Shown here piece after piece: positions 1 to 64,000 of a stretch of DNA of 64,000 nt. Position numbers and translations under genes: made by a program. The DNA is taken from the NCBI GenBank assembly GCA_949358305.1, contig OX442314.1:5146001-5210000 (forward strand). The letters are read 5' to 3'. The DNA comes from Strigamia acuminata. Taxonomy: Eukaryota. The notes below the pieces were generated by a model. The model saw only the letters and a list, made by a program, of their open reading frames with translations. It searched no databases and was not told where the DNA came from. Numbering within the stretch: position 1 is the first letter of the stretch; each line of letters opens with the position of its first letter.

Positions 1-762
1 AACTAGGCCTGCTTTAAAATGCAAACAAGAGATGTCATGTGCAGCTAGTCCCTATTAAAAAGGTTTGCCTTACATAATTTGTAAGATGGTAATTGGGCTG
101 TCTCAGTGTTCGATGCAAGGAGTCGGTAACCTAATGAGACAAGCAGATTGAATAAAAGATTTCCTAATGTAACTCAAGACTGTTGGCACGAAAAAACAAG
201 TCTTGCTCGTTAACATGTTTAGCTCTTCTGTCGTCCTGTCACAGTGAGTGGGAGAATGTGAAATTGAATATAAATGCTAATATTAATATGTTATTTACTT
301 GTGTATTGGTTTAAATCCGGGATTTTCTCTGCTGGAAATCTGAGCACAAAGTTTTCTGCATTTGTTTATTCATTGGGTGTTTACGTTAGATTAAAGTGGA
401 CAACTGTTTGCTTTTGTTTTATATATTTTGTTGCTGAATACATTGCTATTCATTATTGAATAGCATTCCATCTCATCTAAACAAACAAGACCATGCCAAC
501 AGGCAGGCATTGTTATTGTTGTTTTAAAGGTTTTTTTAAAAGAATTTTTTATTGGATTTCACAAATTGTATTTACATTGTTGTCATTTGAATAAGGTTGA
601 AGAGATGTAGCACGGAAAAACCTGTGATGGGGACAATCATTTAAGACCAACAGCTGAGAATTTCAATAACTGTGTCTCAAGTTCCGGATAGTTAAAAACC
701 ATTAAACATAGAATCCATTTGTCAGACTCCAAAAAGGTGAAGAATCACTGATTTAGTACTTA

Positions 763-1368
763 GTGGTGTCTTCGATTTACACCATGGTGTTTTCGATTAC
801 ACTGCGGTGTCTTCGATTTACACTGCGGTATTTCGATTTACAACGCGGTGTCTTCGATTTACACTGCGGTGTCTGTTGGAATAATTTGTAGTTCCTCAAG
901 TTAATTCCATATTAGTCATTTTATCTCTGTTACTTATAAGTTTCCTTAGTTATTTGTTACTTATAAGTTTCCTTAGTTATTTGTTACTTATAAGTTTCCA
1001 TAGTTATTTGTTACCTATAAGTATCTGTATTTTGCTTTTCCTCTATTTTGCCACCAGATGGCAACTATGTATTGTTTACTTTTATGTATCCATGCATGAT
1101 GCACAATGCAATAAATTGTGGCTTCCAGTTTGCTTTTAATTCCTCAGACATCTATTGAGTTTCACAACAATTTATTCTACGGTGTCTTCGATTTACACTG
1201 CGGTGTCTTCGATTTACATCGCGGTGTCTTCGATTTACACCGCGGTGTCTTTGATTTACACCGCGGTGTCTTCGATTTACACCGCGGTGTCTTCGATTTA
1301 CACCGCGGTGTCTTTGATTTACACTGCGGAGTCTTCGATTTACACCGCGGTGTCTTCGATTTACACTG
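763..1368. repeat. 21-bp minisatellite (GCGGTGTCTTCGATTTACACC) in two blocks (763-873, 1180-1368), separated by a spacer containing a ~27-bp tandem repeat (GTTACTTATAAGTTTCCTTAGTTATTT, ~929-1020)
   Basis: Tandem units read directly. They explain the repetitive ORFs 1118-1447, 1155-1385 and 1177-1401. The unit is self-complementary (CGGTGT...ACACCG). Confidence 0.9.
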
Positions 1369-2842
1369 TGGCAACGGAATGGTAAAAAGTTGCAATCTCA
1401 ATGCTTATGCAGAAGCAGGAGCATATAACAAGGCACCACAGGCGTAGGGTTTGTTACACTTCTGTGTGAGACAGTTTACTGATTGTTTGAGCTCAATTTA
1501 CAACATCCATGGTCCTAAAGGCAGAATACTTGTTGGCCAAATTAGGCCATCTATAAGGAACACCCTATGGGACGTGCTTAATGAAAGAACCGGTCTAGCA
1601 TTTGAATCTGGAACTGGGAAGTCCAATGCAAACAGCGGCAGTTTTAGAGATAGACCAACCAAAATTTTGCCTAGGGCTTTGTGCTTTTAGGAGCCCCCTG
1701 GGATGCCAAATTTTATTTCAATGAAAATGAGGGTTTTTTTTTACAGTTGGGAGGGACCTCACATTTGCCCACATTTGCCTAGGGTCTCCCAGATGCTAAA
1801 ACCACCACTGATTGAAAATTCAGTTAGAGGCGAGTTGTAGATGTTCCTGCCATAGAAACAGCGTTTTAAATCGGACAAGAGCGAGGTCATCCGAGTACCG
1901 GCCAGAACTCCTCTGTTCAAATTGGAGCATTTGATGAGCTTGATAGACCTTTAAGGGCGAGTCCACACAGCGGTCTAGCCAGCGAGGGTGCACGGCACCC
2001 GGGATAAACATTAGGTGCATTCGAAGTCAAATGAATTATTTGACTTATCATAATCTGAATTATCAACAATTCATGCAAGTCAATGGCTGAAATGTTTTAC
2101 CAGCCACAGGAAACGATGTAATTTACATCACTGAAATGATAATTTAATTGCAATAAGTGGCTTATCGATAAGTCTTGATTGGAGTGACATCACAAGTCGC
2201 GGTATTTAAAATATTTAAAATATTTATAAATACTAACATCTCATTGATGAAAGGCTAGAAACGCTTAAAGCGAGGTCCTATTGAAAGTACCCTACTTTTT
2301 ACCAACCCACATCATGTGCCTGCAACTTTTTTTTTATATCTATAAAAATGGATGTTGGGGTTGAGGATAAAAAATTAAAACATTTAAAAACGTATGCCGA
2401 TGAAAAAACCATTTTTCAAAAAGCTCTATCAGGAATTTGCTACGTGGATTGCATATGCTATAAACCACGACTATACGTTTCAGTAATGCAGATTGGCATT
2501 TTCAGCTTCTTTCTTGCCAACTCTATTCACATGTGAAGAATGATTCAGCATTTCTATCAAAATCTATGCTCATTGTTTACTGGAGTGGAGGAAGTCTCTC
2601 TTCCTGCCATTAAGTAATGATGTTAGTACTGATTTAGACGGTTGTTTGTACAGGCCCACGGTAGGTGTTAGGAGGTATAGCTGATTTCAGCTAAATATCA
2701 CTGGAAGCAATGAAGAAATAGAAAAGAGCTAGAACGGTGTTTTCGGAAGGGAGAAAAAAAGCTGTTGTTGCATCGCCAAAGATTGTGGAAATTATTGCAG
2801 TTTTTTTGAATTTGATGATAGATTGAAAGGAAATGGCACTTC

Positions 2843-3010
2843 TTTTTTTCATGTAGCATTGTTGCAACTTTTTTTATGTAGCATTATTGCAACATTTTTT
2901 TCATGTAGCATTATTGCAACATTTTTTTCATGTAGCATAGTTACAACATTTTTTTCATGTCGCATTGTTGCAACATTTTTTTCATGTCGCATTGTCGCAA
3001 CATTTTTTTC
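2843..3010. repeat. ~27-bp minisatellite (CATGTAGCATTATTGCAACATTTTTTT), ~6 copies
   Basis: Tandem units visible directly. Confidence 0.85.
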
Positions 3011-5187
3011 AAGTTGTAACTTCTTAACCAACAATGCTAGACTAAAAAAGTCAATCATAAAGTTGTAGAGCATTTGTTTAGTACAATGAGATTCTTAAAG
3101 CAATATGTTAATCTCAAAAAGACTTTCGCAGTTGAATTTTCTATTGACATATTCCAGGCTTTGACGTTGGGGGCACGACGGTAAGTCGGATTCATTTATA
3201 CAATGCATATTTTATGACATGTAACACAAGTTTCCTGCGACAGATTTTGCTGTCATAAAATTTCTGCCAAATGAATGTAGTGGATGGCAAAGACTTTGCA
3301 TATTTCACAATACAACATGAAAAAATATAAAGAAATAAACAGGGTCATAACATATATAAAAATGTATGGTTTTTTTTCTCTCTCTGGCTGTGGCTGAGCA
3401 ATGTTTTTAAAGTGAAACTACAATAACATTCAAGTAGAACTATTCCTTGACTCCTGGATTTGGATTTGCATTAGAAAATCCACAATGCCAACTGCTAAGG
3501 CAATAATGGCAGCCACAACTCTCAGGTCTTTAAATCTCAACATCCACTTCAGTGCCTATGCAGAGAGGTATTTTCTATACCACTTAGCATCTCCCCTTGG
3601 AGCTCTGTTGGTACCTTTTCGCAAAGTTTTCTAGCGGGGTTTTTGAGTCGATGGATTTTGAGTCATTATTGGAGGGTAAATGAGTCAACAATATCTCTGA
3701 CATTCTGCTGTTGGGCTGAATAGACAAATAGAAACTTTCACTTTAACAGGGCTGGTTCCAGGCATACTGAATGTTCTTGGCTGCTATATTAAGTGTGCAA
3801 TATCTTCACTAAATATCTAGCTGGCCCGGGGCAGGATTACCACCTGTTGGAGTTGAGGGTTAGATTTAAAGGGTGGTAAATGAGTTGGCAACGGTTTTTA
3901 AAAGTATAAATAGAGGTAAATAGATTTGATAGGTTCATAGTAACCGCTGAAGATGACCTTTGGAGGACAAACACGATGTATTGTCAATGTTCGAACCACT
4001 TTTATGCCCTACTTTCTAGCGTGTGATAATATTCTAGGGGATTTGGTTTTAGCAATCAGCACCATCTATTGACCAAAACATGTCAAAATAATAATTTGGA
4101 GCGGTTTTAGAGTAACTCGCCGTTTTATAACCCACAAGCAGCCTTTCGCAAACTCTGTACTATTAGTTGGTTGTATCGGCTTTGTAGTTTTAGCGACTAA
4201 TCTTCTGAGACCGAAGGTCCGGCTTTGCTAGTCTTTCGGATAATCCGATTCAGCGTAAGTATTTCCATCGTCTAGGTACAATGCTCATTTTTGCTGTGTA
4301 AACAGCTAAGGCATTGACTAATGGCTGCTCCGCTTATCTGTTTAGTCAAGTGCTGGGAAATTTGCTCGCGCCGCTTCCAATTTACCATTGTGGATTTAGC
4401 GACAATCAAAACACAGTTTGCGTCCCGTCAAGATTGACCCGTGCCGCTTAGGCCTAATTTCTCTTCTGTCTGCAATCTCCCAGAGTCTGGCCATCTGAAA
4501 CTACTTGTGGTTTTTTTTGCCAACGCTAAAAAGATAAGAGAAAGCTGAAAGCCGCGTATTGGATTGTGGACTGGGTGGAAATGGATGTCTCGAGCAAGCG
4601 TTATTGATTTATTGTGGATGGCATTTGTCAGAGGAAAAGATGGATTTGGCCAGGACATTCCTTGTCTTGTTTCCTCTTTTTCCCACCGGGGAATAATTTA
4701 TGGCCACATAGAATTTGACCCATCATCTTCTTTATTTCATCTTCTCTTTTTTCTCTTTCTTTCCAGTGAATCCGGTGATGACGAGGCTTTTTGGTCTCTG
4801 GTCCATTTTGAACGCCATCATTCTACTCCATTGCGCTATTTGCATACATTATAAACCGTAAGTGTCTTTGTTTTAAGTTTCACGTCTCTGTTTCCTTTGT
4901 TGTCAAATCCTTTAATTAGTTTGTGTCCTCAAGTGACGCCGTTACCAGCTTTTACTCTAGGATGTCTTCTTCAATTTTACATGACTTTTTTTTTTTATTC
5001 TTGACGACTTTCTTCCGGCTTTTTTTCGTGCATTCAAACTTTTATTTGTAGAAGTTTCAGAAGAGGAATAACAAGTGAAAAGCATCCACTTACAATAAAG
5101 CTTTTATTTGGATGCACACATCTCAAAATGTGATAATAAAGTTTGGATAACGACATAAATAGCGCTAAAACTAATAAAGTGCAAAAT

Positions 5188-5297
5188 AATTAAGTTGTCA
5201 CCAAAGGCCTTTCGATCTTTCGATCATCGTCAATTGTGTGCGAAAAAACTGCTGACGATGATCGAAATACCGAAAGGCCTTTGGTGACAACTTAATT
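5188..5297. mobile_element. 45-bp-arm inverted repeat with minimal hammerhead-like cores; probable Penelope-like element terminal remnant
   Basis: Arms 5188-5232 and 5253-5297 are near-perfect reverse complements. The left arm (minus strand) reads TTGACGA-T-GATC-GAAA-GATC-GAAA-GGCC-TT; the right arm reads CTGACGA-T-GATCGAAATAC-CGAAA-GGCC-TT. Weaker outer complementarity extends to ~5145/5350. Confidence 0.5.
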
Positions 5298-5414
5298 GCT
5301 TTACACGCTACCGGTATATGATTTAGCGCTGTTTGTGTCATTAATTCAAAATTTAACCTTTTTGCACCTTGCGTTGATACTTGCCTGATATTGGCTTAAA
5401 AAGTTCAGGCTAGA

Positions 5415-5677
5415 GTGTTCGCACCAAAAACCAAAAAGCCACATATCTAGGCTACCATGCAGCCAATGGACAATCGACTGACCATGTTACGCACAGAATT
5501 GTGGGAAGTGACCTTGGCAGTTATCTAGTTCTTTGGCAATTATCTAGTTCACACAACTGGATTAGAATTATCTAGTTTAAAAAATTTTAAACTAGATAAT
5601 TCTGGGCTAGATACGTTCGAACCAAGAAACAAAACTAGATTTAAACTTTGGGCGAGCCCAAACTTTCTGGTGCGAAC
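5415..5677. mobile_element. Short MITE-like element
   Basis: Terminal inverted repeats TGTTCGCACCA...TGGTGCGAACA, plus internal AATTATCTAGTT/AACTAGATAATT inverted motifs. Confidence 0.45.
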
Positions 5678-5685
5678 AAAGTGGT

Positions 5686-6114
5686 AACTATACTCTTTCC
5701 ACACTCAAGAGGAGTCCTGGAATCTTGGCTTGGCCTAGTCTGATTACTCAGAACTGTAGTTGAACTTCTGCTACGAGGAAAAGTAGTTCCCTATGATTTT
5801 TAGTCTTTTTCAGTAGAATAATGATTGAAATGATGTAAATTTAATGTTACTCTAGAATAAAAAGTAAAATCCATTTTAAAAATAAAGTTTTATGTTCTTT
5901 TTATTTTAAAATGCATGTCTGTTAAGTTGATCGCTTGGTTTGTCAGGACAGAAAATCTATTGCAATGTCTGTACTTCTATTTATATCTGTATATCTGTAT
6001 AACGCGATTCTGGTGTTTTGGGTCTTTTTTTATGTATCACTACACAAGTGAAATGGCTCGGCCAATGGAAGCCAAGATTCCAGGGCTCCTCTTGAGTGTG
6101 GAAAGAGTATAGTT
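5686..6114. mobile_element. MITE with ~45-bp TIRs and probable TA target duplication
   Basis: ACTATACTCTTTCCACACTCAAGAGGAG(T)CCTGGAATCTTGGCTT at the left end is reverse-complemented at ~6068-6114. An inverted partial copy of the same element lies at ~37535-37702. Confidence 0.75.
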
Positions 6115-6311
6115 ACTTTTTGGCCAAGTAACAGTAACTAGTTACCAAATTCCAGCAACGCATGCAACCCTGGTTGCCGGTTGTCGAAGGGTGCCATGCG
6201 CCGGGAGATCACCAGAGACTCACATAGGGGCAACGGGCATCTTAAATATGTCAGGAGGGCCGTGGGTTCTGTTAGAACTTGACTTGCCAGGTGGAACCAA
6301 TCACCTTTACT

Positions 6312-6510
6312 CAGTGCTGGATTAAATCCTGTGGAAGCCCCTAGGTAGACAGTCTCAGCACCTTTTACAAATCATTTTCTAATATCTTTTAGATTTTACC
6401 AATGAACAATTTTAATAAACCAATCAAGAAAGCTTGATTGAATTTTTCTTTCAATATTGTTCTGATAAGTTGTCTCGAGGCCCATAGGCCTATTCGGTAA
6501 TCCGGCAATG
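6312..6510. mobile_element. hAT-like MITE
   Basis: Imperfect TIRs CAGTGCTGGATTA...TAATCCGGCAATG, with GGCCC-type subterminal motifs. Confidence 0.4.
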
Positions 6511-8788
6511 CTTTTAGGGCCCGGTGTATGTGATGATTTCTTTTTCTCATTTTAATTGACGACAAGATTAACACTCATTACAGTTGATCTACAATGGCAC
6601 TAATCTATAAGTTTGGAATAAAACCAAAGGAGACCATTAGAATGCAGCGCATCAGCTGGATGCTGCTGAATTAAGGAAAAAGAGGTTCATCTGGAGCAAT
6701 TGATGCTGGGATCTCTGTAAGAAGTAAATATCTGCACTCAGCAGATATTTGCCATCAAACTTGCTTGCACCTTTTTATATAAGCTCTCAGCTGGTTATCA
6801 GATGACAAAATCTTCTGTTTTAATCTTGGAGAATGTGCAGATTGTTGCATTACATATTCATGAGTCAATAAGAAATGCTAGAAAGACAAATTAATTTTCT
6901 AACAAAACAAAGGCATTCTTTGTTGTGGTTTGCATTCTTTATGATTGGGGGGGGGGGGGGGGTTGGAAGAAGCCTAAGATGAAAGAAAAAATCTGTTTGT
7001 GGAATGAAGTTTATGGACATATATTGGTTTGCACATTGCATCTTCAAGAGCTCTTGTGAGGGACAAATTTATACTTAAAGGGAAACTATTGTTGTACACT
7101 CTTCAATTATCAATGAACTTCTTAAACCAGCAATAGAAGTAAATAGAAAAAACATACCAGTCCAATTTTAGGTTAACTGAGATCCACTTGGAAAGCAATC
7201 TAGAATACTAAGCCGCATTTATATACTGAAAGAAGGAGATGCAAAATACTTTAATACCTATCATTGAATGAATGAAATGGTATACAATCCTTTCGTTGAC
7301 GGTCAAATCATGTCGTTGTTGTCGGGAAATCGTGAGAGATCACGAACTTAGTGGTTTTCTGGACAGCAAAAATGTGTTTTTTTTTTGGATTTATTTATTT
7401 ATTTATTGTTTAAATAAATTGGAAATATAGGGATAGCATTATTTTGTTGTAATAATATCAGAAATAAATTGTCATTTCTGTAACAATCACAGAAGTTATT
7501 TTATGTAACAATGCAGGGGTGGACCTATCATTATTGGACGCACCTTACTAAACAAATGATGCTCTATAACTTTACAATTGACATTTTTTGGATTGTATTG
7601 TTACATAGGATTTCTCGTCGGTCGGATTTCGGCAGAAAATAAATGCAATTTGGTCGTAGCCTCAAGTTGCAAAATGACTGCGGCGGTAATTAGCAAGAAA
7701 TTTACCTGCGTAGTTGCAGGCTTTAAAAATGAGTTTAACTCCTCCCCTTCCCCTCCCCTTATAATTTTTGAAAGCTAAGTCTTAATTCCAGTCATCTAGA
7801 ATCTTATGTATTCATGGGCTGCTCATTAGTGAAGTGTCCACTCCACTTTAAAAAGGCTTGGAATTACCGGCAAATTATTAGACGTCGATTTAAATGAATA
7901 GGACATCAATTCCTGCTGTGAGAATGTTGGAACATACAAAAATCTATATTCCAAGTTTACATGTTTATTGTTGACATTACCATGAGCATTGTTGCAGTGA
8001 AAAATCATTGTATTGTTTTCTTAAAAACAACTACTATTATAATGTCATCTGTGATGGTTTTTTATTTCCTGAAATAATTTAGTGCAAACACTTAAGCGAA
8101 ACATGTGTATTAATAAGTGTTGGTATGTGTTTCTTTTGTTTATTTTCCAGTGTGGTGGTGTTGGCTGCTTGTTCCCTGCTTCTTTCCATGCTGAACTACA
8201 TGAGCGAGACTTTTATCTACCAGACCACACCCTTTGGCTTTTCAGTCATCTTTCCCATCGGAGTTTGCTGTGAGTACATTTTATATTTCTTCCTTGCAAA
8301 ATGCATCCACTTTTTAGATCAATGATGGCAAGGTATTTGAACGCTTACAAATATCGAACAAATGCATTACGCAGTCGACGATTTCTTCAAGCCAAGTCGC
8401 CATTTGTATTCGTCTGCTGCCATTTGCAGCCGTGTCATTACCAGTATGCCACATAAAGGGAGTGTGCAAAAGACACAAAAACTGCTATCAGAAATTGGGC
8501 AATAGATAAGGGTGCCTGAAGGAGTGTGCTGTGCTTCTGGCAATGCTTGGTCAAAATGTATAATTACAACAAATTGGAAATGTGTGAGCAATAGCTCCCC
8601 CTGGGGGTAAGTCTTAGCATTCAGGGATCTGTTCTATATTTAAATGTTTCTTTTGATGAATAAAGGAGTCTAGTAATAAAAACCATACCTAATGGTTTTC
8701 TAATCATTCTCACAAAATGAGAAGCATTAATCGGAAGATTGGCTCGCGCGAGCGAGATTTTGGGTGTTTTGCGCGTTGTAATTTGCGA

Positions 8789-9255
8789 TGTAAATGTAAC
8801 GGTAACGCAACGGAAATGTAATGGTAACGTAACGGAAATGTAACGATAACGTAACGGAAATGTAACGGTAACGTAACGGAAATGTAACGTTAATGTAACG
8901 ATAATGTAATAGAACTACAATGGTAACGTAACAGAAATGTAACGTTAATGTAAGGATAATGTAATAGAACTGTAATGGTAATGTAACGGAAATGTAACGT
9001 TAATGTAACGATAACGTAACGGAAATGTAACGTTAATGTGACGATAACGTAATAGAACTGTAACGGTAACGTAACGGAAATGTAACGGTAACGTAACGGA
9101 AATGTAACGGTAACATAACGGAAATGTAACGGTAATGTAACGATAACGGTAACTTAGCTACCTATGTAACGGTAACGGTTGGAACTAGTTACTTTTTTTG
9201 CCAAGTGACGGTAACGGTAACTAGTTACCAAATTCCAGCAACGCACACAACACTG
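8789..9255. repeat. GTAACG-based minisatellite (~22-bp unit GTAACGGTAACGTAACGGAAAT) ending in a dispersed DNA-transposon-like terminus
   Basis: Tandem units visible. The terminus TAGTTACTTTTTTTGCCAAGT...ACTAGTTACCAAATTCCAGCAACGCACACAACACTG recurs at ~6110-6172. Confidence 0.75.
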
Positions 9256-12200
9256 CATGTACGGTCAATTTTTATTGACCCGTTCGTAAGTTCTGATTTT
9301 TGGAGGCCCAGAACGGTCCAAAATTTCTCGGCATATGATTGGGCGTAGACGGTATCTAACAATTTTAAGGGGAGATGAGATTTTTCCAAAGCCTTAGCTT
9401 AGGAATGCTTGCAGTAGGTGGCGCGCTGAAAAAGTGGAAAGTAGAAACAAAAGAAAAGGGCTGAATCACAATGGATGTCTCAAACGATGCCATTTGTGGC
9501 TAGATTGCTATTGATTGACGCAAAACTGCTTCATCAACCATCTCGGCTAATAGCGAAAAATGTGGAAATTGAAGAATAGAAGAGGAAAATAATGTTTAGC
9601 ATGCTGGGGTTGTGTTGACATCTTTAAAAGAACTGCATTTTGTACTCAGTAGCTGTAAATTCTGATTTCCAGTAAGAGAAAGATTTACTACCTTAGCATC
9701 GGCAAAGGCCGTATGTTCAGAAAATCTCACATAAAATAACACAGAAAGAACATATACATAAATAAAAATAAAATAAACTATTACCACTAGCTGCATTCAA
9801 AAACTAAAATATTTTGTGTTTTACTTCAATTTTAAACCAAAAATGACGTCATTTCCTGTTTAAACCCATGTTAAAACTTAAAATACACTTAAACTAAAAT
9901 TGTTATTTTTATTTTTGAATGCGGCTACTCTTTTGGTTGGAACTGGCCTACAGTTTGCACATGGAAATTATTTATTAATATATCGGCATTTAGTCGTGTA
10001 GCGAAATGGCATTTAGTCGTGTAGCGAAATGGCATTTTAGTGTTCGTTTAATTAGCAAAGAATTGAATTCCTTTCTTCGGTGCACATTTGAGTAATTTAA
10101 GGTTGTTATCTTTATTCCAACAACAAGTTCTTTGCTAAGTTTCTAAGCCATTTAACACTCTTTAATTGAGTCAGATAAAAAAAAATAATTGTAAAGTGTC
10201 AATCAATTGGAGAAGTTGGGGGAAAGCAAAAAAGACATGAGTGCATTAACTTTTTCCTTTGTCGAGATCTAATGAAGAAAAAAAAATCACTGGCAAGTCT
10301 GGTTTTCATTGTAAAATAACAAGTGTTTAACTCAATGGACTTGTTAATCAAGAAATGCACTTTAAAAGCACAATGTTTTGTCCATTTTGCCATTTTTCTT
10401 TCTTTTCTTTCGCCAAATTGAATTAGAGCGCACGACATTTGTAATTAATGATCTTCTGATTCCTTGGGATTAATGTACTATCTGGAAAACTAAGAAGTGG
10501 ATTAATGACTTTAGATGCTGCCACGATTAAACGGCCATTTCCAAAAGGGGAAGAAAAAAAAGAATTAACCTTTTGAAAACATTGGGCAATAATCATATTG
10601 CGTCAACATCGAGCTTCGGCCATCGCAAACAGTTTATCTCGAAAACTGGCCTTTGACCTCGTGATCGATGTCGATCAATTTCGCACTTCGAAACCACCAG
10701 GGATAAGGAACAATTCCAAATTAGAAAGTGGCAGAGCACTATTGATTGGGGAAAATGAAGCTGGAATTCTAACGCCTCCAATGGCAATTAAACAATGCAG
10801 AAGCATGCAGTGAAGTGTTGCTAGCCGGGTCTTAAAAGCATTTTAACATTTATTTAAATATTTGAAATAGCATTGTGCAAAAATCTGCTTATTAAACATG
10901 TGTAAACACATTTAGATTTGTTTAAATGACTTGTCAAACCCAGTTACCGCTTTGATGGGCAATATTTCAAACACTAGATGAATTGGATTTGATAAACAAA
11001 TAATCAAAACCACAACAACACCACAAATAACACCACTACAACACCATAACAATCCCCACAATCCACAACAGTGAACATTTTGAATTCATTATTGATGGGC
11101 TGCCTGTCAAAACACTGACACTTTATTTCCTTTCGGTCTTCAGAACGGTTGTGAACTTGTGTTTATTCTGTCCTAGGCTGTCACTCTTTTCTCTTGTTCT
11201 GTAGTCCCAAGTAAACCCTAATCTTAAGCCTAAATCTAAGCCTTTTAGCATGCTGCATTGTTGCAATAATGTTTCTCTTACACACAACCTGGACTCCGGT
11301 CACCGAACGACACCTAAAATTCATACATTGTTATTTGAGTCTTCTGGAAGCCTAAAAGTAGATAAAAATAACATTTCTGTTTGAAAAATTATATTTATCT
11401 CTATTTATATAAAAAATTGCAATGTCATGGCAGCCACTAGCCATAGATAAACACTTCACTTTGTTCTAACACAGGCCTGTGACAGTTTTCTCCACTCAAT
11501 CTTTCCAGCAAGACCTATCTAACCTAGAACTGCCATTTGTAATGTGTTAACATGCAGTCACCATTTTGGGTGTTAGTTATTGGTGCTTATAATTTGAAGC
11601 TATTTGGTGGCCTATATCTCACTTACACCCAACTGCCTTGTGCATGGAGTTTCCAGCTCAGAGGGAAAATGAATTCCTCACAGCATGATGTTAGTGGCAT
11701 TTAGTGTAATATAAACCACATGAGATAACTTTAAGCTGAACATTCACCTAATTTTAATTATTTAATCACACAACAACTTCAGCTGGTTGCTTTAAATGGT
11801 CATTTTCTTTTAATAAAGCTAATTAATGCTTTGTGTTTGTGGTTTGGCAACAATTTGTTTATGGGTGAATCACAAATACAAAACATAGGAATTGTTTTAA
11901 GGGGGTTGGGAGGGTCAGATGGTGTTAAAAAGTCTTGGAATGCAGTTGTTGTAAGTTATGGGTTGCTGCTAAATTAAGGGAGAAGGCTGAAGTGGTGAAA
12001 ATGGATGTATTTATTGGCCATTGTCCACTTTGTGTACACCAATTTTGCCACCTGCAACTCTTTGCCACTGCAGGGCTCTACACAGTCAGTAACCTCATCC
12101 CGGAGCCGATGCCGCCTTGGAACATTTTTCCTGCTTTAAAAAACAACTTGCAAGGCTTTGTTGATAAAATGAATTGCTTTAGTTCTTACAGCGCGGCTAT

Positions 12201-12499
12201 TAATCTTCTGTGGATAATTTGTGTTTTTTGTGAGGAATAAAATGCAAGTGGGGAAATGAATCAGTTTATTGTCCTCAGATGAGGGTGTGGGCTTTAAAGG
12301 GGGTCTCAGGACTGGAATGAAAATAAAAAGCGTGATGAAAATGCTGAAATGTCTTTTTTATTGCTCATATTGTTGCATAAACATGTTATTGCAGTCTAAT
12401 CCGGTGATAGCGAAACGTCGAAAGTTGTGAAAGTCGGTCGGTTAGCATTGTTTTATTTATTTATTTTATTTTGTTATTAACTTTTGCGGTTGTCGTTGT

Positions 12500-12752
12500 T
12501 TTTGTTTTCGTTTTTATCATTGTTAGTTGTTTTTGTTTTTACTATTGTTAGTTACTTTTGTTTTTATCATTGTAAGTTACTTTTGTTTTAATCATTGTTA
12601 GTTGTTTTTTGTTTTTATCATTGTTAGCTAATCTTTATATTTATCATTGTTAGTTAATCTTTATTTTTATCTTTGTTAATTATCTTTGTTTTTATCTTTG
12701 TTAATTATCTTTGTTTTTATCATTGTTAGTTAATCTTTGCTTTTATCATTGT
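12500..12752. repeat. Degenerate T-rich minisatellite (TTTTGTTTTTATCATTGTTAGTTA-like, ~26-bp unit)
   Basis: Tandem units visible. Confidence 0.75.
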
Positions 12753-14431
12753 TTATTATTTCATTTATTCATTCACTTTTTTTCACTTTTTTCTTGAAAA
12801 GATACTGACTAACCCATAAAAGAGAAATCTTCTGACAATTATGTCAAGACATGTTGGATAAAGGATACGTTTCTAGCAGACGGTGACTAGGCTCCGTTTA
12901 GAGCTTAGTGACGTCGCTAGTGCCTCTACTACGACTGCGCATAGGGCTACGATGGTATTTGTCGTGCCGTGCCGCTGAGAGAGAAAGACATTGAGTTCCG
13001 GAAGGGAAGTGTGTGGAGCGTTCCATACATCTCGAGGTCAAACTCGAGAAATCTTCCCAAGTCCATCTCGAGTTTAACCCGAATCCGACCGAAAGCCGAC
13101 CGGCCGTTGGACAAGGTGCAAAAGACAACGCGGCTGTTTTTATTGTTCTCGGCTTTTATTTATTTAATTATTTTTCTTTTTGGTTTACGGCCAGCATTTT
13201 TCATACTCTTGGGAATCTGCCAAAACATTTTTTTGGCTTACTGGCCTATTTTAGGGCTTAAATTCAAGTAGGCACTTAAATTCTAATTAACTCTCGTGAT
13301 GGCCACTAATGCAAAGATAAGCTATAAAGCAACAAAGAGCTCCGACCTTGTGGTCATCATCAGGTTGTGAACCCTCACTTTCTGGCAGTAAAATGAAAAT
13401 CATATCGAGCTTTCGGAGGCCGCATTCACTAAAAAACCATTTAAGAACCAACGCTGATAACTAGCGATTATTATCCCATTGTTAAAATATGACCATAAAT
13501 CAAAGATAAGATCCAACACTATCGAAGAAACCAAGTTTAATGGAATTTGCTCCAGGACTTCTCCCTGAAAGAGCCAGAAGTATCGCAAGTTTCACAATTA
13601 TCCGAGAAGTCACTGGAGGAAGGAGAAGCCATTTTCACTTGTTAATTGAACAACCGGCATGTCTTTGGTGGGATATACAATTTCCAGGCTTAAAGTCAAT
13701 CCGATACACACGACTACGGAGGAAGACGCATAAAATGGAACTTTTAATAAATGCATAAACAGAAAGCCGGCTTTATGACTCATCTATTCAACAATAAAGT
13801 CGATTCTTGAGATACAGTGTGATTTAGGTGGCCATCAATTTTCTTAATCTTTTCGGCTTCTTACACTGGGCATATTCCCAAAGGACAAGTAGAATCTCTA
13901 AACTGCTTAATGTTTCTAAATAACATTTTATGTCATCATATTGTCAATATAAAAGTCCATTGTTGCAAATGGCCAAAATGTTAGCGGAACATCAATTCAA
14001 CGGAGGCCAGGATGGCCTAGGGACAACTATTGTTGGTGTCAGTATATTTTATGTGCTGCCCAAGGCAATTCCTCTTCCTCCAGTGTGGCCCTGGGAAGAC
14101 AGGATGTTGACACTCCTGCCCTAGGCAAAAACCTAGCCTGCCTGCCCCTAAATTTGCCATGGGCAATCAGCTGAGATATATTTTACCCGTAGGATATAAT
14201 CTTAGAAATGACTGACACAACCAGTATTTATTACCTGACCGCCAATTTTTTTTAAACCGGCAATCTATCTTGTCAGCTGCTCTATATTAAGATGGCGGAT
14301 TGATCGGTTTGGCAAGCCCCGAAAGTCAGACTACCAAATACAGATCGGTCACTCTTCAACAAACTACGGGTAAATGCCCTGACTAACATTCTTCTTCAAT
14401 CTGCTTCGATAACCGATAGGAAGAGTTCATC

Positions 14432-14486
14432 AACTGTTTCCAACAGAACATCGAAGTTTAGCCGCATCTGGCCTGGTTAGCACTTG
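14432..14486 (+). pseudogene. Degenerate 5S rRNA-like fragment (internal control region), possibly SINE3-derived
   Basis: TCGAAGTTTAGCCGCATCTGGCCTGGTTAGCACTTG resembles metazoan 5S CGAAGTTAAGCA.CGTCGGGCCTGGTTAGTACTTG (recalled consensus). The rest of 5S is not recognisable. Confidence 0.35.
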
Positions 14487-14721
14487 TTTTCCATCCCTGG
14501 CAAGATAGCTAATCTCCCACCCTCAAGAAAGTCATCTTGCAAAAAAGGAAGGTTATCTTAAGTTAGATGTACAGTTGTACACGGTCAGGGCCGTGATGTA
14601 CACCCCGACCGAGCGATGCGGGTGTATCACGGGAAACTCTTCACTCAACTCAAATTATAAGAGTTCTTTTAAATAACATTGACATTGATTTAATAATAGA
14701 AAACTGACAATATTTACAATA

Positions 14722-15162
14722 AGGGGTTTTATTAAATGAGCGATTATTGTGATTAGTTGATTATTGCAATAATCATAACCACTCAATTATTGAGGGCTCA
14801 ACAAAAATCTGATTATGTGATTATTGCTCCGATGGGCGAAATTGTTTAAATTGTAACCTAAATACGTTGCAATTGTTTAAAAAAAGTTCCTACAAATAAT
14901 AATTGCAACTACCTAACTCGTTTCGTGTGTTCAGTTTAACCTAAACCGCGCCGCCATGTTGGTTTCAGTCGAGACAGCACTTATAATCGGCCCGAGTCAG
15001 CAGAAAATCATGGTTTGGGGTGATTACTTGATTAGTTGCTTAGTTGCTTATTTGATGAAATGATTATTCTCGGGATTGGTTGAATCCAGTCACATGACAC
15101 ATCAAATAATCGACTAATCAAAGTAATCAAAGTAATCAACTAATCACTCATTTAATGAAACC
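14722..15162. mobile_element. MITE (PIF/Harbinger-like termini)
   Basis: GGGTTTTATTAAATGAGCGATTA..GATTAGTTGATTA at the left end versus TAATCAACTAATCACTCATTTAATGAAACC at the right end; internal GATTA/TAATC subrepeats. Confidence 0.55.
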
Positions 15163-16289
15163 GGCGTTTAGATACGCCCGGCGTTAATTTGAGGCAGTAC
15201 CTCAGATGCATAGACTCACGCTTCGCAACATTTTTAACGTGACCTTGTTTGACCTTTAGGGGGTCTATGCCACAATATTGCGCCCACAGTGGTCATATGC
15301 AGCACTCCCCATTACTGCATCCTTTGACGCTGGAAATGATGTGAAAATGGGTTTATTTACGGCCTCAATATTTACACACATTTCGGGGTAATAAAAACAA
15401 GTTTAGTAGGTGTGCCGACGGGGTTGGGAGTAGGGAGTATATGGGAGCCCACGACGTAATCTTTTTGTGTCATTTGCTACGTTGTTTCTCCCCTCCGCTC
15501 CCCCTGACGGTGGTGTGTCGCCATCGTCTTTGTGTGTCGACTGCTCTTCGCCTCATTTGCTCCTCTCTTTGGTCTTTTTATTACGGCGCTGCAGCGCGGG
15601 CGCAACACAAAGAGGACGGCGAGCATTAAGTGGCGAAGAAATGGAGTATTTGAAAATGGGCACCGAGATTATTATGAGTTTTATGTGACATTGTGCGCGC
15701 CAGAAAACGAAGAACTCCGCCTGTCTCGCACACTTTGATCGTCGAATCTCGTGCGCGCACACTCGGAAAGAAAGAGAGAGAAGGAGAGAGAAAGACGGGA
15801 ACACGAAGCGTCGCTATTCCTCTTATTTCGCTCGGTCTCTGTTCACCATCTTGTGCGTGTCTCGGGAGAGCGGGAATGAGCGAGATGCTGAGCAAACCCG
15901 TCGGCGGAAAGCCGAGATGGGTGGTTGGGTTGGCGTCGTTGTCACGTGATTATATTGGCAGAATGCAGAGCGCAAATCTCGAGGGTTTTTTATTTTTTAT
16001 TTTTTTGGGTTTGAATGAGGTTTGAATTGAGGAGGAGTGGTGATTTAAATGAGTGCGTTTAGATTTTGTTGGATGGGTATGGAGCCAAATGTTTGGTTTT
16101 GAGGGTTTTGGGTAAAGGTTTGGTTTTTCTCCGATTATAGCAACATGGTGTTGTGTCTTGTTGTTTTTTTTGGTCTGATTTTGATTAAAATTAAGGAGAA
16201 TTTACGTCAGTTTTATTCAAAATTTAGTGATGGATGATTTTTGTGGAAAAAAAAGTAAGGTTTGTTTGATTTTGATCAAATCGAGTGGA

Positions 16290-16617
16290 ATTTGCTGATT
16301 TTGATGATAATTCGCCTGATTTTGATGATAATTCATCTGGTTTTTATGATAATTTGCCTGATTTTGATGATAATTCGCCTGATTTTGATAATTTACTTAA
16401 TTTTGGTGATAATTTACTTAATTTTTAGTGATAATTCGCTTGATTTTGGTGATAATTTACTTAATTTTGGTAATAATTTACTTAATTTTGGAGATAATTT
16501 ACATAATTTTGGTGATAATTTGCTTAATTTTGGTGATAATTAACTTAATTTTGGTAATAATTTACTTAATTTTGGTGATAAATCACCTGATTTTGATGAT
16601 AATTTACTTAATTTTGT
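16290..16617. repeat. 21-bp minisatellite (AATTTTGGTGATAATTTACTT)
   Basis: About 15 tandem units; source of spurious ORFs 16262-16543 and 16428-16619. Confidence 0.9.
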
Positions 16618-18568
16618 AATTCCCCTGGTTTTGATCAAAAACTGAGTGAAATTCGTTTGATTTTGATGAAGATAAGAAAATTCGCTTAATTTCAGTTAAA
16701 TTTATTCGATTTTATTGATAATTACCGTATATCTTCTAATACCATGCGGGTCTCTAATACCACGCGGGTTTCTAATTGCGCGCGGGGAAAGAAATAAGGT
16801 AACCCGATTTTTAATCAAAACTAAGTAAATTACTATTGATATTGATCAATCAAAACCACATAAAATTCACCTACATTTATCATAACCAAGTAAACCACAA
16901 AGCTTGCAATACATCGGGACTTTTTTCTGACGTATGAGAAAGTGATTTGCCCGCTGACCAATGAGAATAAGTGGATTTTCTGGACAGATAAGTGCAGAAG
17001 TAAGTTTGATTAACGGGCGGAATTGGTGTGCTGTTTGAATAGAATTTTATTCGAATTATGTTTTAAGTTTTGATGTATGCATATCCATCATCGATTTGTC
17101 TTTGCGAGATGAAAGCGGGGTGTGATGATGCGCTCAAACGTGAAATTGAAGATAAACTCTTAATCGTGTACGTGTGTGAAAGTGTCGGTGCATGTTAGCG
17201 GAGGTTTAAACTCATGAATATGATAAAACACCAAAATCGACTGCTGATGAGTGTTTCCGCTACTAATAACACGCAAATAGAATTTCAACACGTCTTGCCT
17301 ACTATTAAAAACTACCGTATTTCTCCGATTAGTAGGTGAACAAAGCAGAATGTTGGACAAGTATTCAGTTAAAATTTCATTGGTTTTTCTCTTTTTTTCT
17401 CGAGATACGGCCATGAGATTCAATATGTCGCGTTTGTTAATTTATTTTGCTCCCCACTGTAAGTTTATATGAATACTTTATTATTGGGAAACGAGTAGAT
17501 TAATACACAGGAAAACAAATCAGCAAATTGGAATTTTTTTATTCTTATGAAAATAAAATAATTTAGACATTAAAAAAAGACAGTGGTTTTTCTTGTTTAC
17601 TTGCATAATAATGCCAATTTGAATACATTTATTGAAGAAATTCAGTACTTTTGCAGTAGAAATTTAATTTTTTTCCACAACGGCTGGCTTTATTTCAGCT
17701 GATTTGTTTTCATTTTAAAACGAAAACATTTAACTTAAGATGACTAAGATAAGTTGGATAGTACTAATTTGATGGTGCTCTACAACTTTGTAATTGGAAA
17801 TTTTGCTCTATCTCGACAAACTAACGGGTTAGCGAATGAAAAGTCCATTGTTGCAAGTCTGGCATAAAATTTGATTACACCATTGGATTTGTCATCCCTA
17901 CTTTGCTATAGGCTAGTCTACTTGGTTTTTTGAAAAAGCAGATACTTATTCTGGAAATTAACTGTAACGTAAACTGCGCGTGCTTAAGACTTTCTTGAAT
18001 CAACCTGTTCAGAATCAAAACCCGATTCAGTAATCAAGTTTTTAAAATCGGTTTTTCACAATTTGATATCGAATGTACCTATTGTATTGGTAAACGGTTG
18101 TTTTCTCAAGCTGTTTCATGGGCCGCCATGTAAATCCACACCTGGAAGGAATGCAAAGCTGTGGTTAGAGAGAAAGCGAGCATCGTGATGTTTCTTCGCG
18201 ACATTTCACTTGTCGCCTTCAGACCTACAGATCATGTGATAGTTGTGTTGCAAGGTGCTGAGTTTGTTTTAAGTTTATCAAAACACCGCAGAAATGTAAA
18301 AAGAATTTCCAAGAAAATTTTTTTTTCTCTGATGGTAATTGTGCCTTTAAGAAGAACATTATGTGTAAGACACCCAATCTTTATCTTAATGTTTCAGGGG
18401 TGCTCAAGAGATGAGACTGTCTCCCTCAAGAGTTCTTTATCTCGCTGAGTGGAAACACAAGGAAAGGACAGGTTGTTTTCCTCTTTCCTGAAAATGGTTT
18501 TTCAAATGGTGACATTGAAACAATTTAGATGGATTAAATGTTAACAGTAACAGATATTGCAACAATAA

Positions 18569-18874
18569 GGGGTTTCATATACGAGACGCTGAAAGCGCTG
18601 AAGTAATTGTTCCGATAATCACAATCACTGCATTATTGAGGACCCACACCAGGTCCGAGTGATTATTGTGTATGTCGCAAGACTTTTATTTTTATTTTTT
18701 TATTTTTTTATTTATTTATTTTTTTTAATTAAATTAATTATTTATTTTATCACAATCGTAATAATCACTTCAGCGCAATAATCGTCACAATCGTAATAAT
18801 CACTTCAGCACAATAATCGTCACAATCGTAATAATCACTTCAGCGTGTCATTTATGCGAATCTATGTGAAACCC
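18569..18874. mobile_element. MITE related in style to 14722-15162
   Basis: GGGTTTCATATA...TATGTGAAACCC termini, GCTGAAG/CTTCAGC subterminal inverted motifs, and a 36-bp tandem triplication near 18750-18845. Confidence 0.5.
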
Positions 18875-19984
18875 GTTGTTTGCGAGCAATTATGATGTAA
18901 CAATGCATACTTATGCCATATAAACCATATAAAACGTGGCAATTTTGCAGAGCCAATAAATTGCCTGTAGGTGTAAGTATCCTTGCATACATTGTATGTT
19001 AACAAGGGAGTTTTGTCAGACACAAAAGGTCTATTGTTACATATAGGACAGGTTAGGTTAGGTTATGTCATTTTCTCACGGCAGCAGACATTGACAAATC
19101 GACCACTTGTTGGAACAATTTAGATGGTTTAATTATTAACAATTGCACAAATTGAAACAATTCATATGCATTAAATATATCAATTGTTAACATTAGCGCT
19201 TACTGAAACAATCCAGATGGGTCCATTGTTTGCAATAGATGACAATATTCTTTCGTGCAGTTTTCTTTCCTCGTTGTATTATTACTTTTGCGGTGATTGA
19301 ATTTTTTCAGCTTTCTCAAGAATGCTGCACTGGAAATAATGAACAACAATCAGCAAACAGTTTATAGTTATGGTTGCAATAAAACGTGCCACTGCCATGA
19401 CATTTAAAATCTACAATAAAAAAAGGAAACTGGTTTGATAAAAACAATAACTTTATCTGTACGTTGGCAGATAGCGTTGTGACGTGAGCAGACCATGAAA
19501 CAGTGCATTCAAACTGCGTGTTTTCAATTTTCGATTTTCTCCGTCTCGCAAACCAAATTATTGTTTGTCTTGTGTCACAGATTTTAGCCCTGCATGTAAC
19601 TAAGCTGCTTGCGGCTTAAAAGCAGCAATTAAAAGACTTGGTTTTCAAGAATGCAAGCCTGAATATCACATTCAAGCACAATGCAATTGTTTTGCAAGAT
19701 TATTGCGTGGGAAATCTGCAATTTTAATTTTGAATTTATTCGTCTTAGGACCGAGTGAAATTGCTTTCTAATTTCTCTTTACTCTGCCAGGTGCCAAATT
19801 TTAACAAAGCATCATGGGAAAACAGTAATTTATTCATTGACTGTTGTTTCATTTGAATTAAGAAGAAATTTAGGTTTTATTTTTTTGCATGGCGTTCCGA
19901 ACACTGTCATCCATACATGATTGGGTTAAAAAGTTTCCAGTTCGTATAATCTCACACAAGTGGAGTACATTGTTGAATTACCAA

Positions 19985-20392
19985 GACAACAATCCACAAC
20001 AGTAGGATTGGAACAATCCACAATAATAGGATTGCAACAATTCACAACAATAGGATTGCAACAATACACAACAATATGATTGCAACAATCCACAACAATA
20101 GGATTGCAAGAATGTACTAAAATAGGATTGCAACAATCTACAACAATAGGATTGCAACAATCCACAACAATAGGATTGCAACAATCCACAACAATAAAAT
20201 TGCAACAATCCACAACAATAGAATTGCCTTGTTGAACTACCAACCAACAAGGCACAATACCATTGTTGAACTACCAACCATCAACCAACAAGACACAATA
20301 CCATTGTTGAACTACAACAATCCAAAACAATAGGATTGCATTCTTGAACTACAACAATGTGTAATAATAGGATTGCATTGTTGAACTACAAC
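19985..20392. repeat. 24-bp minisatellite (ACAACAATAGGATTGCAACAATCC), degenerating rightwards
   Basis: Tandem units visible; they produce the VVDCCNPI and CCGLLQSY pseudo-ORFs. Confidence 0.9.
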
Positions 20393-21659
20393 AATGTATG
20401 GGATTGCATTGTTGCAGGGCATGAAAAGCGGGTTTATTGTTGCACCACAGGGTAGGAAAAGTAGAAAATGTTTCCTCATGCAAGAATGTAGCACTTCTTT
20501 ATCATTATGACGTCACAAAACACTAAAACCGTCCGCTAGTGTTAAAAAATAGCATTTTCCAAGCCATCAAAAGCTGTTACGGTTCGTCTTTGAGCTCGGG
20601 AAAAAAGAAATAACCTTAAACACCAATAAAGAAGAAAAGACGGAGCCTTAAATTGAAAGGTATTTTTTCTCTTTTTTCTCTTTTTTCACGGATAAAAGGG
20701 CTTTAAGGGAGCAATTATATGAGTTATTGGGAAAAAGGAAATAGAGTTAGTCCTAACGAAATGCGGTTTATGGGGGGTGCTGTGTCTGGGCAATAATCTG
20801 GATTGGGATGTGGCCGGGGAACGTGATCCATCTTGTAGCTGTCAACGAGGCGCTGGCTGCGAATGAGGGAAATCTCTTTTGCGATTCCGTCCACAGGTGA
20901 CCTTTTGCGCGACCTTTTTGCCTACCTCTGGGAATTTATTAAGGGACGCTGCGAGCCGCTGGACGATTGGAAAAGGGGTAATTCATCACCGACGACAGAT
21001 AAGCAAAGTCCTGGCCGTATTGATAGCGAGGCTGAGGGGGCAGGAGGGGGAAATCGATACATGAGAGAGACGCTGGCAGTGCCATTTGACTTTCACAAGT
21101 TGGGAGTGGAGTCTGAGCGTCTTGCGAGCAAATTAAAGCGGGCCAAGTGACGAACTCATCAACAAGCGGAGCGCTTTCTCGTTGCTCGATCTTTTTCTAA
21201 TTTCCTCTCGGCTTGTGTTGCCCATTACAACTAAGTAAGTGCTCATTTCCATTTTTTTTGGGGGGGGGGGTGGGGGTGGGGGAGGGGTAATCGCCATTTT
21301 GGATTGTTTAATTTTGATTTTTGATTGTTTTATTTTTTGGGGGGGTGAGGTGGGGGGGGGGGTTGGTATGAGTTGGATTGAATTTGCAGTTGATTATTTG
21401 TGATTGCAAAGTCATGCATTGAGAAATCGATTGAGGCAGAAGGGATTTTTTTGGTTTGAAAATCCATTTTGGATTTTTTTTTTAATGTAGTGGGATTTGT
21501 TTGTTGGGAAGTTTTTTTATGGTTTTGCTTTATTTTGTTGTTTTCGTGCGACAAGCTTATGGGTTTTTATGATGGTTTTATGGATTTTGTCATATTTTTG
21601 TGGGTTTTGTGATATTTTTATGGGTTTTGTGAAATTTTTAGGGGATTTAGCTAGATGTT

Positions 21660-22132
21660 TATGGATTTGTGATAGATTTCCATGGATTTGTGATAAATTT
21701 TCATGGATTTGTGATAGATTTCCATGGATTTGTGATAGATTTTCATGGATTTGTGATAGATTTCCTTGGATTTGTGATAGATTTCTATGGATTTGTGATA
21801 GATTTTCATGGATTTGTGATAGATTTCCATGGATTTGTGATAGATTTCCATCGTTCTGTGATAGATTTACATGGATTTGTAATAGATTTCCATGGATTTG
21901 TGATAGATTTCCATGGATTTGTAATAGATTTCCATGGATTTGTGATAGATTTCCATGAATTTGTGATAGATTTCCATGGATTTGTGATAGATTTCCATGG
22001 ATTTGTGATAGATTTCTATGAATTTGTGATAGATTTCCATGGATTTGTGATAGATTTCCATCGTTCTGTGATAGATTTACATGGATTTGTAATAGATTTC
22101 CATGGATTTGTGATAGATTTTCACGGATTTGT
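21660..22132. repeat. 21-bp minisatellite (ATGGATTTGTGATAGATTTCC)
   Basis: About 22 tandem units. A variant unit (ATCGTTCTGTGATAGATTTAC) recurs 210 bp apart, indicating a block duplication. Confidence 0.95.
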
Positions 22133-23374
22133 TAGAATTCCACAGATTTATTTGATTTTTTTTGGCTTGTATAAGATTTTTACAGATTTATGTTAGATTT
22201 TCATAGATTTATGACAAATTTTTATAAATTATATTAGATTTTCATAGATTTAGGCTTAGAATCTCATGGATTCTAGTTAGAATTTCATAAATTTATGATA
22301 GAATTCCAAGTATTGATGCAAGATTTCCATCGATTCATGTTTGAATTTTAAAACTTTGCTAGATTCACGTGGATTTTTCTTCGATTTCTACAACTCTCCT
22401 AAATTTTCCTTGAAAATTTCATTTCAAAAAACAATTCCCCAACGAAAAACATTTGATTAAACGCCACGCCGCGAGAGGGCGATTCCCCACCCCCGGATAT
22501 CCGCTTTTCCTAAACCCACTTCAAGATTGATAGTTATCTGATGGCTCATCTCCCCATCCCGCCGTCCCCCTAGGCCGATTTCCCTGCACCACTCCACCAA
22601 AACCAGTCTCCGTCCCATCACTCTCCCGAACCCGACTGAGCAAATTGCCGCCAAAAAATTACAAATTTTGTCAGTAATTATGAAACAAAATTAATCAATT
22701 GGTAGCAGAGGATGGTTTAAGTGGTTGTCTCTGTATCCTGATCCTGATCCCGGCACTAAATTTGTATCTAGTCCATCCCCGCAGTCGACCAATCGACTGC
22801 TTCGATAATATGACTCAGGGATAAACCTCTGCGCCCGGAAAGTATCGCGGTTTGCCGTCGCGCTAAAACGGATCAAATCCGATCGGCCGCCATTGATTTA
22901 CTGTCAAAAGATGGCGTAGGTGGGTTGCGAGGTTTTTGCCTGTATTTGGACGATGAAATAAAAATCCGCGGCGTTTTTTATGCGTTTGTGTCAGTTGATG
23001 GTCCCTGGACACCAGTTTTGCACTCATCTCGATCGGGCAATCTTTGCGGTGGGTTGGAGCATGCGAGTGAAATTGGCTGCCGTCTTATGTTCCCTGGTGG
23101 AGTTGCTCCCGTATGCTCGTGTCTCTGGTCTGCCGTAGAGTTTTGGTGGGGATGGGAATGGGAGCTAAGAGATTGCGACGGCCCACCGCATGTTTGTTGC
23201 TATTGCAGTGGGGGGGATGGGGGGGAGGGGAGGGAGTTGCTGCAATTGGTTGAGGAATTTGGAGATTGTTTTGTTTGTTTGTTTGGTTAGTTGGCTTTTG
23301 TTGGGGATTATTTTTTTACTGTTGTGGTAATTGAGATTTTGGTTTGAGGTTTTGGGTGACTGGAATTGAGGTAT

Positions 23375-24125
23375 GATGAGATTCTGCGAGATATTACGAG
23401 ATGTTGTGATTGAGGATAAGATTTTGTGATTGGGTGAGGGATTATGTGAGATTTTACGAGATTTTACTGAGATTTTACGAGATTTTACTGAAATTTTACG
23501 AGATTTTACTGAAATTTTACGAGATTTTACTGAAATTTTACGAGATTTTACTGAAATTTTACGAGATTTTACTGAAATTTTACGAGATTTTACTGAGAAT
23601 TTACGAGATTTTACTGAGATTATTTGATTAAGTGCGAGATTCTACTGAGATTTTTTGATTGAGTGCGAGATTCTACTGAGATTTTTTGATTGAGTGCGAG
23701 ATTATGTGAGATTTTACGAGATTCTACTGAGATTCTACTGAAATTTTACGTGATTTTACTGAGAATTTACGAGATTCTACTGATATTTTTTGATTGAGTG
23801 CGAGATTCTACGAGATTGTTAGATTGAGTGCGAGATTCTACGAGATTTTTATATCGAGTGCGAGATTCGACAAGATTGTTATATTGAATGCGAGATTCTA
23901 TGAGATTGTTATATTGAATGCGAGATTCGACGAGATTTTTAGACTGTGCACAATATTTATATATTCAGATCTATCAATATCATGCGCGAGAATTTGCGAG
24001 ATGACGTGAGACATAACACGACGTTGATGCCAGATTGTAAACAAATAGGTGATATTTTTCCTATATCGATGAAGATTACACAAGAGTGGGCGTGACATAT
24101 TTAGCGAGACATCACGAGATGTGGC
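23375..24125. repeat. CGAGAT-based minisatellite (21-bp GAGATTTTACTGAAATTTTAC, grading into 30-31-bp GAGTGCGAGATTCTAC units)
   Basis: Tandem units visible. Confidence 0.9.
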
Positions 24126-24521
24126 GTGAGGCAGGAGTAAATTGGTGTCTCTCTCTCTCTCCGTGTGCGCGATTGAATTATTGAGATACGAGATTAGACA
24201 TTAGGCCACGAGTGTTGCTCATTGAATTGGTAAAATGATGTGTAGACAATTCCTTCTTCCGCTCGTTATCTGTTGTTGGTTTGATTGCTGTCAAGTGACT
24301 TTGTGCTTCTTATCAGTTTATTTGTGCGCAATTTGGACGGATTCATTTGGGTCTCGTACAACGTTTTGTTGATGTTTAATTAGTTATTTGTGATTAATGC
24401 GCGAGTTGAGACTGGGCCAGGGCGACTATCATTTATTAACGTCTCTCTCATTTTAAAGCTCGACGGTCGCTGTCGTTGTTCAATGCGGCTGCTTTTGGCC
24501 TCAATGTTTTCTCCCGTTTTT

Positions 24522-25560
24522 GATCTCGTGGAATCGCGTGAAATGTTGCAAAATCACAAAAATCTGTGTGTCACAAAATCTCGTGCGTTCTCGCGTACTC
24601 TCGCGAAACTCGCGCAGTCTTGCAAAATCTTAAAAATATCTAAACTATCACAAAATCTCGTGCACTCTCGCGTACTCTCGCAAAGTCTCGTGCAGATTTG
24701 CAAAATCTCGTGGAATTTTGCAAAATCTCGTGCAGTCTTGCAGAATCTTGCGCACTTTTGCAATATTTCGTGCAGTTTCGCAAAATCTTGAGTAATTTTG
24801 CAAAATCTTGTCACTTTGTAAAGTGACATTCAATCTCGCGAAATCTCGTCTTTGGTCTCGCAACATTTTTCTTTTGGTCTCGCTAAATCTCGCTTCTCAT
24901 CTCGCGAAATCTCGCTTCTTATTTCGCTAAATCTCGCTTCTCATCTCGCTAAATCTCGCTTCTTATTTCGCTAAATCTCGCTTCTTATCTCGCAAAATCT
25001 CGCTCCTCATCTCGCTCCTCATCTCGCTTCTCATTTCGCTAAATCTCACTTCTCATTTCGCTAAATCTCGCATTTCATCTTGCCAAATGTCGCAAAATCT
25101 CGCTTCTCATCTCGCAAAATCTCGCTTCTCATCTCGCAAAATCTCGCTTCTCATCTCGCAAAATCTCGCATCTCATCTCGCAAAATCTCGCTTCTCATCT
25201 CGCAAAATCTCGCATCTCATCTCGCAAAATCTCGCTTCTCATCTCGCAAAATCCCGCTTCTCATCTCGCAAAATCTCGCTTTTCATCTCGCAAAATCTCG
25301 CTTCTCATCTCGCAAAATCTCGCTTCTCATCTCGCAAAATCTCGCTTCTCATCTCGCAAAATCTCGCATCTCATCTCGCAAAATCTCGCTTCTCATCTCG
25401 CAAAATCTCGCATCTCATCTCGCAAAATCTCGCTTTTCATCTCGCAAAATCTCGCTTCTCATCTCGCAAAATCTCGCTTCTCATCTCGCAAAATCTCGCT
25501 TCTCATCTCGCAAAATCTCGCATCTCATCTCGCAAAATCTCGCTTCTCATCTCGCAAAAA
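24522..25560. repeat. ATCTCG-based minisatellite (10-bp units grading into 22-bp AAAATCTCGCTTCTCATCTCGC)
   Basis: More than 20 near-perfect 22-bp units at 25090-25560; source of ORFs 25080-25577 and 25087-25593. Confidence 0.95.
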
Positions 25561-27014
25561 CTCACCAACCGAAGTAATATGATTAATCCCTAACACTACT
25601 CGGTTCGGAATCAAGTGACATCTCATATTGATTGGTCAATTTTGAAATAATCCCAGCGAAATAATCCTCGCTAACTTTATTGTCAACCCCGCTTCATACT
25701 CGTCCTGCGAAACGACAACGCACTCAAACTAACTCCATTCTATAAACCAAAATCGAACACACTGTGCGTACTGAACCTAAGCATAAGCTGCCTGCCATAA
25801 GACATGCACGCGACCAAACACAGCTCCACCAAACAACACAAAACAAGCGACATTCGAGTTTTTAGCCGCTCTTTCAAGTAAAAGCAAGCTTTGGAATTTT
25901 ACCTGCTCCCTCGTGTTCCCACCTTTAGGGGCAATATCGCACCAGTTTAACGCCAGCCTAGACCCCATCCTGCACGTTAATTGGAAAAGCGAGAAAGCGC
26001 CACCACCGCACAACCGTCGCGATGAATCAACGTGTGACAAGAGAGTATCTCTTGTTCATCCGTCAGCGACTTGATTTTGTGCACACTGCACACCCATTCT
26101 TCTTATCACTGTCCACGTGGATTTATCCCCCGTCATTTGTCTCGCCTAGTGGGGACTGAACAAACCCAAACCAGAGGGAGTTCGCCAACCAATCCCCATT
26201 TCTCCACGCTCCATCTATCGCCCTTTTTCCACATTCATGACCAATCAATATCCCTAATACCCCTCCGAGCCTAAGCTACCACAATGAACCCAAACAAAAA
26301 ATGCGACGTGTGACGTCACAAGTAAAAAGCTGGGGAAATGCGACGTGTGACGTCACGTGTGAATTTATTGAGCGGTTAAATGTTTTGTTTTGTTAGGGGC
26401 GCTGCGGTCGGGGATTAATTTGTTGACTTTGGCGGTCGTTTTTCATTCGCCCTCGAATGAGTGATTGGTATCAAAGGGTTAAGAATGCAAATGAGTCGTT
26501 GGCGGAACCAATTAAGTGGCCGTCTTTGTCGAGTCGTGTTCCTTTGTCACGCTGCGCGCATCCGCCGAGGCGTGCGCCATCCATCGGGAGGTGGAGCCAC
26601 AGGTTGGCTGCGGGATTAATTTCAGGTTTGTACACTTATTAATGATATTTATCTGTGTAATTAAATCGGGGGAGTTGTTAATTATGGGGTTTGAGTGCGA
26701 ATTTGATGATTTATGACGTCATTTGGTGACATTCGGCGCTCGGCTCGGGTTTATTGTGATTGCTGGGTCGGCCATGTTTGTTGTTGGCGGGGCGGGGCTG
26801 CGCGGGAGGAAAAAAAATGGCGGGTTGGAGAAAAAATGGGTAAACAAGGTTGGGAAAAAAGATGGAGATAATGTTGTTTGTAACGGCGCTGGGATTTGGG
26901 AAAATTAAGGGGGAAAAGAAATGAGTTTGAAACAAATGGACGTGACTGGTTTGTTGGTTTTTTTGTGTTCGGTTTGCGCAGATTGCTGATGCGGTGGGTT
27001 TGGGAGATAAATGG

Positions 27015-27890
27015 TGACCGGAAGTGGGTTTTTTGGGGGAGCGGAAGTTGTGGAATTAGGGAGATGTATGGCTGGTGGATGTTTGGTTTCGGGGAATATA
27101 TGGAAGTGGGTTTTTTGGGTGCCGGATGTGTTGAAAGGTGGAAAAATGGCAACCGGAAGTTGTTGGGGGAATTAAGGAATTTATTTTTGATTAATTGAAT
27201 GTTTGGTTTTTTTTTTAATGGAGGTTGAAAGTAGTGGTTTGAAGAAACCGGAAGTGGAGGAGAATTTTTTAGAAAGTGTAAGTCAGCGGACAGGGCTATC
27301 AAAACCGGAAGTAGTTTTTTTTTCTATGATTTAGCTTTTTTAAAAATTTATGGAGAACAGCTGGAGTGATTAAATATTTCGGAGCAGTCACAGGAAGTTA
27401 AATTAAAAGCCTCCAGCGGTGACAGGAAAAACCGGAAATGGTGGAATTTTATCTCCAAAACCGTCAAACTCGTCGAAATAGAAAAAATTTGAAACCGGAA
27501 ATAACATTCAGAAATAAAAAATGGTTGCCCGAACTTTTTTTTATCCACAAAAAACATTTCCGTCCACTTTTCATCAAGAACATGAATTTAAAAGTCCAAA
27601 AACAAAAAAAAAATGGCAACCGGAAGTTCCCATTTAGAAATGAAAAAAAATGGCTGCCCAAACTTTTTTTTATCCGCAAAAACATTTCTGTCCACTTTTG
27701 ATCGAAAACATGAATTTAAAAATCCAAAAAAAAATGGCAACCGGAAGTTCACATTTAGAAATGAAAAAAAAATGGCTGCCCAAACTCAAACATTGGGAAA
27801 AGAAACCGAAAACAACTTTTTTCTCCACCGTTCGTTGAGAACACAAATTTAAAAAAAAAAAAAAAAAAAAGATGGAAACCGGAAGTGAGA
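27015..27890. repeat. Cluster of ~10 ACCGGAAGT/ACCGGAAAT motifs with AAAATGGC, partly as ~120-bp tandem units
   Basis: Motifs near 27017, 27152, 27247, 27304, 27431, 27494, 27619, 27740 and 27878. The unit AAAATGGCAACCGGAAGTT...TTTAGAAATGAAAAAAAATGGCTGCCCAAAC is repeated. Confidence 0.7.
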
Positions 27891-28514
27891 TTTTCCAACG
27901 GAATAAAAATTGCGTTTTTAATTCGCAGTTAATGCCGAATGCGGCTGATGTTGCACATTCAAAGTGGCGATGCGTAACGAGGTTAGTTTTAGAACACATT
28001 ACGAAGTGCGCGCGGGGGAAGTGTTGGATGGTTGGATGGGGGTACGTGGCTGGATATTCGTATGCCCTCGGGCAATTCCGAGCGCCAACAGTTTTAGTGC
28101 TGCGTTGGCAAAATTGAAATTCCCCCAAGAACGGCGCTCCAACCTCTTTTTCCGACTTCGCACCCCCTCCCGAGCGATGATGATATCCACTGCATCAAAC
28201 ATGGCCGCCGCGGCCTAATTATTGACAAGTTGTGATTCCAATAACATGCATGTCGCAGCGGTGGCCGGCGCAGGACCAGGTGTTTTTGCTTCTTAATTTG
28301 TCCAGTGGTGGCGCTGTGTGCGACTGCGTGTGGTGGGGGATTATGAGATGACGGGCGCTGAAGTCGATTAAATGACGGTGTAATAAGATTTCGTTTTAGT
28401 TGGCGTTGGGAAGAGCGTTATCGGGTTTTATTGATGTTTTGGTCGCGGGAAGTGAAAGTGGTGAATTTTTTGATCGGTTAAAATTTTGTCGTTTTTAATG
28501 ATTTTTTTCATTTT

Positions 28515-28975
28515 TAGAAAAATCGATTTTTTTTTTGTCGATTTTTTTTAGTTTTTTAATTTTGTGTCTTAGAATGTTTTCGGATTTTTATTTGGAAATG
28601 TCAATTTAAAAAAAAAAAAAAAAAAAAAAACGAAAATCGATTTTGAAAATATCGATTTAGAAAATATCGTTTTTGATTTATCGATTTTTTTGATTTTGTA
28701 AATAAACATGAATGATTATTTTCAAATCGATTAAAAATTGATACTTAGCCAAAAATATCGATATTTATAATTGATTGAAAATCGATTTTAATACAGTGTT
28801 TAAAAAAATCGATTTTATTGCAGATTGGAAAAAAAATCGATTTTATTCCAGATTGAAAAAAAAATCGATTTTATTACAGATTAAAAAAAAAAATTTTTAA
28901 TTTTTTCAAAAAATCGATTTAAAAATCAAAATTTAAAAATTGATTAACAAATCGATTTAAAAAAAATCGATATTT
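28515..28975. repeat. Degenerate AAAATCGATTTT palindrome-rich low-complexity array
   Basis: Many ATCGAT cores flanked by A/T runs; a similar array lies at 39315-39681. Confidence 0.75.
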
Positions 28976-29508
28976 CTTATCAAACATAATTAACACCACA
29001 GACAATAGAAACGACAATTCCGAACAAACAAAACGAAATTTACGAGAAACTTGCTTGTTTAAAAACGCAGCGTTTACACTGCAAGAGAAGCGTGTTGAGT
29101 GCTCGGAAACTTGTCTTTGGTGCACCAATTTTGTTCTTTCTGACAAGCGTTTTTTAACGTCTCTGCCTGGCAAACTTTATCCCCTTTCCTTCCCTCTTGG
29201 AGCAAACGAGTCCACCAAGTCTGATCTCGTGACCCTTCGAACCGAGAGGTTGAGCATGCTAACCGTTTTGGTCGGCGCTAGCACACTCACAACGCATTGG
29301 ACCCGGGTCAATAAATTTGATTTTCGAATTCAAGAGACATCACTAAGACCTGCAATGCTGTTTTACGGATTAGGACTAACTTGGTTAACAAATAAATAAA
29401 TAAGCTGTCTTTCACTGTGGCAAAATGAAGATTCTTGCTCTATGCTGCCAGCTCATGCTCACATCAAGTCGAATAAATCCAAAAACCAACAACATTGGAA
29501 ACAATGCT

Positions 29509-29836
29509 AAATACAGTAGTCTAGAGGTGCCAATAGCATATTTAGACTATGAAACAAAGATAAATATGAAAATACAGTAGTCTAGAGGTGCCAATAGCAT
29601 ATTTAGAGTATAAAACAAAGCTAAATATGAAAATACAGTAGTCTAGAGGTGCCAATAGCATATTTAGAGTATGAAACAAAGCAAAATATGAAAATACAGT
29701 AGTCTAGAGGTACCAATAGCATATTTAGACTAAGAAACAAAGCTAAATATGAAAATACAGTAGTCTAGAGGGACAAATGTCAATTTAAAACAGAAACAAT
29801 ACTTTATTGGAGAATACAGTAGTCTAGAGGTACCAA
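29509..29836. repeat. 60-bp tandem repeat (AAATACAGTAGTCTAGAGGTGCCAATAGCATATTTAGA...), ~5.5 copies
   Basis: Units near 29509, 29571, 29632, 29692, 29753 and 29812; an isolated partial copy at ~30170. Confidence 0.9.
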
Positions 29837-30789
29837 TGTCATATTACATCAAAATAAAATGCAGAAACAATACAAAAGGTAACAATGGCAGATTAAAATA
29901 TAGAAATAATCATAATTGTTACAATATGGAAGTCTATAGGAACCGATACCACTCTAAAAACAATGCTGAATGCAACAATGTATGGCAGGATAGATGTACT
30001 GTTATTTTATCTATCACATTAAAATACTGAAACAATGTAAATCCTTATTTCAATTTGTCCTTGTCACGTCAAATACGGTAGTTTATAAGTGCCCATTAAA
30101 TTAAATGTCGAGAGACACAAATACTAATTTTGCAATTTACGGATTAGATTTGTGTGTATTTGGGAAGACGGTAGTCTAGAGGTGACAACATCAAATTATT
30201 AAAATATTAAGAGTTTCTTTGATGTGGCCGACATTTTTGTCGCGGTTTTTCTTTTTCCACATTCCTGTCACGTTGACTTGTTGCTGTGGGCAATATATAA
30301 AAAAAAGGAGTGTTGCCACGGCGGCGTTCGCTGGAGGTTGCATTGCCTTTTGAGTCAGGTGTGTGGGAAGGCGGACGGCTTCTGACTGTCTAATTGCTTG
30401 TCGTCTTCACTCTTCATCTTCGGTAGTCCTCTGCCACATTAAAGGTGCTCCTTCGGGTTTTTTCCCTCCTGGTGATTTATTGCCACTTCGCCCTCTAACG
30501 GCATTATCAGATTGAGATTGACCCTTCTTTCCATTATCCCTGCGACAGATGCAGTTTATTTCTCAAAAATTAGACTTAAAAACAAAATTGATTTCCTACG
30601 AAGGGAAAGAAAAACTATAAAAATAATAATATTGATAGAGGGGGTCTTATGGGGCCGTTGGAATTATATGACGGAAACTTGGAAGAAACCATAACAACGG
30701 CTTTGCTATGTTTTTTTAAAAAATTTATATCTCTATAAATTGACATGTTGTGATTAAAATGATCTCATCCTTTGCTATAAAAAATAATT

Positions 30790-31063
30790 TTTTTCAACAA
30801 ATGGGTTTTTTTTAAACAATATTATCCAAATGTTTTTTTCAACAATATTATCCAGATGTATTTTTTCAACAATATTAACAAAATGCTTGGTTTTTTTAAC
30901 AATATCATCAAAATGTTTGGTTTTTTAAACAATATTAACAAAATGGTTGGTTTTTTTAACAATATCATTAAAATGTTTAGTTTTTTAAACAATATTATCA
31001 AAATGTTGGGTTTTTTTAAACAATATTATCAAAATGTTGGGTTTTTTTAAACAATTTTATCAA
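30790..31063. repeat. 30-bp minisatellite (AACAATATTATCAAAATGTTGGTTTTTTT)
   Basis: Tandem units visible. Confidence 0.85.
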
Positions 31064-32651
31064 TATTTTATTTTTGCTCTTTTCTAAATTCACTATTTTT
31101 ATTTTTTCAATTAAATTTGATCAAAATTTCATATTTTTATCCACATATTGAATTTTTCTTCGTACTTTTCTTCATACCGAATGAACTGCGTGGAAGAATT
31201 TTTTAAATGTCAGTTAGGATAGCTCATGGGCTCATTAGATGACTGTTGAATATGATTAAAAGAGGTAAATGATGGCACACAACATTACCATGAATCATTA
31301 TCAAAAAAAAATATTAAAATTTTTTTTTTTTAAATTATTTTTATATATGAATATACACAAACATATCATATATACAAAAATAAAAAGCAATTTGTTTTCT
31401 ATTCTAAGTAATTGAGCCGTAAACATCAATTTTTATTGCCTTTTCAAACCTATTTGTTTTGATGAAAAAAGAAACTCAGCCGTACAAATAAAATAAAATT
31501 TAAAATGGCCATCCTCATCCCATCTATTAATTAATTTATTTCCACAATAATTGCAATGACAAGCACCATGAAAAATTGTTTGTGGAAAGCAAATTGATTG
31601 GCATGGAATTAAACAGAAGAGATTCAATGGCTCGGTTTGACTTTTAAATTAGGCTTAGTGAGGATGCATCGAACCGAGTTTCGGTTTCCATTTGAACCGC
31701 ACGCATGCGTCATTCGCTCCTCATGTTTATTGTATGAGAAGCAAAAGTTACCGCAGCGATTTCGCTTGCAAACCGCAGAAGGATGGTTCTCGGACTAGCG
31801 GCCATGATGGATTATAACCACAACACGCTTAGCAGCCATTTTGGATCGCGCAATCAAACCTCATTTAAAATACAGGAAATGCTATTATTTAAAAAAAAAT
31901 CCTAATTCTAATTCACCATTGTTGAAGGTAATACATCACCACCATTAAATGTAACAATTTGTTCAACGGCGTTTTGAGTTTCAGTTTTCATTGTTTCTAT
32001 TACACAATGCAAATGGCCTAACAGAGAGAGTGATTAGATCTGTTGTTTGTTAACAATTTTAAGCCTCTTCGTTGCAATCTTTGTTCATTTTGAATTTGCT
32101 TTGATGATACTCGATAGAAGTGGTTGAGAACACACGTTGAAATATTCACCAGCGCACCCCGACAAGCACGAACAAGACATGAATAATGGCCGACCAAGCG
32201 ACACCTAACGACCGAATAAAAAATGAAGGAGGGGAGGGGGCAAAAAAGAAAGGAATATGTAACAAAATGGCCGTCCTTTTTTATTTCCTTCAAGAGGATG
32301 TCATCAAGCATTCATATGGGACTAAGCAGAGCAGATGCATTTCTTGAGATAGCTATCTCGCTTAAGCGAAAGTGAATCAATAGGTGCATTTAATGCTGTA
32401 GGTTTAAAAAAGCTTCAAAAGTTTTCTATTTCATTCCCACAACGGCAGCAGGGACAAAATGTCTCACAACTAGTGTAGGTCTTAGCACTGCTGACAGTAG
32501 GCCGGTAAGACCTTGTTTAATTAGTCGTTAGCTACGGAAGATAGGATGTCTGTGACTTGTAATTAGTGTTGGCTGCAGAAGTTAGAATGTTCCAATTAGT
32601 GTTAGTGTTAGCGCTAGGGGCAGCATTTAGGGTATTCCCTACGTACTTACA

Positions 32652-33032
32652 AGGAGACCGCAGGAGTTTGTAATCCACAATTGTTAAATTTTTTTTAAAA
32701 ATTAAAGTCTTCGCAGGATCTAAACAATGTTTTTTTTTTATATTTGATGCACCTTTCTTTCACATTGTTTCAAACAGTTACAACAGACAGATTTCTTTAC
32801 TGTGTGCTGTAACACTACTTTTTTATCTTTTGAGTAAAAAGGCCGATTTTATCATTTCACTTGGTGAATAGGCTGCTGGACATGTGACACGTGACATCAT
32901 GAATAATGAATTATGAATTATAAGTTGTTGTGATGTCACATTTGACACGAAAAAAATATTGTGTAGGTCATGTGAATACTTTAGTTTAAAAAAATTTTAA
33001 CAATTGTGGATTACACACTCCTGCGGTTTCCT
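32652..33032. mobile_element. MITE with ~45-bp TIRs
   Basis: AGGAGACCGCAGGAGTTTGTAATCCACAATTGTTAAATTTTTTTT is mirrored by AAAAAAATTTTAACAATTGTGGATTACACACTCCTGCGGTTTCCT. Confidence 0.8.
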
Positions 33033-33276
33033 AGTTAGCCGATGGTCATATCTGGTGGATTTGGATCCTGAGCCAGTCTTAATGGAGTGTGAGTGGTGCA
33101 ATTGCACCAGGAGGTTTTAATTTCTGACAGTGAGGCAATGGCTTATCTAGGATTTGTGGAACCCTTTTGGAGGTCCTACTTGCAATTTTTGAGGGATTTA
33201 GGGGCTACCATCACACATGGGGCCCTTTTTATACAAGAAGTGTGAGAACCAAACCATTGTGCAAGACCTAAGGATT

Positions 33277-33597
33277 TATAAACCCTTCTGCAAGAACTGA
33301 GAACCTATAAACCCTTCTGCAAGAACTGAGAACCTATAATCCCTTCTGCGAGAACTGAGAACCTAACTTTTAAACCCTTCTGCATCTGCAAGCACTGAGA
33401 ACCTATAAACCCTTCTGCAAGAACTGAGAACATATAAACCCTTCTGCAATAACTGAGAACCTATAAACCCTTCTGCAAGAACTGAGAACCTATAAACCCT
33501 TCTGCAAGAACTGAGAACCTATAAACCCTTCTGCAAGAACTGAGAATTTAAACACCTTTTCCTATGAGTATCTATAAACCCTTCTGCAAGAACTGAG
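33277..33597. repeat. 29-bp minisatellite (TATAAACCCTTCTGCAAGAACTGAGAACC)
   Basis: About 10 tandem units. Confidence 0.9.
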
Positions 33598-34652
33598 CAA
33601 ATAAGTACTTCTCTAAAATCTGCTTTTCTGTGAGAGCTTAAAAACCTTTCTCCTGTGAGAATTTTCAAAAGGATTTGTAAGTTCTGGAGACTGATGTTGT
33701 AAAACAGATTTCTTTTTAAACCTGATACATGTGGATTAGGCCACTCTGGAATAAATAAGATTTTACTCTCAATGGTAAAGGTTTCTATTTTTAACTTTGC
33801 TTGAGTCCAGGGCACTTTGATGAAAAACTTGTAGTCAATACCAATAGCAACAATGTTGGATTCTGGGAAGAAGTGTCATGCCTATAACTTTATTTTGTAC
33901 AGAAAACAAAAAAAAAGATTCAACAAGAGTCTGCTAAAAGGAACTGTCACCTAAAATATAGAAGATTGTGGGGATAAGAAATCTCTGCCAATTCTCCAGG
34001 TCCAGCAGTCTTTAACCTCTTCATGAGGACCGACAGATGGATTAAAGTTCAACATAGAATAGAGACCAGAGAGAAACTCTTAATAGCCTACACAGCAACA
34101 ATGCTTTTTTATAGTATTTGAGGATAAAAAAATCAGAGAGAACTAATAGGCCTAAATCAAAAAAGATTTCTTATAAAAAGAAATGAAAATAATTGAACTT
34201 TAAGTTAGACATGTTAGTCTTCTTTGATCCAAATTAGGCTCTAGGTGCTGCGAACAAGCGAACAAAGAAGAACCGGCTTGTTTAAGAGACAAAACGGAGG
34301 AAGGAAAAGCCGAGTAAAGAAGAAGAAGAAGAAAAGGAGTTGTGAGCATGAAAAACCGTTGATTTAAATTGGAAGTATTCTATAGAGCTTTCATCCAGGT
34401 GCCTGAAGAAGTTGAAAGTGGGAGGCATAGAATGTGGGATTTTATATTCCTTGAAGACAGACATTTTATGAGCAGAGCTAACTTAAACGGCTGTTCTGGC
34501 CAATTAAATCTCTTGACTTATGGGTGCTAGCAATTAGTAATAGATAGTATTCAAGACATGCTGAGCAATTGAAATGAGAGATCTTCAGAAAGGAAGCGGA
34601 GAAGGTTTAACGGATTTTAACTCTGTGATTTTAACAACAAAACATGTCTTAA

Positions 34653-35429
34653 GGTGGAAACACGCGGGAGCGGGTAAAATTCCAAAGAGGGAGTCATTTA
34701 CAAGCTCACTTGACCCGCTTTTGGCTTACCAGCTTAACTGGAAAACTCAAGCTATACTCTGGCTCACTGTTAGTAGGTACCCAGTTGGTATTGGCCGAGC
34801 CTGTTTATTCCCAACTGTTGCCTGTATACCACCACCAGGAAATGTAGTTTAGTTGTGTTTTTAATTTGTGTGATTATTGTAATGGTTTAAATGATGTTAA
34901 TTAGCTTTTATTTAATAATAAAATGTTTTAAAAAACCATACAGCAATGTTTGATGCTGTTATTTTTTCTAAATACCTGTTTGTTCAGTTCGTTCAGTTTA
35001 TTGGTTGCTTTGTCAAGCTGTTTTTGTATTTTATGATTGATTGTTTTGTCTGGACACAAAATGGCTTCCCATAACTCGAGCGTTTGTATTTTGGCCTACT
35101 TTTATGTAGCCCTACACCAGTGAATAGGCTCGGCCAATACGAACTGGGTACCTTCTAACGGTGAGCCTGAGTATAGCTAGGTAGCTAGCCAGAAATTCCC
35201 GCTAAAATCTCCTCCAAGAATATCCTCACGATTCTGATTGGCTGTCAAAGTCACATGACCAAAACACCAGCAAACTTGAAGCTGGTAAATCAAACTCAGT
35301 TTGATCGGAGCGAGTGAGTACAAGCTCACTTCGAAACAAATCTTTGAATAAAAACGCAAGCTTGTGTTTGCTCAAGCGGGCGAGTTTTTAGTCGCTTTTA
35401 AATTTTACCTGCTTCTTTGTGTTTCCACC
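34653..35429. mobile_element. TTAA-flanked non-autonomous DNA transposon (Kolobok-like GG...CC ends) containing a nested MITE at ~34751-35177
   Basis: TTAA|GGTGGAAACACGCGGGAGCGGGTAAAATT ... AATTTTACCTGCTTCTTTGTGTTTCCACC|TTAA. The inner TIR GCTATACTCTGGCTCACTGTTAGTAGGTACCCAGTTGGTATTGGCCGAGCCT is mirrored at 35126-35177. Another copy of the outer right end lies at ~25855-25926. Confidence 0.75.
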
Positions 35430-38400
35430 TTAACTTCAATTTTGAACAAGCTTTTTGAATGCAGCAACTGAATTCCACTTGTTGTGTAATAATTAGTGTC
35501 AGTGCAGACAGAGATGTGTCAGTTTGATTTTGGCATCAAGATACCGGAAGAGCAAACGTATTAAATGCTGTAATGTCCCATTGCCGCTTACCTTCTGTGG
35601 TTGGTATAGGGTGTTACAGACCTTTAAGGGCACTTTCAGTACCAGCTTTAGGTAATTTTGTATTATGGAGGAGGAAAAAAATACTGTCCTCAGTAATTGT
35701 TTGCTTGTGAACTGGAGCGTGAAACTCCGTGCTGAGGGTATGAAATCACCTAAGCCAAATCACAATAAGAAAATTGTTGCAATATAAAATATGAAAGTCT
35801 TTGTTGCATATAAGTGTTTACAGATGATGAAATAAACATTGTTGTTTGATTTAAGCCGATCGACAAAAAATGATGCTTTAGGCGGCCGTCTTTTTGACTG
35901 TCCGACGGAGCTACCGTAATAGTATTTTGGTAAATCAATTGCAGATAAGCCTTCAGAGAACTTAATTCTCTCTTGAAAAGGAAATAAAATGGAGGCCCAT
36001 ATGATACATATCATGATTTCTTGGCCAATTGCAAGCTGATGATATTGTGGATAACCCCGAGGAGTTCGGCTTTTTATCTGAAAGTACTTTCCCTTTAATA
36101 AAGACATTATCACAACAAACAGCTAGTCTTGCGAAAATGCTTTATTCAATTTAACAGTTGATTGAGTTTGCTTGTAGCAAAATAAACAATCAAAATTCAT
36201 AAGATGTGTGATTGTGTAAAGGTGAGTTCACACAACAATACACACTAGGCTTAAGGTCTAAAACCGGTGAAGAAGAAAATGATGTCCGGAGTCCAAGAAG
36301 GTTTTCTGAGATTGGTCCACTTGGCTCGCGGGTGATATAATTACAATGGGAGCCCGGATGGGTCCCCGGACAAGAAAAAAAGTAAATTAAGAAAAATTTA
36401 GCAAGGGAAACAGGTGAATGACTCTCATAATGGTCAGGTGTTATTTTGTTGACGGTTCGGCGTAAACGCGACAACGAGGCCCACAGGATTTGTCGCGTCT
36501 CACCTGGACTCGGTTTCACGTGGCACTAATTAAAAATAAAGAACGAGGCTTAACTGTTAAATCCGAGGATTTTTATACATCACCAGGTGGCGTTTCTTAA
36601 TTGAAAACCCCATTGGCCCATCTCTGAGGGACCACTAAAACTAAAACTGGCTTTTTCGCTCAGGTTGATGGTCTTTGTTTTGTGTCCTAATTTCTTGGAC
36701 ATGAGAATGTGAACAATGTTATCACACATTTTAGTCTTTGTCCATCAAAGTAATGGAAACATCAGCAAGCGAAAGAAAAAGAAGAAAATAAAGCAACGCA
36801 GTGGCCATCCCGGCCCTTGTGGATTGCAAATGATATAACAATGTAATAAGAAATGCATCTTAATAATAATTGAAAAACTATTCGCATTTAGACATTATAA
36901 AAATAAGAAAAAAAAGTTTTTGAGGAATAAAAGTTTACTTCTTTAATTATTTTTCAGGAAAAAAAGAGTTAGTTATTTTTCCACTTCTGTAATTTTTTTG
37001 ACCCACCATGGCTATGGGAAGGTTAAATATGCTATTGTTGTTTGGTAAATTTTAAGTTGCCCCATAGATGCCGGCTTGCACGGCCTGAATCCCCAGACCA
37101 GCACTATACTTATGGGGCCATGACTTAAGGTCAGTTCACACATCAATCCATGCTAGACTTAACTTTGACTTAAGGTCGAAAAGCGTTGGATTGCGCGATT
37201 GAATTAACCTATAATCCCTTAATTCAACCTCAAGTTGAATTATGACTTTGACTTAACATAGTTACAAGCGGCTGGCCAATCACAGGTCACTGCAGTCTTG
37301 CAGTGATGTGCGAGATAATGCGTGAGTTTGCAAATCGAAGACCCCAAGAAGCAAACATTTCCAGGAAATGACGTTTCACTGGTGTTGTGATCCGAAAATA
37401 TAGACCCAAACACCAGAAATGTATTACAATGTGCTGTCCAGACAAAGCAAGCAATAAAATAAAAATAAATTCGTTTTAATTAAAAACAAAATAAAACTTT
37501 ATTTTAAGTTAGATAACATATTTTATTACATAATAACATTAAATGTACATCATTTCAATGATAATTATTCTGGAATAGACTAAAAATCATAAGGAACTAC
37601 TTTTCCCCGTAGCAGTAGTTCAACTGCAGTTCTGAGTAATTAGACTAGGCCAATGGGAGCCAAGCTTCCAGGGCTCCTTTTGAATGTGGAAAGAGTATAG
37701 TTCTGTTTATTTTCGATGAATTTTAGTGTAAAAAGAAGGATAGATTTTATTTAATTTGCAATAAAATATTTATTTTATTTGCTTAAATAAGCTTTTTTCT
37801 CTTTTAATCAATCAAACAATGGAAGCATAGTTTGTTGGTTTCTTTTGGCAGGTAAACAACGGTTTGGGTTTTTATTGGTTGTTTTGCCTAGTTAGATAAC
37901 AATTCTTGTGTTACGGTCTACTTTTTTGTGCCACTACACCAGTGATACGGCTTGAATTAGGACAACGTTGTATCGAGACAAAGTATACATATTTTGTCAA
38001 TGATATGTATGACTAGGGGCATGGGACATCATACTTTTTTCCTGGATGCTTTAATGTATCAGGAGGGCCCTCTGTCTATACAAAGTGACTTTTCTTTTCC
38101 ATTTTGAATGCAAATACTGTTATCCGGCACGGCAGTAAACTAAAGCTCCGCAACTTGAAAGCGGCAACACATCTGTCGCTATATCATAGTTTGCGATGTT
38201 TCAATATTTGAACAATGCCATTAAAAAAGTAAACCCGAGTTAGATGAGTTGCTTCCGGAGAGAAATATGTGCCATTTCCATCGAAGCGCAACAATCCTCG
38301 GTCCCCTTCGGGAGGGGTTTTGTGTAGTGGCAACACGCCTCATTGGGTTTCTCGTGGAGCGGAGTAAGGACCCGGCACAAGCTTCCGAGCCGAAGAGCAG

Positions 38401-39681
38401 AGGGAAGGGGAGTCTGGCAAACGCCGGTAATTGCAACGGTGCAGGTGAAACACTCTTGCCATTGGTGAGAATTTGTCCTTGCCCCCTAACACTTTTTCTG
38501 CGGCTTAAGTTAGTTGACCGTCAGCCATTTTGTAGGTAGTTACCGGCAGTGTGGTCAAGTGGTAGTTGGCTTGTTCATCTTCATTAAGCGCGAGCTCCAA
38601 TTGCCAACTCATTCTCTTCGTCCACGCGGCGTCCACTCGCGAGATGCGTCCAACCTCCCGAGGGCCATCAAGAGCTGCATGCTGGGGGTCAATTAAGAGA
38701 GAAGTCCAATTAAATAGACGGTGCTCGTTACTGCCGATTTACGGCTCCTCTATTTTTAAGTCATCGCTCTCTCTTTCGCTCTCGCTTGCACGCTCTCTCG
38801 CTCCCTTTTTGCTGCTTCGTCTGATGATGTGATTTTCTAAAGTGGGTCGTTGGGGTTGGGGTTATGGGAGGGTAGAGATGATTAATTTTTTAATCATTTA
38901 TTTGCTGGATTACTCTTAAAGGGGGGTTGTGTTGTGGATTTGTCCTGTCTGTTGTTTTGTGATAAGCGATTTTCGCCCGGTTTAAGCCGATTCGCTGACC
39001 TTTCTCTTGGTTTCGATGGTCCAATATTTGGAATTGATAATCCGCTTAGAACTTTGGCAAACTGAAGGTCGATTGAGGCTTAAATAGTTAGACAAAGAAA
39101 GCTATATGGAATGGATGGGGATTTTTTTTTGTTGGGTTCAGGAAGGGAAAAGTTGTGGCTGTTGGGGAAAGAAGAAATAAATTGTTTGTTAACTTACAGC
39201 GGGAAGTTGTCTGGTATGCTAACGGAGAATAAGTGCGGTGTAGCAAAGCGGTGATGCTGGGTTGATTAATAAATAAGTGCGGAAAGTGCGTTAGAATTGA
39301 TTGAAGTGGTTTTTTTTATATCGATTAAAATATCGACTACGTAGTCGATTTTTTTCAACAATTAATGTTGATTGAAAGGTTTGTTTTTTCAATAGAAAAA
39401 TCGATTTTGCTATCGATTTTTTGTTTTTTGAAATCGACTATCATATTGACTACAAAGTTGACTTTTTTCAACAATTCATGTTGGTTGAAAAGTTTATTTT
39501 TTTAATAAAAAAATCGATTTTGGAATCGATTTTTTTATGTTTAAAAATCGACTAAAGTATCGATTTTTTTTAATTTAAAAAAAATTGATTAAGTGTAAAT
39601 GTCAATTGAAAAGTTGTTTTGTCAAAAGAATCGATTGAAGTATCGATTTTTTAAGTTAAAACATTGATTAAAATATCGATT

Positions 39682-40354
39682 TGTCACGATTAATTCTGTT
39701 GGTATAATTAATTCTAAACAATATCGCGCAAAAACTAATTCGCGCAATAGTAATGGGCAAAGTTCGTAGATTTCCCTAAACGTTGTTTCCTTCAAATGTG
39801 GACATCCAGAAACTCAGGAAACCTAATACTCGCGTTTGACTAACATAATTTATATTGGACAGTTCCTTGCTTACGACGGGTGTTTGTAGGCATAAAAGAA
39901 TGGAAGCACGATGATATAAACCTAAAGTGGGAAGGGGATATCATCGGGCAGTGATAATATAAAAGATGTCGGCTTGGAAAATAGCGCAATAGGGTTAGAT
40001 GTAGGAGCGCTTATTGAAGGCGCAAATAATAGAGGACTAAATCTAAATGTTACTAAAGGAGAATGGTGTTATCCAGTAGAGAGCATAAGAAGAAGTGATT
40101 AAACTTAGGATGATTGGAAAGAAGAAGACTCAGTCATGTGACTGGTCAGATCAATTAGAGAAGGGGGTGGAAAGGTGAAAATAAGAGTTCAATTGTAGAA
40201 ATAATGATATGCGCATCATCCAGATTGCGCATTCATTAACTGAAGATGAGTAAGCGAGATGAATCATCACGAGTGAGAGAAACAAGAAAATATTATAAGA
40301 AATAAGATTGGGTTATTCTAAAATAAAAATAGGCGGGTAGACGTGCCCGTGACA
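39682..40354 (-). repeat. 3' LTR (673 bp)
   Basis: No difference from 53355-54027 seen by eye; 7-bp terminal inverted repeat. Confidence 0.98.
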
Positions 40355-40367
40355 TCCCCCTCCCCTT
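40355..40367 (-). promoter_or_regulatory. Polypurine tract (AAGGGGAGGGGGA)
   Basis: Purine run immediately upstream of the 3' LTR on the element's sense strand. Confidence 0.95.
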
Positions 40368-41710
40368 AAACCTTTATTATAGTTGTTGAAATAAAGGCAA
40401 AGAGAGAGAGACTCACTCAAAACAATACAACAATAAATACAATCTTGGTTAAATATGTGAAACAAATGTCTAGACTAACATACTCTTGATTAAATAAGAT
40501 CTTGACTAAATATGATGATTATGAGAATTTAGGGGTCGTCACCAGATAATAATAATAACAAAAATTAACTCATCAGGAAGCTTGAGAATAAATCTACCGA
40601 CCGACTTGTAAATGAAAATTATAAATCAAAAAATAAACAAACTTTTTAAATAAATCGTATAAAACTCATCGAATAAAGATTAAACAATTTTGAAGGACGA
40701 AGACAAGACTAACTAAACACGCGACACTCACGGGAGGACATGGACTAAATTTTTTAGGATAGGACGGACTTGAGGCTATACACTTTCAATTTAAGTCATC
40801 ACAATAAAAATATTTTACCCATTTGCTTTGTAAAACGAAGCAATAAATTTCTACGCGGATAAATTTTAAACACGAAAAATAATACAAATAAAGAATGTCA
40901 CAAGAGAGTTTATCTTACGAACAGGGGGTTTTATTCGGATTGGATACCTTTTTTTTAGGAAAATGGCGCAAATGAATGCGCAAAACAAAACAAGGTAAGG
41001 GATACCATACATGTATGTAGACTTAACATCAGGTAGGTATATAAGGAATGATAGGAGAAATAAACATAAAATATGAAAATTTGCGCAATGTTGGCGCGAT
41101 AAACAAAAAATATAACTATGACACTATTTGGAATCATTAAAGGGAAATAATAAAAATGGGGATGAAGGTATCCTCATGCACAACCGGACCGGTTGCCACG
41201 GGAAAATTATCACAGTTAGAAATATTAGGTATTATGAGAATTGAATAAATACTAATTTTGAAAAAATCACACTAATATATCACCATTAAGAGTATCACAA
41301 ATAATTATCATTATCATGACCTATTCCAGTAATTCAAATAATACAAACTAAAATTAAACTTAATCATCTCAATTTTGAGGAATTCTAAAAATCAGAATAA
41401 TTTCTGGAATAAGTCAGGATTTAAATTCAAAAATATCACAATATAATTAAATTATAATAATGGAAACAATAATAATGGAGAAAACACTATAGCAAATAAA
41501 AGTCTCGTAATTGTTCGGCTAACTGTTCATGCTAAAGTATTTAAAAATAAACATAATAAAATTAACACTTCACTTTTGGAGCACTTATCCAGCGGTGATG
41601 AAGATCAGATAAATTTGCGCAATAAATGTTTCCAGCAGTCCGTGGAATACTACACTTGTTGAAAAACACTTAACACAAAATGATGATGATGAGAAACACA
41701 AATACAACGG

Positions 41711-42032
41711 CTAGAACACAAAATCAGTTCCTCAACTCCGTAGAGAAATTTTAGGAGGGCGCTATAAGAAATTGATGCTCTAGGACGTGTAAGATGAATT
41801 TTTATGATGAAATATTTCACTCGCATCCATCATGGTGGCGAGAAACAAAACCAGTTCCGCAACTCCGTAGAGAAATTTTAGGCGGGCGCTATAAGGAGTT
41901 GTTCTCGGGGCACTTGAACGAATAGCTGAGATGAAATACTTTTAATTTCCGGCTCATATGTGAGGATGAGAATAAGACCAGTTCCGTAACTCAGATGAGA
42001 AATTTTACACGGGCGCTGTAAGGAAATATTCC
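41711..42032 (-). ncRNA. Three tandem copies (127-nt period) of a conserved cis-acting structured RNA motif in the retrotransposon 3' UTR
   Basis: Cores begin (+ strand CAGTTCC) at 41725, 41852 and 41979, with compensatory base changes between copies (see findings). Confidence 0.7.
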
Positions 42033-42193
42033 TACCGTCTGATGAGCAGAAATGATGAAAGACACTGTTGGTGGTGATTTGTTGGTTTAATTGCGCAAAG
42101 AGAATGGTGGCGCAAAATAGGTGGTCCTACGGTTTTCCGAGTGATGTTGTTATCACCGTAGAATATCTAATTTGAAGAAATTGTTATTGTTTA

Positions 42194-44977
42194 TTAAGGA
42201 TTACCTGACAAGGTTCTACACGGGGCCGGCATCCGAAATGATTTGATCATGTTGAGAGCCACGTTAACCACAACTCTCATTGCGTCCCGGTAGTTTGTGG
42301 CACCTTGCCTGTTAATTTCATTTTTGCAGTGATCTAAAAAGAGTTCCCCGTATCGGAGATACAGGGAATGGAGGAGGGGTTTGGCCTCTTCTGGTCGCAT
42401 ACGGAGGTCGGCTGACGCAAGGGATTGAAAAAGTTGGCGGACCGATGCAGCAGACATCCCAAACTGGAGACATGGTCCATTGGCATTTGCGAAATTACAC
42501 TCGACCGCAGCTGGTGGCAACAAACTGGGGAGCAGTTCCAAGGTGATGCGAGGAGGCGTGTCATCCCAAATTTGTGATCCTTGGGCCGGTGGGATAGATG
42601 GTGCGGTCATCGGGTAAAATCCTGAATCTGTCATCAGATTGCGCAATTCTTGAAGGCGCAATTCATCCGACCGTCTCTTTTCTTCCTCTTTTTCTGCTTG
42701 CTCACGAGCTTCGCGTTCGGCTGCTTTGCGGTGAGCTTCTGCAACTCGGGTTTTTTCCAATTCGAATTCCGCGTCTCGTTCTTGGCGTCTCTTCTCCTCC
42801 ATCATGTTGTGGTAGTCCCTGGTGTCCTGGACTTTGTAGAGATGGACGGAGATCTCACGATGCAAAATCCACACGAGCATCTCGATTGCTGTCTCGGAAT
42901 CGTACGTGCCACATTCGGACATTCGTTTTGCAACTTGGCGCGCGATGTGGGGCCGCCTGTCCATCATCTCTTTCTGGGTTATGCGGAAGTCTCCCTGGTA
43001 AATACTGAAATCCTCCACCATCATGAAGGTGATAAGCGCATTCCAGGCCTTCCATGGAATTTGGAAACGAGTTTGAGACACTCCGGGTCCCTCAATGGAG
43101 ATCTGAACCTCGTATTTTCGTAGAAATTCTTCAATGACTTCGAATGAGTTGGCGGGTTTTTGGGTTACTCCATACTTATCGAAAGCCAAATCGCAACGAG
43201 AAGCGACTTTTTTAAACGAGAGTCCAGTTCCGATGTTTGGAATTGCGCAATCGAGTCGGGACCGGTAAGATGATGTGCTCGAAACGCTAGTCGAGGTTAC
43301 GGGAATCTTGGCGGTGGCAGCCGTGGTGGTTGACATGTTAAAGTTGGCGCTGGACGTCGTTGTCGTAGTTACATTGCGCCCTGGAAATTGCGCATAAGTA
43401 ATCGGCGTCACTGGCAAAGTTGGAACTTTTGAAGGTTTCGCCTGCTGACACGCTGGAACTTCGGTTGCTGGTGCAATTGGCGAGATCGTGTACGTTTGTG
43501 AAAATACATCGGCCGAAGCAGCAGAGACGGTCGAAGCTGGAAAAAGATCGGCAGATAAATTAATATTTAAGTTGTCAATATCAGGGTTAATTTGTAAACT
43601 CGGCGTCGACGCTGATGACGGCGCGTTTACGGCTGGTGTCAGTCTAGCACTCAATGGCGGTCCGCGTGGCCGAGAAAAGTTAGTTTTGGCAGACGGAATG
43701 TCGATGTCGCGAATGTCAATCATCTTTCGTTCCAGTCTGCGCACATCACTTATTTTAGCGGTGGGAACACTACCGCGAATTTCGTTGGTGATGTCCAGAA
43801 TCGACGGGGTCACGCTCATGGTGGATTGCACGTCAAATTCTGTAGGTCTAGCGGCTGAGATAGATTGTTGAGAATCGTCCATGTTCTCTTTGCGCAATGT
43901 TTCTTGCGCAGAATCGTCCGCTAACACTGGTGATTCAGGGATGAATTGCAGTTGTGGCACTGGTCGTAGCGCCATTTCTGTTGGTGGAGTGGAGAATTCA
44001 ACGTTAGACACAGTGGAATTTGAGTACAAACTTTCGGTGTCCTCCTTGGTGGTAATGGTGAGCGTCGCCATCTTTTCGGCTGCTTTGGCAACCGTCTCGG
44101 CCGAAGGTCTGGGCACGAATTGTTCCGCCTCCGTGTCGCGAGTTGGGTCGTGCGGGAGCGCCGATGACGAGGTTGCCAAAGTGTTGCGCACCTTGATGGC
44201 TAATTGTTGCTCTCGATTTGGATTTCGATTTATCGAGCATGGTGGCCTGCGTTGGTAAAAATATGGCAGCGCGGTATCAGAGTTGTCGTCGATAGTGGCA
44301 AGGTCTCCCAGCGATTCCAATGCAATGCTGATTTGCTCTTGAAGACTCGCATCGGTCCCAGGAAAGCTGTGGAAGAATTGGGGCAACGTCGGTTGCGCTT
44401 CGTCCACTTCCCGCTGCTCCTGGTCCATCGGGTCCAAACCGGCGATTTCGTCGGCGAGCAAATTTGGCACTTGCGCAAACGTAACGCGCATTAACTCGGC
44501 TGTCGGGTAAATCCAACTCCTAGGCACGATTCTCGCCTGCCTTGCCTCTCGCTGGAGTCGATGCCAATATTTAAAATGACCGGCGCGGAATCTTTGCACC
44601 ATGGCTGGTGTACCGTTTGGTGGCCGAAATTGTGGAAACTCCACCCCGATTAGGTAAACTTTGTCCTGCACACGACGAAACAGGCACCAGCCATAAATCT
44701 GGCGCATCCACACACGATGAAATCCGCGTCGAAGATCACCCCGCCCGTCACACGCTCGGCAAGTTTTATCCACGCCTGAAACAACCAGTTCGTACCCGTA
44801 TCCGGAACAAACCGGGCATATCTCGAAGTTAGGATAGCTGTGTTCACGGGGGTCATTTGGATGCCAGCATGGAAATTTGGGCGGCCCGACTGCGTGGAGC
44901 GGCGGTTCGGCAAAGTTCTTCGGGTAGGGTTCGCCCGGAAAATCCTCCTTGCAACGACACACATGTTTGTCGGCCAT
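42194..44977 (-). CDS. Retrotransposon ORF3, 927 aa, function unknown; N-terminal CxxCxGxG zinc-finger pair, Ser/Thr/Pro-rich linker, charged coiled coil
   Basis: Uninterrupted 2.78-kb ORF inside the element in sense orientation, with ATG in good context (ACAACATGG). Motifs CPVCSGYG (aa54-61) and CRACDGRG (aa73-80); EEKRRQERDAEFELEK...ELRLQELRNL helix. No signal peptide or TM segment seen. Confidence 0.9.
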   Translation of the reverse strand: MADKHVCRCKEDFPGEPYPKNFAEPPLHAVGPPKFPCWHPNDPREHSYPNFEICPVCSGYGYELVVSGVDKTCRACDGRGDLRRGFHRVWMRQIYGWCLFRRVQDKVYLIGVEFPQFRPPNGTPAMVQRFRAGHFKYWHRLQREARQARIVPRSWIYPTAELMRVTFAQVPNLLADEIAGLDPMDQEQREVDEAQPTLPQFFHSFPGTDASLQEQISIALESLGDLATIDDNSDTALPYFYQRRPPCSINRNPNREQQLAIKVRNTLATSSSALPHDPTRDTEAEQFVPRPSAETVAKAAEKMATLTITTKEDTESLYSNSTVSNVEFSTPPTEMALRPVPQLQFIPESPVLADDSAQETLRKENMDDSQQSISAARPTEFDVQSTMSVTPSILDITNEIRGSVPTAKISDVRRLERKMIDIRDIDIPSAKTNFSRPRGPPLSARLTPAVNAPSSASTPSLQINPDIDNLNINLSADLFPASTVSAASADVFSQTYTISPIAPATEVPACQQAKPSKVPTLPVTPITYAQFPGRNVTTTTTSSANFNMSTTTAATAKIPVTSTSVSSTSSYRSRLDCAIPNIGTGLSFKKVASRCDLAFDKYGVTQKPANSFEVIEEFLRKYEVQISIEGPGVSQTRFQIPWKAWNALITFMMVEDFSIYQGDFRITQKEMMDRRPHIARQVAKRMSECGTYDSETAIEMLVWILHREISVHLYKVQDTRDYHNMMEEKRRQERDAEFELEKTRVAEAHRKAAEREAREQAEKEEEKRRSDELRLQELRNLMTDSGFYPMTAPSIPPAQGSQIWDDTPPRITLELLPSLLPPAAVECNFANANGPCLQFGMSAASVRQLFQSLASADLRMRPEEAKPLLHSLYLRYGELFLDHCKNEINRQGATNYRDAMRVVVNVALNMIKSFRMPAPCRTLSGNP

Positions 44978-45026
44978 GTTGTCTCAACTAGATGTAATTG
45001 TGCCTAATTGATTTCAATCATTGGGG

Positions 45027-45033
45027 TTATATA
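45027..45033 (-). promoter_or_regulatory. Candidate TATA box (TATATAA) of an internal ORF3 promoter
   Basis: Lies ~50 nt upstream of the ORF3 ATG, with a TTGCGCAA palindrome ~50 nt further upstream (45082-45089). Confidence 0.35.
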
Positions 45034-45698
45034 CACAAATTGAAACAATGAACATATCACAAACGTTACTTACAATTAGAATTGCGCAAATTATGAACGC
45101 GCACACAACACAACACACGAAAATCAACACATGAAGTTAATCCATAGGAGAAGAATGCACAAGTGTCAAACGCTTCGAGAACTTTCTCACACAGGTGTCA
45201 TATGAGCATATGGGTATAAGGTGTGGGTGTTAGAGACTATAGTCGTAACTGTTTTAATAGAACGACGTACTCTAGTGTGAAGAATTGGAAGTTAACGAAA
45301 GATTGTAAATGAATGTTCTAGAAGGAATAGTCAATTTTAACATTGATCTTCAATGAGAAAGTTTAGCATATGCAAATCTAGACACACATAGGTACATATA
45401 ACTAAATAGAAATAATAAATTGGGAAAATAAATAATCTAAACACGTGGTGTTTTGAAAATGCAGTTAAAAGTGTCACACTCTAGTGGGCAATTTTGTCCT
45501 CACTGGAAATGGACTTAGTCAATTTTGAAATGAACAAATAAGAAACGTAAAACGAATAACATAAAACATAAAATATTTAAAAATAAAGAAACATAAAAAC
45601 ATAAATGGAATTTTCCTTTAAAGTAACGATGGAATTACACCGGATTACTTTGGTTTTTTTTTTTTTTTTTTTTTTTTTGTGAAAAATAAATAGAAAAA

Positions 45699-48600
45699 TT
45701 ATTTGAAAGAAAGAAAATAAGCAGTGAAAATATCTAGTGTGTTAGCAGTATAATTTTCGACATGCTTGTCGATGATTTCGACATCTTTCAGAGTTAGGAA
45801 ATTAGCTTGCGCAAAATGCCAATGGCGGAGTTCAACAACGTTGTATGGTTGTGTTTTTCTGCCATTTTGGTCCATTAAGATAACAGTGTTGGGGCCCACC
45901 AATTTATGAATGATGTAGACTCCTTCAGTTCGCTGGCGTAAGCCTGCTGCAAACTGTCTGTCGGCGGAAGAGGGTTGTCGATTGCGCAACGTCACCCAAT
46001 CGCCAGGGCGAAAGTCATGAGCGCGACGTTTTAAATCGAACCATTTTTTGTGGCGAATCTGGGATTCGCGCAAATTGTTCATCGCCCTTTCTCGCATGGT
46101 GCGCATTTGCTCATGGAGGTTTTCAGCCTCAGATGGTGGTAAAGGTTCCCCGTCATCTGTGTCACTATCAATATCACCAGGGAATCTGGCTTCTTGGCCT
46201 GTAACTAACTTAAATGGAGAATACTTTAATGAAATTTGGTACGCCGAATTGATTGCCAAAACAAAATAGCCGATATTTACATCCCATCGATCGTGGTCGT
46301 CTATGTAAGCTAAAATGCAGTTTTTTAAGGATTGATTCAGGCGTTCGGCAATATTGCCTTGGGGGTGGTACGCTGCAGTGTAGCGGTTTACTGCACCTAA
46401 TTGCTGGATTTGGCTGCGAAACTCAGGTGACCTGAATGCGGGGGCATTGTCGCTGATAATGACGTTGGGGAAACCCCAGCGTTTCGTAAATTTTTGAATT
46501 TGCGCAACTGAAGTTGCGATAGTCGAATCTTCTGTTAGTCTTACGTCTAACCAACGACTTGCTGAGTCGACCATTACAAAGGCGTAGCAATGGCCGCCCA
46601 CTGAACGTGGTTTCTTGCCGTAGTAATCAATGTATATTGCAGAGAACAAGTGGCGCGCTCTCGACATTATCATTTTGCCATAAGGCAAGCGATTTAATGG
46701 TTTCGCGCGTTGACAAGCCTCGCAAACCTGAATCCAAGTTTGAACATCTTTTCTCATTTTGGGCCAATATACACGCGTCTTTAAACGATGGAGTGTTTTT
46801 TCTCTTCCCATGTGTCCCACTACTGGAGGGTAATGCATTGCGCGGAAATATCGTTCGCGCAATTCCAAGGGGAGATAAATTTGACGCCTCTTGCGTATTT
46901 CATTAATATGAACTGGTGGAAAACGACACAACATATCTTTATGCATACCAAAATTTTGCGCGCCTTTTTGAATTTGCGCAGCTTCGACTGGATCGACCGG
47001 CAGCATTTGAGCAGTTAAGTAGTATATCAACTCACGCGACCACGGATCTTGTCTCTGTGCGGCTATTATTTCAGCGGCGTCTGGAAGCATTTCAAATGGT
47101 GGATGTTCAATAGGTGGATCGTGTTCCAATTCAGCCTGTTGCTCCGCTTCAGTGAGCCTTCTGTCTGATTCTGTAAATGTTCGTTCAGATCTCGGGCGCA
47201 GTCTTGTCGGAGTTCGAGGCATTCCACCTCTTGGCACTGGATACTCTACCGGCGAAGGAAAATCCCGAATCGGACTAAAACTGTCTGTGTCGGATGACGA
47301 CGTGTCGGAGTCCGGCTCGGAAGGGTACCCATCGGGGAGTTGGTGTCCAGAAGGCCCTGGTCCGGGGTCAAACACTGGTGGCACAGTCGGTGCTGTATCA
47401 GTTGTCGTTGACGGCGAAGACGCAGGAGAGGTTGGAGGAATAGGAGATTGTGATATTGGGATGGTTTGTGTGGGAGAAGGTGTTGGAAAATTTGGAATTT
47501 GGATAGGAGTTGATTTTGGTGTAGGTTTTGGTTTTGGTGGCAAAATATGAGAGGGAATTCCAGCTGACTTTCGGGGTCGTCCTTTAGGTCTAGGAATTGG
47601 TGGAGTTGGTATTTTGGAAACCGGAGTTGGTGTGGAAATAATTTTTTTACGAGGAGGCAAAATATGAGAGGGAATCCCAGATGACTTTTTGGGTATTCCT
47701 TTTGGTTTTGAAGTGAGGGGAGTTGGTGCTGAAGGAATGGAAACTTCTGATTTGCTTGGAGAACTGGGTTGGTTAGGAGGTGTTGGAGCAGGAATCGGAA
47801 CAGGAATAGGACTAGGAAGGGCTGTGGGAATAGGTGAAATCACTGAACGAGGTGCTTTCGGCGTCCTTTTGCCTTTTCCGATTCTCTGTGCTTTCAGCAG
47901 CTTAGGAAATGTCCATTTCTTTATATTAGCTCCATATCTTGGTAATTTCGGAGATATTTTCGGAACTAAAGTGGGGTCCCTTAATCGAGCACGAGTTCTT
48001 GTCGCAATAGCACGTTTGGCGCGAGGGGAGAGCACTGGAATTATCATAATTTTACGTGGTCGTCCTCTTTTCTTCGTCAATATTGGAATCAACGAATGTT
48101 GTCTGCGCGCACGAAGTGGCACTGAAACACGAACCGATGGAGAATTAGGTGAAATTACTGGTAATGTAACTGGAGTTGTTTGTTGAGTTGGTTGCGCAAC
48201 TGGAGTTGACGCAGCTGTTGAAGTGGGTTGCGCAATTTGAGTTGGCGCATTGGATGGTGTAGTGGTCGTTGTAATTCGACGAGGAATGAGGGATTTCCTT
48301 TTTCCTTTCTTTTGTTTAGTTGGTGAAATGGCTGAAATTAAAGTTGATTTAACGAATTTATCTTTGAACATTTTCTTAAATTGTCTATTAATGTCTTTTG
48401 GCAACTCAGTAATTATGGACAATACTGGCCACTGATTACAGTCATCAAAGTATGCTGTATAGCAGGCTTCATCGACGAGTGGGCTGTCATCTTCCTCGTC
48501 GTGTTCGGGTGGATCGACTGGTGCTCTGCTTAGTGCGTCGGCCACTCGATTTTTGCATCCTGAGCAGTGCAGGAAAGTGAATTTGTATTCGCTTAGTGAG

Positions 48601-51413
48601 AGTACCCAACGAGCAAGTCGGCCAGTTGGTTCTCTTTGTTGAAATAACCACTTCAAAGAACGATGATCACTCTCTAAATAAAATGGCATCATTTCTAAAT
48701 AAGCGCGGAAACGTTTCACCGCCCACACGGCTGCTAGGCACTCAATTTCAGTCACATTATAGTTTTTTTCAGCACTGTTAAGTGCACGAGAAGCAAAAGC
48801 TATCGGTATCCTTTCTCCTGCGTCATTTAATTGCATTAAAGCCGACCCCAAACCGGAGTAGCTTGCATCTGTTTGAAGGATGAATGGCTTTTTCCAGCTG
48901 GGAAAACGTCTTTTTAGCGTTGGAGTCGCTATTTGATCTTTAAGATAATCAAAAGCTTCCTGTTGCGCTTCGTTCCAATGCCAAACAGCATCTTTTTTGA
49001 GTAGTGGTCGGAATACCTCACTTGTCTTGGAAAAGTTCGCAATAAAAGATTGATAATAACCCACCATACCTTTGAAACGTTGTAACTCGCGCAAATTTGT
49101 TGGCGCAGGATAGTTTTGGATAGCTGACACTTTTTTCGGATTTGGAGAAATCTGACCAGATTCCACGATGTGGCCCAAAACTTCGAGGCGCTGTTGACAG
49201 AGCTCGGTCTTGTTGGCGTTCATGGTGAAACCGGCATTAAATAATTCCTCCAAAACGAGGCGCAAATGTTGAACATGCTCCTCAAATGTTTTGCTAAAAA
49301 TAATAACATCATCAATGTATACAAATACGAATTTATATAAATATTTGGCCAAAGTCTTATTCATCGCTCTTTGGAGTGTTGCAGGACCGTTGATGGGGCC
49401 AAAGGGCATACGAACGTATTCGAACAGTCCTCGGTGTGTTATGAAGGCCAAGAATCGCTCATCTCCCTTGCGCACTCCAATTTGGTGAAAGGCCTCGCGC
49501 CCGTCGATTATCGAGAACCAATGTGCACCACCTAAATACGCAAATATATTGTCTATGTCCGGAAGTGGATACACATCCGGAATTGTTTGCGCATTAATGG
49601 GTCTGAAGTCCATTGCTGTCCTCCATTCCCCGGTCTTTTTGGGTACGACCACTGGGGCGACGGCGCAATCACTTTGTGAACGGCGAATTATGCCTTGTTG
49701 AAGTTTCTTGTCAATGTACTTGTCAATAATTGCCTTTTTCGCAGGGTTTACGGGGCGTACTGGAACATGGATCGGACGAAAATCTGGTTTCAGATTAGCT
49801 TCATATTCCGTATTATTACATAAACCGATTTCCTCACGGAAAATCTGTGAAATTGGCTGCAAAGTTTCAATTAGTAGTTTGATTTGCGTAACAGTCAGAT
49901 GGTTCCATAACTGGTGATAAATCCAATCGAGATCGGTCGGATTCTCACTAGGTTGGTACTGCAAAAAGTTGATGTTGTAAACATTTGAATTTGAGTCGTT
50001 CTCACCATTAGTAGGTTGCGCAGTTGTTCTGGAGTCGTTGATTAACTTCTTTTTGTCGTTAATGTCTTTGGCTCGTTGCGCAATCAATTGTTTGGCGATG
50101 GGACGAATAACATTCAATTTATGACGAAGGCGACGCAATCGACGAAATTGGCTTAAAGTCAACTTACGAGAGATTGTCTTTTTCACTTTACTCGAAGTTC
50201 TCGAAGTTTCCTTTCGTTTCGGTGACCAAACATTCGACCACGTGGTTCGACTGCGATGCCTAATTGTCTTTACTTGTCTTTGTGAGTCGTCGTTTGGATA
50301 CTCAAAAACCTCATTTTTCAATGGTTGGTGTAACAGCAGCACACAGTTAATGTCACTGGGTGGCGCAGGCTTCTTGAGTATTTTATTTGGAACAATCTCA
50401 CTTATTTTAACTGGCGGAGTTGCTGATTTATCCAGTTCCTCCGGTGCCATTGGAAATACGAGGATGGACTCGGATTTTTTGGCGTCTTCATAGGTCACGA
50501 ATTTACGAATTTCGTCTGAGCCAGCCAAGCTCCACTGGCTCCTTCCATGATCGATGGTGGCTCCGACTGCTTGGTTAAAGTCTCGTCCGAGGATCAAGTC
50601 ATTTTTGGCATCAGGCAACACTAAACACACGAATTTCACCACTCCTAACGGCGCTCGCAACGCAAGCGTCACTGATTTTGAAGCAGTAACCACGTGTCCG
50701 GATGCGACCTGTACTTTTTCATGTAAATTAATAAATTCGAGTCCCATTTTTTCGTGAAGTTGTTGAAATAATTCCTCGCTCATGATGCAAGTTTGGGCAC
50801 CTGAATCTAAAAGCGCGGTAAATGACACATTTGCCCAAGATATTTTTACGCATGGAGCTTCTCTGCGCAATCTATCGGCGCGTGTTATCTCAATAATTGG
50901 CTCTTGAGATTCTTTAAGCTCCTCCGAGGTCAACATGACAAAAGATACCTTCATTGGAGCGATCACTTCCTTGGGTGCTTCCGCTGAATTGACACTGGAA
51001 GTAGGCTTAATAAGGGGTATTTTAAAGTTTTTACTCACATTCTTGGTGATTTGTTTCTGTGCAGTCGCAGCTTGCAAGGCTGTCGACTTTGAAACAGGTC
51101 CAGATGCTAGTTGGAAAGCCACAGGTTGCAAAACTGAAGTTTTCCGTTGATTCGTCACTATCGGTGATGAAGATGGAGGTGTGGACGATACAACACTAAT
51201 TCCTGGTTTAGACTCACTAGGAGTGGTAGAAGAAGTAGTTGTTGTTGGAATTATCCTATCGGAAATGTTCTCGTCAAGGATTATGTCGGGTGAAGCACGT
51301 CTTGTTGATTCCACACGTTTTACGCTTGTGGAGACCGGTTGATTTACTTGCGGCCTGGCTCCGCCGGTCGTGGGAACTTCAGGCCGTCGGAGTTTTCCTG
51401 CCTCTCGAAAACT
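45699..51413 (-). CDS. pol: Pol polyprotein (aspartic protease, reverse transcriptase, RNase H, integrase), expressed by -1 frameshift from gag
   Basis: Protease LLDSGA. RT MDFRPIN, YPLP, RMPFG, YIDD. RNase H TDAS, EIECLA, SDH, ADALSR. Integrase HHCC (MHYPPVVGH...CEAC), DDE (YID, SDNA, AERLN) and GPY/F-like EGVY. The frame is open from 51413 (after a TAA at 51414-51416); the ORF track starts it at a GTG at 51314. Confidence 0.97.
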   Translation of the reverse strand, partial: SFREAGKLRRPEVPTTGGARPQVNQPVSTSVKRVESTRRASPDIILDENISDRIIPTTTTSSTTPSESKPGISVVSSTPPSSSPIVTNQRKTSVLQPVAFQLASGPVSKSTALQAATAQKQITKNVSKNFKIPLIKPTSSVNSAEAPKEVIAPMKVSFVMLTSEELKESQEPIIEITRADRLRREAPCVKISWANVSFTALLDSGAQTCIMSEELFQQLHEKMGLEFINLHEKVQVASGHVVTASKSVTLALRAPLGVVKFVCLVLPDAKNDLILGRDFNQAVGATIDHGRSQWSLAGSDEIRKFVTYEDAKKSESILVFPMAPEELDKSATPPVKISEIVPNKILKKPAPPSDINCVLLLHQPLKNEVFEYPNDDSQRQVKTIRHRSRTTWSNVWSPKRKETSRTSSKVKKTISRKLTLSQFRRLRRLRHKLNVIRPIAKQLIAQRAKDINDKKKLINDSRTTAQPTNGENDSNSNVYNINFLQYQPSENPTDLDWIYHQLWNHLTVTQIKLLIETLQPISQIFREEIGLCNNTEYEANLKPDFRPIHVPVRPVNPAKKAIIDKYIDKKLQQGIIRRSQSDCAVAPVVVPKKTGEWRTAMDFRPINAQTIPDVYPLPDIDNIFAYLGGAHWFSIIDGREAFHQIGVRKGDERFLAFITHRGLFEYVRMPFGPINGPATLQRAMNKTLAKYLYKFVFVYIDDVIIFSKTFEEHVQHLRLVLEELFNAGFTMNANKTELCQQRLEVLGHIVESGQISPNPKKVSAIQNYPAPTNLRELQRFKGMVGYYQSFIANFSKTSEVFRPLLKKDAVWHWNEAQQEAFDYLKDQIATPTLKRRFPSWKKPFILQTDASYSGLGSALMQLNDAGERIPIAFASRALNSAEKNYNVTEIECLAAVWAVKRFRAYLEMMPFYLESDHRSLKWLFQQREPTGRLARWVLSLSEYKFTFLHCSGCKNRVADALSRAPVDPPEHDEEDDSPLVDEACYTAYFDDCNQWPVLSIITELPKDINRQFKKMFKDKFVKSTLISAISPTKQKKGKRKSLIPRRITTTTTPSNAPTQIAQPTSTAASTPVAQPTQQTTPVTLPVISPNSPSVRVSVPLRARRQHSLIPILTKKRGRPRKIMIIPVLSPRAKRAIATRTRARLRDPTLVPKISPKLPRYGANIKKWTFPKLLKAQRIGKGKRTPKAPRSVISPIPTALPSPIPVPIPAPTPPNQPSSPSKSEVSIPSAPTPLTSKPKGIPKKSSGIPSHILPPRKKIISTPTPVSKIPTPPIPRPKGRPRKSAGIPSHILPPKPKPTPKSTPIQIPNFPTPSPTQTIPISQSPIPPTSPASSPSTTTDTAPTVPPVFDPGPGPSGHQLPDGYPSEPDSDTSSSDTDSFSPIRDFPSPVEYPVPRGGMPRTPTRLRPRSERTFTESDRRLTEAEQQAELEHDPPIEHPPFEMLPDAAEIIAAQRQDPWSRELIYYLTAQMLPVDPVEAAQIQKGAQNFGMHKDMLCRFPPVHINEIRKRRQIYLPLELRERYFRAMHYPPVVGHMGREKTLHRLKTRVYWPKMRKDVQTWIQVCEACQRAKPLNRLPYGKMIMSRARHLFSAIYIDYYGKKPRSVGGHCYAFVMVDSASRWLDVRLTEDSTIATSVAQIQKFTKRWGFPNVIISDNAPAFRSPEFRSQIQQLGAVNRYTAAYHPQGNIAERLNQSLKNCILAYIDDHDRWDVNIGYFVLAINSAYQISLKYSPFKLVTGQEARFPGDIDSDTDDGEPLPPSEAENLHEQMRTMRERAMNNLRESQIRHKKWFDLKRRAHDFRPGDWVTLRNRQPSSADRQFAAGLRQRTEGVYIIHKLVGPNTVILMDQNGRKTQPYNVVELRHWHFAQANFLTLKDVEIIDKHVENYTANTLDIFTAYFLSFK
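51333..51398 (-). promoter_or_regulatory. -1 ribosomal frameshift signal: slippery G GAA AAC plus H-type pseudoknot
   Basis: GGAAAAC at 51392-51398 in the gag CAG GAA AAC codons, a 5-nt spacer, stem 1 CGGCCUG/CAGGCCG and stem 2 GACCGG/CCGGUC. Pol is in the -1 frame, and the gag-pol overlap is limited to 51344-51413. Confidence 0.85.
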
Positions 51414-53251
51414 TTATAGCACACAGGACAAATGGGACGCCAAGTAGTGTTATCAATCATGTACCACCAATCCTTTCTCGTTTTGCGCCAAGCCGCACCT
51501 TTTTCGGGAAACTTGACGCTTGTTGGAGGTTTTGGTGATGGCGCAAATGTAACAACAGAGGTAGAACAGACATGGTCCTTTGGGAGATCTGCAGGGGGCG
51601 CGATTGTGGTTGAATTTACTGAAATGTTCACCTTTTGCGCGGCTCCGGCGACAGAACTCTTTTTGGTTTCCACTTCCGATTCCGACTCACTGCTGCTACT
51701 TGAACTTGGCTCCTGTGGCGGCGAAGGTTGCTCGGGTCGGGCTTCCAACGCAGCTAGTTCTAACATAAGCTGTTGTTTACGATAGCGCGTAAAACGTTTG
51801 GCGTCGTGGGACGTGGAGGTTTTAGATTCGGCTTCACCTCTGGACTTATCCACGGATTTCAACACGGTGGGGGATGAGGGGTTTACTTCTGAAAGAGGTG
51901 CAAACTGATCAACGAGACCCAAATGTTTATACTCAGTTTTGCGATGAGAGTCGAGTAGTAATCGATTGTCTACGTCGTTTCCTATTTGAATGGCTTCGTC
52001 GATAGTTTTGACGTGCATTGTTCTCAAAAGTTGGACGACGTCAGACAGCAGCATGTTCTGTGCCTTCTCCCATTGTAATCCAGGGTCTGTGTAGCCTGCA
52101 ATTTCTAAATAATAAATTATTTCGCTGAGAAAAGTCATGGTGGACTCTCCACTGCGTTGCTTTCGATTTGCAATTTTCACATTAGCTGCCGCTGAATTCA
52201 TGGAGAATGCCTTACGAAACAATATCTCGAACTCAATCCAAGTTTTGGGTTTTGGTTTTAATGCGAGCCACCAACGTTGCGCCTTGTTGCGGGTTGCTTG
52301 AATTATATTCACTTTTAAATACTCTTCCTCGGGCATGCGGGTGGAATACATATGCGCAAATAATTGCGCAAGAAACAAATTAACAGAGTCAAGTGTGGCC
52401 TTCTCAGGGTCGAAACGTGGGAGTTTTTCCTTATTATTGTTATATCCTCGGGAAGAGTCTTCTCGTCTCACTCGTATTGATGGTAGAGACAATTGGGCCC
52501 TTACTCCGGATGGGTGCCCTGGGTTGTTAATTTTGGCACATAATAAAGAATTCATCACCTGCTGATTGGCTTTTGTTGAATCCATAATTTGTGATGCCAC
52601 GGACGGACATTGAGTAAAAGTAGTGGCCTGCGTCATTACCGGTGGCGTTGTAGTTGTAAACGTCGGTTGCGCAGTGATGGTGGTGGGCGCAAACTGTTGT
52701 TGGTGGCTTGCTCCTCCACAATGAGGAACTTCCGTGGAAAGTTCATTTCCTAATGGTGCCGAATTGCCTTTTACCCTTATGGATCCATGAGAGGACCCAC
52801 CATCCTCTGACGGGGGTGTCGTTGGATGTGGAGGGCTGGTGCCTTGTTGGTAAATGCTTCGCATTTCTTTGAGTAATCCCTGTGCCTGAACGAAAAACTG
52901 ATTACGAATATCACACATCAATAAAGCTTCGGAATGTAAAATCGTCGGATTCATTGATATTCCTGACGTGCCAGGAGTGAAGAAGGCTGGAGGCACGAGC
53001 TGATATGCTGGTGTTGACGTGGCAACTGTCGTTGGCGCAGAAATGTTCACGCCAGGTATTTGAGCCGACATGTTGTCACGGAATGTTGACGGCATTGAAT
53101 TTGCAATGGTTATCAATAACTCACTTTGCTCCGCTCGTGTTCGCCTTAAACGCTCATAACGCTGCCAGTCGAGAGACGAAGCCAGCTCGTCCAAATCAAA
53201 GGGGTCTCGTACGGCGGGGTTTTCCTCACCGTTTCCCAACTCATTCGACAT
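51344..53251 (-). CDS. gag: Gag (635 aa) with retrotransposon capsid-like domain
   Basis: First ORF after the PBS. Capsid-like pattern KLPRFD...FL...AQRWW...TW.EFE..F...RKQRSGES...F. No canonical CCHC knuckle; only a CPVC near the C-terminus. Confidence 0.92.
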   Translation of the reverse strand: MSNELGNGEENPAVRDPFDLDELASSLDWQRYERLRRTRAEQSELLITIANSMPSTFRDNMSAQIPGVNISAPTTVATSTPAYQLVPPAFFTPGTSGISMNPTILHSEALLMCDIRNQFFVQAQGLLKEMRSIYQQGTSPPHPTTPPSEDGGSSHGSIRVKGNSAPLGNELSTEVPHCGGASHQQQFAPTTITAQPTFTTTTPPVMTQATTFTQCPSVASQIMDSTKANQQVMNSLLCAKINNPGHPSGVRAQLSLPSIRVRREDSSRGYNNNKEKLPRFDPEKATLDSVNLFLAQLFAHMYSTRMPEEEYLKVNIIQATRNKAQRWWLALKPKPKTWIEFEILFRKAFSMNSAAANVKIANRKQRSGESTMTFLSEIIYYLEIAGYTDPGLQWEKAQNMLLSDVVQLLRTMHVKTIDEAIQIGNDVDNRLLLDSHRKTEYKHLGLVDQFAPLSEVNPSSPTVLKSVDKSRGEAESKTSTSHDAKRFTRYRKQQLMLELAALEARPEQPSPPQEPSSSSSSESESEVETKKSSVAGAAQKVNISVNSTTIAPPADLPKDHVCSTSVVTFAPSPKPPTSVKFPEKGAAWRKTRKDWWYMIDNTTWRPICPVCYKVFERQENSDGLKFPRPAEPGRK

Positions 53252-53334
53252 GATGAAAAAAAATAATGAGAATGATTAATAATTTAAACGAAAACTTAAC
53301 TTTCTTGCGCGTTTTCAGCCTAAATAAGCGAGGA

Positions 53335-53351
53335 TCCTGTCAGGCTCGCCA
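53335..53351 (-). promoter_or_regulatory. Primer-binding site complementary to the tRNA-Arg(ACG)-type 3' end
   Basis: TGGCGAGCCTGACAGGA begins 3 nt after the 5' LTR. Its complement TCCTGTCAGGCTCGCCA resembles metazoan tRNA-Arg(ACG) 3' ends (recalled TCCTGGC(T/A)GG(C/A)TCGCCA). Confidence 0.8.
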
Positions 53352-53354
53352 TGT

Positions 53355-54027
53355 TGTCACGATTAATTCTGTTGGTATAATTAATTCTAAACAATATCGC
53401 GCAAAAACTAATTCGCGCAATAGTAATGGGCAAAGTTCGTAGATTTCCCTAAACGTTGTTTCCTTCAAATGTGGACATCCAGAAACTCAGGAAACCTAAT
53501 ACTCGCGTTTGACTAACATAATTTATATTGGACAGTTCCTTGCTTACGACGGGTGTTTGTAGGCATAAAAGAATGGAAGCACGATGATATAAACCTAAAG
53601 TGGGAAGGGGATATCATCGGGCAGTGATAATATAAAAGATGTCGGCTTGGAAAATAGCGCAATAGGGTTAGATGTAGGAGCGCTTATTGAAGGCGCAAAT
53701 AATAGAGGACTAAATCTAAATGTTACTAAAGGAGAATGGTGTTATCCAGTAGAGAGCATAAGAAGAAGTGATTAAACTTAGGATGATTGGAAAGAAGAAG
53801 ACTCAGTCATGTGACTGGTCAGATCAATTAGAGAAGGGGGTGGAAAGGTGAAAATAAGAGTTCAATTGTAGAAATAATGATATGCGCATCATCCAGATTG
53901 CGCATTCATTAACTGAAGATGAGTAAGCGAGATGAATCATCACGAGTGAGAGAAACAAGAAAATATTATAAGAAATAAGATTGGGTTATTCTAAAATAAA
54001 AATAGGCGGGTAGACGTGCCCGTGACA
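53355..54027 (-). repeat. 5' LTR (673 bp)
   Basis: Direct repeat of 39682-40354, followed in sense orientation by the PBS. Confidence 0.98.
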
Positions 54028-54838
54028 GATTTTTTTTCCATTAAAGAAATCTATAAAAATTGCAATTTATTCTTGATTTTTATAATTTTAACAATTTTCC
54101 ATTGTTGCACAACAATCTTGCTGCTACTCGTATGTATACGATTCTTTTACTTTTCCGTTGTTGAATGCATTTTCTCCTTTTTATGTGACGAGTTTTATAT
54201 AGTCCGAAATGCTTTCAATACATTTTTCCTCTCATAATTACAAGTGGTCATGAATGGCTGCAGCAATTTTGGAAGTGAACACTGTAAAAACACTACAAAG
54301 CATCCTCGCTTGAAAAGTGGCCGTAAAGCCTTTCAATGACTGATAATGTGGATAACACTCGCAGGAAATGTTTGTCTCCTAATGTCACTTTTTGTATTTT
54401 AAGCCTCTCGTTGATAGCGAAGGCGGACGATTTGTGCAAGCAATGATTTGGCTTTTCTGTGACACACTGGAGTGTTTAGAAAACCCTGCTCTTGGCGTAC
54501 AAATGATGCTGGCTGTGTCCAACATTGTGTAAAAGCTCGTCATTCATGCGTCATGTATCTGATTGTTACTCTGAGCACAGAAAAAGAAGTGGATGGGGGA
54601 AAAAGAAGAGAGTTAAAGCTTCTGTCTGCAGCTACACGGCCAGGAAAAAAAGATTTAAACAATTTCTGTCTGCTTGACAAATAAAAGCTCTTGCAATTTA
54701 TAAGAATTATTTACAATATCTCATGGCGCTTTCCAAAATTTCCGGTCTTCGTTGGTGGGGAACAATTATATACGGGCGATTTCCACTTAACGCTGTCATC
54801 TTGTTCCAGAAAAATAGCAGGGTGAAGTGAAATTAATA

Positions 54839-55588
54839 CAGGTTGAACTTTGCTATTACTGTATGAACACCGTTATAACAAATTTCTTGCTATAACAAAT
54901 TTCTCGTTATAACAAATTCCTCGTTATAATAAAATTCTCGTTATAACAAATTCCTTGTTATAACAAAGTCCCCGTTACAACAAAGTCCCCGTTATAACAA
55001 ATTCCTCGTTGTAACAAATTCCTCGTTGTAACAAATTCCTCGTTATAACAAATTCCTCGTTATAACAAATTCCTCGTTATAACAAATTCCCCTTTATAAC
55101 AAATTTCTTGTTACAACAAATTTCTCGTTACAATAAATTACACGTTATAACAAATTCCTTGTTATAACAAATTTCTTATTATAAGAAATTTTCTATTATA
55201 AGAAATTTCTTGTTATAACAAATTTATCGTTATTACAAATTCCTCGTTATAATAAAATTCTCGTTATAACAAATTCCTCGTTATAACAAATTCCTCGTTC
55301 TTACAAATTCCTCGTTATAACAGATCCCTCGTTATAACAGATCCCTCATTATAACAAATTTCTCGTTATAACAAATTCCTCGTTACAAAGAATTCCTTGT
55401 TATAACGAATTACACATTATAACAAGATTATCGTTATAACGAATTACTCGTTATATGGAATTCATCATTACAAATTTGGTTGCCTGTCCTATTACTCCCA
55501 TTACAATCATTTCACTATAACAAAGTCTTTTTATTAAGAACTGTTTTTTACTCTTCCTGTCCTGTTTGTAATAGCGAGGTTTGGCCTG
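54839..55588. mobile_element. Tc1/mariner-pogo-like MITE whose interior is an expanded 17-bp minisatellite (GTTATAACAAATTCCTC)
   Basis: TA|CAGGTTGAACTTTGCTATTAC ... GTAATAGCGAGGTTTGGCCTG|TA imperfect TIRs with TA duplication; ~33 tandem 17-bp units at 54870-55450. Confidence 0.75.
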
Positions 55589-57756
55589 TACTATCATCTG
55601 CGTAATTAAGTGTCTTTTTGGTTAAATGACACCCAGTTGAATATAAGTATAAGCAGTGTGAGACTTAGCACGTTCCTGGCCTGGTGAGTAGTGTTTATCT
55701 GGAGATTTAGGGCATGCAAGCCGAAGCCGCAATTGCTGCGACAACTTTCTTAAGGACCTAACCTTGCATTTATACTTAGAATTGGTAAAACCGCAAAAAC
55801 CCGATTGGAGCCAGACGGTAGACCGTTCTTGCCATAAAAACAGTATCTCGATCAGACAAGTGTTCTTGACATTAAAGGTCTATTGCCTCATTAAGGGTAT
55901 GTTAGGACAGGTTAGGTGTGGTTAGGTTACAATGCTGTGGTATTTTCTCCTGGCAGAAGACATTGCCTTTTAAAATATTGAGACCAAGACATGCATTATG
56001 AAAGCGGGAATGTGGGGAATGGCAGCTGAACTGTCGATGGGGAGTTGGGGACATAAATTCAATATCCAACAAGAGTATTTCAATTTGTTGAATGGTAAAA
56101 AGCTCTAGCGGCATTCCAAAAGTTCTATGTCAGATGTTCTAGCAAAGAAACCTAAGTTAACATGAATATTTACAAACATCAGGACTAGTATATAATTTTT
56201 AGGAGCTCACCTAAAGGGAGAACACAATATTTTTGGAGGATTTGTATACAGAGTAGAAAAGATCATTGTTTTGTTGCCACATAAATGATTGTCCATATGT
56301 CTAATATATGATAATTAAACTTTACTCTTTGGAGTCATTCTTAGAATTCATTGTTCATTCGGTGAGACCATTGATGTGGGGATAATATATTTGTATTATG
56401 ATTAGACATTATTAAGTGTCTATGATTATTAGCGCGTAATGTATTGCAACAATAAACACAACGACATTGTAGTTTGATGAATTGTCAATTGTGGAGTCTT
56501 TTGCTCATCTTAATTTTGAAGATAAATTAAGAATATTAGGATAACAATTGGAAAATTATGACGTAACGCGGAGGGCCAACCATTGTTACGATCACATGAT
56601 CCTATCACCTGACCTCATTTTTCCAAAGGTCTATTGTAAGTGGATTTGATATCGTGTAAATTTGTGTCAATTCCCTCGATACCCGCATGCCCGTATGCGA
56701 TGATTTTGTGGCAAATTTAAAAGTCGGCGTCTCTTCGGAAGAAGGGTTAATATCTAACGCAACCCCCATACCATCATCCTCTTTAAACATAAAAAAAATA
56801 CAATTTAAAATATCATCTATCTTTTTCCCCTTTTTCTTAAAATTCACACGGAGCGCCACCTTCCGCCCAATTTGCCTTCCCCAACTTCCTTCCTTAAAAA
56901 TAAAAGCGCCCTCTTGAAGCGGAAAATTTCCCAACTTTAATCACTCGACGTTCCACGATTCCTAACACCCCTAATTGTGTTTCTTTGTCTCGGACACAAA
57001 GGGGTTGCGGAGAAGAAATTTCTTTTTCTTCGATGGAGCGTCTTAGGATTAAAAATTTCATCCTCTCGAGCGTCTCCTATCGACGGCAACCATCAAAATT
57101 AACCTATTAAGGGGGAAAGATGGAGGGAGATGGGGGATTTGGATCTCTTCTTCCAAGAAAAGAAAAGATTTTTTTTTTTTGGTCGTAAATTATGTGCGCG
57201 TGCGCAAAAAGGAGCATCGCCGGATTTGATCTCGGTGCGTCATAATTTTCGAGTGTCCACCAGAGGTCGTGTTTGCACTTCTCGTGCAAAGTGCCATATT
57301 TTTCAGGATTGTGTCCGATAAATTCAATAATTTCTCGGCCTGTGTGTGTTTACTTGCAGTGAGGTGAAGCCCCCTTTGAGTTTGTTAAGTTATTGTGTAT
57401 TGTTGGCGGGTTTTGTTTGCTTTTTTCGCATTTTTTTTAAATTTGGATTTGGGGTTTTTGGTTCTGGTGGTGGTGGTAATTTTGGGTGGTTTTGGTGCTG
57501 GGTGGACAGATTGGTTTGTGGGAATGGTTTTTTTCATGTGTTTTTGTCACATTCGGACATGTGTGAAGATGTTTTTATTTTTTGGGATGGAGTTGTTGGT
57601 TAATATCAAATGGTTGGGGCTGTTGATAGACCTGCAGTGACTGCAATTGGAGGATATGAGTGGGTTTGGTTTGTGTGTCTTGTGAATTTATTCGGAAAAA
57701 TTCTGCATGGTAATTCCCTATGTAAAGTTGCAAATTTGCCATGAATCCTCAAACAT

Positions 57757-58258
57757 TACAATTTTCCCATTGTTACAAATTTTCCGTTGTTAATAATATA
57801 CTGTTTTACAAATTTCCCATTGTTACAAATTTTCCATTATTACAAATTTCCCATTGTTACAAATTTCCCATTGTTACAAATTTCCCATTGTTACAAATTT
57901 CCCATTGTTACAAATTTCTCATTGTTACAAATCTTCCATTATTACAAATTGTTCAACATTATAAATGTTACAAATTTTCTGTTGTTACAAATCTTTTGTT
58001 GTTACAAATTTTCTGTTGTTACAAATATTTTGTTGTTACAAATCTTCCGTTGTTGTGAATCTTCCGTTGTTACAAATCTTCGGTTGTTACAAATCTTCCA
58101 TTGTTACAAATTGTTCAACATTATAAATGTTACAAATTCTCCATTGTTACAAATCTTTTGTTGTTACAAATCTTCCGTTGTTACAAATCTTCCGTTGTTA
58201 CAAATCTTCCGTTGTTACAAATCTTCCGTTGTTACAAATCTTCCATTGTTACAATTTG
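57757..58258. repeat. 17-bp minisatellite (TTGTTACAAATTTCCCA / TTGTTACAAATCTTCCG)
   Basis: Tandem units, with an internal ~160-bp block duplication. Confidence 0.9.
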
Positions 58259-58527
58259 TCCAATATTATAAATTTTTCATTAATGCAGATTCTGAATTAC
58301 TTGTAATAATAATTCATAAAATTCACTAGAGAATTCAATTATTTTATGCAAATCAGAGCAAAGCTGAACGAACTCAAAATATTAATAAACAGGGTTGCAC
58401 CGAATACCAAAAAAACTGAAAAGCCGAATAGCATTTTAAAACACAGAAAAGCTATGCATAATTAAATGTACATGACTCGATTATAACACATCAATTGAAA
58501 ACAGAAACATTAAAGCAAAAACTTGAA

Positions 58528-58742
58528 ACTATTTAAAACGCGTTTTAACTACTTAAAACACGTTTTAACTACTTAAAACACGTTTTAACTACTTAAAACA
58601 CGTTTTAACTACTTAAAACACGTTTTAACTACTTAAAACACGTTTTAACTACTTAAAACGCTTTTTAACTAGTTAAAACACGTTTTAACTACTTAAAACA
58701 CGTTTTAACTCTTTAAAAAACACGTTTTAACTATTTAAAACA
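58528..58742. repeat. 20-bp minisatellite (TTAAAACACGTTTTAACTAC)
   Basis: About 10 near-perfect units; the unit is near-palindromic. Confidence 0.95.
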
Positions 58743-59454
58743 CACAACCAACCATCTCACCACACCGTTCTGCTTCTATTCAAACAAAAAAGAAGTGAAA
58801 AAGCTCCTCCATTAAAAAATTCAAAATGGAGTGTTTAAAGTCGGTCTAATTTAATAATTGAGCAGATCGTTTAAGTCCCTTAAAGAGACGTCGGGGGTTA
58901 AAAGAGTGCGAGAGATAAAGACGTGCGACAATTGTAGTTGGATAGAATTAAACACACAGTGGGATTAAGCCGACTCCCATTGAAGTAATCCGTCGTGCGG
59001 TGGCGCTGCGATAAGAGTGTCACGTGGCGGTGACAGCTGACAACAAGGCAAAAGCAGCACAAACTCGAATCTTCTGTTTGACGTGTCAAATTGATGTTTT
59101 TACTTCGTTTTTTTTATTGTTCCAACATCTGATATGACAATTTTTATCTTCTTTCCGCCAGTTCTTTGCTTGTTTTGTTCGCCTTTGTATTTTTAATGGG
59201 ACATAACGTCATGAATGGGGAATGGCTAATGCGAAAAGGCGAAAAAGCGTTATTAAATCCATCCAGGTGGAGGATCGATGTTGTGTGTATTATGGGATAT
59301 TTTTTATTTTTAATTTTGGTGATTATATTTCGGATTGGGGTTAAAAGTTTGTTTGGAAATAATTATGGAGGATGTTTTGGGTTGAGAGAAAGTCAAAATG
59401 GCTGTTGGAAGTGATTTGGAAATTATAACTTGATTTGGAGAGGAAAAAACAGAA

Positions 59455-60030
59455 AAAATGGGTGTTTAGAAAGTGATGGAATTTGGTAAAAAAAAAAACC
59501 AAAATGGCTGTTAAAAAGTGATGGAACTTGGGAAAAACCAAAATGGCTGTTAAAAAGTGATGGGAGTTGGTAAAAACCAAAATGGCTGTTAAAAAGTGAT
59601 GGAACTTGGGAAAAACCAAAATGGCTGTTAAAAAGTGATGGAACTTGGGAAAAACCAAAATGGCTGTTAAAAAGTGATGGGAGTCTGGTAAAAACCAAAA
59701 TGGCTGTTAAAAAGTGATGGAATTTGGTAAAAACCAAAATGGCTGTTAAAAAATGATGGTACTTGGGAAAAACCAAAATGGGTGTTAGAAAGTGATGAAA
59801 CTTGGGAAAAACCAAAATGGCTGTTAAAAAGTGATGGAATTTGGTAAAAACCAAAATGGCTGTTAAAAAGTGATGGAACTTGGGGAAAACCAAAATGGCT
59901 GTTAAAAAGTGATGGAGTTTGGTTAAAAATCAAAATGGCTGTTAAAAAGTGATGGAATTTGGTAAAAACCAAAACGGGTGTTAGAGAGTGATGGAGTTTG
60001 GTTAAAAACCAAAATGGGTGTTAAAAAGTT
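59455..60030. repeat. 39-bp minisatellite (AAAACCAAAATGGCTGTTAAAAAGTGATGGAACTTGGGA)
   Basis: About 14 tandem units; source of the FHHFLTAILVF pseudo-ORFs. Confidence 0.95.
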
Positions 60031-61514
60031 TTTGAATTTAAAAAAAAGAACGGAGTAAAGACTAAATGTGTGTTAAAAGGTTCTGAATTTTAAAAAATAA
60101 ATACAAAATGGCTGTTAAGAATATGTAAGTGAAGATAGAAAAACAAAATGGTTGCATTTGCTGTGAAAAAAAGAGTTGAAATTTAGTTGGGAAAAAACCC
60201 AAAGACTTTGAATTTTGGAGGAAAAAACTAAAAAGTTTGAATTTAGGGGAAAAAAAACACCAAAATGCTTGAATCAGCATAAAACCATAATGGCCGCTCC
60301 ACAATAACAAGAATACACATACAAAAAAAAAATCAAAATGGCAATTAAAACTAAAAAAAAAAAACCAAAATTGAATTTAAAATCCATCCAACACAACAAA
60401 CAACAAAACAACAACAGAAAAATTTAAAAAAAAAAAACCAAAATGGCTCCAACTCCAAAAACCATTCCTCTCGCGACGACAACGCCACTTCCCATTGTTT
60501 ATTTTAATTCCGCACCCAACACCTGGTGGCAATTTCCACGATTTATCGACGCCACGTTGTCACCAATGATTTGCATAGCCAGTCCCTCCCAAGCCGAAAA
60601 CGAGGCCGAACACTCACTCCGCTTTTCAGCACCACGCGGCGCACGTCCATCAACATCGACATCGTTAGAGCGCGTTGAAGCGGAAGCAGATTTGTCCAGC
60701 GAGTGATTCCACCGGAAATAGAGGGCGGCCATCGACGGCGACGGGCGGGGATGGGCTCCAAATTGGATGGAACGCGCGGTGGGGTCGAGGCCCCATCATC
60801 AGAGCGCCGTTTGTCACCTCTTTTACCCATCTCCACATGCTCGCTGCTCCAACCTCGTCTCGTCTCGTCTCTTCATGAGGCGCGCGAGAAAACTCGTTAA
60901 TCTCGCGTCTTGCCGCTCCTGCGCGTCTCGTGCGCGTCGCGAGGCGAAATGGGGACGCGGCGCAGACGCTCCTGCTAAAGGTGATGATGATAATGTGCGC
61001 CATTCTTCCTCGCACGTTTTATCCCGCGTTCCAATTTGCAAATGGCTGCAATTGGAGCTGCGCGCGAATTAATTTGATTGGATTTTGGTCCGGGTTTTCG
61101 TTATTTACTGCGGAAACCAAAATGGCCGACTTTGGAAAATTTTTTTTTTTTAATTTTTTATTAAGTTTTTTTTTTTTTTTTTTTTTTTGGGTTAGATCGG
61201 AATTGATTTGACGTTCCAATTTGCTGCGGAATTAATAAATTTGAAATTCATATCTTATAATTCCATCATGCGAGACTAAGGAACATTGAGCAAAATGGCG
61301 CGCACATAAATTTGCATTAAGTTGGGCTTAATTTAGAATTTTATTTTGTTGCATTTGTTAAAACTGTAGTGAATAATTTTGGGTTTTATTTATTTGTTTA
61401 TTTTTTGTTTATTTATTATTAGCTAATTTACGGAAGAGTACTTGTGCTGTAGTTTAAATTCATTTTTTTTCATTAAAATCTCCATTTTTTTGTGGAAATT
61501 TACATTTTTTGTTG

Positions 61515-62552
61515 TTGAAATTTCAATTTGTTTGATTGAAATTTCTATTTTTTTATTGAAATTTCCATTCTTTTGATAGAAATTTTTATTTTTTTTATTG
61601 AAATTTCCATTTTTTTATTGAAATTTCTATTTTTTTTATTGAAATTTCCATTTTTTTTATTGAAATTTCCATTTTTTTTATTGAAATTTCCATTTTTTGA
61701 TTGAAATTTTCATTTTTTTAATTCAAATTTCGATTTTTTTATCAAAATTTCACATTTTTTGATTGAAATTTCACTTTTATTTTTAAAATTTTATCTTTCT
61801 TAGTGAAATTTTAATTTTCCCAGTGAAATTTTAATTTTTTCAGTGAAATTTTAATTTTCTCAGTGCAATTTTAATTTTCTCAGTGAAATTTTAATTCTTT
61901 CAGTGAAATTTTAATTTTCTCAGTGCAATTTTAATTTTCTCAGTGAAATTTTAATTCTTTCAGTGAAATTTTAATTTTCTCAGTGCAATTTTAATTTTCT
62001 CAGTGAAATTTTAATTTTTTCAGTGAAATTTTAATTTTCTTAATGAAATTTTAATTTTTTCAGTGAAATTTTAATTTTCTCAGTGCAATTTTAATTTTCT
62101 CAGTGAAATTTTAATTTTTTCAGTGAAATTTTAATTTTCTCAGTGAAATTTTAATTTTTTCAGTGAAATTTTAATTTTCTCAGTGAAATTTTAATTTTTT
62201 CAGTGAAATTTTAATTTTCTTAGTGAAATTTTAATTTTTTCAGTGAAATTTTAATTTTCTCAGTGCAATTTTAATTTTCTCAGTGAAATTTTAATTTTTT
62301 CAGTGAAATTTTAATTTTCTCAGTGAAATTTTAATTTTCTTAGTGAAATTTTAATTTTTTCAGTGAAATTTTAATTTTCTCAGTAAAATTTTAATTTTCT
62401 CAGTGAAATTTTAATTTTCTCAGTGAAATTTTAATTTTCTCAGTGAAATTTTAATTTTCTCAGTGAAATTTTAATTTTCTCAGTGAAATTTTAATTTTCT
62501 CAGTGAAATTTTAATTTTCTCAGTGAAATTTTAATTTTTTCATTGAAATTTC
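61515..62552. repeat. 20-21-bp GAAATTT-based minisatellite (ATTGAAATTTCCATTTTTT grading into CAGTGAAATTTTAATTTTCT)
   Basis: About 37 near-perfect 20-bp units at 61801-62550, with 60-bp higher-order periodicity of the CAGTGCAATT variant. Confidence 0.95.
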
Positions 62553-64000
62553 ACTCTTCTGTAAAATTTTCTATTTAAATAACCCTTATCATCATCGACG
62601 AATGTTTCATTAACCATTTCCTGTTTGGTTACAAAAACCCTCGAATAGTCACCGCGGCTACTAATCGAGAGCAGCTCTTATTTCAAACCGCTTCTCTGAG
62701 GCGCGGCTACTATTCGAGGGCGGCTACAAACCGAGGGCGACTCTTAATCTAGAAACCTGAGTACATGTAAACATGTACATAAAATGGGTCACAAAATAAC
62801 ATATAAGAATATAAGGTTACAGCTCAATGTTTTATAACGCACAAGTACCCTTCCGCAAACTATAATTTTCTCATTATTATTATTTTATAATTAAGAGTCG
62901 TCGTTGAATTGTAGTCGCGACAAACACAAGCGATTTGAAATAAAAACCGCGGTTCTTAATTGCAAAAATATGATGTGGGAAAAAAGCCGAGAAACGGCTT
63001 TTTTCCTCTGCTACAGACAAAGAAGCAAACAAAGAGTAGACAGATACTTGGTTGTATTATAGTGATATTAGGCCTGAAAAATTAGGCCTATGGGCTTCAT
63101 ATTGCTGAAACACAGGAAAATTCATATCATTACCAATAAAATCAATAAAAGCAATGAAACTAAATATATTTCACATTTTCAACCACGTTTGAACCATGTT
63201 AACTGTCTCCGCAGTACGAGATGCGGTTAGCATATTTAATGAAGAACAAATTGCAACAACAAATTCAGCTGTCCTCTTTGAAAAATCCTGACGATACCGT
63301 ATTGCCCCGCTTTAAGCCGCATGAAGAGCTATATTGTATAATTAATTACTATTTACAATTCATTTACATGCATTTATAGTAATACACCAAGATTTTTTAA
63401 TCTCCATTCGCCAATCGGGTTCTCACAACTCTATTCGACAATTGGATTTGGATTGGCAACAGACTGTGCAGGCATAAGTCTGTATCTATGAGTTGTAAGA
63501 ACAAACTGCCGAGAAGCATAAGCAACAAAGTAACCAGAAACAATCGGCTTACTGCCAGCCAATCACAAACAACCAAGCAATCACATTATCAATTCTCATT
63601 ACTTAATCACAATGTGCTTGCAACAAATCATTGAATTGGTTCAGACATTTCCCAAAATCTTAGAGCACCAATTGGATGATTAACTAAACCACTGTGTATT
63701 AGTGTGAACATCAGCTAAGTTACTTTTGTACGTGATTCCAGTAGACACCGAGCCGTATATTAGGCCTAGTTGACAAATTCATAACATTACTGTGTTGTAT
63801 TTGCACCACAAGGAATTATGCAGGTTTGAGCACAGTTAGGAAGTACAATGTATTGGCAACAATACAATGCATAAAGCATCATGCAGCTTCCATATTTTCC
63901 CCTAGCAACGTAATGATAATAAAGGATTTTTTACTTCTGTTAGTAAAGTGAAAGAAGAATGAGGTTTTAGGCGTAGATCTTGGCCTTGTGATTTTGTATT

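Follow-up and report, generated by a model that had tools for sequence, protein, structure and literature searches.

A probable structured RNA array of three conserved hairpin heads in the 3′ UTR of a young Ty3/gypsy LTR retrotransposon

The window analysed here, a stretch of 64,000 nucleotides, carries on its minus strand an intact Ty3/gypsy LTR retrotransposon (39682-54027) that hosts an array of three related units, each with a conserved head. The element possesses the features by which Ty3/gypsy retrotransposons are recognised, namely two LTRs, a primer-binding site, a polypurine tract and the pol order protease-RT-RNase H-integrase. In the direction of its sense strand, its parts are the following:

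53355-54027, minus strand: 5′ LTR (TG...CA), 673 nt
53334-53351, minus strand: primer-binding site, 3 nt past the 5′ LTR
51344-53251, minus strand: ORF in the gag position, 635 amino acids, without a Pfam match and without a CCHC knuckle
45699-51413, minus strand: pol, with protease, RT, RNase H and integrase, and a Pro-rich linker with two GRP motifs
42194-44977, minus strand: ORF3, an orphan of 927 amino acids
40355-40367, minus strand: polypurine tract, preceding the 3′ LTR
39682-40354, minus strand: 3′ LTR, 673 nt, with a 4-bp target duplication (AATC)

The host element is a young, intact copy: its LTRs, each 673 nt long, differ at none of the 671 positions compared, and none of its three long ORFs is interrupted. 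The 5′ LTR and gag are separated by a leader of about 100 nt, and the array begins 170 nt beyond the ORF3 stop in a 3′ UTR of 1.8 kb. The primer-binding site may resemble tRNA-Arg. Several further traits of the element were recorded alongside. A genome-encoded run of 25 A on the sense strand (45654-45678) comes directly after the stop of pol, within the 720 nt that separate pol from ORF3, and the long Pro-rich linker that connects RNase H to integrase carries KRGRPRK/KGRPRK motifs near pol residues 1117 and 1278 that are presumably AT-hook-like. One AATAAA lies directly upstream of the polypurine tract (40373-40378) and a second overlaps the ORF3 stop (42190-42195), none being present within the LTR; a family variant at 42196 shifts this stop by one codon downstream. 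Other, non-repeated hairpins of the 3′ UTR are predicted to be locally stable (about 41300-41420, 41100-41220, 40940-41060 and 40300-40460; z about -4 against 25 mononucleotide shuffles).

An earlier reading of this DNA from its letters alone had reported three copies of a structured motif downstream of ORF3. All three are present on the minus strand, with start-to-start distances of 127 and 127 nt, and their apical tips are as described, with a UACG loop in two copies and AUCU in the third. Each copy consists of a conserved head and a stem, or rod, that is predicted to bear it:

41978-42023, minus strand: head 1, 46 nt, with an AUCU loop
41851-41896, minus strand: head 2, 46 nt, with the same predicted fold as head 1 and a UACG tetraloop
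41724-41769, minus strand: head 3, 46 nt, with the same predicted fold and a UACG tetraloop, differing from head 2 in only two compensatory pairs
41945-42053, minus strand: rod 1, a predicted long irregular stem of about 110 nt bearing head 1
41810-41941, minus strand: rod 2, a predicted long irregular stem of about 130 nt bearing head 2
41703-41791, minus strand: rod 3, a predicted stem of about 90 nt bearing head 3

The alignment of the copies is gap-free across 79 columns, and its conserved core is the 46-nt head (columns 18-63), where any two copies agree at 35 to 42 of the 46 positions (76-91%). A degenerate pattern of the head matches three times in the window against 0.00 expected. The covariance model that the sequence-only reading had proposed to build from the three copies finds those three only; a fourth copy is missing from the window, the next match reaching 14.6 bits versus 94-99 for the training copies. 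Outside the heads, the 55-nt upstream spacers are identical between copies at 12 to 23 of 55 positions. For spacers 1-2 and 1-3 the alignment is no better than that of shuffled sequences, spacers 2-3 retain a slight likeness (17 of 1000 shuffles), and Tandem Repeats Finder did not report the array. The exact 127-nt spacing on which the earlier reading had relied holds in the window and fails as a fixed property: family copies in all three runs that cover the region have lost one nucleotide at 41915, in the interval from unit 1 to unit 2, so that the spacing can also be 126. A UUUCAUC motif does precede every unit as had been noticed, but at a spacing of 124 and 124 nt, out of register with the heads.

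RNAalifold folds the aligned copies into a single unbranched hairpin of 18 pairs, 7 of which are changed on both sides. From the base upward, the predicted structure starts with a basal stem that varies, over which a pyrimidine loop (2x2) leads to 2 bp; next come a bulge of 4 nt, AG/CU and a CGC/AA internal loop, and above these follow the 4-bp helix P, a 9x2 A/U-rich internal loop, and a CUC/GAG hairpin closed by the tetraloop. Helix P, for which covariation had been claimed, pairs in all three copies and includes two double changes. The proposed pairing of (U/C)AG with CUG fared differently. In the consensus, columns 18-19 pair instead with columns 62-63 (C-G, C-G and U-A at 18/63), with the 4-nt bulge below AG/CU; yet, taken in isolation, the originally proposed register comes out lower in energy. 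For the G at column 62, the partner can be either the invariant C19 or the pyrimidine at column 23, and the position of the bulge may, in these models, slide between the two registers, both of which retain the compensated 18/63 pair. An alternative apical register of 5 bp (AAUUU/GAGUU) can form in all three copies and is in each about 1-2.4 kcal/mol less stable. The consensus fold has no three-way junction, and among the seven helices of at least 4 bp common to all copies none makes a compatible shared pseudoknot. That the basal stems differ in sequence and pair nevertheless was correctly seen; they continue into the long rods, whose arms have no sequence in common among the three and are still predicted to pair.

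The weight of the case lies with the pattern of change. Heads 2 and 3 differ at four positions, which amount to two compensatory pairs, an outcome with a simulated neutral chance of 6e-5 to 1.4e-4. Between heads 1 and 2 there are seven differences: two make up a single compensatory pair, three fall in the tetraloop and two affect unpaired letters (chance 0.01-0.02). Both simulation figures are somewhat generous, because the structure came from those same sequences. When the three heads are taken together, none of 11 pairs is broken and three are doubly changed, the remaining differences falling in the tetraloop and at two unpaired positions. Single units, by comparison with shuffles, do not fold better than expected (sense z +0.54, -0.71 and -1.23), and the case consequently depends on covariation rather than on stability. 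Among the rods, only rod 2 clearly beats its shuffles (sense z -3.3, against -1.3 for rod 1 and -2.0 for rod 3), and rod 1 scores better on the plus strand (z -2.4). A column-shuffle control for the 10-pair structure of the sequence-only reading was non-significant for these three sequences (49 of 500).

As to the strand, the consensus alignment folds significantly better than column-shuffled alignments in the sense orientation (14 and 24 of 1000 shuffles; z -2.3 to -2.7) but not in the antisense orientation (90 and 166 of 1000; z -0.9 to -1.4). A U-G wobble had earlier been cited as working on the sense strand only. As an argument for the strand this single wobble is weak and does not settle the matter, because the plus strand folds too, and its consensus is similar and includes two G-U pairs that are conserved. 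The sense strand is favoured, short of proof, as the folded one.

Natural variation among other copies of the family bears on the same point. Three of six listed public runs contain the stretch, and these carry one species label and come from two studies; of the four runs that we examined, three covered it, and the fourth, X6, yielded no contig there, which does not prove absence. Since alleles and element copies are inseparable in run contigs, the variants are to be read at the level of the family, and all counts refer to the 40 of 94 variant places contained in a filtered list. Twelve of these fall on predicted stem positions, where they hit 10 pairs, and on the sense strand eight of the 10 remain paired: two by double changes, four by passing from Watson-Crick to G-U and two by passing from G-U to Watson-Crick. 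The two double changes are compensatory U-A to C-G replacements in rod 3 (41703/41791 and 41712/41782), with all four substitutions on one contig of run X3. In run X2, 41712 is changed and 41782 is not, which leaves a U-G intermediate on the sense strand. The rod 1 variants at 41947, 41950 and 41952 also preserve sense pairing. Both broken pairs belong to rod 2, one at 41820, a variant that favours the plus strand, and the other at 41831, facing a deletion of 1 nt. On the antisense strand, five of the 10 pairs remain, and five of six strand-discriminating events, the X2 intermediate included, speak for the sense strand (p=0.11). All 26 listed UTR variants lie outside the heads, for which the probability would be 6e-4 if variants were spread uniformly, with the proviso that some head-overlapping contigs carry unlisted differences; on a single long contig, at most one of 15 variants falls in a head, a non-significant depletion (p=0.17). 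Collectively, the compensation between heads 2 and 3, the failure of spacers 1-2 and 1-3 to align and the two double changes in the family support the earlier proposal of selection on RNA structure over simple tandem duplication, and the array is real and, as an RNA structure, probably under selection.

Searches for relatives returned nothing akin to it. The motif was found to have no counterpart in Rfam: in Rfam 15, at E values up to 10, five matches were obtained on 6501 bases and six on 371 bases, all far below their gathering scores. Nor is there any sequence likeness to export elements of the CTE, DR or MTE kind, a statement that covers the elements contained in Rfam. The hammerhead, HDV-like, twister and pistol cores that the sequence-only reading had failed to recognise are indeed not to be found, as no Rfam ribozyme appears on the 371 bases at E up to 10; its failure to see a flaviviral xrRNA was equally sound, the required junction and conserved pseudoknot being missing among the shared helices of at least 4 bp that were screened. 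The strict head pattern has no match in viral contigs and none in metagenome contigs, and no relatives outside the species were found in either. A loose pattern gave three loci in viral contigs and 108 in metagenome contigs. We do not regard these as relatives: the covariance model, run on 100 of the 111 loci, scored at best 16.2 bits (E 0.56), and across all 111, helix P was paired in 13 of 113 matches and the rest of the head in none, which we read as chance. With the RT as query in viral contigs, 17 pattern matches came up, of which none was confirmed; the closest RT relatives share no more than 45% identity in the 120 listed of 281. A possible likeness of copy 1 to helix III/loop C of 5S rRNA gained no support, RF00001 being absent from the Rfam matches obtained at E values up to 10 and the copy-1 pattern (A/U insert optional) occurring in 0 viral contigs. 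Loose SECIS and IRE patterns match outside the heads or out of register with them. A literature search, conducted mainly among papers free of subscription, retrieved no described element of this kind at the thresholds applied. The fold is absent from Rfam; as a kind, control elements with a structured RNA in the 3′ UTRs of retroelements are already known.

ORF3, whose gene immediately precedes the array, deserves attention as a candidate ligand. It contains four cysteines in two CxxC motifs (residues 54 and 73), a basic block with a net charge of +8 (residues 101-150) and a long predicted helix near its C-terminus. In our searches it showed no detectable likeness to known proteins; a weak resemblance to the DnaJ zinc finger (E 0.05 in Pfam, E 0.93 in the PDB) and an Atlas match of 0.75 are leads at most. 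Two single-sequence structure models were of low confidence (pLDDT 35 and 51), and the sole match to a simple export-signal pattern is in a stretch of low complexity. Judged by its sequence, ORF3 is not recognisable as an envelope protein. Among the 13 listed variants of its last codons, eight leave the amino acid unchanged, which suggests a protein under selection.

The element is also marked by a palindrome, TTGCGCAA, which corresponds to the canonical C/EBP motif (PMC4333159). It occurs at 15 sites in the window against a shuffle mean of 1.9, with none of 100 shuffles reaching 15, and all 15 sites lie within the element (41081-52371) and none in the 49.6 kb of flanking DNA. Eleven are located in ORFs, in all three frames, where synonymous shuffles lead one to expect 0.96 and reach at most 5 in 1000 trials. 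Between 45089 and 41088, the sites follow each other at intervals of 476-647 nt. Two of them bracket the array:

42091-42098, no strand assigned: TTGCGCAA upstream of the array, predicted partner 41615-41622
41615-41622, no strand assigned: TTGCGCAA downstream of the array, predicted partner 42091-42098

When 41605-42110 is folded by itself, these two sites pair with a probability exceeding 0.8. The closing helix is nevertheless uncertain, because in a wider fold (41600-42200) the upstream copy pairs locally instead. The palindrome may act as DNA, as the target of a host factor or of an anti-silencing system, for which the plant VANC proteins set a precedent (PMC5735166), or as RNA. The DNA around the element holds features of its own: an Erg28-family host gene on the plus strand with two exons (4766-4870 and about 8152-8271), Erg28 being the Pfam match in the one of 139 scanned flanking frames that gave any, and the Atlas clusters nearest to its one database relative being for the most part chordate, so that the host is probably an animal, and presumably an invertebrate; short MITE-like elements with terminal inverted repeats (5684-6116, 37478-37702, 34750-35178, 32646-33038 and 5179-5306), two related copies of which lie at about 5.7 kb and 37.5 kb; and numerous minisatellites with periods of 11-61 nt (e.g., 21529-22237, 24745-25629, 54736-55517 and 61614-62500).

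What might three such heads be for? We tentatively favour, at somewhat less than even chance, a multivalent protein docking array through which unspliced RNA would be exported from the nucleus and put to use in the cytoplasm. We are led to this reading because the position and the repeat design of the array resemble those of retroviral export elements. The array is situated between the last ORF and the 3′ LTR, where most export elements of retroviruses and retroelements are found (PMC4588558; PMC11379458). The MPMV CTE, the RSV direct repeats, the MusD MTE and the SERV-K/MER11 CTE are all structured non-coding RNAs of this same region (PMC4588558; PMC3856414; PMC11379458), and the 115-nt direct repeats of RSV, which have export and other, pleiotropic effects, also consist of repeated units (PMC3856414). 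In contrast to our array, which belongs to an invertebrate-type Gypsy element, displays three separate predicted rods with one kind of head and has no Rfam match, these systems come from vertebrate retroviruses or their relatives, and their activity has been shown.

In a model of this kind, each rod would display the same conserved head. The rods, whose stems need only to pair, would be scaffolds; the invariant bulge and internal loops would form the recognised surface, and the three copies would confer avidity. If ORF3 is made from a spliced message, then the full-length RNA, which includes the region upstream of ORF3, would be intron-retaining. Within the export reading, ORF3 itself would be the ligand, in the manner of Rev or CERV, with a chance that we put a little below even; alternatively, a host export factor might be bound, as NXF1 is by the CTE. 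The precedent for an accessory protein in an invertebrate Gypsy-type element is CERV of Cer1, whose Cys-rich loop is needed for exporting genomic RNA (PMC10309623). Like CERV and the HIV Rev/RRE pair, the present system would combine an LTR element with an accessory protein that has a four-cysteine motif and helical, multimerising parts; unlike ORF3, which is a separate ORF after pol and is likened to it by features, CERV derives from spliced RNA and has a leucine zipper in common with Gag (PMC10309623). The accessible text of the Cer1 report names no RNA target for CERV, the terms 'stem-loop' and 'cis-acting' having 0 occurrences in it (PMC10309623). Evidence against the export reading comes from the pairs of rod 2 that are broken at 41820 and 41831, and from the single units, which are no stabler than their shuffles; the non-significant column shuffle of the 10-pair structure, the missing Rfam match and the orphan character of ORF3, with its one low-complexity export-signal match, also count against it. 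Position, moreover, suits a role in stability or packaging equally well (PMC12501189).

The heads could instead act in packaging or dimerisation, by binding Gag or ORF3, or by kissing between two genomes, and thereby select RNA into particles. We rate this as a less likely but serious competitor, to which the short leader and a Gag devoid of a CCHC knuckle lend some weight, as do the pleiotropic RSV repeats (PMC3856414). The head contains two short self-complementary words; of these, the GCGC word could form a 4-bp duplex of -7.1 kcal/mol, but the A/U palindrome is very weak (-0.2 kcal/mol), and the tetraloop, unlike a kissing loop, is unconserved. Furthermore, the array would also be part of any ORF3 subgenomic RNA and so could not alone select genomic RNA.

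More ambitious, and rather unlikely as a whole, is the idea of an independently arisen switch of the complex-retrovirus type. An orphan zinc-finger ORF3 would multimerise on three heads placed behind its own gene and so control genomic RNA export, in an element with 15 C/EBP-type palindromes, two of which would clamp the rods into one domain.

An RNA-stability element is unlikely, though the location of the array past the ORF3 stop in a long UTR would suit one. Such an element might bind the poly(A) tail in the manner of an ENE, block a nuclease as xrRNAs do, or protect from nonsense-mediated decay. The Evade retrotransposon has an ENE at the same position (PMC12501189), and ENEs are recognised by an internal loop that is U-rich on both strands and flanked by G-C pairs. 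In the heads, UUU faces UU next to a C-G pair in the upper internal loop; however, this loop is 9x2 and A-rich on its long side, leaving room for at most two or three triples, whereas the poly(A)-binding Evade ENE brings four U-rich tracts together in one fold-back (PMC12501189). With regard to nuclease blockade, a pseudoknot is essential to flavivirus xrRNAs and to most of those from plant viruses (PMC8374639), and the heads have neither a conserved pseudoknot helix of at least 4 bp nor a three-way junction; benyvirus xrRNAs make do without either (PMC8374639).

Recruitment of a motor adaptor of the Egl-BicD type, by which the RNA would be localised into the germ line, strikes us as improbable. 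Irregular, bulged hairpins of comparable length with bulges on the 3′ strand serve the I-factor, a retroelement whose ILS is one such signal, and other RNAs (PMC13186709), and the head does have a 3′-strand AA within an internal loop. In Egl signals, however, neither the upper nor the lower helix is shorter than 6 bp, and these signals share little common sequence and tolerate varied sequence (PMC13186709), whereas the predicted upper helices are here 4 and 3 bp long and the loop letters are invariant. The host, besides, may not be an insect. Just as improbable is an action through DNA or antisense RNA, with the head as a composite factor-binding site or with the plus strand as the one that folds. 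The similar plus-strand consensus with its conserved G-U pairs, the variant at 41820 and the wealth of the element in a DNA-type palindrome are in line with it. A linear DNA site, on the other hand, leaves the compensatory changes unexplained, the alignment fold is significant for the sense strand only, and most of the strand-discriminating variants likewise side with the sense RNA.

An undescribed self-cleaving ribozyme, or a precursor of small RNAs, is highly improbable. Catalytic RNAs typically carry invariant unpaired letters on variable stems, and so do the heads, but no Rfam ribozyme family was met among the matches described above, core patterns of twister, pistol and hairpin ribozymes were unmatched, and the sole hammerhead-like word pair (plus strand, near 42039) is single-copy, lies outside the heads and lacks a stem II. 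Cleavage at the array would sever the genome from its 3′ LTR, and conserved tips on variable arms are the reverse of microRNA precursors. Equally hard to maintain is a neutral relic of an old tandem triplication, or of local homogenisation of the heads, devoid of any selected function: Gypsy elements commonly house, in the region from pol to the 3′ LTR, tandem arrays whose function is unknown (PMC11963269), spacers 2-3 retain some likeness and no relative was found outside the species, but the neutral simulations for both pairs of heads, the pairing of unrelated rod arms and the compensating family variants of rod 3 speak against it. The plant Retand/Tat arrays, which resemble our element in that the long region from pol to the LTR holds repeats as well as extra ORFs, are head-to-tail and are found by Tandem Repeats Finder (PMC11963269), whereas the array described here goes undetected by that program, is conserved in its heads only and covaries.

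For the biology of LTR retrotransposons outside vertebrates and yeast, in which little is known about how unspliced RNA is exported or packaged, the array offers a tractable object. A compact head of 46 nt, natural compensatory variants, an intact young element and a candidate ligand encoded next door lay it open to direct probing, structure solution and assay. If the array proves to be an export or packaging site, a new RNA fold would join that class.
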